From Candidatus Magnetaquiglobus chichijimensis (GTDB taxonomy: Bacteria > Pseudomonadota > Magnetococcia > Magnetococcales > Magnetaquicoccaceae), in contig NZ_BAAFGK010000002.1 in NCBI RefSeq assembly GCF_045865675.1, positions 435,989-467,988 of the forward strand: 32,000 nt of DNA, in the 5' to 3' direction. Shown in pieces: positions 1 through 32,000 of this stretch. How positions within the stretch are numbered: the first letter of the stretch is position 1; each line of letters starts with the position of its first letter. The position numbers and the translations under genes are program-made. A model generated the notes under the pieces. The model made no database searches. It saw nothing but the letters and a program-made list of their open reading frames with translations, and was not told where the DNA came from.

Positions 1-832
1 GATCTTGTGGTTGGGCTGGTGTGGGGCGGTCGTCGCCGCACCGACCGATCCGCCATTTCCCAGGCGCATCGTCGCCCTTGCCCCAAACCTCACCGAGCTG
101 CTTTTTGCTGTCGGTGCCGGCGGGCAACTGGTGGCGGTGGCCGATTACAGCGACCACCCCCCGGATGCCCGTGCCATTCCCCGCATCGGCGGCTACGATC
201 GTTTCGATCCCGAGGCGGTGATCGCCGCCCGTCCGGATCTGGTGATCGGCTGGCCGGGAGGCAATCCGGAACACCTGCTGGAGAGCCTCAAGCGGTTCGG
301 ATTGACCGTTTGGCTGTTGGATCCGCGCCGTCTGGATGACATCCCGGCGGCACTCGAAACGCTGGCCTCCCTGACCGGTCACAAGGATCAGGGAGACCAG
401 CAGGCCGCCGCGTTTCGGGAGCGGCTGGAGCGGTTGCGTTCGCGTCCGCGTCAGGGTGAACCGGTTCGCGTTTTCTACCAGGTTTGGCACGAGCCGCTCA
501 TGACCGTCAACGGCGACCATCTGATCAGCGACGTGATCCGCCTGTGCGGCGGTGAAAACATCTTCGCCGACCTGCCCGGACTGGCTCCGGTGATCGATCT
601 GGAGGCGGTGTTGGCCCGCGATCCGGAGGCGATCGTGGCCAGCGGCATGGATGCCTCGCGACCCGAGTGGCTCGATCGCTGGCAGCGCTGGAGCCCGCTT
701 CTGGCCGTGCGCCGGGGGAACCTTTTCTTCGTTCCCCCGGACCTGCTCCAGCGCCACACCCCGCGCATCCTGGATGGCGCGGAGCTGCTTTGCGATCAGA
801 TGGCGCAGGCGCGCCAGCGTCGCGGGCGGTGA
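1..832 (+). CDS. btuF: Periplasmic ABC substrate-binding protein, cobalamin-binding BtuF-like. The N-terminus is probably cut by the window edge.
   Basis: The ORF at 5..832 is open to the window start. 'RIVALAPNLTELLFAVGAGGQLVAVADYSDHP' and 'RPDLVIGW' are typical of the BtuF/FhuD-type binding-protein fold. It converges on a riboswitch-controlled btuB-like receptor, with stop codons 4 nt apart. Confidence 0.7.
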   Translation, partial: ILWLGWCGAVVAAPTDPPFPRRIVALAPNLTELLFAVGAGGQLVAVADYSDHPPDARAIPRIGGYDRFDPEAVIAARPDLVIGWPGGNPEHLLESLKRFGLTVWLLDPRRLDDIPAALETLASLTGHKDQGDQQAAAFRERLERLRSRPRQGEPVRVFYQVWHEPLMTVNGDHLISDVIRLCGGENIFADLPGLAPVIDLEAVLARDPEAIVASGMDASRPEWLDRWQRWSPLLAVRRGNLFFVPPDLLQRHTPRILDGAELLCDQMAQARQRRGR

Positions 833-836
833 CCGC

Positions 837-2771
837 TCAGAAGTGCGACGTGACCCCCACCAGGAAGGTCCGTCCCGGCGAGGCGAACCAGCCCCGCTCG
901 GGCGGAAAACCGAAGCTCAAGCCGCCGAACTCCGCATACTCGCGTCCGGTCAGGTTGTTCACCTTCAACCAGCCCGTCGTGTTGGACCATTGATGACGCA
1001 CGCTCGCATCCAGCAGCCAATATCCAGCCTGTTCGCCGTAGCCATTGGCGAAGTCGCTGATGTAAGGGCGTGATCCGATGTAGCGACCATCCAGCTCCCA
1101 GGTCTGTTGTTCCCACGGGAAATAGCGGAGCGTGCCGCCTCCCTTGAAGCCGGCAACACCGGGCATCCGTTTGCCGGCATAGGTGCCGGAGTCGATTTCC
1201 GCTTTTGTCCAGGTCGTGTAACCGGTCAGGGACCAGGATTCGAACTGCTTTTCCATTTGCAGCTCCAAACCGTCGCGGGTCACCGTGCCATTCAGGTTGG
1301 TATTCACCCCAGCCATGAGATCGTAGTAGATCTCGTCCCGTGTCACGACACGAAACAGATTGATCTCCCCCTTGAGCGTGGGGTTCCAGGTGTGCCGCCA
1401 ACCGGTCTGCCACTCTTGAGCCTGTTGCGGTCGAATCGCCGTATTGACGTTGACCATGAAGGTCGTGGTGTCGAACACGAAGAACTCATCGAGCAACGGG
1501 AAGCGGAAGCTCCGGGAAAAATTGACGTGCAGTCGATTGCTGGCATCGGGTTCATAGGCGATGCCCGTGGAGTAGGACTGCTCGTTCCGATGTACCCGAT
1601 CCGGTTGATAGGCGGCGAATTGAAATTCCGCCCGATCGTGGCGGAACGCCTGCGTCCATGTCCATTGAGGCGACAACCGGAGTTCATTATGCGCATAGAT
1701 TCCCAGGGACTCTTTGCCCAGATCGTCGCTGCCGATGCGTGCCTCGACATCCTGATAATCCAGCCCCACGGTCACCTGATCGTTGATTCCGCCCCAGGCG
1801 CGGTCGATCCGCAGCCTGGGTGCCAGCATCCAACTGTCTATTTCTGAACGAAAGTTGAAGGGATTGAACAGTTGATCCCGATTGCGTTTGGAAAGATCCA
1901 TGGTGAATTGCGCGTGTTCGGAAAGACGCAACTCCGGGGTTATCTGGATATGATAGTCGGTCACCTCGGCGGACTGGTTGGGCGTGGTGGTGGCTTTTCT
2001 GTTGATTCCCTTGGCCAGATCGCTCTCCTTGATCGCGGAGGGAAGGCGTGACGTGTCGGTCTGATAGCCGGCGCTCAAGTTCAGCGCCAGGGCGTCATGG
2101 GCCTGATAGCGGAGTTTCAGGCCGGTATCGCGGGCTTCCAGATCGCTGTTGTCGCGAAATCCGTCCAGATTCTTGAACCCGGCACTCAAGGCGTAGGAGA
2201 GATCGTTGTGAGTTTCGTCCAGGTGCATGCGTGTGGTGGCCAGGCCGTGACTCCCGGCTTCGAACTGGATCTCACGCCCCGACTCTTGACCTCCCGAACG
2301 GGTGATGATGTTCACGACCCCTCCCGTGGCATTATCCCCGTAGAGTGCGCCAGCCGATCCGCCACGGATGATTTCGATTTTTTCAACGCGTGCCAGAGGG
2401 ATTTGCAACCAGTCCACGCCGCTCAGGTCAGCCTGATTGATGCGTCGTCCATCGACCAGCACCAGGGTATTGTACCCCGAGGTTTCGCCGAAGCCGCGCA
2501 GATCCACGTTGAAATAGCGGCTGTTGCCGGTGATATCGACGACATGGAGTCCGGCCTGTCCGCGCAACAGGTCCGGGATCGAGGTGGCGTGGCTTTCGGC
2601 GATCTCTTCGCGGCTGATGGTGGTGATTTGGGTTGGAATGGTCGAGCGTTTGGCCGGGAAGCGGGTTGCGGTGACCACCATCTCATCGAGGGTGGTGGTT
2701 TCGGCGGTTTGGCCGTCAGTGGGGGGGATGAAACCAAGGCATAACAAGGACAAACAGGAAATCCGACGCAT
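837..2771 (-). CDS. btuB: TonB-dependent outer-membrane receptor, cobalamin receptor BtuB-like
   Basis: 644 aa. It has a signal peptide, the TonB box 'DEMVVTATR', plug-domain motifs ('IEIIRGGSAGALYG') and a C-terminal aromatic residue ('...VGVTSHF'). A cobalamin riboswitch lies immediately upstream on the same strand. Confidence 0.88.
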   Translation of the reverse strand: MRRISCLSLLCLGFIPPTDGQTAETTTLDEMVVTATRFPAKRSTIPTQITTISREEIAESHATSIPDLLRGQAGLHVVDITGNSRYFNVDLRGFGETSGYNTLVLVDGRRINQADLSGVDWLQIPLARVEKIEIIRGGSAGALYGDNATGGVVNIITRSGGQESGREIQFEAGSHGLATTRMHLDETHNDLSYALSAGFKNLDGFRDNSDLEARDTGLKLRYQAHDALALNLSAGYQTDTSRLPSAIKESDLAKGINRKATTTPNQSAEVTDYHIQITPELRLSEHAQFTMDLSKRNRDQLFNPFNFRSEIDSWMLAPRLRIDRAWGGINDQVTVGLDYQDVEARIGSDDLGKESLGIYAHNELRLSPQWTWTQAFRHDRAEFQFAAYQPDRVHRNEQSYSTGIAYEPDASNRLHVNFSRSFRFPLLDEFFVFDTTTFMVNVNTAIRPQQAQEWQTGWRHTWNPTLKGEINLFRVVTRDEIYYDLMAGVNTNLNGTVTRDGLELQMEKQFESWSLTGYTTWTKAEIDSGTYAGKRMPGVAGFKGGGTLRYFPWEQQTWELDGRYIGSRPYISDFANGYGEQAGYWLLDASVRHQWSNTTGWLKVNNLTGREYAEFGGLSFGFPPERGWFASPGRTFLVGVTSHF

Positions 2772-2939
2772 GGGGCGTTCCTCCGGATCTGTTTCTCGAG
2801 CTCTCCCGCATCGAGAACAAGGGGGGGTGTGCGTCCACGCGGATCAGGGGAGAAAGAACGGAAACTGCTGGAAAAACCGTCGGAAAGCCAGGCGCAAGGG
2901 TTTTCCAAGCCGCCGCCCCGCGCGACGCGACTTAAAAAA

Positions 2940-3150
2940 TCACCTCAAGGCCGGTCTCCGGGCTGACGAGCGACATGGGGGGGCATTCCCAGGTCAGCGA
3001 AAATCGCCTTCCCACCCTTTTTGGGCAGTGGCATCCATCCATTTTCGCCTTGACTCGATCACCGTTGCGGGGGCAGCGCCGGATTTGAAGAGGGATCTTC
3101 CACCGGACTTCCCGTTTCACCCCTCCCTTGCGGGTGGGGAACCTTGCGGC
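2940..3150 (-). promoter_or_regulatory. Cobalamin (B12) riboswitch in the btuB leader
   Basis: All conserved blocks are read on the minus strand. 'GGGAAGTCCGGTGGAAGATCC' is the reverse complement (rc) of 3093..3113. 'CTGCCCCCGCAACGGTG' is rc of 3060..3076. 'GCCACTG' is rc of 3026..3032. The B12 box 'CAGCCCGGAGACCGGCC' is rc of 2949..2965. Downstream, an imperfect hairpin (rc of about 2882..2906) followed by GGTTTTT (rc of 2872..2878) could be the expression-platform terminator. Confidence 0.9.
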
Positions 3151-3160
3151 ATGGGGGGAG

Positions 3161-3190
3161 ACGATAGAGAGGTGGGGTGTGGGGTGTCAA
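3161..3190 (-). promoter_or_regulatory. Candidate sigma-70 promoter for the riboswitch-btuB transcript
   Basis: On the minus strand there is a perfect TTGACA (rc of 3185..3190), an 18-nt spacer, and TATCGT (rc of 3161..3166). This is placed about 10 nt upstream of the apparent start of the riboswitch. Confidence 0.4.
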
Positions 3191-3408
3191 GGGGGAAAAA
3201 TGGGCGGGGAGGATGTAGAGGATGTGGAGGGGGCGGGTGGAATGGTTGTGATGATTAATTATTAAAGTTATTAAAAGGGTTCAAAGTCAAATCGGAGAGC
3301 CGTGTACGGAAAAACCGTAAGCACGGTTCGATCAGGGGGGGGAACGGGTCGCAGGACACCGCGCCCATGCTTTTTTTACGCCCCGGACCCTGCCGGTTTG
3401 TGCGCGCG

Positions 3409-5031
3409 TCATCCCCCCGTCATCCCCTCCACCAACTCGACCAGCCTGGGCAAATCCACCTTGTTGTTGGCATTGAGCGGCAATTGGGATAACCTTTGTA
3501 ACTGTTTGGGCACCATGTACGGTGGCAAACGCCGCGCCATCTCGGCCAGAATCTCTTCGTCCGCGACCTTCGAACCACTCACAAATCCCACCACACTCGT
3601 GACATTCCCCCCGCGTGGCGGCCAGCCGATCACCGCGACCTGCTCGCTTCCGGCAACCTGACGCAACACATGCTCGATCTCAGACAACTCCACCCGATAA
3701 CCTCGGATCTTCAACTGCCGGTCCACACGATCCAAATAGTGGTAACCCACCCCGTCACGCCACTCCACCAGATCCCCGGTCCGGTACCAACGCCGCACCA
3801 TCCCGTCCGGTCCCGACATCTCCCGATAGCTCTTTTCGGTCTCGACGGGATTGCGCCAATACCCCGGCGTCACCTGCGAACCCGCCAGACACAACTCCCC
3901 ACGCGCACCATCCTCGTTGGCGATCAGTCGATCATCGACCAACAACGCCGCCATCTGACCCGGATAGGGGAGACCGATCGGCACGATGTCGTTGAGACAC
4001 TCCCCATCCGAAACATCGCCACGCCAGAGGTAGCCGGTGACGCAGATTGTCCCCTCGGTGGGACCGTAACTGTTGTCGATCACGGCGTTGGGAGCGGCAA
4101 CCTGCCAGCGCCGCGCCGCTTCGCGTCCGAGTCGCTCACCACCAAACACCGTCCAACGCAACGATGGAAACGCACCAGGACGCAACAGATGCATGCGCCG
4201 CATGAAATCGATCACCGCCGGAACCGACTCCCAAAAGGTGATCCCATGCTCCTGAATGAACTTCGCCGGGGCCATGCGCTGCTCTTCAGGCACCGGATAA
4301 AGCGTCGCACCCGCAGCCCAGCAGACGAACTGGTCATACACCGAAGCATCAAACGTCATGTCGCTGTGCTGCGAAAACCGATCCTCCGGAGTGGGACGAT
4401 ACCGCTCGATCATCCCCTCCACGAACGCCTGAACATTCTCCTGGGAAACCATCACCCCCTTGGGAATCCCGGTGCTGCCCGAAGTGAAGAGCAGATAGGC
4501 GATGCCGTGGTTGGGAGATTTGGGTTCGCGGATGGTTCTGGGAACCACGGCCAACTCGGACTGGCTGATGAAACGATGTCTCGACTGGTTCGCGGTCCAC
4601 TCGGGCAGAACGGCGTGATCCGGCATGAGCACGGTCAATGGACGCGGCATCTGCTCCAGAAGTTCTTGCGCACCCTCCGCGCACCGGCCATCCAGAATCA
4701 ACATCCCGATTCCGGACAGATCGGCGATGCGCAGGTTGCGCGCCACCGGGAAGTGCGGGTTGAGCGGTACATATCCCTTGCCGGCATACAGAATCGCCAA
4801 CACGGCGGCATAGGCGGTCGCACTGCGATAGCCGAACATCCCCACCGTCGGTTGTTCCGGGTCAGGGTCGTGCGCTTCGATGGCCGAGGCGAGCGCCAAT
4901 ACCCGCTCCAGGATCGCGGCGTAACGGAACGTCGTGCCCCCCACGCACAGGGCGAGATGGTCGCCCCGACGCAGGGCGCTTTGATGGAATCCAATGGCGA
5001 TGTTGATCGGGCTGGGGCTGTTCATCCGCAT
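3409..5031 (-). CDS. Stand-alone adenylation enzyme (AMP-dependent ligase), DltA-like carrier-protein ligase
   Basis: 540 aa. It carries the adenylate-forming superfamily core motifs 'LLFTSGSTGIPKGV', 'YGPTEGT', 'YRTGDLVEW' and 'LKIRGYRVELSEIE', and a C-terminal 'NNKVDLPRL'. There is no fused carrier or condensation domain. It is the last gene of a carrier/MBOAT/ligase operon. Confidence 0.85.
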   Translation of the reverse strand: MRMNSPSPINIAIGFHQSALRRGDHLALCVGGTTFRYAAILERVLALASAIEAHDPDPEQPTVGMFGYRSATAYAAVLAILYAGKGYVPLNPHFPVARNLRIADLSGIGMLILDGRCAEGAQELLEQMPRPLTVLMPDHAVLPEWTANQSRHRFISQSELAVVPRTIREPKSPNHGIAYLLFTSGSTGIPKGVMVSQENVQAFVEGMIERYRPTPEDRFSQHSDMTFDASVYDQFVCWAAGATLYPVPEEQRMAPAKFIQEHGITFWESVPAVIDFMRRMHLLRPGAFPSLRWTVFGGERLGREAARRWQVAAPNAVIDNSYGPTEGTICVTGYLWRGDVSDGECLNDIVPIGLPYPGQMAALLVDDRLIANEDGARGELCLAGSQVTPGYWRNPVETEKSYREMSGPDGMVRRWYRTGDLVEWRDGVGYHYLDRVDRQLKIRGYRVELSEIEHVLRQVAGSEQVAVIGWPPRGGNVTSVVGFVSGSKVADEEILAEMARRLPPYMVPKQLQRLSQLPLNANNKVDLPRLVELVEGMTGG

Positions 5032-5130
5032 TCGGGGGCGTTCAATGCAAGAGGGTGGATCACCATGGAACTCCCGCCAGGGAGGTCCATGGTACGGGGG
5101 GTGTGGGGGTTATCCCCCCATCCTGTCAAA

Positions 5131-6570
5131 TTACAAACGGATGCCGAAAATGGCAAAAAAGAAGGTGGTATCGGTCATGAACGAGGAGTTGCCGTGGTCC
5201 CAGATACGCAGAATGGTGAAAAAAAGCCATACGCCAGCAATCTTGCGCACCGTCGTCCAGGTGGACGAAGTGGCGGCATGCTCCTTTCCGCGTTGGTTCT
5301 GTTCTTTCAGGATGCTCAGGAAGATCGCCAGTCCGAGCACGGCCGTGTAGAACAGGTAGGAGGAGAATTTGGCGAAGTTGAGGGGCTCGCCGCTGATCAT
5401 CAGTCTGTCGAAATGTTGCAGAAAATGATAATAAAAGTTTCCAAAACAGGCCGAGGCCATGGTGGCCGCGAAGATGCGCAGCTTGGGATGGCTGCGGAAA
5501 AAGGAGAGATAGATCGGAAAGAAGAAGAAATCGACCAGAAGCTCCTTGAAATAAAAATAATACCGGTTCCAGAAGTCGATCAGGCTCTTGGCCAGCAAGG
5601 GCTTGTAGGTGTTGCGGAAGACATGGAAACCGAACAGACGCAGACAGCCGACGATCATGTGTCCGTAGATGGCCAGCTGGGTGGTTTCGTACACCATGTC
5701 GATGACCAGACTGCTCCAGACCACGGCCAGATGCGGCATCGTGGTGGCGCTGATGGCGATCAGTTCGGTGATGTGGTAGAGCCTGAACAGTGGTGGGAGG
5801 TTGGGATCATGACTGAAAAAAAGCCAGTCGAGCACATCCAGGCTCTGATCCCAGATGAAAGCGAGCACAAGCAGCTTGAGACCGGCCATCTGGGCCTTGG
5901 CCAGATCCAGGCGCCCGTCGGCCATTTTGGAGTTGAGGTACTCCAACCCCTTGCCGAACGGCACCTGGCTCGAGCCCAGGTAGGGGAGGCAGTAGGTGAG
6001 ATGTTCGAGGAAGTTGGTTTTCTTGATCGATCCCCGTTTGCCCGAATAGAGCATGAAGCCGAGACGCCAGACCAGAAAGGAAAAGAAGATCAGACAGACG
6101 TTCAGGTTGGCGGTGAAAACCCAGGCTGGATTCTGACGGAAATCGTCCGGCAGATAGAAGATCACGATGATGGCCAGCCACAACAGAAGGTGCAGGGCGA
6201 CCTGGGGATTGCTCTTGACGATTTTCGGCAGTCTGGAAAACGACAGGGAGACCCGGTAGAGCAGATAGATCAGACCGATGATGATCGCGGCATCGAAAGC
6301 GAACCAGAAGGTCTGGAACACCTGGAGCTGATTGAGTTTTTTAAGCAGGAACAGTCCGCCGCCGCCGATGCCCATGATCCAGAGTCGCTTGGCGGGGAAG
6401 AGTTGCGCCACCACCATCACCGGAACCAGAAAAAGGTATTCGGTGGCGCTCAACAACAAAACAACCAAGACCCAAAGAGTTATGTTTCCGTGAAGGGTAA
6501 CGGAAAAATCCCAAAGACGTTGGTCCTCGTGGAGTTGGGTGATTTTCTGGTAAAGATCTCTGGAAATCAT
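5131..6570 (-). CDS. Polytopic membrane-bound O-acyltransferase (MBOAT), DltB/AlgI-like
   Basis: 479 aa, very hydrophobic. 'LFGFHVFRNTYKPLLAKSLIDFWNRYYFYFKELLVDFFFFPIY' aligns by eye to the DltB signature 'NF..[22 protein letters not shown]'. Its ATG overlaps the upstream carrier-protein stop (ATGA at 6567..6570). Its G+C is visibly lower than that of its neighbours. Confidence 0.7.
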   Translation of the reverse strand: MISRDLYQKITQLHEDQRLWDFSVTLHGNITLWVLVVLLLSATEYLFLVPVMVVAQLFPAKRLWIMGIGGGGLFLLKKLNQLQVFQTFWFAFDAAIIIGLIYLLYRVSLSFSRLPKIVKSNPQVALHLLLWLAIIVIFYLPDDFRQNPAWVFTANLNVCLIFFSFLVWRLGFMLYSGKRGSIKKTNFLEHLTYCLPYLGSSQVPFGKGLEYLNSKMADGRLDLAKAQMAGLKLLVLAFIWDQSLDVLDWLFFSHDPNLPPLFRLYHITELIAISATTMPHLAVVWSSLVIDMVYETTQLAIYGHMIVGCLRLFGFHVFRNTYKPLLAKSLIDFWNRYYFYFKELLVDFFFFPIYLSFFRSHPKLRIFAATMASACFGNFYYHFLQHFDRLMISGEPLNFAKFSSYLFYTAVLGLAIFLSILKEQNQRGKEHAATSSTWTTVRKIAGVWLFFTILRIWDHGNSSFMTDTTFFFAIFGIRL

Positions 6571-6821
6571 TTCGCTTGTCTGTCAATGAGATCCAGGATT
6601 TTGTGAATCGATTCGAGTTCCACGGGATCGACACCGGTTTCGGAGAAGTCGATGCCGAATTCGGATTCCAGAAAGGCGATGATCTCCAGCATGGCCAGGG
6701 AGTCGATGAGTCCGGATTTGATCAGGCCGTCGTCATCGTGGATCCGATCCATGCGCGAGTCGGGGCGTTTGATGGTGTTGAGGAACCGAAGGAGTTTTTC
6801 CCGGTTTGCCTGGTTGGCCAT
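6567..6821 (-). CDS. Small acyl/peptidyl carrier protein, DltC-like
   Basis: I start it at ATG 6821, giving 84 aa. This is shorter than the 119-aa track ORF, whose N-terminal 35 aa look non-coding. 'GLIDSLAMLEIIAFLESEFGIDF' is a phosphopantetheine-attachment (DSL) motif resembling DltC 'GILDSMGTVQLLLELQSQF'. Confidence 0.8.
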   Translation of the reverse strand: MANQANREKLLRFLNTIKRPDSRMDRIHDDDGLIKSGLIDSLAMLEIIAFLESEFGIDFSETGVDPVELESIHKILDLIDRQAK

Positions 6822-7048
6822 GGCAGTGCATCCTGGTTGGAAGAAGGCGTCGGGGCTGGTTGGCTCGGGCGCGCGGTCCATGAGACAAGTCTCCCTAAGA
6901 TTGCGCCATTTGGCTCGCGATTTCAAGGCTTGGCCCTTTCCAAAGCAGGGTTTTTCGTGATTTCCCTCGCTCGCTGCCCAGGAATGGCCTATATTCGGGT
7001 TTATCAGGTGGGGGATATAGGGCTTGATCTCATTCGGGAGGGTGATCG

Positions 7049-7405
7049 GTGGGCATGCTCGGATATGTGATTCTGGGGTTGTCGGTGTTGCTGGTGTTCG
7101 TGCCCCTGGTGGGCGGTTATGGAACCCTGGTGCCTGGCGTGTTGGCGTTTCTGGCTCGGGGAACCGGGTTGATGCCTGCCTTGGCCGGAGTGGGGATTAA
7201 TGGGATCCATCTGCTGTTTTTTTCCGATTTTCTCCGTTTCAACGCCGCCTCCGGAATGCGGGACGGGGTTTGGACGCCGGTGGTGATCTATGTCCTGCTG
7301 ATCCTGGTGCAGTTGGGCGCGGGGATCCTGTTGGGGATGCGGCGTTTTCTGCCTGTCGCTTCCGATCAACGATCGGGGGCGGGTCCCAGTCGTGGGAGCA
7401 CATGA
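7049..7405 (+). CDS. Hypothetical small membrane protein
   Basis: 118 aa with 3-4 hydrophobic helices ('MLGYVILGLSVLLVFVPLVGG', 'VVIYVLLILVQLGAGILLG'). GGGAGGG lies 9 nt upstream of GTG 7049, and an alternative ATG is at 7055. The 3' end overlaps the convergent tesA-like gene by 40 nt. I recognised no family. Confidence 0.45.
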   Translation: MGMLGYVILGLSVLLVFVPLVGGYGTLVPGVLAFLARGTGLMPALAGVGINGIHLLFFSDFLRFNAASGMRDGVWTPVVIYVLLILVQLGAGILLGMRRFLPVASDQRSGAGPSRGST

Positions 7406-8008
7406 CGCCACACCGTCTCGAGAATCACCCGATACCCGGCGCTGGTGGGATGGATGCCATCGGGTTGGTTCGTGACCGGATTGCCGGCTACGCCCTCCAG
7501 GAAAAAGGGGATCAGGTCGGCACCGCTCTCCTCGGCCACCTCCGGGTAGATCGCCGCGAACCGTTCCTCGTAGCCGCCGCCGTAATTGGGCGGCAGACGC
7601 ATGCCACCGAGCAGGATCCCTACCCCGGTTCTTTTCAACATAGCGTTGATCTGCAACAGGTTCTCCTTCATGATATCCAGATCCAGACCACGCAGGCCGT
7701 CGTTGGCGCCCAGCACCACGATGGCCAGGGTCGGCTTGGCGCGCAGCGACCACTCCAGACGCCGCAACGCTCCCGCCGTGGTGTCTCCCGACAGGCCGGC
7801 ATTGATCACGCGGTGCGGATAGCCGTGTTGCGCCAGACGCTGTTGCAGCATGGAGGGGTAATCGGTTCCGGGCATCACCCCCCATCCGGCGGTCAGGCTG
7901 TCGCCCAGACAGAGGATCACCGGCCTTTCGTCGGCGTGCGCGGGAGTGGAAAACATGAGCATGACTCCAAGAAAAAACAGATAAATAGATCGATTACGAG
8001 GCTTGAAC

Positions 8009-8010
<2 letters not shown>
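7366..8010 (-). CDS. tesA: Secreted SGNH/GDSL hydrolase, TesA-like (thioesterase I / lysophospholipase L1 type)
   Basis: Start taken at ATG 8010, giving 214 aa. It has a signal peptide 'MFKPRNRSIYLFFLGVMLMFSTPAHA', then the four SGNH blocks 'ILCLGDSLTAG', 'NAGLSGDT', 'VVLGANDG' and 'DGIHPTSAGY'. It sits in the classical divergent arrangement with a ybbA-like ABC ATPase. Confidence 0.85.
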
Positions 8011-8689
<679 letters not shown>

Positions 8690-8854
8690 TGGGGGTGCAA
8701 GGATTAAAAAACTGCTAAATTTTCTTGAATTGCGTGAATCAGCCTTGACCCTGATCAAGGTTGATGCTAATGATTTGTCCGGATGGGTGGTGGCTTTTTA
8801 TTTGATTTATATATGTTTATCAATTCCAATCGGGCGCGTTGGCAAGGAGGGAAC

Positions 8855-10420
8855 ATGATCCGGTTTGCGGCGGTGAGAGACTCCATTGGCCTGCGTCTGC
8901 TCCTGGTGGCCGGAGTGGCCGGATCCCTGAGCCTGCTCGGCATGGGTGGAATCGCCCTGTATCGCATGCAGGCCGGCATGGTGGAGCAGTCGGATCAGAA
9001 CATCCGGCAATTGACCGAGACCGCGGTACGGGGGATCGAGGCGATCATGCTGGGCGGCAATTCGGATGTGGCCCGCAAGTACGCCGAAAGTCTCAAGGGG
9101 GTCGCCGGGGTGGAACGGTTCCAGGTGCTCCGGCTCGACGGGAAGGAGGCCTTTCGCGACGAGAATGGCGGCACGCCGGGTGAGAACGGTTTCGTGGGCT
9201 TTTCTCAATTCGACGCGGGCAAGGTGGGTCCGGAGATGGGACAGGCCGTGCAGGGCGGTCAGTCGGTCTCCATGGTGAGCCAGGGGGGCGATGGCTTCTC
9301 CAGGGTGAGCTACTGGGTGCCGCTCCTGAACAAACCGGAGTGCCACGCTTGCCACGGGGGGGACCACAAGGTTCGTGGGGTGCTGCATCTGACCCTCTCC
9401 CTCGGGGAGGCCGAGTCCCGCATCCAACGTGTGGGGTGGGAGTTGGCTGGTGCCCTGATCGTGTTTCTGACCCTTTTTCTGTATGCCTTGTGGGAGATCT
9501 TCCGTCGCCAGGTGACCCGTCCCCTGTCGCGCATGAGCGCGGTTCTGGAAGTGATCGCCAGTGGAGATCTGCGCACGCGGCTGGAGGTGGATGCCGAGGC
9601 CCGCGATGAGGTGTCGAGCATCGGACGCCATGTCAACACCATGGCCGACAGCCTGGAGGGGACCATTCTCGCGGTGCGCGGGCAGTCGCGAACCTTGGCC
9701 GAGGGGATAGGCTCGTTTTCGCGGGTGCGCGAGCAGTTGGAAAACGGAACCGGTCAAACCACCTCGGTCTCCGAGGAGGTCGCCCGCTTCATGCGGGTGA
9801 TCATCGGGGGAATCTGGGAGAGCGTCGAGCGTTCCCAGGGGGCCGAGAAGGTGGCCCGTCAGGCGGCGGAACGGGCGGTCGAGGGAGGCAAAACGGTGCG
9901 CGAGGCGATCGCGGCCATGACCGAGGTGGCCGACAAGACCGGGATCATCCAGGAGATCGCCCGGCAGACCAATCTGTTGGCGTTGAACGCCGCCATCGAG
10001 GCGGCCCGCGCCGGTGACGTGGGACGCGGCTTCGCGGTGGTGGCCGGCGAGGTGCGCAAGCTGGCCGAACGCAGCCGCGCCGCCTCCGAGGAGATCGGAC
10101 GGATCACCGGCAGCACCCTGTCGGTGGCGCGCCGGGTCGGGGAGGTGCTGGATCAACTGGTGCCGGCGATCATCCGCACCGCCGAGGAGGTCCAGCGCAT
10201 CGATCAGCTCTCCGGCCATCAGAACGATGGCGCGGCCCACATCTCCGAGGCGGTGAGCCGGCTGGATCAGGTGGTGCGGGACAGTGTGCTCACCTCGGGT
10301 CGGGTGAGCGACATTGCCGGCGAGTTGCTGACCGCCTCCGCGGAGCTGGAACAGGCCATCGCAGTGTTCAAGCTGCAGGCGGATGGGATGGATGAGAGCG
10401 GAGAGGGAATTCCGAGATGA
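8855..10420 (+). CDS. Methyl-accepting chemotaxis protein with a periplasmic CxxCH (putative heme c) sensor region
   Basis: RBS AAGGAGG at 8845..8851, then ATG 8855, giving 521 aa. The order is TM1, a periplasmic region of about 130 aa ending '[12 protein letters not shown]' (CHACH encoded at 9341..9355), TM2, a HAMP-like segment, then the signalling hairpin '[37 protein letters not shown]'. Confidence 0.88.
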
Positions 10421-10430
10421 TGCGGTGGTT

Positions 10431-10515
10431 GCCGGCCCGCCAAGCCTGATGCCGGAAACGCCCGCCAGGCCTGACGCCGGAAACGCCCGCCAGGCCTGAC
10501 ACGGGGAGTGCCCGC
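10431..10515. repeat. Tandem 25-bp repeat in the convergent MCP intergenic region
   Basis: GCCGGAAACGCCCGCCAGGCCTGAC occurs twice perfectly and back to back (10451..10475 and 10476..10500). It is flanked by degenerate partial copies at 10431..10450 (gccggcccgccaagcctgat) and 10501..10515. Confidence 0.85.
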
Positions 10516-10536
10516 GCTGGTCGTTCGATGAAGGAA

Positions 10537-13344
10537 TCAGGCCGTCTTGCCCTTCTTGACCCGCGCCTCGGAATGGCGCCGATAGGCCATGTCCGACCCC
10601 TGGATGTGTTGGGTCAACCAGGAGCGCAGATACTGCAACACATCGCTGGAGAGGGCGAACGGATCCTCCTCCAGTTTCTTCTGATAGGCGGTCGCCTTTT
10701 CGGCGAACAGGCGATGCTCTTCCTGGTGCATGGCCAGATCCGGGAAGCCGATCTCCTGCATGTGCCGCTCTTCGCGGGCGAAGTGGGTGCGCGTGTAGGT
10801 CAGAAGCTCATCGACGATCTTGGTCAACAGTTTCTGCCCCTGACCCGACTGCACGGCAGCGTACAACTCATTGATGAGGCGGATCAGATTGCGATGGTCC
10901 GCGTCCAACGTCGGTACGTTGACCTCCATCTTGCCGGTCCAGAGGATCAACGGTTGATCCGTGGCAAGCGTGTCGTGGCCGAGATAGAGCTTGTCCAGAT
11001 GCTCGAACAGGGAGCGTTGCAGGGCCCGGAAATAGAGCAGGGCGTCCGTGGCGGCGGACTCCTGATGTTCGCCGAGACGAGCCACGATTTCGGCGCCGGT
11101 GAGATGCATCTGTTGATGGACCTCGCGCAGACGGGTGAAGATCGGATTTCCCTCGTAGACCGGGGTTTTCTCCTTCTCCCAGGAACAGATGATGCACATC
11201 CGGTTGAGTTCGTCCAGGGTCAGGGCGGCGTTGCCGTGCGCGGCCAGCTCGAGTCGTCCCAGGACATTCAGGATGGCCTCCTTCAGCTTGCGCACGTCAA
11301 ACGGTTCGGGTCCGATATCCAGGCTGGACTGGGCGGCGTAGAGGGCATCGGAGATGTTGCTGGCCACGTCGCCCAGGGCATGGAAGTGGTTCACCGTGCC
11401 GTGCAGCCGCGCAACGGCCTTGAGGGAGTCCTGAATCCGGTTGCGCACGGTTTCCGAGGCCCGCTCCGTGGTGACGAACGAGGAGAGCACCTTGTGCACG
11501 AACTGGAGGGCGGCGTCGGACTGCTCGGCCATGCGTCCCGCCGAGCCGGCCACCGTGGAGCTGGTGGCGGCGATTTCGCTTGTGCCGCGCGCGGCCTCGG
11601 CGGCGGATAGAGATACCCGCTCGGCGGCATGATGAAGCGTGTCGGCGTTGAGGGTCACCGTGGCGGTGGCGGCGTTGACCTCGGACATGGCTTCGGAGAT
11701 CCCTCGAACCATCAGGTGCTGCCCATCCACGTCCTCGAGGATCTCGCTGTTCAACGAGCTGATCTGCTCGACGATTACCGTGATCTCCTTGACCCGTTCC
11801 ACCACGTTGGCCGTGCCGGACTGGATCTCCTCGATCTTGAGCGAGATCTGCTGGGTGGCCCGACCGGTTTGCAGGGCCAGGGCCTTCACCTCGTTGGCCA
11901 CCACGGCAAACCCCTTGCCTGCCTCCCCGGCGCCGGCGGCCTCGATGGCGGCGTTCAAGGCGAGCATGTTGGTCTGTTCGGCGATCGCCTGGATGATCCC
12001 GACCACGGTGCCGATCTCGTTGGCGGAGTTGGAGAGTTCATCCACGGCGGAAAAGGTTTGCTGGGCATGCTCATGGGCGGTGCGGGAGGATTCGTTGGCG
12101 ATCTCGCAGCGTTGTCCGACCGTGGCCAACGAGTGGGTCATCTCCGCGATGGAGCGCGCCACCCGTGCCACCGAATGGCTCACCTGATCGAGGCTGTTGT
12201 TCACCTCGTCGAGGTTGGCGGTCATCTCTTCGGCGGCTTCGGCCATGGTGGTGACATTTCGGCTGGCATCATCCGCGTTCCGGGCGGTGACGCGGATGTC
12301 GTCGGCCACTTTTCCGGCGGCCTCGGCCATGGCGGTGATGTTTTCCAGCGACTGATTCAGCAGTTGCGTCATGTGGTGGATTTCGGAGGCCAGACGATCG
12401 TTCTCCTCAGAGACCTCTCCGGAGAGCTGCCGGATCCCGGAGGTGTCGGCGCCGATGGCGGAACGGAGTTTCAAGACCTCACGGATGAAGGCGGTGATGC
12501 CACCGGTCTGGAGGTTGATCATGCGGATGGTATCGACCAGCTTCCCCTTGAGCTGGTTGACGTGATGGGCGATGGCGGCGATTTCGTCGCGGCCCGAGGC
12601 ATCGATGCGGTTGATCAGATTGCCGCCGGCCACCTCCTCGATGGCGGTGCTAACGTTCTGCAACGGGGTGCGCAGCGAGCGGGCCAGATACCAGCCGAGA
12701 AACGCCAGAAACAGTCCCACCGCGACGATGGTGCCGAGGATGGCCTGATTGCGCGCCGCCGAGATCTCCCGATCCATCTCCGCCAGGGAGACGGTGAGTT
12801 GAAACACGCCGCGCACTTCGTGATCAGACCCGTGACAGGCGTGACAGGGTTCGGCGTTGAGGAGCGGCATCATCAGGGTGCGTTGTTCGCCTTCCGGGAC
12901 GGATTCGGTGAAGGATGCCGGTTTTTTATCGTGGATGGCCTGCTTGAAGGCGGATAGAATCGCGCCGTCGGCCTCGTAGGCGGCCTCTCCTTCGGGACGG
13001 AAGGCTTCGCGGCCATGCCGGTTGAGAATGCGAAAGACCAGCAACCCCGGCACCTTGCGCAGGTTGTCCGAGTAGTTGCGGGCGATGTCGGCATAACCGG
13101 CCAGCATGATGGTTTGCAGACCTTGGCCGGCGTGTTCGGCCAGGGTGAGAATGGTATTTTCGTATTGTCTGAAAAGGTTTTTCTCCATGTCGCGGATCAT
13201 CAGCGCCCCGAGGGAGGCCAGGGCCAGGGTGCCGATGATGCTGACCACCGCGAGGATGCGAAAACTGATGGAGTGCAAGGCCAGGCGCTGGACCATGCGG
13301 TGCCATTTGAGCGAGAATCCGGAGGGGGTCGTGCTGGAATTCAT
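10537..13344 (-). CDS. Methyl-accepting chemotaxis protein with a periplasmic CxxCH sensor region, a C-terminal CZB-like segment and a hemerythrin domain
   Basis: 935 aa.
- Sensor and signalling: TM1, a periplasmic region ending '[12 protein letters not shown]' (CHACH encoded at 12832..12846), TM2, HAMP, and the MCP hairpin '[37 protein letters not shown]'.
- CZB-like: 'CIICSW' followed 20 aa later by 'HQQMH', matching the CxLGxW...HxxxH pattern.
- Hemerythrin: the C-terminal 130 aa carry the hemerythrin ligand pattern ('DADHRNL', '[10 protein letters not shown]', 'MHQEEHRLF', 'TQHIQGSD'). Confidence 0.88.
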
Positions 13345-13579
13345 GTTGGATGAGAACCATCCCGATGTTATAAGTTTGTTTGATGCCAGTATTGATTTTA
13401 ATCAATAATGAGCATAACCCAATTCTGGATTTCCGGCAAGTGGAATTTGCAAATTTTACAACGGCTCGGATGAAAAAAAAGGGTGTTCCAATCATGATTT
13501 GTCATCAAATAATCGACATGCTGACCGGCTGGCGTGAGGGTTCGACGGGCATCTGCGCGGCATTTGTCGGGTTTTTGCG

Positions 13580-15070
13580 ATGAGGTCCGGATCGATGGCG
13601 TTCATTCCCCTGCATTATCGCGATCGCCTGACGATCATCAATCCTTGCGGGGATGTCGGGATCGTCACCCTGTGGTCGCCGGTGCGGGTGGTGCGCGATC
13701 ATCTGGCGCGTCTGGCGGTGGATCTGGAGGGGGAGTCTGCGCGGATCGCGGTGATGGGTACGCTGTATGGCGAGGGGTTGCCGGAGTTGCTGCGCAATCT
13801 GCTTCACAACCCCCAGATCCGTTTTCTCGCCATGCTGGGGGTGGATCTGGGAGGGTCTCGGGAGAGTCTGACGGGATTCTTTCAACGCGGACTGGAGGAG
13901 ACTCTGCTGTTGGGCCGGGTGGTCCACCGAATCGTTGGCACCAACCACAAACTCGACGATGGGGTGACCCCCGAGGATTTTCTGGGTCGGTTGCGTCTGG
14001 TGGATTTGGGCAAGCCGGGCGAGGTGGGCAGCGATGGAGCCGTTCGGGATTTCTTCGCCTCTCTTCCTCCCGTGGAGCCGGTGAGCCTGCCGCGTCGCGA
14101 GGTGGCGATGCCGACCTTCGAGGTGACGCGCTTTCCCTCGGATCCGCGTGGTCATCAGATTCTGGCGAACACCCCTCTGGCGGCCTGGAAGGAGGTGATT
14201 CACCGTCTCTATCGTTTTGGTCATCGGGTGACCCTGCCTGGCAAGGGTGATCGGTTGGAATTGCAGAATTTCAAGGTGGTCATTCGTGAGCCGGTTTTTG
14301 AATCGGATGCGGTGTTGCGTGAACATGGTTTTGATCCCGAGGCGTTTATGCGTTACCGGGCGGCGATTCTGGATCCGCGTCTGCCTCCGGACCAGCACTA
14401 TGGATATGGAAACCGGTTACGGGGTTATTTTGGCATCGAGGAGCGCGATACCCTGGCCAGGGTTGGGGAGATGTTGCGTCGGGATCCGGACACGCGGCAT
14501 GCCTTTGTCGCGTTGTGGGACACGGGGCGGGATTTGATGTCCGAGGCGTTGGGTCATCCGTGTCTGGTATCGTTGTTCGTGCGTCGTTTCGAGGGGGTGT
14601 TGACCTTGACGGCGCAGTTTCGCACCCACAATGCCTTGCAGGCGTGGTTGATGAATGTGCATGGGTTGATGGCGATTCAGGAATTTCTGGGTGTGGAGAG
14701 TGGTTTGCAGCCGGGTGCGTTGACGGTGATCAGCCATTCGATCAGCATCGATCCGGGCGGGGGCGGTTTGGAGCGTGCGCGGGCGGTGCATGATTTTCGC
14801 AATCGGGAGCGGGATGAAGGGGATGGGTTCAGTCAGGATCCGCATGGGGATTTTGTGATTTCGGTGGATCCCGAGAGGGGTGAGATTGTGGTTGAGCATC
14901 GTTTCGAGGGGCAGAGGTTGCATCGATATACCGGCACGACAGCCGAGGTGTTGGAGCGGCAATTGGTGCGTGATTGTGCGTTGTCGGAGATTGGTCATGC
15001 GTTGTATTTGGGGCGGGAACTCGGGCGGGCCGAGGCGAGTCTGAAGAAGGGGAGGCGTGCCAACGGGTGA
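13580..15070 (+). CDS. Three-module protein: MtrA-like N-terminal domain, thymidylate-synthase-fold domain and a DUF4346-like C-terminal domain
   Basis: 496 aa.
- N-terminus: 'GDVGIVTLWSP...NLLHNPQIRFLAMLG' resembles methyltransferase subunit MtrA-like domains ('NPNIRFL').
- Middle: 'YGYGNRLRGYF...LRRDPDTRHAFVALWD...GHPCLVSLFVRRFEGVLTLTAQFRTHN' follows the ThyA pattern (YGxQWR...NPxSRR...PCHxxxQFxV...QRSxD), with Cys328 encoded at 14561..14563.
- C-terminus: 'GDFVISVDPERGEIVVEH...GHALYLGRELGRAEASLKKG' resembles DUF4346. Confidence 0.7.
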   Translation: MRSGSMAFIPLHYRDRLTIINPCGDVGIVTLWSPVRVVRDHLARLAVDLEGESARIAVMGTLYGEGLPELLRNLLHNPQIRFLAMLGVDLGGSRESLTGFFQRGLEETLLLGRVVHRIVGTNHKLDDGVTPEDFLGRLRLVDLGKPGEVGSDGAVRDFFASLPPVEPVSLPRREVAMPTFEVTRFPSDPRGHQILANTPLAAWKEVIHRLYRFGHRVTLPGKGDRLELQNFKVVIREPVFESDAVLREHGFDPEAFMRYRAAILDPRLPPDQHYGYGNRLRGYFGIEERDTLARVGEMLRRDPDTRHAFVALWDTGRDLMSEALGHPCLVSLFVRRFEGVLTLTAQFRTHNALQAWLMNVHGLMAIQEFLGVESGLQPGALTVISHSISIDPGGGGLERARAVHDFRNRERDEGDGFSQDPHGDFVISVDPERGEIVVEHRFEGQRLHRYTGTTAEVLERQLVRDCALSEIGHALYLGRELGRAEASLKKGRRANG

Positions 15071-15133
15071 TGGGGGACAAACAGGCTCCAACTGTCACAG
15101 GGGACGGGGGACCGAAGGTCCCCGGCGGAGGTT

Positions 15134-15170
15134 CGGAGGCAGCGCCTCCGAGGTTCTGCTTTTGAATTTT
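15134..15170 (+). terminator. Candidate intrinsic terminator after the TS-like gene
   Basis: The stem is CGGAGGC (15134..15140) pairing with GCCTCCG (15144..15150) around a 3-nt loop. A T-rich tract follows within 7 nt (ctgcttttgaatttt, 15157..15170). Confidence 0.45.
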
Positions 15171-15273
15171 CGTCTTTTCTTTCTTCTCTATTTTAATTTT
15201 AATTTTAATTTTTTTCATTAAAATTTAAAATTAATAGAAACAAAAAAAATAAAAAAAATGTAAACCACTAAAG
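15161..15273. other. Nearly pure A/T tract with internal TTTTAA repeats and an imperfect palindrome
   Basis: About 110 bp of almost exclusively A/T in an otherwise >60% G+C context. ttttaa occurs 3 times in tandem at 15191..15208. 'ttaattttaattttaat' is opposed by 'ttaaaatttaaaattaa' (15218..15234), and A8 runs occur at 15242..15258. Confidence 0.8.
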
Positions 15274-15356
15274 ATTGGCAACGAACCCCACCAGAGGGCC
15301 CTGGCCCCTGGACCCCGTGAACTTTTGGGTCATGAATCGTCACTGGATCGCGCCGG

Positions 15357-16370
15357 ATGTCCAACTCCCGAATGACCGCCGACTTCTCCTCTCCCGCCGT
15401 GCGCCGGGCACGCATCCTGCTGCTCGCCATTCTCCCCCTGATCGCACTCCTGATCTATCTGGACGGTCAACGCTACGACTCCGGCCTGCTCGATTTCAAG
15501 AAGGCCGGAGCGCGCCTCTCCCCGTTGATGGGACTTTTTCCGGATCAATCGGCGGGCCTGGCGCGTCAGGGCGAGTTTCAGCGTTTTTTGAAAGAGAATC
15601 TCCACGAATACGTCAACGGCCATGCCGAGTACTACCTTTCGGCAGGGTTCAAGGAGCTTCTGGTTGGTGAATACGGCGATGCGGGGGCTGCGGACAAACC
15701 CCGCGTGGTGGTGGACCTGTTCGACATGGGCAAGCCGCTCTTCGCCTTCGGGGTGCTCACCGGCGAGGGGAACAACGATGGCCCGGAGGCCGGCATCGGG
15801 GAGATGGGATTCCGCGATCCCCGTGGCCTGCGCTTCATCATGGGCCCCTATTACGTGAAGATGACCGCCTTTGATGATGCCGTCCCCCTGGAGGAGATCG
15901 GCAAAAGCCTGGTCGCGGCAGCCGGAAAATCGCCGGGTGCCATGATGACCGGATTCCGCTTTCCTGAGTTCGGGACAGCGGGTGCCACCCGTTTCATCAA
16001 GGAGAAGTATCGGGGTCTGGATTTTTTTAATCAGGTAGTCGAACGGAGTTTCGTCTGGCAGGGGGCAGGGGTGCAGGCGTTCCAGGCCGGAGGATCCAAG
16101 GTCGAGAGCCGGGAGATCGAGGAACGTTTGACGGCCTTTCTGCAATCCGAGGAGATCCCGGTCGAAACGGTCGAAAAGGGTGGGTTGACGGTCCATCGGG
16201 TACGCGACCCGTATGAAGGGGAGTGGTTCTTTCTGCGTGCCGGCGAACGCCTCATCGGAGCCTTCGGTCTTCCGCTCGAAGATGCCTGGAGCCCGTTGCA
16301 GAGGTTCGTCGGGTCACAACCGGGCGGGGAATCGCCGCCCGTGGAACCGGTGCGGGGAGGCGTGCAATAA
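15357..16370 (+). CDS. Hypothetical exported or membrane-anchored protein (first gene of a three-gene redox-like operon)
   Basis: 337 aa. It has an N-terminal positively charged segment plus a hydrophobic helix ('RRARILLLAILPLIALLIYL'), and the remainder is soluble-looking. Its stop TAA at 16368..16370 is 1 nt from the next ATG. I saw no catalytic motif. Confidence 0.65.
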   Translation: MSNSRMTADFSSPAVRRARILLLAILPLIALLIYLDGQRYDSGLLDFKKAGARLSPLMGLFPDQSAGLARQGEFQRFLKENLHEYVNGHAEYYLSAGFKELLVGEYGDAGAADKPRVVVDLFDMGKPLFAFGVLTGEGNNDGPEAGIGEMGFRDPRGLRFIMGPYYVKMTAFDDAVPLEEIGKSLVAAAGKSPGAMMTGFRFPEFGTAGATRFIKEKYRGLDFFNQVVERSFVWQGAGVQAFQAGGSKVESREIEERLTAFLQSEEIPVETVEKGGLTVHRVRDPYEGEWFFLRAGERLIGAFGLPLEDAWSPLQRFVGSQPGGESPPVEPVRGGVQ

Positions 16371-16371
16371 C

Positions 16372-17385
16372 ATGGCCGAGCGAAAACGGGGATCCGAGAT
16401 CATCGAGAAGATCGAGCCGCCCATGGACAGGCGGGCTTTTCTGCGCCGGGTGGCCGGGCTTTCCGGGGTGGCGGTGGGGCTCGCCTCGGGCGGCTATCTG
16501 GCCTTCAGCGATCGCCCGGTGCGCGAACCGGAGGTGAAACCGCTGCGGTTCAAGGATTTTCGCGTCCCGCCCGATGCGCTCCATCCGGTGATGGCGGTGG
16601 CGCGCGGTCAGCGGGTCGAGGCCATGGCACGGGCCGCCATCGATAAACTGGGTGGCGTAAACCGGTTTATCCAGAAAGGGGATCGGGTGCTCCTGAAACC
16701 CAATGTCGGCTGGGATCGCCAGCCGGAACAGGCGGCCAACACCGGTCCGGAGTTGGTCGAGGCGATGGTGCGTATCTGCCGGGAGGCCGGGGCCAAATCG
16801 GTGTGGGTGACCGATGTCTCTCTCAACGATCCCAAACGCTGTTTCGCCCGCTCCGGCATCGAGGCGGCCACGCTCAACGCCGGCGGCAACGTGCGCCTGC
16901 CGGGCCGGGAGGATTTTCTGGCCACGGACATGGGTGGCAAGGTGTTGAAGGTGTGGCCGGTGGCGCGCTTTTTCCACGAAGTGGACAAGGTGATCAACCT
17001 GCCGATCGTCAAGCACCACTCCCTTTCCGGCTGCACCCTGGCGATGAAGAACTGGTATGGGGTGATCGGCGGACAACGCAACCGGCTCCATCAGGCGATC
17101 CATGACTCCATCGTCGATCTGGCCGCCGCCGTGCGACCGACCCTCACGGTGATGGACGCCACCCGCGTGCTCAAACGCAACGGTCCCACCGGAGGCAATC
17201 CGGCGGACGTGGTGCGCGAGGAGACCCTGATCGCGTCGTTGGACGAGGTGGCGCTCGACAGTTTCTGCCTCGGTTTTCTGGATTTGACCCCCGAGGCCGT
17301 ACCCTTCCTGGCCATGGCCCAGGCGCGGGGACTCGGGCAGGTGTCCTGGCGCGAACTGAACGTCGCGCAGTTTCAGGTGGGGTGA
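16372..17385 (+). CDS. DUF362-like protein with a twin-arginine (Tat) signal
   Basis: Start taken at ATG 16372, giving 337 aa. 'MDRRAFLRRVAGLSGVAVGLASGG' fits the Tat consensus (S/T-RRxFLK). 'GDRVLLKPNVGWDR...GPELVEAMVRICREAGAKSVWVTD' resembles the DUF362 family core. Confidence 0.7.
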   Translation: MAERKRGSEIIEKIEPPMDRRAFLRRVAGLSGVAVGLASGGYLAFSDRPVREPEVKPLRFKDFRVPPDALHPVMAVARGQRVEAMARAAIDKLGGVNRFIQKGDRVLLKPNVGWDRQPEQAANTGPELVEAMVRICREAGAKSVWVTDVSLNDPKRCFARSGIEAATLNAGGNVRLPGREDFLATDMGGKVLKVWPVARFFHEVDKVINLPIVKHHSLSGCTLAMKNWYGVIGGQRNRLHQAIHDSIVDLAAAVRPTLTVMDATRVLKRNGPTGGNPADVVREETLIASLDEVALDSFCLGFLDLTPEAVPFLAMAQARGLGQVSWRELNVAQFQVG

Positions 17386-18911
17386 GGGGTCTGACGATGG
17401 GTGGGTTGCGCGGGGTGCGGCGGGTCTACGCGGGATTTTCGCTGGCGCTTTTTGCCTTTTTTCTGTGGAGCGCCGAGTTCGAGCGGCTCAAGGGGTACGC
17501 GGTCGGCCTGTTCTTGCAGATCGATCCCTTGACCGCCCTTTCCGGTTTTCTCACCAGTCAGACGTTGTACAAAGGATTGGCCTTCGCGTTGCTGATCCTG
17601 ATTCCCACGCTGTTTCTGGGGCGCTTTTTCTGTTCGTGGGTCTGCCCCCTGGGGATCCTCAATCAGGGGTTGAGCCACCTTTTCAACCGTCGCCGCGCGG
17701 TGGAGAACTGGGAAGAGAACCGCTACCGCCCGCTCTACCGGCTGAAATACTACCTGCTCGTCGCCCTGCTGATCTTCGCCATCCTTGGCGCGTTGCAGAT
17801 CGGTCTGCTCGACCCCATCGCCCTGATCTACCGATCCTTTGCGCTCTCGGTGCTGCCGGCGCTGGATCGGGTGACCGGGGGAGGGATCTTCGCCCAATCC
17901 ACCGTGTTCCACGGCGGTGTGTTGATCGCTGTGATCCTGCTGGCCATCCTGCTGGCCAACCGCTTCATCACCCGTTTCTGGTGTCGCGCCCTCTGTCCTC
18001 TCGGCGCGCTGCTCGGGGTACTCTCCCAATGGTCGATCCTGAGAATCCGCCGCGACGTGGAACGCTGCAACCATTGCAAACAGTGCCTGCGCGCCTGTCA
18101 GGGCGCCGCCGATCCGGATGGACAGGTGCGCGTCACCGAATGCCACCTCTGCATGAACTGCATCGAGGCGTGCGGAACCCAGGCGTTGCACTACGGCCTG
18201 GCCGGAGAAAAAAGCTCCATCGGCAAACCGCTCGATCTCAACCGCCGCCGGGTGGTCGAGATCGCCCTGGCCTCGGTGGTGGCCGTGCCGATGACCAAGG
18301 GGTCGCTCTCGGCCCGCTCCGCCCCACTGCCCGAGGTGATCCGTCCGCCCGGTTCACTCACCGAGGTGCAATTTCTCGCCCGTTGTATCAAATGCGGCCT
18401 CTGCATGCGCGTCTGCCCCACCAACGTGCTGCAACCGGCCCTGCTCGAGGCCGGTTTTGAGGGGCTCTGGACCCCGATCCTGATGAATTCGGTCGGCTAC
18501 TGCGAACACCATTGCGTGCTGTGCGGCCATGTCTGCCCCACGGCGGCGATCCGTCCGCTTTCGGTCGCGGAAAAGGTTGGCGCGCCACCCTTCACCCAAC
18601 CGGTCCGGCTTGGAACCGCCTTCTTCGACCGGGGACGCTGCCTTCCCTGGGCCATGGATGTGCCGTGCATCGTCTGCGAGGAGACCTGTCCCACCTCGCC
18701 GAAGGCGATCTGGTACGAATCGGTCACCGTCAGCGGACGCGACGGTCGCAAGGTCGCCCTGAAACGGCCCTTCGTGCAGCCGGAACTGTGCATCGGTTGC
18801 GGGGTGTGCGAAAACAAGTGTCCGGTGACCGATCTGGCCGCCATTCGTGTCTCCTCGGTGGGCGAAACCCGCTCCAGGGAGAATCGCATGCTGTTGAATC
18901 AACAGTCGTGA
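17382..18911 (+). CDS. Integral-membrane polyferredoxin (NapH/NosR-type CX3CP membrane module plus multiple 4Fe-4S motifs)
   Basis: About 505-509 aa. GTG 17382 overlaps the upstream stop (GTGA), and an alternative ATG is at 17397. Two membrane-embedded 'C..WVCPLG'/'CRALCPLG' motifs are present. Six Cys clusters follow: 'CNHCKQCLRAC', 'CHLCMNCIEAC', 'CIKCGLCMRVCP', 'CVLCGHVCP', 'CIVCEETCP' and 'CIGCGVCENKCP'. Confidence 0.8.
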   Translation: MRGLTMGGLRGVRRVYAGFSLALFAFFLWSAEFERLKGYAVGLFLQIDPLTALSGFLTSQTLYKGLAFALLILIPTLFLGRFFCSWVCPLGILNQGLSHLFNRRRAVENWEENRYRPLYRLKYYLLVALLIFAILGALQIGLLDPIALIYRSFALSVLPALDRVTGGGIFAQSTVFHGGVLIAVILLAILLANRFITRFWCRALCPLGALLGVLSQWSILRIRRDVERCNHCKQCLRACQGAADPDGQVRVTECHLCMNCIEACGTQALHYGLAGEKSSIGKPLDLNRRRVVEIALASVVAVPMTKGSLSARSAPLPEVIRPPGSLTEVQFLARCIKCGLCMRVCPTNVLQPALLEAGFEGLWTPILMNSVGYCEHHCVLCGHVCPTAAIRPLSVAEKVGAPPFTQPVRLGTAFFDRGRCLPWAMDVPCIVCEETCPTSPKAIWYESVTVSGRDGRKVALKRPFVQPELCIGCGVCENKCPVTDLAAIRVSSVGETRSRENRMLLNQQS

Positions 18912-19019
18912 GGGATGCGTTGATTGGCCTGAAAAATTTGTATGCCGACCGGATTGCTGTTCTGAATCAGGATCAAGAATGACACCTGATGACGCTTCGG
19001 CGCGCTCTTTTCTGCCTTG

Positions 19020-19427
19020 TCACGATTTGCCGATATCCCGTCGGGCGGTGGAGATGGTCACGGTGAAGCCGGCCACCACGTCCAGGAGCGACATCAGGGT
19101 GATGGTCAGAAACAGCGTGGTTCCCGCTGGTTTGTAGATCAAAAATTCGATCAGAAAACAGACGAACACGATCATGGAGAGCAGATGATCGACGATGGAC
19201 TCCGTGCCGGAGCGGGTGGCCTTGAAGATTTCGATGTAGAGCGACACCACGCCGAGCATGATCAGGATGTCGGCCACCGTGAAGGTGAGTTGGGCCCCGG
19301 AGGAGAGCATGAAGGCGATGACCGGCGATTGCGGGTTGAGTTCCGGATAGGTTTTCTGGCCGAACATGATGCCGTTGAGCAAGGCGAGCATCACGGTGAA
19401 CAGCGGGATGGATTTGGCGAGCAGCAT
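19020..19427 (-). CDS. Hypothetical small integral membrane protein
   Basis: Only the last 135 aa of the 493-aa track ORF look coding. ATG 19427 is preceded by AGAGG. Four hydrophobic helices are present ('IPLFTVMLALLNGIMF', 'ILIMLGVVSLYIEIF', 'LLSMIVFVCFLIEFLI', 'LFLTITLMSLLDVVAGF'). The upstream part of the ORF is antisense to htpG. Confidence 0.6.
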   Translation of the reverse strand: MLLAKSIPLFTVMLALLNGIMFGQKTYPELNPQSPVIAFMLSSGAQLTFTVADILIMLGVVSLYIEIFKATRSGTESIVDHLLSMIVFVCFLIEFLIYKPAGTTLFLTITLMSLLDVVAGFTVTISTARRDIGKS

Positions 19428-19536
19428 GGCGGAACCTCTTGTGGCGAAATTCGGAGCGAAACTGACTATTGATAAGCCATTTTGCGCCAAAACAAAACCG
19501 ATTGCGTGGCGCACGCGGGAAAAAATCGCCTCCCCT

Positions 19537-19565
19537 CTTGCAACCAGACGCGACTGTTCCCATAT
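19537..19565 (+). promoter_or_regulatory. Sigma-32 (RpoH)-type heat-shock promoter of htpG
   Basis: 'tcccctCTTGCAA' has its -35 at 19537..19543. A 14-15 nt spacer follows, then 'tCCCATAT' (19558..19565). Compare the E. coli sigma-32 consensus TCTCNCCCTTGAA-N13-15-CCCCATNT. It lies about 95 nt upstream of the htpG ATG. Confidence 0.6.
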
Positions 19566-19658
19566 CAAGACAAAATTTATGCCATGTGATCGCCATGCGC
19601 GCGATGCATAAGGCGGTGGGATGATTCGTGAACCCAGGATGAGGAGCCAGACAAGCCC

Positions 19659-21584
19659 ATGAGCACGTTGGAAGGCAAACAGACCCGTGCGTTTCAGACC
19701 GAGGTGCGGCAGTTGTTGGATCTGATGATCCATTCGCTGTACAGCAACAAGGAGATCTTTCTGCGCGAATTGATCTCGAACGCCTCGGACGCGGCGGACA
19801 AGTTGCGGTTCGAGGCCATCGCCAACGATGGCCTGTACGAGGGGGATGCCGAGGTCGCCATTCGCATCACCTTCGACAAGGAGGCCAACACCCTGACCAT
19901 CTCCGACAACGGCATCGGCATGAGCGCCGAGGAGGTCGAAGCCAACATCGGCACGATCGCCAGGTCGGGCACCCGGGAGTTCCTTCAGTCGTTGCAGGCC
20001 GACCAGGCCAAGGATGCCAATCTGATCGGGCAGTTTGGCGTGGGGTTCTATTCGGCCTTCATCGTCGCCGATCGGGTGACGCTGTTGACCCGGCGCGCCG
20101 GTCTGTCGTCCGGAGAGGCGGTGCGGTGGGAGTCGGCGGGAGATGGGGTCTACACCCTGGAGAACATCGACAAGCCGGCGCGCGGCACGGATGTGATCCT
20201 GCATCTGAAGGCCGAGGAGAAGGATTTTCTCGATGACTGGCGTTTGCGCTCCACGGTGCGCAAGTTCTCGGACCATGTGCCCTGGCCGATCCTGATGCTT
20301 CAGTCCAAGGGGTTTGAGCCCGAGGAGGAGGAGGCCGGAGAGGAGACGAAACCCGAATCCGACGACACCCCGCAATGGGATACGGTCAACAAGGCCTCCG
20401 CGCTCTGGACCCGCGCCAAGTCGGAGATAACCGAAGAGGAGTACAACGCGTTTTACAAACATGTTGGTCACGACTTCGAGGAGCCTCTGGCCCACATCCA
20501 TGCCCGGCTCGAGGGCAAGTACGAATACACCGTGCTGTTGTATGTTCCCAAGCGCGCGCCTTATGATTTATGGGATCGGGATCGCAAGCACGGGGTGAAG
20601 CTCTACGTGCGTCGTGTCTTCATCATGGAAGGGGCCGAGGATCTGATGCCGCGTTACCTGCGCTTTGTGCGCGGCGTGGTGGACTCCACCGACCTGCCCC
20701 TCAACGTCTCCCGCGAGATCCTCCAGAAGAACCCGGCGGTGGATGCCATCAAGAAAGGGATGACCGGCAAGATCTTCTCGCTGCTGGAGGATCTGGCCAA
20801 GAACGATGCCGAGAAGTACCAGACCTTCTGGGATACCTTTGGCGTGGTGCTGAAAGAGGGGGTGATCGAGGATTTCGCCCACCGCGAGCGGGTGGCCAAG
20901 CTGCTGCGTTTCTCCAGCACCCATGCCGATTCCAAGGTGCAGGATGTCTCCCTGGAAGCCTACGTCTCCCGCATGCGCGAAAAGCAGAAGGCGATCTACT
21001 TCGTCAACGGCGAATCCTTCGAGGCGGCGCGCCACCATCCGCATCTGGAGGTGTTCCGCAAGAAGGGGATCGAGGTGTTGCTGCTCTCCGACCGGGTGGA
21101 CGAGTGGCTGGTGACCCATCTGCACGAGTTCGACGGCAAGCCGTTGCAGTCCGTGGCCAAGGGCGGGTTGGACCTCGGCGAGCTGGAGGACGAGGCCGAC
21201 AAGCAGGAGTTGGAGAAACAACAGGGTGAGTTCAAGGATCTTTTGGAGCGGGTCCAGAAAGGGTTGGGCGAGCAGGTGAAGGAGGTGCGCATCACCAACC
21301 GGTTGACCGACTCCCCCTCCTGTCTGGTGAGCGGCGAGCACGATCTGTCCGCCTCAATGGAGCGCATTCTGCGCGAAGCCGGTCAGAAGACCCCGGACAC
21401 CAAACGCACCCTGGAACTCAACCCCTCCCATCCTCTGGTGGGGCGGTTGAAGGGGGAGACCAACGATCAGCGTTTCGACGATCTCTCCCATGTGTTGTTC
21501 GCCCAGGCGTTGTTGAGCGAAGGTGGACAGTTGGAGGATCCGGCGGAGTTCGTGCGCCGTTTGAACGGGTTGTTGTTGGGGTGA
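19659..21584 (+). CDS. htpG: Molecular chaperone HtpG (bacterial Hsp90)
   Basis: 641 aa. It has the N-terminal GHKL ATPase signature '[40 protein letters not shown]', plus 'ISDNGIGM' and '[12 protein letters not shown]', and is full-length with the typical middle and C-terminal domains. Confidence 0.97.
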
Positions 21585-21661
21585 TCAAGAGCCGATGCGG
21601 TTCGCCAGATCGTAACCGTTCAGACCCATGATCACGGGGGCCGGGGGCGATTATCGCCCCC

Positions 21662-21686
21662 GGTGGGATCCAAGGGCAAAGCCCTT
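21662..21686. repeat. Left copy of the 25-bp inverted repeat bounding the low-GC islet
   Basis: GGTGGGATCCAAGGGCAAAGCCCTT. Its reverse complement matches 23572..23596 at 24 of 25 positions. In both copies the repeat is adjoined on the outer side by a GGGG...CCCC hairpin. Confidence 0.85.
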
Positions 21687-21700
21687 GGGACGTTTTTTTT
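21670..21700 (+). terminator. Intrinsic terminator of htpG
   Basis: The stem is CCAAGGGC (21670..21677) pairing with GCCCTTGG (21681..21688) around the loop AAA, followed by GACG and T8 (21693..21700). A second perfect 11-bp hairpin lies just before it: CCGGGGGCGAT-T-ATCGCCCCCGG (21641..21663). Confidence 0.85.
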
Positions 21701-23571
21701 GACTTGTATTTTCGATCGTTTTTATAATAAGCATTTTGCGCATTTTTTTTGCGAAAAATGCGCAAGCGCGCGACGGCATTGCAAACCCTGCCAAGCAACT
21801 TTCATGATAAAAACCATCCAGACAACGGAATCGAGAAAGTATCAGACAGCCTGATGACTGATCTGAACGGTTACGGAATTTTCTCTCCAATTTGGTATTG
21901 TATCCCCGGAAGTATAATGGTTTTTTAATTATTTTGCATTCTTATTATTTTTTAGTGCTCGCGTTGCAGGCGTTAAAAAATAAGAATAAATGGATTGATG
22001 GTTGTCTTTGTCTTCTATTTTATTGAGGTCTAGGCTGTTATCGTTGATTGCTCTTATAATATTCCAAGCTGTTCTTTTATGATTGCCTGCTCCATCAATA
22101 ATATCCACGCTCAAGAGTTCACCTGTAATCGGCATGTCCTTAATTGCCTTTGTATAATTGCCAGGAAAAGATCGTACCCAGGCTTCTGAAATCCAAACGA
22201 GACCAAAAGCTTTTAGCGTAATTATTCTATCTGCAATATATCTCGAAAATATAAATTTATCAGAATGATCTTCGAATTGTGTACCAATAAAATCTACAAG
22301 CTTCCAGTTTTCGTTAAATAAAAATAGTATTGAAATATGATGACCGTAATTATGAAATATCTTTTCGGCCGTCGTAACATGGAACTCAAAAATATTTTCC
22401 AAATTTGTCAATTGCAGTTTATTGCTATTGTGCGCATCAATAAAAACCTGGTTTGGCTTGAAATTACGACATAAACGAACTGATTCTGACTTCACAGAAT
22501 ATTGTTTTCTATTATTAAGTTTGAGATATTTTATGCGATTGTTATTTTCAAATAAGTTTTTTAACTCTAAAGGTTTTTTAATGCTTTTATCTAAATAAAT
22601 TTTTAGATGATCCGCTAGACTTCTACAACAATCAAAAATTCGTGCATAAACATAAACAAGAGCTTCTAATAATTCTCTTTGTTTAAGAGATGATGTAACC
22701 CATTGTCTTTCAATTTTGATTACAGCAGATTTTGAAATTCCAGTAGGTAGATTCTTTTGGGTAAAGCGTACTAATTTTTTTAAGCCTGCATTTAATAGCT
22801 CTGATTTTTCAGTATTAATAATGATGTCTTTTTCTTCAAGATGAGAGAAAATGAGTGACAATTTGAGAGAACTATGTAAATCCAGGTCACCTTCTTTTTC
22901 TATAACATTTCGTGCGTCCTTGGCCCACGTCATTACTTCGTCTGACTCCCATGCATTTCTAACTTCGTTTGTATACCAAACATCAAAATTTGGGATTGAC
23001 TCTTTGTTCTTTTGAATAATAAAAGTTACTGTCCGAGATGTTTGTAAAAAATTATTTGTATTTTTTCTAAACATGTCTGGTTCCATATAGTTCCGGAAAC
23101 AATACTCAAGATCGATTGATAAATCCTTCAATCTTTTTTCCCAAGGTTTCATGTCGCATGGATCCAATTTTTTAGATGTTAGCAATACTGATCAAAAAAG
23201 CATTTAACAATTAACATCTTGGCATTATATTTATAATAATGTTTTGGAGTTAATTTTGCAATGAAAATTCATGTTGGTTCGGTTTCAGATCGGGGATGCA
23301 TGGGGATGGGATCAAATACCTTTGGGGATGTTGAATTTTCTTGGAATGGAGCAGATAGGATGAGGCGGCCTGTGCCTATTTCAGATCGCCAAACTGTGGA
23401 TGGGCCAAGGCACCACCCCGAGGTGACCGGTGGGGCGAGCGCGTCCGTTTTGATTAAGAGAAATGCGCTTTTGTAAAGCGCGTCAAAGGATAAAGGTTAA
23501 AGGCTGACACTAAGGTATGGAAACGAAAAAAAGTTAATAATAACAAATATAAAGTCTAAAGTCACAATCCT
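21693..23571. other. Low-GC (about 30% by eye) genomic islet between the convergent htpG and PKS genes
   Basis: There is an abrupt compositional switch. A sampled line at 22021..22080 has 20/60 G+C, against 43/60 at 24001..24060. The islet holds a single long ORF and is bracketed by the inverted 25-bp repeats. Confidence 0.75.
21929..23185 (-). CDS. Orphan hypothetical protein encoded in the low-GC islet. No family recognised.
   Basis: It is the only long ORF in the islet: 418 aa from TTG 23185, or 407 aa from the first ATG at 23152. It is Lys/Asn/Ile-rich, consistent with AT-rich coding. The N-terminal half looks helical and the C-terminal half beta-rich. I saw no transposase (DDE, HUH), integrase, RT or NTPase motifs. 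Confidence 0.7.
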   Translation of the reverse strand: MLTSKKLDPCDMKPWEKRLKDLSIDLEYCFRNYMEPDMFRKNTNNFLQTSRTVTFIIQKNKESIPNFDVWYTNEVRNAWESDEVMTWAKDARNVIEKEGDLDLHSSLKLSLIFSHLEEKDIIINTEKSELLNAGLKKLVRFTQKNLPTGISKSAVIKIERQWVTSSLKQRELLEALVYVYARIFDCCRSLADHLKIYLDKSIKKPLELKNLFENNNRIKYLKLNNRKQYSVKSESVRLCRNFKPNQVFIDAHNSNKLQLTNLENIFEFHVTTAEKIFHNYGHHISILFLFNENWKLVDFIGTQFEDHSDKFIFSRYIADRIITLKAFGLVWISEAWVRSFPGNYTKAIKDMPITGELLSVDIIDGAGNHKRTAWNIIRAINDNSLDLNKIEDKDNHQSIYSYFLTPATRALKNNKNAK

Positions 23572-23596
23572 AAGGGCCTTGCCCTTGGATCCCACC
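23572..23596. repeat. Right copy of the 25-bp inverted repeat bounding the low-GC islet
   Basis: AAGGGCCTTGCCCTTGGATCCCACC is the reverse complement of the left copy with one mismatch. It overlaps a 10-bp-stem hairpin, CCACCAGGGG (23592..23601) pairing with CCCCTGGTGG (23615..23624), that lies downstream of the PKS stop. Confidence 0.85.
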
Positions 23597-23674
23597 AGGG
23601 GAAAAATCTATGAACCCCTGGTGGGCGTAATTACGGTGGCTGAACACCTGGGAATGGTGCGTAAGAAACCTGGA

Positions 23675-26600
23675 TCAGGAGATCTGCGCCATGGTGCTCA
23701 TCAACTCCTGCAACAACAACGCCTCGGCCTCGTCGTCGGAGAGCGCCGCCACCGCCTGATCCGGAGCGGGCGCGGCATCGGTCGGGACAGTCTGTTCGCC
23801 GGTGTCCGGGAAGAGGCTGGTCATGAGGAAGTTGGCCAGGGCGTCGATGGTGGGATAGTTGAACACCAGCGACGAGCCCAGGGAGAGTCCCACTTCGGCC
23901 TCGAGCTTGTTCTTGAGTTCGACCGCGGTCAGGGAGTCGATGCCCAGATCGAACAGCTGCACATGCGGGAGCACCCGCTCCAGATTCGGAATGCCCAAGA
24001 CCTTGGCGACCAGGGCGCGGATGTGATCCACCAGCAGATCCCGGCGCGCCCCTTCCGGAGCGTCGTTCAGCTCTCCCCGGAGTTGGGAGCCTCCCTTGTG
24101 ACCCGCCTGGGCATCGCTGGCGATCAGCGGCGAAAAACGTGGCACCCGCGTGGCGCCGGGATTCACCTGGGCAAAGCTCTCCCACTCGACGTGCAACACC
24201 CCCAACTGGGCCGGATTCCAGCGCAGCACCCGGGCAAAGGCGTTCAAGGCCTGGGCCATGGCGATGGGATGGATGCCGCCACGCCGCAGACGCTGCTCCA
24301 CCTCCTTGTCGCGTGCGGCCATGCCCACCTCCCCCAATGCCCCCCAGTTGATGCTGGTGCCGGGCAGGCCCATGGCGCGGCGGGCGTGGGCCAGGCCGTC
24401 GAGGAAGGCGTTGGCGGCCACGTAGTTGGCCTGGCCGGCATTGCCGATCAGGGAAGAGACCGACGAGAACAGCACGAAGAAATCGAGCGGCAACGATTGG
24501 GTGGCCAGATGAAGATGCCAGGCGCCCAGAGCCTTGGGTTCGAGCACCCGGCGCATGCGGACCGGATCCAGATCCGGAATCAGGCCGTCGTCGAGGACGG
24601 CGGCGGCATGGATGACGCCGCGCAGCGGTGGCATGGCGTTGCCGATGCGCTGGATCAGCCGGTTCACCTCGTTGGCGTTGGTCACGTCCATGGCCACGGC
24701 CATCACCCGTACCCCCTGGGCCTCCAGACGGGCCACGGCCTGTCTGGCCTCCTCCGAGGCCGCTCCCTTGCGACCGGTCAAAACCAACTGTCGCACCCCC
24801 TGATTGCCCATCCAGAAGGCCAGTTCCAGGCCGAAACTGCCGAAACCGCCGGTGATCAGATAGCTCCCGTCGGCGTGGAACAGGGGTGGTTCCTGACGCG
24901 GCGGGAGGATGGTCATCGGTCCGGTGCCGCGCATGTCGAGCACCGCCTTGCCGAGCTGGCCGGATTGGACGTGCTCGAAGGCTTCGCCCGCCCGGTCCGC
25001 CGGGAAGACGTGGGTCTGGATCGGCTTGAAGGTGCCGTTGGCGAACTGCTCGGAGATCTCCTCGAGCAGTGCCGGCATGATATCCTTGCGCCGGGCCAGA
25101 TGGTCCAGGTCCACGGACATGAAACTGGCGTTGCGCTCCACGCTGGCCAGGTTCCAGGTGGCATCCTTGCGGGCCGCGAACTCGCCCAATTCGACGAACC
25201 GTCCGAATGGCGCCAGGGCCTGCACGCTCTTCTGTCCAGCCTCGCCGCCCAGGGTGTTGAAGATCACATCCACGCCGTGGTCATCGGTCGCGGCCATGAT
25301 TTGTTCGACATAGACCGGGAAACGGCTGTCGAAGACATGTTTGAGGCCGAGGGAGCGCAGATACTTGCGCTTTTCCGGCGAGTCGGCGGTGACGAAGAGC
25401 TCCGCGCCGCGCCACTGGGCCACCTGGATGGCGGCCAGTCCCATGTCTCCATGGGCGCCATGGATCAGAACCTTTTCCCCCGAGCCGGAATAGGAGCGGA
25501 ACAGGCCGAAATAGGCGGTCAGAAAGGCCATCGGCAGCCCGCCGCACGCCGCGTCGCCGATTCCGGCGGGTCGCGGCATGGTCCAGATCGACTTGACCGG
25601 CAAGGTGACATGCGACCGGAATCCACCCGGCAGGATCGCCAGGACCGCCTCGCCGCGTTTGGGCGCGGTGACGCCGGGACCGGTGCGGGCCACCACGCCG
25701 GAGATCTCCATGCCGATGCCATCGCCGAAGAAACTCTTCGCCGAGCCGCTCTCCGGATCGCGTTGGGTCAGGCGCAACACGTCACGCATGCCGATGCCGG
25801 CGGCATGCACCTCGATTTCGATCTCGCCTGGACCGGGCGGACGCCGTTCGCAGGCGCGCAGCCGCAGCGAGGAGAGCGCTCCCGGACGTCCGATCTCCAG
25901 CGCGAAGGGGGGGCGCATGGTGGGATCGTCCGTGACCGGCTGGGTGTTCTGGGTGAGGACCGCCGACGCCTCGCGCACCATCCGGTTGACCAGCCGTTCG
26001 CCGTCGCGCCAGGCCACTTCGCTCTCCGCCGAGTCGGCCAGAACCTCTACGGCGATGGCCGCCAGGGAGCCGGTTTCCTCCCGGGGATCCAGATCGAGCA
26101 CCGTGGCGCGCAGATTGGGCTGTTCGCTCAAACTCACCCGCGCCAGACCCACCAGCGCGGCTTGATGCAGACCGGAGAGGGGTGCACCGTCATGGACCGG
26201 TTGGGCTCCGCGCGTCACCACATAGAGACGCGGCGGGGGCAGGGCGCGTCCGGTCGGGTTCTCACCCTTGGTCAGGGTTTGGATCAGGCTCAACGTGTCG
26301 TTGACCGACCGGATGCCGACCGGATCGGTCGTCTGGGTCGCGTCGAAGTCGCTCCACAGGGCGATCACCGCCCGACATGGGCCGGTTTGATGGAACACCG
26401 CTTCCAGGTGGTGATTCGGGATGCGGATCAGATCCGGATGGGGGGAGTCGAGTTGGGCGAGGGTCTTATCGCGCACCACCCGCACCACCCGCGCCGCGCC
26501 GCGTCCGGTCAACTCCCTGGCCAACGCGTCGCCGGTCTGGCCGGCATCCTCCAGCACCAGAATCGGCAGATCACGCGACTCCGGCGCGAGCAGCCCCGAA

Positions 26601-29600
26601 GGGAGCGGTTCGGCCTGGGGCTCCCAGGCGAGCCCATGGAGCCAGGCATCCAGATGGGCGGCATCGTCCTCCTCTTGTCCTTTGGGCAGCGCCTTGCAGC
26701 GCAGCTTCTCCAGCGCCACGAAGATCCGGCCATCCCGGTCGCACAGGGTCAGGTCACACTCGATGAAACGGTCGTTGGTCTCCGTGACCAGCAAATGGCA
26801 CCAGAAGGGGGTGGTCGGCGTGGCGTAAAAACGCAGACGCTGGATCCCGACCGGCAGATAGAGCCCGGCATCGGCCTTCATGGTCACCATCAATGCCTGG
26901 AAGCAGGCGTCCAGCAACGATGGATGCAACCGGTAGGCGTCATCCGCCGCGCTCCAGGCGTCGTGGGCCGCCACCTCGACCAGCACCGCGTTTTCGCAGC
27001 GCATCAATTGCTTCAATCCCCGGAACCAGGGTCCGTAATGGAGTCCCATGCCATCCAGTTGCGCGTACACCGTGTCGATGTCCACCTTCTCGGCGCAGAA
27101 TCGACGAATGGCGCCCAGATCCAGATGACCGGCCTCGCCGATCCCCTCCGAGGAGATCACCCCCGAGGCGTGCAGCGACCAGCGATCCGATTGATCCTGT
27201 CGCTGTCCGTGCACGGTGTAGCGGTGCTGACCCGGATCAAAGGCGATGTGCAACTGCACGTCGCCGCTCGTCCCCAGGACCATGGCCTGATGAAAACGGA
27301 GCGACTCCAACAGGCAGGGGGCATCGTCGTTCAAGGCGCGGTGGATCGCCAGTCCGATCTCCACATACCCCGCGCCCGGAAAGACCACCGACCCTTCCAC
27401 CTGGTGATCGCGCACGAAGGGCACCAGGTCGATGTTGATCTGGCTCTCCCAGGCCGGCGAGGGGGTGTTGACCCGTTGGGCCAACAGGGCATGCTCCACC
27501 TGGTAGAGCCGGTCGAACAGCGCCGCCTGGCTCTCCGGCCAGTAGCGTTCCCGCTGCCACGGATAAAGAGGCAGTTCCAGATGCTGCTCGAAAGATTCGG
27601 GATAGAGCCGGCTCCAGTCGAGGGGATAGCCGAAGGTGTGGAGCTTGCCCAGACAGTCGAGCACCGTGGCCCGCTCGGGCTTGCCGCGATTCAACGTGAA
27701 CAACGTTTCGCCCGGGGCGCCGGCGTGTGTCAGACACTCCTTGATCGAGGTGCCCAGCACCGGATGCGGGCCGATCTCGATGAACAGACCGTACCCATCG
27801 GCGATCAGGGATTGAATCGCCGCCGCGAAGAGCACCGGTTCGCGCAGGTTGTCGCACCAGTAATCGGCGTTCCAGTTGGCTTGCGTCACCTGTTTGCCCG
27901 TCACCGTGGAGTAGAGCGGCAGGGTGGGCACGCGGGGATTCAGAGGCTGCAACGCGGTGCGCAGTTCCGGTTTCAAGGGGTCCATGGCCGGGCTGTGATA
28001 GGGGATATCCACCCGCAGGAAGCGGTTGAAGACCCCTCGCTCCGTAAGCTCGCTGGCGATCGCTTCGAGTGCCTCGGCATCGCCGGCCAGATTGGTGGCG
28101 TTGGGGCTGTTGATCGCCGCCACCACCACCTTGCCGCCGTGGGGGGCCAGGACCGTCGGACACTCGTCGGGTTTCAGCCCCACCGCCAGCATCCGTCCCG
28201 CGCCCACCGCCCGTTGTTGCAGGTGGCTGCGATGATAGCTCACCAGCACCGCGTCCTCCAGGCTCAAGACGCCGGCGAGATAGGCTGCCGACACCTCGCC
28301 GAGGCTGTGACCGACGATGGCCGCCGGTTCCACCCCCCAGGCGCGCAGCATGGCCACCAGACCCAGTTGCACCACGAAGTTGCCCGGTTGGGCAAACTGG
28401 GTTTCGGTAATGCGTGATTCCGCCTCCGGACGGCTCATCTCTTCCAGGATCGACCAGCCGCAGACCTTTTGCAACAACCGGTCGATGGTCTCGGCGGTCT
28501 GCCGGAAGATTGGCTCTTCGGCCAGCAGTTGCCGCCCCATGGCCCACCATTGGGGACCCATGCCGGTGAGCACGTAGACCGGGCGCCGGACCTGCCCGGC
28601 GTTGAGTTTGGTGGCGGACAGGGGCAGGGCGTCCGGAGCGGAGAACGCCTTGAGTTGCTCGATCAGGCTCGCCTTGGAGTCGGCCACGATGGCCAGGCGG
28701 CGATCCAGATGGGTGCGGTGGACGCCGGCGGCCCGTCCCAGGTGGGGCAGGGCGGGGGTGTTTTCCTGCTCCAACAGCGCGAGCCAGCGTTTGGCCAGGG
28801 CCTTAAGCCCCCCCTCGCAGCCTGCCGAAAGGGGGATCAGCCAGGGTTTGCCGTCTTCGGCGACCGTTGGACGGGCCGGAATCTCCGGGGCCTGGGAGAG
28901 GATCGCGTGGGCATTGGTGCCGCCGTAGCCAAAGGAGTTGACCCCGACGAAGGCCGGTCCGTCGCCCTCGGGAAGGGGTTGGGCGGTGCGAGCCACCTTC
29001 AGGCGCAGCTCGTTGAAGGGGATGCGCGGATTGAACTCCTGGAGGTTGGCCTGGGGCGGGATTTGACCATGGGCCAGGGTGAGGGTGGCCTTGATGAGTC
29101 CGGCGACGCCGGCGGCGGCTTCCAGGTGACCGATGCTGGATTTGACCGAACCGACGAAACAGGGTTGATCCGCCGGGCGACCCTGGCCATAGACCGCGCC
29201 CAGGGCCTTGCACTCCGTGGGATCGCCCAGGGCGGTGCCGGTGCCGTGGGCCTCGATGTAGCGAATGCGTTTCGGATCGATCCGGCCATCCGCGCACACC
29301 TTTTCGATCAACGCCTGTTGGGCCGGACCGCTCGGCACGGTGATGCCGTTGGTGTGACCATCCTGGTTGGCGCCGGTGGCATGCACCAGGGCGTAGATGT
29401 GGTTGCCGTCGCGCTGGGCCGCGGAGAGCGGTTTCACCAGCACGATGCCGGCCCCCTCGCCGCGTCCATAGCCATCCCCTCGGGCGTCGAAGCTCTTGCT
29501 GCGTCCGTCGGCGGCCAGGAACTGCCCCTTGTGCAAGGCGATGTTGTACTCCGGTCGGATCATCAGGTTGACCCCGCCGGTCACGGCCATGGAACACTCG

Positions 29601-30259
29601 CCGTTCCACACCGCCTGGCAGGCCTGATGGAAGCTCACCAGCGACGAGGAGCAGGCGGTATCCATGGCGATGCTCGGGCCGAGCAGATTGAAGGCGTGGG
29701 AGATGCGGTTGGCCAGCATGGCCAGGTTCACGCCGATGGCCGAGCTGTTGTTGAGCTGGAGCCGGTTCAGGGGGCTCAAGGTGATGGCGGTGAAATCCTG
29801 CATGAAGCCGCCGATGTAGACCCCGGTATTCGAGCCGTTGAGCCGCTCCATGTCCAGACCCGCGTCCTCGCATGCCTCCCACGTCACCTCCAGCAGCAGC
29901 CGTTGTTGCGGATCCATGGCCTGGGCATCGCGGGGCGAGATGCCGAAGAAGAGCGGATCGAAGCCGTCGATGTTGGTTTGCAGAAACCCTCCGTGGCGTA
30001 CCGGCATTTTTCCGGGACGGTTGGGATCCGTATCCGCGAAGCGACCCAGATTCCAGCGTTCCGGCGGGGTTTCGATCACCCCGTCGCGCCCTTCGATGAG
30101 CATGCGCCAGTATTCGGCCCGGCTGTGGGATCCGCCGGGGAAGCGGCAGCCGATGCCGATGATGGCCAGAGGCTCGCGCGGCGGGCGGCGGGTGGAGGGG
30201 GTTTGGGCGGTTTGATGAGCGTTATCCATGAGCTTCCATCTCGTGCAATCGAAATTCAT
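23675..30259 (-). CDS. Type I polyketide synthase, single fully reducing module KS-AT-DH-ER-KR-ACP
   Basis: 2194 aa. An alternative ATG at 30229 has a better GGAAG RBS. Approximate domain coordinates:
- KS 28892..30175: 'DTACSSSLV' with Cys203, 'EAHGTGT', 'GHLEAAAG'.
- AT 27620..28582: 'GHSLGEVSAAY', and FabD-like 'IPYHSPAM', suggesting malonyl.
- DH 26675..27517: 'HQVEGSVVFPGAGYVE'.
- ER 24932..25912: 'LIHGAHGDMGLAAIQVAQ'.
- KR 24320..24871: 'YLITGGFGSFGLELA', 'NYVAANAFLD'.
- ACP 23810..24052: 'LGIDSLTAVEL'.
There is no thioesterase or reductase release domain. Confidence 0.95.
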   Translation of the reverse strand: MNFDCTRWKLMDNAHQTAQTPSTRRPPREPLAIIGIGCRFPGGSHSRAEYWRMLIEGRDGVIETPPERWNLGRFADTDPNRPGKMPVRHGGFLQTNIDGFDPLFFGISPRDAQAMDPQQRLLLEVTWEACEDAGLDMERLNGSNTGVYIGGFMQDFTAITLSPLNRLQLNNSSAIGVNLAMLANRISHAFNLLGPSIAMDTACSSSLVSFHQACQAVWNGECSMAVTGGVNLMIRPEYNIALHKGQFLAADGRSKSFDARGDGYGRGEGAGIVLVKPLSAAQRDGNHIYALVHATGANQDGHTNGITVPSGPAQQALIEKVCADGRIDPKRIRYIEAHGTGTALGDPTECKALGAVYGQGRPADQPCFVGSVKSSIGHLEAAAGVAGLIKATLTLAHGQIPPQANLQEFNPRIPFNELRLKVARTAQPLPEGDGPAFVGVNSFGYGGTNAHAILSQAPEIPARPTVAEDGKPWLIPLSAGCEGGLKALAKRWLALLEQENTPALPHLGRAAGVHRTHLDRRLAIVADSKASLIEQLKAFSAPDALPLSATKLNAGQVRRPVYVLTGMGPQWWAMGRQLLAEEPIFRQTAETIDRLLQKVCGWSILEEMSRPEAESRITETQFAQPGNFVVQLGLVAMLRAWGVEPAAIVGHSLGEVSAAYLAGVLSLEDAVLVSYHRSHLQQRAVGAGRMLAVGLKPDECPTVLAPHGGKVVVAAINSPNATNLAGDAEALEAIASELTERGVFNRFLRVDIPYHSPAMDPLKPELRTALQPLNPRVPTLPLYSTVTGKQVTQANWNADYWCDNLREPVLFAAAIQSLIADGYGLFIEIGPHPVLGTSIKECLTHAGAPGETLFTLNRGKPERATVLDCLGKLHTFGYPLDWSRLYPESFEQHLELPLYPWQRERYWPESQAALFDRLYQVEHALLAQRVNTPSPAWESQINIDLVPFVRDHQVEGSVVFPGAGYVEIGLAIHRALNDDAPCLLESLRFHQAMVLGTSGDVQLHIAFDPGQHRYTVHGQRQDQSDRWSLHASGVISSEGIGEAGHLDLGAIRRFCAEKVDIDTVYAQLDGMGLHYGPWFRGLKQLMRCENAVLVEVAAHDAWSAADDAYRLHPSLLDACFQALMVTMKADAGLYLPVGIQRLRFYATPTTPFWCHLLVTETNDRFIECDLTLCDRDGRIFVALEKLRCKALPKGQEEDDAAHLDAWLHGLAWEPQAEPLPSGLLAPESRDLPILVLEDAGQTGDALARELTGRGAARVVRVVRDKTLAQLDSPHPDLIRIPNHHLEAVFHQTGPCRAVIALWSDFDATQTTDPVGIRSVNDTLSLIQTLTKGENPTGRALPPPRLYVVTRGAQPVHDGAPLSGLHQAALVGLARVSLSEQPNLRATVLDLDPREETGSLAAIAVEVLADSAESEVAWRDGERLVNRMVREASAVLTQNTQPVTDDPTMRPPFALEIGRPGALSSLRLRACERRPPGPGEIEIEVHAAGIGMRDVLRLTQRDPESGSAKSFFGDGIGMEISGVVARTGPGVTAPKRGEAVLAILPGGFRSHVTLPVKSIWTMPRPAGIGDAACGGLPMAFLTAYFGLFRSYSGSGEKVLIHGAHGDMGLAAIQVAQWRGAELFVTADSPEKRKYLRSLGLKHVFDSRFPVYVEQIMAATDDHGVDVIFNTLGGEAGQKSVQALAPFGRFVELGEFAARKDATWNLASVERNASFMSVDLDHLARRKDIMPALLEEISEQFANGTFKPIQTHVFPADRAGEAFEHVQSGQLGKAVLDMRGTGPMTILPPRQEPPLFHADGSYLITGGFGSFGLELAFWMGNQGVRQLVLTGRKGAASEEARQAVARLEAQGVRVMAVAMDVTNANEVNRLIQRIGNAMPPLRGVIHAAAVLDDGLIPDLDPVRMRRVLEPKALGAWHLHLATQSLPLDFFVLFSSVSSLIGNAGQANYVAANAFLDGLAHARRAMGLPGTSINWGALGEVGMAARDKEVEQRLRRGGIHPIAMAQALNAFARVLRWNPAQLGVLHVEWESFAQVNPGATRVPRFSPLIASDAQAGHKGGSQLRGELNDAPEGARRDLLVDHIRALVAKVLGIPNLERVLPHVQLFDLGIDSLTAVELKNKLEAEVGLSLGSSLVFNYPTIDALANFLMTSLFPDTGEQTVPTDAAPAPDQAVAALSDDEAEALLLQELMSTMAQIS

Positions 30260-30296
30260 TCAGCGCGATGTTCCAGCATTGGTGCGCGCGGGTCTG

Positions 30297-31373
30297 TCAC
30301 TCCGGGATCACCGGCATCTCGGTGAAGCGTCCGTCGTGGTTCTTGAGCAGATAGCGGGTCTCGTTTTTGTCCACGATCGCATCGTTGGTCAGAAGGGAGA
30401 TCTTGCCGATGTTGGTGGCGATCACGTAGAGCGGCTGGGCCAGTCCGGTGGTGTGACCGCGCAGGGCATCGCGGATCAGTTCCGAGCCTTTTTCCAGCGG
30501 GGTGCGGAAGTGATCGATGCCCGGTGCCGCCTCGCAATAGAAAAGATAATAGGGACGCACGCGGATGCTCAAGAGTTTTTGATGCAGCTCGCGGAAAACC
30601 GGCACCGTGTCGTTGATCCCCTTGAGCAGCACCGCCTGATTGCCGACGTTGATCCCGCAGGTGGTCAGGTCATAGACCGCGCGGGCGGTGAGTTCGGTGA
30701 TCTCGCGCGGGTGGTTGATCTGGGTGTTGACCCAGATGGGAACCTTGTGATATCCGGACAATTTTTTCATCAGCGAGGCATCGATGCGTTGCGGCAGCAC
30801 CACCGGCAGGCGCGAACCGAAGCGGATCATCTCGATGTGTGGGATCTCCCGCAGCCGGCGGAGGATGTATTCGATCTCGTCGTCGTTGAGCAGCAGGGGA
30901 TCGCCGCCGGTGATCAGCACGTCGCGGACCTCCGGGTGGTCGGCGATCCAGTTGAGGCCCTCGTCCACGTCCAGGCGCAGTTTGAGCACCTTGTCGATGG
31001 TCACCTCGCGCCGGAAGCAGTGGCGACAGTAGATGCCGCAGGTTTGGGTCACCGCGAAGGCCACCCGGTCGCGATACTGGCGGGCGATCGAATCGGGACG
31101 CTTCTCCTCGGTGCTCCGGTTCTCTTTCCAGACCAGATACCCTTCCATGCCCAACTCGTTCTGGAACTCGAGCATGGAGGGGATCACCTGCTTGCGGATC
31201 GGGCAGTTGGGGTCATCCTTGTCCATCAGGCTGGCGAAATAGGGGGTAGTCCCCCAGCGGGTGTGTTTGTGGGCGAGAATGGCTTCCCGTTCCGCAGGGG
31301 TGACGTTGATGAATTTTTCGAGCTTTTCCAGTGTGTTGACGTGATTTTTGAGTTGCTCTCGCCATGCGTTCAT
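30297..31373 (-). CDS. KamA-family radical SAM aminomutase (lysine 2,3-aminomutase-like)
   Basis: 358 aa. 'TTPYFASLMDKDDPNCPIRKQVIPS' matches the KamA N-terminal signature. The radical SAM motif CGIYCRHC is encoded at 31017..31040. 'GINVGNQAVLLKGINDT' is also present. It ends 37 nt upstream of the PKS ORF on the same strand. Confidence 0.85.
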   Translation of the reverse strand: MNAWREQLKNHVNTLEKLEKFINVTPAEREAILAHKHTRWGTTPYFASLMDKDDPNCPIRKQVIPSMLEFQNELGMEGYLVWKENRSTEEKRPDSIARQYRDRVAFAVTQTCGIYCRHCFRREVTIDKVLKLRLDVDEGLNWIADHPEVRDVLITGGDPLLLNDDEIEYILRRLREIPHIEMIRFGSRLPVVLPQRIDASLMKKLSGYHKVPIWVNTQINHPREITELTARAVYDLTTCGINVGNQAVLLKGINDTVPVFRELHQKLLSIRVRPYYLFYCEAAPGIDHFRTPLEKGSELIRDALRGHTTGLAQPLYVIATNIGKISLLTNDAIVDKNETRYLLKNHDGRFTEMPVIPE

Positions 31374-31573
31374 TGCGTGATTACCGCTCGTTTTTTGGGG
31401 GGGCTGGGGCGGGTGTTCGATCTGTTGGAAGGGGTTGAATGATCAAGTGTTCCCTTGCCTATTTATATTCCATGATAGACCCTTTTGCGAGGGAATTGAA
31501 TCTTTTTTTTGCCATGGGTCGGGAATTGTCAATGATTATAATACTGATTCTCAATCCTTGTCGGATGGATTGT

Positions 31574-31843
31574 TTATCGATTACACACCAGTATTGTCAG
31601 AGCTGTCCGCCATCCAAGCAGAAGATTGGACCCATCCGTGGTCAGGGAGGGTTCAAGGGATTTGGGTTGAATGGGTTCTACCGCCAGATGGGTCTTGATC
31701 TGGCGTTCGGACAATTCGTTGCGTTTCTGTTCTGCCAACAGGTCATCGTTGAAGGTCAGGGCGCGGACCGGGTTGTCTTGCCGGATGAAAGCGCAATTTT
31801 GCCGGAGATCGGCCTTGGCTGCGTCGGCAATGACGACATCCAT
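31574..31843 (-). pseudogene. ParE/RelE-family toxin-like ORF, probably degenerate
   Basis: The N-terminal 40 aa, 'MDVVIADAAKADLRQNCAFIRQDNPVRALTFNDDLLAEQ', follow the ParE pattern (A..DL..I..YI..DNP.AA..F...L). The C-terminal half lacks the usual conserved basic and aromatic/His residues. Upstream, a short ORF with an RHH-like 'ERSITLPSD' strand is interrupted by a stop or frameshift. Confidence 0.35.
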
Positions 31844-32000
31844 GTCAGCAGGTATTGCCGCATCTCTTCACGCACCTGCTCCGGCGCGGACCTGACTGGC
31901 CCTGTCGGATGGGAGCGTGATGGAGCGTTCGGCGTCTGGCATGGGCGGGTTCTGGAACACGATCATGGAAGGTGAACGCAGGTCCGATTCTAGACAACCT

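Follow-up and report, generated by a model that had tools for sequence, protein, structure and literature searches.

An AT-rich Ea47-family gene beside copies of a Magnetococcales hairpin repeat in the htpG-PKS gap of Candidatus Magnetaquicoccaceae bacterium FCR-1

Introduction

Between the htpG gene and a type I PKS gene of Candidatus Magnetaquicoccaceae bacterium FCR-1 lies a short AT-rich islet in which a single long gene stands between inverted repeats; this raises the questions of where the islet came from, whether the repeats took part in its arrival, and what its gene may do. The stretch of DNA analysed is 32 kb long and is referred to here as the window. In the overall best explanation, which is considered on balance likely, ~1.4-1.7 kb of AT-rich DNA would have been acquired horizontally into the terminator-rich gap between htpG and the PKS gene; the acquired DNA would carry one intact, self-promoted gene of the Ea47 family, the repeats would belong to the host, and the encoded protein may be a factor in phage-host conflict.

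Layout and base composition of the locus

The AT-rich dip is flanked by two convergent genes. On the left is htpG (19659..21584, plus strand), the product of which is an Hsp90 chaperone that matches the deposited protein P0269 at 100%; on the right is the type I PKS gene (KS-AT-DH-ER-KR-ACP; 23675..30259, minus strand), past which a radical-SAM gene is located. In 200-nt windows the G+C content falls from 0.60-0.66 in htpG to 0.24-0.40 over ~21700-23300 and returns to 0.60-0.72 in the PKS gene; by segment it is 0.316 in the ORF, 0.285 in the promoter region and 0.61-0.64 in the remaining window; taken together, everything in the window outside the gene has a G+C of 0.617. The drop between the convergent genes that was described in the initial annotation is confirmed, the G+C content going from ~61-64% to 24-35%. 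The islet had been taken as foreign over ~1.88 kb; an AT-rich foreign core stands, but the clearly foreign part is reduced to ~1.4 kb (~21890-23290, gene and promoter), because 21636-21782 and 23545-23625 are repeat homology and the stretch from the promoter to the right repeat (23290..23450) has a host-like G+C of 0.565. This patch is probably host intergenic DNA outside the insertion; a 71-aa ORF in it is without a Pfam match. No tRNA is found in the 32-kb window, and Rfam gives no match inside the islet at E <= 0.1.

Identity of the gene

The sole long ORF in the dip was called mechanically at 21929-23185 on the minus strand with a TTG start (418 aa), as initially reported; an ATG start at 23152, giving a gene of 407 aa (21929..23152), is likelier, and is favoured because the deposited protein P0001 matches it at 100% and the PHROG profile starts there. 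A sigma-70-like promoter site, TTAACT-18-TATAAT (10/12, by consensus match only), is located at 23224..23253 on the minus strand, ~70 nt upstream of this ATG.

The ORF had been considered an orphan, a description that no longer holds. Lambda ea47 aligns to it with 40% identity over residues 2-406 (tblastn, E 3e-84), phrog_19262 matches it at E 2.9e-94 over profile positions 3-404 of 410, and the identical protein P0001 carries the precomputed assignment PF26900 (Phage_lambda_Ea47). With numbering that follows the 407-aa protein, residues R40, W76, R81, D89, S94, R149 and W151 do not vary in 95 diverse members, the lambda and FCR-1 proteins among them; the nearest protein among ~15 billion is 53% identical. 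The gene is thus a new member of an already known family, itself without characterised function; it is intact, and very probably it belongs to the Ea47 family (PF26900/phrog_19262) and is of foreign origin, with the repeats being a host family. The earlier reading as a horizontally acquired single-gene system therefore survives as to the foreign composition, the one intact gene with its own promoter-like site and the mobile family, but not as to its being repeat-bounded.

The FCR-1 protein and lambda Ea47 share full-length homology (407 vs 410 aa), the same invariant residues and a non-core, accessory status, and both genes are AT-rich relative to their replicons (0.32 vs 0.62 in FCR-1; 0.31 vs 0.47 in lambda). 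Unlike lambda ea47, the FCR-1 gene stands alone in a chromosome with a chaperone gene and a PKS gene on either side and its own predicted promoter, without a prophage, Ea31/Ea59 (Septu-like) neighbours or an integrase; its host is a magnetotactic member of the Magnetococcales, whereas that of lambda is an enterobacterium. The homology to lambda Ea47 transfers no mechanism. A full-text literature search found no paper on the function of lambda Ea47, and the sole PHROGs match, phrog_19262, is a family of unknown function. Searches with the protein gave no match in NCBIfam, in Pfam (a set without the PF26900 model) or among PDB sequence profiles, and a Pfam scan of the 95 family members returned nothing informative on function.

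Predicted structure and the HEPN motif

The AlphaFold model of the whole protein is confident (pLDDT 88.7). The Foldseek check proposed in the initial annotation gave no PDB match at E <= 1e-3 with either the full-length model or the N-terminal module; for the whole model the PDB matches are weak and GAF-like alone (E >= 5.7e-3, TM ~0.14) and those in BFVD are solely to uncharacterised phage proteins, while the N-terminal module by itself (pLDDT 82.7) has no match below E 0.4. The N-terminal helical/beta module, which holds the strongly conserved residues from R40 to W151 listed above, would be the active part of the protein, and the C-terminal alpha/beta domain (K299, E323, W325, E345) may be a regulatory or sensing part; SEC-C/TPR fusions are present in distant relatives, where they could extend the role proposed for the C-terminal domain. 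A kinship with DUF5677 was considered and rejected, as the family and the DUF5677 region at the N-terminus of a fused relative proved unrelated in hhalign.

The motif RSLADH (R188/H193), a weak hint in the initial annotation, raised the reading of the protein as a HEPN-type RNase acting as an abortive-infection toxin, with this motif as its catalytic site. The motif satisfies the minimal Rx4-6H pattern and is located within a helix, but it is not conserved among relatives: in 52 of these the arginine column contains R in 7, K in 15, Q in 11 and E in 7, the histidine column contains H in 33 of 52, and both positions fall outside the conserved columns when 95 family sequences are aligned. Pfam and PADLOC scans matched no HEPN family and no HEPN structure is present among the Foldseek matches; the proposal, already refuted on motif conservation, is left with a negligible probability.

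Family distribution and possible role in phage-host conflict

The Ea47 family comprises 863 clusters at 50% identity, and the G+C content of the family gene is below that of its surroundings in 22/22 loci. The relatives in IMG/VR prophages occupy the accessory region from the tail-fibre genes to the integrase; across 25 IMG/VR loci the family gene is accompanied by tail fibres, integrases and proteins matching Drt4 and PDC-S06/S24/S31/S39. In lambda, the neighbours of Ea47, Ea59 and Ea31, match PtuA/PDC-M01A and PDC-M01B, a Septu-like pair. One relative is found in an island with an integrase, LmuB_C, MC3 and CTD7 (Lamassu-like), another has RloB and AAA_15 as neighbours, and a Vibrio relative lies within an integron-cassette-like array of many short same-strand ORFs; this array, the FCR-1 window and two further loci (L112 and L151) represent solitary chromosomal members without a surrounding prophage. 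No partner gene is conserved across the loci, DUF2971-like neighbours being shared in one enterobacterial island only. Seven plasmid records contain full-length matches at ~40% identity, five of which are lambda-sized (about 48.5 kb) and are read as lambda contaminants; four distant matches are on Acidithiobacillus, Streptomyces and Nocardia plasmids. In other genomes the family thus behaves as mobile accessory cargo, usually standing alone.

The AT-rich, stand-alone relatives in prophage accessory regions, beside Ea59/Ea31, in the Vibrio array and in the Lamassu-like or RloB/AAA_15 islands are the grounds on which the Ea47-family protein is proposed to act by itself in phage-host conflict, as a single-protein factor in defence or superinfection exclusion. 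The family resembles the single-gene anti-phage systems (PADLOC PDC-S, Abi) in being a stand-alone protein of ~400 aa with low G+C, patchy across phyla, and in recurring beside known defence genes, within the accessory regions of prophages and in one integron-cassette-like array; it differs from them in having no sequence or fold match to catalogued defence proteins, and PADLOC-DB 2.0 returned 0 families at E <= 10 for the FCR-1 protein and lambda Ea47 alike. The suggestion of anti-phage cargo in the initial annotation finds circumstantial support in the accessory and defence hot spots of several relatives, but none in a PADLOC model or in the locus itself, which has htpG and the PKS gene on its two sides and no defence, phage or mobility gene nearby. 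A defence or abortive-infection role is circumstantial, by association only, and a defence or conflict function of the protein is given somewhat less than an even chance.

A phage-side role must be weighed against this, namely that Ea47 proteins serve the phage early in lytic growth, in counter-defence or host take-over, and that the FCR-1 copy was captured or is idle. The genes of the lambda b region are expressed in lytic growth, and early expression of lambda ea47 from pL counts for such a role; lytic expression of the b region, however, is as compatible with a phage-side role as with one in defence. None of the defence HMMs matches the FCR-1 protein or lambda Ea47, and ea47 is located in the non-essential b region of lambda and was scored as non-essential by CRISPRi (PMC10695390). 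Against this, many members are solitary in chromosomes or are found in islands with defence genes, which is typical of host-beneficial cargo, and the phage-side role is regarded as unlikely. The conflict reading has wider bearing: lambda Ea47 has stood in catalogues for decades, and a large, AT-rich, mostly solitary family in accessory and defence hot spots is what a conflict system yet to be discovered would look like; if true, the anti-phage reading would explain a lambda gene that is among the last without an assignment. In its most far-reaching form, which is doubtful at present, this reading would make the Ea47 family a single-protein system of wide occurrence, acting against phages or in superinfection exclusion, with a fold that has no relative among solved structures and with the self-contained FCR-1 gene and its promoter as a minimal example; less likely still, the Magnetococcales hairpin repeats would mark or create capture sites for such cargo.

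The repeat element

The 25-mer GGTGGGATCCAAGGGCAAAGCCCTT occurs at 21662-21686 (plus strand) and again, with one mismatch, at 23572-23596 (minus strand), as initially described; a pair of this kind was matched in none of 100 shuffles, and the inverted arms reach 34 nt with 91% complementarity (21657-21690 and 23568-23601). The outer GGGG...CCCC hairpins at 21641-21663 and 23592-23624 are likewise present. By homology, fold and terminator scan, the left 25-mer is part of a longer element of ~147 nt (21636..21782, plus strand), which contains hairpin A (21641-21663), the terminator-like hairpin B with a T-run (21669-21689) and hairpin C (21736-21765), has a fold z-score of -3.5, and aligns with dozens of copies from other MAGs at 75-80% identity over 136-153 nt. 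The right copy, which is identified by homology and holds the 25-mer with the mismatch, is shorter (~81 nt, 23545..23625, minus strand) and contains hairpins A' (23592-23624) and B' (23570-23588).

These repeats had been interpreted as the boundary of the islet, a role that the distribution of the element does not support. The family is found at >110 loci among the matches listed, almost all in Magnetococcales MAGs, where copies are single, in tandem (25-nt period) or in inverted pairs, with many at contig ends; 94 of the 98 scored copies abut host-G+C DNA, two of the four low-G+C exceptions being those of the FCR-1 window itself, and inverted pairs flank ordinary host-G+C genes at two loci (L031 and L070). 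No copy was found in viral contigs or in 59 kb of independent Magnetococcales DNA, and the two copies discussed are the only ones in the window. The initial annotation had itself held that a ubiquitous terminator or REP element would remove the boundary argument, and the spread of the repeat family over these loci amounts to this case. The hairpins are maintained by covariation: 98.2% of cells pair, whereas slid controls are 25-66% paired; both-side changes amount to 70 cells as against 26.8 +/- 3.2 in shuffles (0/500 reach 70), and occur at 5 pairs vs 0-4 of 500 shuffles.

The two 25-bp repeats are therefore copies of a multi-hairpin Magnetococcales element that is REP-like and, in some genomes, MITE-like. 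When compared with the features of REP/BIME elements and hairpin MITEs, it shares with them short, imperfect, G+C-rich intergenic palindromes in many copies, with compensatory hairpins of which some are terminator-like; unlike them, it is specific to Magnetococcales, forms a composite unit of 80-150 nt with two or three hairpins and a T-rich tail, and is not known to be linked to a RAYT or other transposase. In at least one genome (L044) it has 31-nt terminal inverted repeats and is MITE-like. Copies follow gene 3' ends in 50 vs 32 cases by crude ORF calling, a modest bias; a rule by which the repeats follow 3' ends in sense was dropped, as this difference was too modest.

Origin of the islet

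Synteny also points to a foreign origin. The blastn synteny with related Magnetococcales genomes (L121-L123), in relatives whose HtpG is 85-92% identical, ends at 21596, 12 bp past the htpG stop; the three closest HtpG relatives (87-92% identity) have neither a PKS gene nor the repeat after htpG, and the nearest PKS C-terminus (66% identity) is followed by other downstream genes. An empty site, which had been proposed as a check, is not definable from the HtpG-relative or PKS-relative junctions. The flanks of L111, the other Ea47-like locus from Magnetococcales, align locally with the FCR-1 flanks no better than shuffles do.

The repeats would be host furniture, or at most a hot spot where the DNA landed, rather than the ends of a mobile unit, and it is quite probable that they had no mechanistic role in the acquisition of the Ea47 gene. 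If they were functional ends instead, the islet would be a non-autonomous cargo element, moved by a transposase acting in trans or captured through recombination of repeat copies, in the manner of a MITE with a passenger or of mobile insertion cassettes, which are passenger genes bounded by terminal repeats and lacking a transposase; as in these cassettes, inverted repeats (34-nt arms) bracket one non-transposase gene, and the sole pair of copies in the window lies on either side of the islet, tails inward. A further locus (L044) features a 2.1-kb low-G+C single-gene islet with the same repeat family and the same tails-inward geometry, because of which some link between repeat and insertion is possible; it is flanked by 33-nt direct repeats, which are extra copies of the right terminal repeat of the element. 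The L111 Ea47-like gene is also located between inverted arrays of another repeat, a probable relic of which lies 19 nt from the FCR-1 ORF stop. However, the placement of most copies beside host-G+C DNA and of pairs around ordinary genes argues against functional ends, as do the unequal lengths of the FCR-1 copies (147 vs 81 nt) and their host-like G+C. The islet also differs from a mobile insertion cassette in having no target-site duplication: the outside bases are GCGATTATCG vs AAAAATCTAT at the arms and GATCACGGGG vs CGTAATTACG at the outer hairpins, with no flanking direct repeat. The window contains no transposase and no significant match to the L044 terminal repeats, and the repeat-gene-repeat unit is found nowhere else, the nearest protein being the one of 53% identity; functional ends are accordingly rated as unlikely.

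It is more improbable still that a lambda-like prophage decayed here and was deleted except for this one gene of its accessory region. The location of the family between tail-fibre genes and integrase in lambda and the 25 IMG/VR loci is consistent with such an origin, as this region often survives prophage decay; yet the flanks contain neither phage genes nor an integrase, an att-like tRNA or pseudogene fragments, the low G+C extends over no more than ~1.4 kb and ends abruptly, and the ORF is intact with every invariant residue kept. The preferred reading thus combines a horizontally acquired Ea47-family gene with repeats of the host, and for annotation this means that the inverted 25-mers should be recorded as a repeat element of the whole lineage, not as mobile-element ends.

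Minor features of the left flank

The probable relic of a second Magnetococcales repeat, TTGGTATTGTATCCCCGGA (21892..21910, plus strand), is identical to AATTGGTATGGTGTCCCCGGATTTC at 17 of 19 positions; it is the best match in the window (score 15, none of 40 shuffles exceeding 13), and its orientation relative to the gene is that seen in the arrays flanking the L111 gene. A sigma-70-like site with near-consensus sequence, TTGACT-18-TATAAT (11/12), is predicted at 21699..21728 on the plus strand, within the T-rich tail of the left repeat; it is antisense and faces the 3' end of the ORF, and its -10 element is unconserved among other repeat copies. An inverted-repeat search also found 24-nt palindrome arms around the left repeat element (21611-21634 and 21852-21875), the first 14 nt of which, CGTAACCGTTCAGA, are perfect and are followed by TTTTCTCT; these arms may represent either the original terminator stem of htpG, interrupted by the repeat, or the terminal repeats of the element itself.

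The htpG-PKS gap and its Ea47-family gene

The convergent gap between htpG (19659-21584, plus strand; left flank) and a 2194 aa type I PKS (23675-30259, minus strand; right flank; KS-AT-DH-ER-KR-ACP) carries a foreign, intact and self-promoted Ea47-family gene. In 200-nt windows G+C is 0.60-0.66 over htpG, 0.24-0.40 at ~21700-23300 and 0.60-0.72 in the PKS, bearing out the compositional collapse and the convergent neighbors described in the initial annotation. The clearly foreign stretch of the gap is ~21890-23290; G+C at 23290-23450 is host-like (0.565), and a repeat element occupies 21636-21782 and 23545-23625, so ~230 nt of what had been taken as the islet is repeat.

The dip holds one long ORF (21929-23185, minus strand), as was originally noted. 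Its real start is most likely the ATG at 23152, since the deposited protein of Candidatus Magnetaquicoccaceae bacterium FCR-1 (P0001, 407 aa, whose numbering is used here) is identical from there and alignment to the PHROG profile begins there; a sigma-70-like site, TTAACT-18-TATAAT, is predicted ~70 nt upstream. The ORF had been considered an orphan, which does not hold: its product is homologous along its whole length to Ea47 of phage lambda (40% identity across residues 2-406; E 3e-84), matches phrog_19262 (E 2.9e-94) and has a precomputed assignment to PF26900, Phage_lambda_Ea47. The Pfam release scanned predates PF26900 and therefore returned no Ea47 match; its single hit to the window protein is a chance-level one below cut-off (Cbl_N, E 0.038), and a Pfam scan of 95 family members gave scattered chance-level matches only. 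NCBIfam and PADLOC have no match to the protein at E ≤ 10, and PDB sequence profiles have none.

An exhaustive HMMER search places the family at 863 clusters at 50% identity (E ≤ 1e-3). Source-named relatives include ones from Vibrio, Shewanella, Methylobacter, Methylibium, Frateuria and other Magnetococcales. Seven residues are invariant in 95 diverse members (R40, W76, R81, D89, S94, R149 and W151), and R7, Y22, P25, F28, T43, F44, Q47, K50, W59, Y60, N82, K86, G88, L90, E160, K299, E323, W325 and E345 are nearly so. The window protein retains all seven, and is probably functional given its intact ORF.

AlphaFold gives a confident model (pLDDT 88.7, pTM 0.83), with a four-helix bundle and a small β unit in the N-terminal part (~residues 1-190) and a C-terminal α/β domain in which two short strands precede four longer ones. 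The earlier weak hint that the RSLADH segment might be a HEPN Rx4-6H motif is rejected, as its arginine is kept in 7 and its histidine in 33 of 52 relatives. In eight of ten longer relatives scanned, the Ea47 core is immediately followed by a SEC-C zinc motif, and four of these eight also have TPR repeats at the C-terminus; a ninth has an N-terminal DUF5677 instead. These fused proteins span 570-917 aa (P0210, P0218, P0230, P0260, P0245, P0248, P0256, P0259 and P0243). Fusion of a core module to sensor-like repeats is an arrangement associated with conflict systems.

Genomic settings and possible function

In phage lambda, ea47 lies in the non-essential b region adjoining ea31 and ea59 (the latter two within L120:1937-4401). 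Ea59 matches the PADLOC models PtuA (E 5e-184) and PDC-M01A, and Ea31 the model PDC-M01B (E 6e-113), which gives the two genes the appearance of a Septu-type defense pair; a full-text literature search found no paper naming ea59 together with Septu. From an IMG/VR sample of 25 loci, 17 non-redundant ones were examined for neighbors, which are tail-fiber proteins and integrases; several also match Drt4, PDC-S06, PDC-S24, PDC-S31 and PDC-S39. A phage-side role of the family is the main functional rival to one in defense or exclusion and is considered unlikely.

Outside phages the settings are diverse. In Vibrio misgurnus CP113242 (L115:1-17233) the Ea47-like gene sits within a long run of short ORFs on one strand, several of them DUF645; the run resembles a chromosomal array of integron cassettes. 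One chromosomal relative is in an island with an integrase, LmuB_C, MC3 and CTD7, a Shewanella relative adjoins RloB and AAA_15, and an enterobacterial one is in an island apparently splitting a nitroreductase gene; solitary relatives occur among housekeeping genes in Methylobacter, beside an IS, and in a contig of high G+C. No partner gene conserved across the Ea47 loci was found. G+C of the gene is below that of its surroundings in 22/22 non-redundant loci, by at least 0.02 in 21, and by 0.30 for the window gene. These settings and the low G+C give the family the genomic signature of frequently transferred accessory cargo, and lend circumstantial support to a role in phage-host conflict; the protein may, tentatively, act there in defense or exclusion. 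Of the foreign accessory cargo first proposed, the foreign, intact single gene stands, the repeats as its boundary do not, and the defense role is circumstantial. A known family without assigned function gains a member; the interest lies chiefly in the family looking like a defense candidate and in its bearing on what lambda Ea47 does.

The flanking repeats

Inverted 25-mers do bracket the islet, at 21662-21686 (plus strand) and, with one mismatch, at 23572-23596 (minus strand), a match absent from all of 100 shuffles; the arms reach 34 nt at 91% complementarity, and the GGGG...CCCC hairpins reported on the outer sides of both copies are present. These 25-mers belong to a repeat family of the order Magnetococcales, which removes the argument for them as boundaries, an outcome that the initial annotation had allowed for among its refuting conditions. 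Scanning one genome per species for GGTGGGATCCAAGGGCNNNGCCC yields at least 110 loci, and almost all of the 80 matches listed come from Magnetococcales MAGs; viral contigs have no match to the element. Aligned copies are composite, with hairpin A (GGGGTCCAGGGG-loop-CCCCT) followed by hairpin B, which is the 25-mer itself, and then either further hairpin units or a T-rich tail and a third hairpin. Across 71 distinct copies pairing is kept in 98.2% of cells and the inner pairs of hairpin A alternate GC, CG, UA and AU; none of 500 shuffles reaches the observed covariation. The left window copy is homologous to dozens of others at 75-80% identity over 21636-21782, and homology of the right copy is limited to 23545-23625.

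Some copies repeat in tandem every 25 nt and some form inverted pairs; examples among the Magnetococcales MAG loci L001-L110, including double inverted pairs ~320 bp apart, are L048:1374-1448, L028:6638-7052 and L078:4744-5164. The variants AAGGGC..GCCCTT and AGGGGC..GCCCCT preserve the stem. Many copies lie at contig ends, so the repeats probably break assemblies.

That the islet is nevertheless a repeat-bounded cassette is the main structural rival, and is judged quite unlikely. Three points leave room for a link between the repeats and the insertion: the sole two copies in the window flank the islet and none occurs in 59 kb of unrelatedly retrieved Magnetococcales DNA; the tendency of copies to follow the 3′ end of the neighboring gene is only weak (50 vs 32, a crude test); and at L044 another single-gene islet of low G+C likewise has the repeat tails pointing inward. 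Against the cassette, host-G+C DNA adjoins 94 of the 98 copies whose flanks were long enough, the remaining four including both window copies, and at L031 and L070 inverted pairs bracket ordinary host-G+C genes.

The L044 locus (1902-4268; Magnetococcus sp. YQC-9 scaffold_43) has its islet at 2113-4235, with a 512-aa orphan ORF (2521-4059, G+C 0.39) lacking a PADLOC match and a PDB best hit that is not meaningful (E 0.11). Beside the islet is a full copy of the hairpin element that is clearly MITE-like, its terminal inverted repeats being 31 nt long. Direct repeats of 33 nt (97% identical), additional copies of the right terminal repeat of the element, stand on both sides of the islet, and the tail of the element recurs at ~4100-4225, inverted and degenerate.

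A second Magnetococcales repeat, AATTGGTATGGTGTCCCCGGATTTC, has its best window match, a probable relic (17/19 identical), at 21892-21910, 19 nt from the ORF stop, with a score of 15 where 40 shuffles reach at most 13. At L111, another Magnetococcales locus, it forms inverted arrays of three and ~7 copies around an Ea47-like gene (5778-5861 and 7143-7448), which hints at a possible shared carrier; the flanks of the two genes do not align apart from this match. Palindromic AATTGGTATGGTGTCCCCGGATTTC pairs occur elsewhere (L053:1453-1561, L058:6792-6861), one of them directly after an ORF taken by eye as Transposase_31/Rpn-like.

History of the locus

In genomes whose HtpG shares 85-92% identity, collinearity with the window ends 12 bp after the htpG stop, and the DNA beyond contains neither the PKS nor the repeat element; the nearest PKS C-terminus (66% identity) has different genes downstream. 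The islet therefore occupies the margin of a larger region specific to the strain. No empty site was found among these HtpG relatives and the nearest PKS relative. The foreign gene would have come to rest between convergent genes, in a gap rich in terminators, where its insertion would be harmless.

A 24-nt palindrome (21611-21634/21852-21875), perfect over its first 14 nt and then followed by T-rich TTTTCTCT, encloses the left repeat copy and looks like the native htpG terminator stem split by the element. The tail of this copy contains a near-consensus predicted sigma-70 site (TTGACT-18-TATAAT, 11/12; 21699-21728, plus strand) running antisense toward the Ea47-family gene's 3′ end; its -10 element is missing from other copies. 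The strain-specific PKS and an upstream radical-SAM/aminomutase-like gene (23675-31373, minus strand) are absent after htpG in genomes with HtpG 87-92% identical. Upstream of htpG, two such relatives have a Transposase_31 (Rpn/YhgA-like) gene between a ferredoxin-type gene and a small ORF (L122:7100-8343, L123:7137-8342), where the matching window site (18907-19030) has 123 bp only. A cobalamin riboswitch (RF00174; 102 bits, E 1e-24) is located at 2932-3161 on the minus strand.

What the first reader, a model, noticed from the sequence alone, without database searches (positions are those of the whole stretch)
23675..31373. KamA-family aminomutase directly upstream of a stand-alone fully reducing type I PKS
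A radical SAM 2,3-aminomutase homologue (CxxxCxxC at 31017..31040) ends 37 nt before a 2194-aa KS-AT-DH-ER-KR-ACP synthase on the same strand. There is no terminator-like structure between them, which suggests one transcript. KamA enzymes make beta-amino acids (beta-lysine, beta-arginine, beta-glutamate). A single module with a complete reductive loop resembles iterative MAS-like or FAS-like PKSs that build saturated chains.

Within this window the pair lacks a loading module, adenylation enzyme, acyltransferase for amide formation, or thioesterase. It is therefore unclear how a beta-amino acid and a reduced polyketide would be joined. The product could be a beta-amino-acid-primed or N-acylated lipid, or the two genes may simply be neighbours. 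I do not recognise this pairing as a described pathway.
Basis: partly seen in the sequence, partly recalled or inferred. Interest (0 to 1): 0.65.

Follow-up and report, generated by a model that had tools for sequence, protein, structure and literature searches.

The report
Aminomutase glued to lipopeptide starter PKS
A radical-SAM amino-acid mutase of an uncharacterised type sits directly in front of the first fatty-chain-building module of a split lipopeptide assembly line in uncultured magnetotactic cocci, so the pair is a real, conserved part of a larger, undescribed natural-product pathway and not a self-contained two-gene system.

Summary
A 358-aa KamA-family gene (30297-31373, minus strand; CxxxCxxC at 31017-31040) ends 37 nt before a 2194-aa KS-AT-DH-ER-KR-ACP synthase (23675-30259), with no terminator between them.

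The synthase is not stand-alone.
- The window ends just short of an SGNH-like gene, a carbamoyltransferase, a lipoprotein S12 D-peptidase homologue and an NRPS (C-FkbH-T-C-A-T-E).
- Its real partner lies on another contig: KS-AT-ACP-aminotransferase-C-A-T (iturin MycA-like), followed by an NRPS.
- In three other Magnetococcales genomes that partner directly follows the PKS.
- Docking-like termini are conserved in both layouts.

Within the genus, the aminomutase, PKS1 and PKS2 co-occur in 8 genomes. All three were missing from 5. One 57%-complete genome has PKS2 only.

The aminomutase fails every NCBIfam equivalog model (lysine, arginine, glutamate, EpmB). It belongs to a compact clade found in bacteria and archaea, with Glu and Ala in place of LAM Asp293 and Asp330. 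Outside Magnetococcales, none of 76 loci has a PKS. These loci instead carry glnHPQ and glutamine synthetase genes, which suggests a glutamine or glutamate substrate. Another agent of this scan reached the same reading on other DNA.

Whether its product enters the lipopeptide is inferred, not shown (about 0.55).

The parts
30297..31373 (-). KamA-family radical SAM/PLP 2,3-aminomutase homologue, 358 aa, of the 'Glu-293' clade
   Evidence: TIGR00238 scores 288.9 bits (cut-off 199.2), and no equivalog model is reached. It aligns with 2A5H at E 1.4e-92. It falls in a compact clade in the tree.
31017..31040 (-). CxxxCxxC [4Fe-4S]/SAM motif (Cys112, Cys116, Cys119)
   Evidence: Read directly from the sequence.
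30531..30533 (-). Glu281, aligned with LAM Asp293 (a substrate side-chain contact); Glu in all scoreable clade members
   Evidence: MAFFT column read-out over 102 sequences; pairwise alignment.
30402..30419 (-). Ala319 to Lys324: Ala/Thr replace LAM Asp330/Ala331, and Lys324 corresponds to the PLP lysine 337
30260..30296 (-). 37-nt KamA-PKS1 spacer with no minus-strand terminator-like hairpin
31525..31564 (-). Two overlapping sigma-70-like -35/-10 matches upstream of KamA, inside a variable 643-nt spacer
   Evidence: consensus match only. The spacer is about 270 nt in G013 and G007 and 819 nt in L032.
23675..30259 (-). PKS1: KS-AT-DH-ER-KR-ACP, 2194 aa, the first module of the assembly line
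   Evidence: Pfam. Motifs DTACSS, GHSLGE, HxxxGxxxxP, LDD and GIDSL are present.
29042..30175 (-). KS domain (residues 29-406)
27629..28579 (-). AT domain (residues 561-877); GHSLGE and an IPYH variant, malonyl-like by motif recollection
26669..27493 (-). DH domain (residues 923-1197)
24938..25834 (-). ER domain (residues 1476-1774); its nucleotide-binding glycine motif is degenerate (HGAHGDMG) and varies among orthologues
24332..24868 (-). KR domain (residues 1798-1976), LDD (B-type) motif
23825..24025 (-). ACP (residues 2079-2145)
23678..23752 (-). C-terminal docking-like helix LSDDEAEALLLQELMSTMAQIS
   Evidence: Conserved in 7 orthologues, whether or not PKS2 is adjacent.
31374..32000 (-). 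Spacer running to the window edge. The rest of the locus lies BEYOND the window on the same strand. Positions are C2 position minus 435988: SGNH-like 723-aa gene 32017-34188; carbamoyltransferase 34192-36186; S12 lipoprotein 36302-38365; NRPS1 (C-FkbH-T-C-A-T-E) 38382-46418. PKS2 and NRPS2 are at G000:C4:1748740-1765175.

Best explanation
The two genes are the aminomutase and the first chain-building module of a split hybrid PKS-NRPS lipopeptide pathway. The pathway is confined to one group of uncultured Magnetococcales.

Proposed route:
- PKS1 extends an acyl primer with malonate and reduces it. Its ER motif is atypical, so full saturation is not certain.
- PKS1 hands the chain, through its C-terminal docking helix, to PKS2 (KS-AT-ACP-aminotransferase-C-A-T; contig C4 in this genome).
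- PKS2 makes a beta-amino fatty acyl unit, as MycA does in iturin and mycosubtilin, and couples it to a first amino acid.
- NRPS2 (C-A-T-C-A-T-E) adds Thr-like and Cys-like residues.
- In five of the eight genus genomes that carry KamA, a cassette just upstream of KamA adds a glycerate-derived unit, a Tyr-like residue and tailoring. That cassette comprises NRPS1 (C-FkbH-T-C-A-T-E), an S12 lipoprotein peptidase, a carbamoyltransferase and an SGNH-like protein.
- KamA converts an alpha-amino acid to its beta-isomer as a building block for this line. Gene context elsewhere suggests glutamine or glutamate. A cationic amino acid is not excluded, because the pocket residue is Glu. The best candidate acceptor is the PKS2 A domain, whose unassigned specificity code keeps a conserved Glu239.

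Shown: the gene order, domains, synteny, co-occurrence and clade membership. Inferred: co-transcription, the PKS1-to-PKS2 hand-off, the KamA substrate and its incorporation.
For: Adjacency. KamA and PKS1 are adjacent in G000, G003, G005, G007, G010, G011, G012, G013 and in MAGs L032 and L034, even though the flanks differ. Upstream lies unk723 in G000, Blac in G003, and gyrB in G012.

Co-occurrence in 14 genus genomes. KamA, PKS1 and PKS2 are present in the same 8 genomes and were not found in 5. G008 is only 57% complete and has PKS2 only.

PKS1 to PKS2 link.
- PKS2 and NRPS2 orthologues (58-64% identity over long alignments in G003 and G042; 77% over the 291 aa held for G041) directly follow PKS1 in G003 and G041. 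In G042 they follow after a 4.7-kb insert.
- PKS2 domains include Aminotran_3 between the ACP and the C domain.
- The PKS1 tail and the PKS2 head are conserved in both split and contiguous layouts.

KamA lies among pathway genes. In G042 the order is NRPS1, Blac, KamA and then a contig end, with PKS1 at the start of another contig. In G041 it is Blac-DUF599-KamA followed by a tripartite efflux pump.

The KamA gene looks functional. The Cys motif, Arg134 and the PLP Lys are kept, and its branch in the tree is short.

Other supply routes exist for other uses. Lysine-type (Asp/Asp) and EpmB-like paralogues lie elsewhere in the genome.

Candidate acceptor. The PKS2 A code is DFEG..(V/I)TK in three genomes.
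Against: KamA is an ordinary, slowly evolving member of a clade that has no PKS or NRPS in any of 76 loci outside Magnetococcales. There it looks like a primary-metabolism or compatible-solute enzyme.

In G041, KamA and PKS1-PKS2 are on different contigs. In GCA_015229045, KamA follows SDF-Blac with no adjacent PKS.

No A domain could be shown to prefer a beta-amino acid. Co-occurrence among close kin may only reflect shared inheritance of one island.

Chain release is unexplained. Both NRPSs end in E-type domains and no TE was found. The A-MT-T-R module near NRPS2 has a patchy distribution.

No FAAL or discrete ACP was found to prime PKS1.
Confidence: 0.55

Rival explanations
1. Hitch-hiker. 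KamA is a compatible-solute or primary-metabolism enzyme, for example for beta-glutamine, as in the rest of its clade. It merely lies on the same accessory island as PKS1. Adjacency and co-occurrence then reflect linkage and common descent, not shared chemistry.
For: The clade is 64-73% identical across bacteria and halophilic methanogens and is never next to a PKS outside Magnetococcales. Its neighbours there are glnHPQ, whose binding protein scores 264 bits to E. coli GlnH, and GlnA or GS-like genes. No sequence change sets the Magnetococcales copies apart. KamA is unlinked from the PKS in G041 and has no adjacent PKS in GCA_015229045. A promoter-like site lies in front of KamA.
Against: The adjacency survives at least three different rearrangements of the flanks, with gaps of 5-55 nt. 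PKS1's own functional partner, PKS2, is often far away. Among the genomes searched (40 relatives and 76 loci elsewhere), KamA-clade copies in Magnetococcales were always found with PKS, NRPS, Blac or efflux genes. The glnHPQ and GS partners seen elsewhere are not next to it here.
Confidence: 0.27
2. KamA belongs to the pathway but its product is not loaded by an A domain. The free beta-amino acid serves instead as the off-loading nucleophile or as a late tailoring substituent. It could be attached by the stand-alone C protein, by the SGNH-like protein, or, after export, by the S12 enzyme acting as a transpeptidase.
For: No TE is present and both NRPSs end in E-type domains. Blac and KamA are adjacent in the basal arrangements G003, G042 and GCA_015229045. 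A T-like/C protein exists at C4:1772549.
Against: Blac is missing from G005 and G012, and unk723 from G003 and G012, although these genomes keep KamA-PKS1. No precedent was tested here.
Confidence: 0.1
3. An iterative MAS/FAS-like PKS and the aminomutase together make a beta-amino-acid-primed or N-acylated lipid without other enzymes.
For: In G012 the pair sits alone next to dnaN-recF-gyrB. The reductive loop is complete by domain content.
Against: PKS1 has no loading or release domain and carries a conserved docking tail. It is followed by PKS2 in three genomes. G012 also has PKS2 elsewhere. The Pks2/MAS model is not reached.
Confidence: 0.06

Closest known systems
Iturin/mycosubtilin-type and cyanobacterial (puwainaphycin, nostophycin) beta-amino fatty acid lipopeptide assembly lines
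   Same: PKS2 has the hallmark KS-AT-ACP-aminotransferase-C-A-T order. It is preceded by a reducing PKS elongation module and followed by NRPS modules.
   Different: No FAAL or ACP loading module and no TE were found. The pathway is split over two loci in this genome. A radical SAM aminomutase, an FkbH-containing NRPS, a carbamoyltransferase and a periplasmic S12 lipoprotein are associated with it. The host is Magnetococcales. The comparison with named clusters rests on my knowledge of their published architectures, because antiSMASH and MIBiG could not be run.
KamA-type aminomutases embedded in biosynthetic clusters (VioP in viomycin, BlsG in blasticidin S, IdnL4 in incednine; PMC11284099 for the macrolactam cases)
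   Same: A radical SAM/PLP 2,3-aminomutase gene lies inside or next to NRPS/PKS genes and is presumed to supply a beta-amino acid.
   Different: This protein reaches none of the lysine, arginine or glutamate equivalog models. It has Glu and Ala at the two side-chain-binding positions. The VinN/VinM/VinK-type starter-unit machinery is absent.
Lysine 2,3-aminomutase (C. subterminale KamA, PDB 2A5H; AblA of methanogens)
   Same: Same fold and cofactor motifs: CxxxCxxC, Arg134 and the PLP Lys337.
   Different: Asp293 is Glu and Asp330 is Ala. It is shorter (358 aa against 416) and lacks the C-terminal extension. The AblA model scores 332 bits (cut-off 525). A true Asp/Asp paralogue exists elsewhere in the genome.
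Zwittermicin A / colibactin-type clusters (FkbH/ACAD/HCDH extender-unit genes, carbamoyltransferase, periplasmic S12 prodrug peptidase ZmaM/ClbP)
   Same: Nearby are a stand-alone FkbH domain protein flanked by acyl-CoA dehydrogenase and 3-hydroxyacyl-CoA dehydrogenase homologues, a carbamoyltransferase and an exported S12 hydrolase.
   Different: There is no discrete ACP, no N-acyl-D-Asn module and no transmembrane ClbP-type C-terminus. Membership was not tested beyond domain content.

Membership tests
KamA family radical SAM/PLP aminomutases (TIGR00238) | Subfamily HMM above the curated cut-off | tested here: met
   288.9 bits, cut-off 199.2.
KamA family radical SAM/PLP aminomutases (TIGR00238) | CxxxCxxC cluster motif, carboxylate-binding Arg134 and PLP-binding Lys337 (LAM numbering) | tested here: met
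   Cys112/116/119, Arg121 and Lys324 align with the LAM residues.
Lysine 2,3-aminomutase (LAM/AblA, TIGR03820) | Asp293 and Asp330, which bind the epsilon-ammonium group; equivalog cut-off | tested here: not met
   Glu and Ala at these positions. 332.1 bits, cut-off 525.4.
Glutamate 2,3-aminomutase (Eam, TIGR04368) | Equivalog cut-off; Lys/Asn at the two positions (recalled from Ruzicka and Frey 2007, not checked here) | tested here: not met
   332.7 bits, cut-off 650. The residues are Glu/Ala.
Arginine 2,3-aminomutase (BlsG type, TIGR04468) | Equivalog cut-off | tested here: not met
   This is the best-scoring equivalog model and has a similar length (351 positions), but it scores 365.6 bits (cut-off 600).
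EpmB (EF-P beta-lysylation, TIGR03821) | Equivalog cut-off | tested here: not met
   207.1 bits, cut-off 369.3. A different paralogue at C4:713553 scores 353.
Fully reducing type I PKS module | KS, AT, DH, ER, KR and ACP domains with catalytic motifs | tested here: met
   Pfam domains. DTACSS, GHSLGE, HxxxGxxxxP, LDD and the KR Tyr, and GIDSL are present. Caveat: the ER glycine-rich NADPH motif is degenerate and varies among orthologues.
MAS/Pks2-like iterative stand-alone PKS | Equivalog HMM; acts without a downstream PKS partner | tested here: not met
   Pks2_ls1_myc scores 1251 bits (cut-off 2400). The partner PKS2 is adjacent in G003, G041 and G042, and the docking tail is conserved.
Beta-amino fatty acid lipopeptide synthetases (MycA type) | KS-AT-ACP-aminotransferase-C-A-T in one protein | tested here: met
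   PKS2 at G000:C4:1748740-1757058.
Beta-amino fatty acid lipopeptide synthetases (MycA type) | Fatty acyl-AMP ligase/ACP loading and TE release | tested here: not met
   No additional adenylate-forming motif and no discrete carrier protein near either locus. No TE appeared in any scanned protein.
Aminomutase as a true pathway member (supplies a building block) | The product is activated by a pathway A domain, or the metabolite is lost on deletion | not testable with these tools
   Only context is available: adjacency, co-occurrence and the unassigned PKS2 A code DFEG..TK.

The most novel reading that the evidence does not exclude
The Glu-293 clade is a previously unrecognised glutamine (or glutamate) 2,3-aminomutase, long sought as a source of the beta-glutamine and beta-glutamate solutes of halophilic methanogens. 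Magnetococcales have recruited it to place a beta-glutamine-type residue into a beta-amino-fatty-acid lipopeptide. That would be the first natural product built with this enzyme type and the first assembly-line metabolite of magnetotactic cocci.
Probability: 0.2. Interest if true: 0.7.

Novelty: new variant of a known kind. Interest (0 to 1): 0.5.

Why it matters
Cultured magnetococci were reported to have no PKS or NRPS genes (PMC4306944). This locus shows that a group of uncultured relatives carries a sizeable, conserved and modular lipopeptide pathway.

It also gives a second, independent genomic context for an uncharacterised, very widespread KamA clade whose substrate is unknown. If the product structure were solved, it would reveal that substrate.

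The optional C...E cassette (NRPS1), apparently inserted between E-to-C junctions, and the splitting of one assembly line over two loci with retained docking termini, are useful natural examples for assembly-line engineering.

Tried and rejected
- Lysine, arginine, glutamate and EpmB identity for KamA: rejected on HMM cut-offs and active-site residues.
- Iterative MAS-like PKS: rejected.
- Riboswitch or leader RNA upstream of KamA, here and in 7 clade loci: nothing found except tRNAs.
- Discrete ACP for the FkbH/ACAD/HCDH trio and a FAAL for PKS1: none found by motif scan.
- Search for non-Magnetococcales relatives of the PKS2 AMT-C-A-T part, to see whether they also carry the aminomutase: swamped by generic NRPSs, with the closest at about 40% identity, so uninformative.
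- SurE-like (PBP-type thioesterase) release by the beta-lactamase-fold protein after the T-E terminus: considered, but the protein has a conserved lipoprotein signal and is therefore probably periplasmic. It is kept only as a remote possibility.
- The A-MT-T-R module at C4:1775150 as the universal terminator: its distribution (G000, G007, G008, G011, G012) does not match the core set.
- Literature searches found no description of this pairing or of the clade's substrate.
- Structure prediction and fold search were not used.
- A-domain substrate names (Tyr, Thr, Cys, Pro-like) come from my memory of published specificity codes, not from a predictor.
Full report
**1.

The window has a 358-aa ORF at 30297..31373 and a 2194-aa ORF at 23675..30259, both on the minus strand. 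Pfam places KS, AT, DH, ER, KR and ACP along the large protein in that order.

The small protein passes the KamA subfamily model, at 288.9 bits (cut-off 199.2). It aligns end to end with Clostridium lysine 2,3-aminomutase 2A5H.

- The three cysteine codons lie at 31040..31017.
- The KamA stop and the PKS ATG are 37 nt apart.
- The terminator scan finds nothing on the minus strand in that gap.
- The catalytic motifs of KS, AT, DH, KR and ACP are intact.
- The ER nucleotide-binding glycine motif is degenerate and differs among orthologues. 'Fully reducing' is therefore true by domain content but not assured by chemistry.

**2. The window cuts the locus**

The window is G000:C2:435989-467988 of a 4.19-Mb, 5-contig Magnetococcales genome.

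Sixteen nucleotides past the window end, on the same strand and upstream of KamA, lie four more genes:
- A 723-aa protein with no Pfam or NCBIfam hit. Its relatives are named SGNH/GDSL hydrolases, and by eye it shows GES, GNN and DxxH blocks.
- A NodU/CmcH-type carbamoyltransferase.
- A 687-aa lipoprotein with an S12 beta-lactamase-fold domain. Its nearest solved relatives are D-stereospecific peptidases.
- A 2678-aa NRPS with the order C, FkbH domain (307 bits, cut-off 147), T, C, A, T and a terminal E-type domain. The HGRE and RTVGWF motifs occur only in that last domain.

The NRPS A-domain code, read against GrsA numbering, is DASTIAAVCK. I recall this as a tyrosine code.

A divergent operon includes an acyl-CoA dehydrogenase, a stand-alone FkbH protein and a 3-hydroxyacyl-CoA dehydrogenase. 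No discrete ACP was found for them.

**3. PKS1 has a partner**

G000 carries a second locus on contig C4:
- PKS2 (1748740-1757058) has the order KS-AT-ACP-class III aminotransferase-C-A-T.
- NRPS2 (1757055-1765175) has a TubC-type docking domain followed by C-A-T-C-A-T-E.

In G003 (Magnetococcus sp. YQC-5) and G041 (HA3dbin3), orthologues of PKS2 directly follow PKS1. In G042 (C5_bin.1) they follow after a 4.7-kb insert. NRPS2 orthologues come next in G003 and G042. Identity to the G000 proteins is 58-64% over long alignments in G003 and G042, and 77% over the 291 aa held for G041.

The PKS1 C-terminal tail, (L/I)S(D/E)(D/E)EAE(A/T)LLL(Q/E)EL, is conserved in most orthologues, and the PKS2 N-terminal head, LSxVKQALLA, in those available, whether the genes are adjacent or on separate contigs.

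PKS1 is therefore best read as the first elongation module feeding a MycA-like beta-amino-fatty-acid module. It is not a stand-alone iterative synthase. The Pks2/MAS equivalog model is also not reached.

**4. Synteny and co-occurrence**

KamA directly precedes PKS1 in G000, G003, G005, G007, G010, G011, G012 and G013 and in MAGs L032 and L034. The gaps are roughly 5-55 nt, although the upstream neighbour differs.

| Gene | Genus genomes with it (of 14) |
|---|---|
| KamA orthologue (at least 74% identity) | 8 |
| PKS1 orthologue (at least 62% identity) | the same 8 |
| PKS2 | the same 8, plus G008 (57% complete) |
| S12 lipoprotein | 6 of the 8 |
| SGNH-like protein | 5 of the 8 |

None of KamA, PKS1 and PKS2 was found in 5 other genomes. 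The genomes are close kin, so these counts are not independent events.

There are two exceptions to adjacency:
- In G041, KamA sits in Blac-DUF599-KamA followed by a tripartite efflux pump, while PKS1-PKS2 are on another contig.
- In GCA_015229045 the order is SDF transporter-Blac-KamA with no adjacent PKS. That genome could not be searched.

NRPS1 starts with a C domain and ends with an E domain, and NRPS2 ends with an E domain. NRPS1 could therefore be an optional cassette inserted at an E-to-C junction. This is inference.

**5. What the aminomutase is**

It reaches none of the NCBIfam equivalog models:

| Model | Bits | Cut-off |
|---|---|---|
| Arginine 2,3-aminomutase | 366 | 600 |
| Glutamate 2,3-aminomutase | 333 | 650 |
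| AblA (lysine) | 332 | 525 |
| EpmB | 207 | 369 |

Compared with LAM, it keeps Arg134 and the PLP lysine. It has Glu for Asp293 and Ala-Thr for Asp330-Ala331.

Across 102 aligned family members, about 90 sequences of its clade share this signature: Glu in every one that could be scored, with a single Ala-to-Ser exception. In a tree they form one compact clade on a long stem. The Magnetococcales copies are nested inside it on short branches.

The clade is 64-73% identical across Desulfobacterota, Chlorobia, Gammaproteobacteria, Leptospirales, Bacillota and the halophilic methanogens Methanohalophilus, Methanosalsum and Methanolobus.

None of the 76 loci outside Magnetococcales has the PKS, NRPS or S12 gene. 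The recurrent neighbours are:
- a glnHPQ-type ABC importer in 18 loci, whose binding protein scores 264 bits to E. coli glutamine-binding protein and about 87 bits to the Lys/Arg/Orn binding protein;
- glutamine synthetase or GS-like genes in 15 loci, including a true GlnA at 483 bits (cut-off 429);
- in some Desulfuromonadales, a second KamA-type gene plus a GNAT acetyltransferase.

Methanohalophilus is a known producer of beta-glutamine (PMC1224877). I infer that the clade most likely acts on glutamine or glutamate. The conserved Glu would equally suit a cationic side chain, and no assay exists.

An earlier agent of this scan reached the same reading on Desulfobacterota DNA (e1-2498622). These are not independent evidence.

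The genome has three other KamA paralogues:
- an Asp/Asp lysine-type gene next to a Ddl-like ATP-grasp gene;
- an EpmB-like gene scoring 353 bits (cut-off 369);
- one with Arg at position 293.

**6. How it probably works, and how sure I am**

I consider it about 0.8 likely that KamA and PKS1 are co-transcribed and that PKS1 feeds PKS2.

Whether the KamA product enters the metabolite is inferred only from persistent adjacency through several rearrangements and from co-occurrence. I put this at about 0.55-0.6.

The best candidate acceptor is the PKS2 A domain. Its code is DFEGHGDVTK in G000, DFEGIVGITK in G003 and DFEGSGGVTK in G042. I cannot assign this code. It keeps Asp235 and a conserved Glu239.

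The other A-domain codes, assigned from memory:

| A domain | Code | Resembles |
|---|---|---|
| NRPS2, first | DFWNIGLVHK | Thr |
| NRPS2, second | DLFNIALTYK | Cys |
| NRPS1 | DASTIAAVCK | Tyr |
| A-MT-T-R module at C4:1775150 | DVQAIAQV- (last position not read) | Pro |

Several points remain unexplained:
- Chain priming: no FAAL or loading ACP was found.
- Release: no TE was found, and the A-MT-T-R module has a patchy distribution.
- The role of the periplasmic S12 enzyme. Prodrug cleavage at a D-residue, as ClbP and ZmaM do, is possible but untested.

The main rival, at about 0.27, is that KamA is simply a solute or primary-metabolism gene riding on the same island.

**7. Known or new**

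Aminomutase genes inside NRPS/PKS clusters are known, and so are reducing-PKS plus aminotransferase-PKS lipopeptide lines. What is new:
- this aminomutase clade appearing in such a setting;
- the combination with an FkbH-NRPS, a carbamoyltransferase and an S12 lipoprotein;
- the host group, given that cultured magnetococci were reported to lack PKS and NRPS genes (PMC4306944).

I class it as a new variant of a known kind, with interest 0.5.

**Limits**
- antiSMASH and MIBiG were not available.
- No reference sequences of BlsG or Eam were at hand, so their active-site residues are recalled, not checked.

Noticed in passing
G000:C2:486052-489220 (window-extrapolated 50064-53232, + strand): An acyl-CoA dehydrogenase, a stand-alone FkbH domain protein (279 bits, cut-off 147) and a 3-hydroxyacyl-CoA dehydrogenase lie in a row. 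This is the gene set of hydroxymalonyl/methoxymalonyl-ACP extender-unit synthesis, but no discrete ACP was found nearby. The trio follows DUF697, SPFH and a periplasmic binding protein, and the arrangement is conserved in G013 and G007.
   Followed up: partly
window 24938-25834 (PKS1 ER domain), residues 1598-1614: The ER NADPH-binding glycine motif is degenerate and differs in every orthologue (HGAHGDMG, HSAHCGMG, HAAHSGMG, HTAHCAIG, HEADSAVG; canonical form HAAAGGVG). The ER may be impaired or atypical.
   Followed up: partly
G000:C2:534971-537390: A lysine-type KamA paralogue (Asp/Asp retained, 466 aa with an N-terminal extension; AblA model 395 bits, cut-off 525) overlaps by a few bases a D-Ala-D-Ala-ligase-like ATP-grasp gene. 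The pair could make and ligate beta-lysine.
   Followed up: no
L037, L039, L057, L076, L078, L085 (Desulfuromonadales and Desulfobacterales loci): In some of these and similar Desulfuromonadales loci (shown), the 438-aa 'AblA-like' gene next to the Glu-293 clade gene is paired with a GNAT. It has Met at LAM position 293 and Gly/Ala-His at positions 330/331, not the two Asp. It is probably not a lysine aminomutase.
   Followed up: no
G000:C4:1772549-1779493: Seven kb downstream of NRPS2 lie a carrier-like/C protein (558 aa), an SDR and an A-MT-T-R reductive-release module (code DVQAIAQV, Pro-like). A P-type ATPase and an ABC exporter follow. Orthologues occur only in G007, G008, G011 and G012, so the link to the main line is uncertain.
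   Followed up: partly
window 21929-23185 and 31439-32000: A 30%-GC single-gene islet lies directly downstream of PKS1. PKS2 follows PKS1 at the corresponding position in G003 and G041. The spacer upstream of KamA is 643 nt here, about 270 nt in G013 and G007, and 819 nt in L032.
   Followed up: no
G010:C143:2727-4868: The SGNH-like gene orthologue in G010 carries one in-frame TGA.
   Followed up: no
G000:C2:489601-499386: A 3261-aa protein with bacterial cadherin-like and Big_9 repeats lies directly after the FkbH trio.
   Followed up: no
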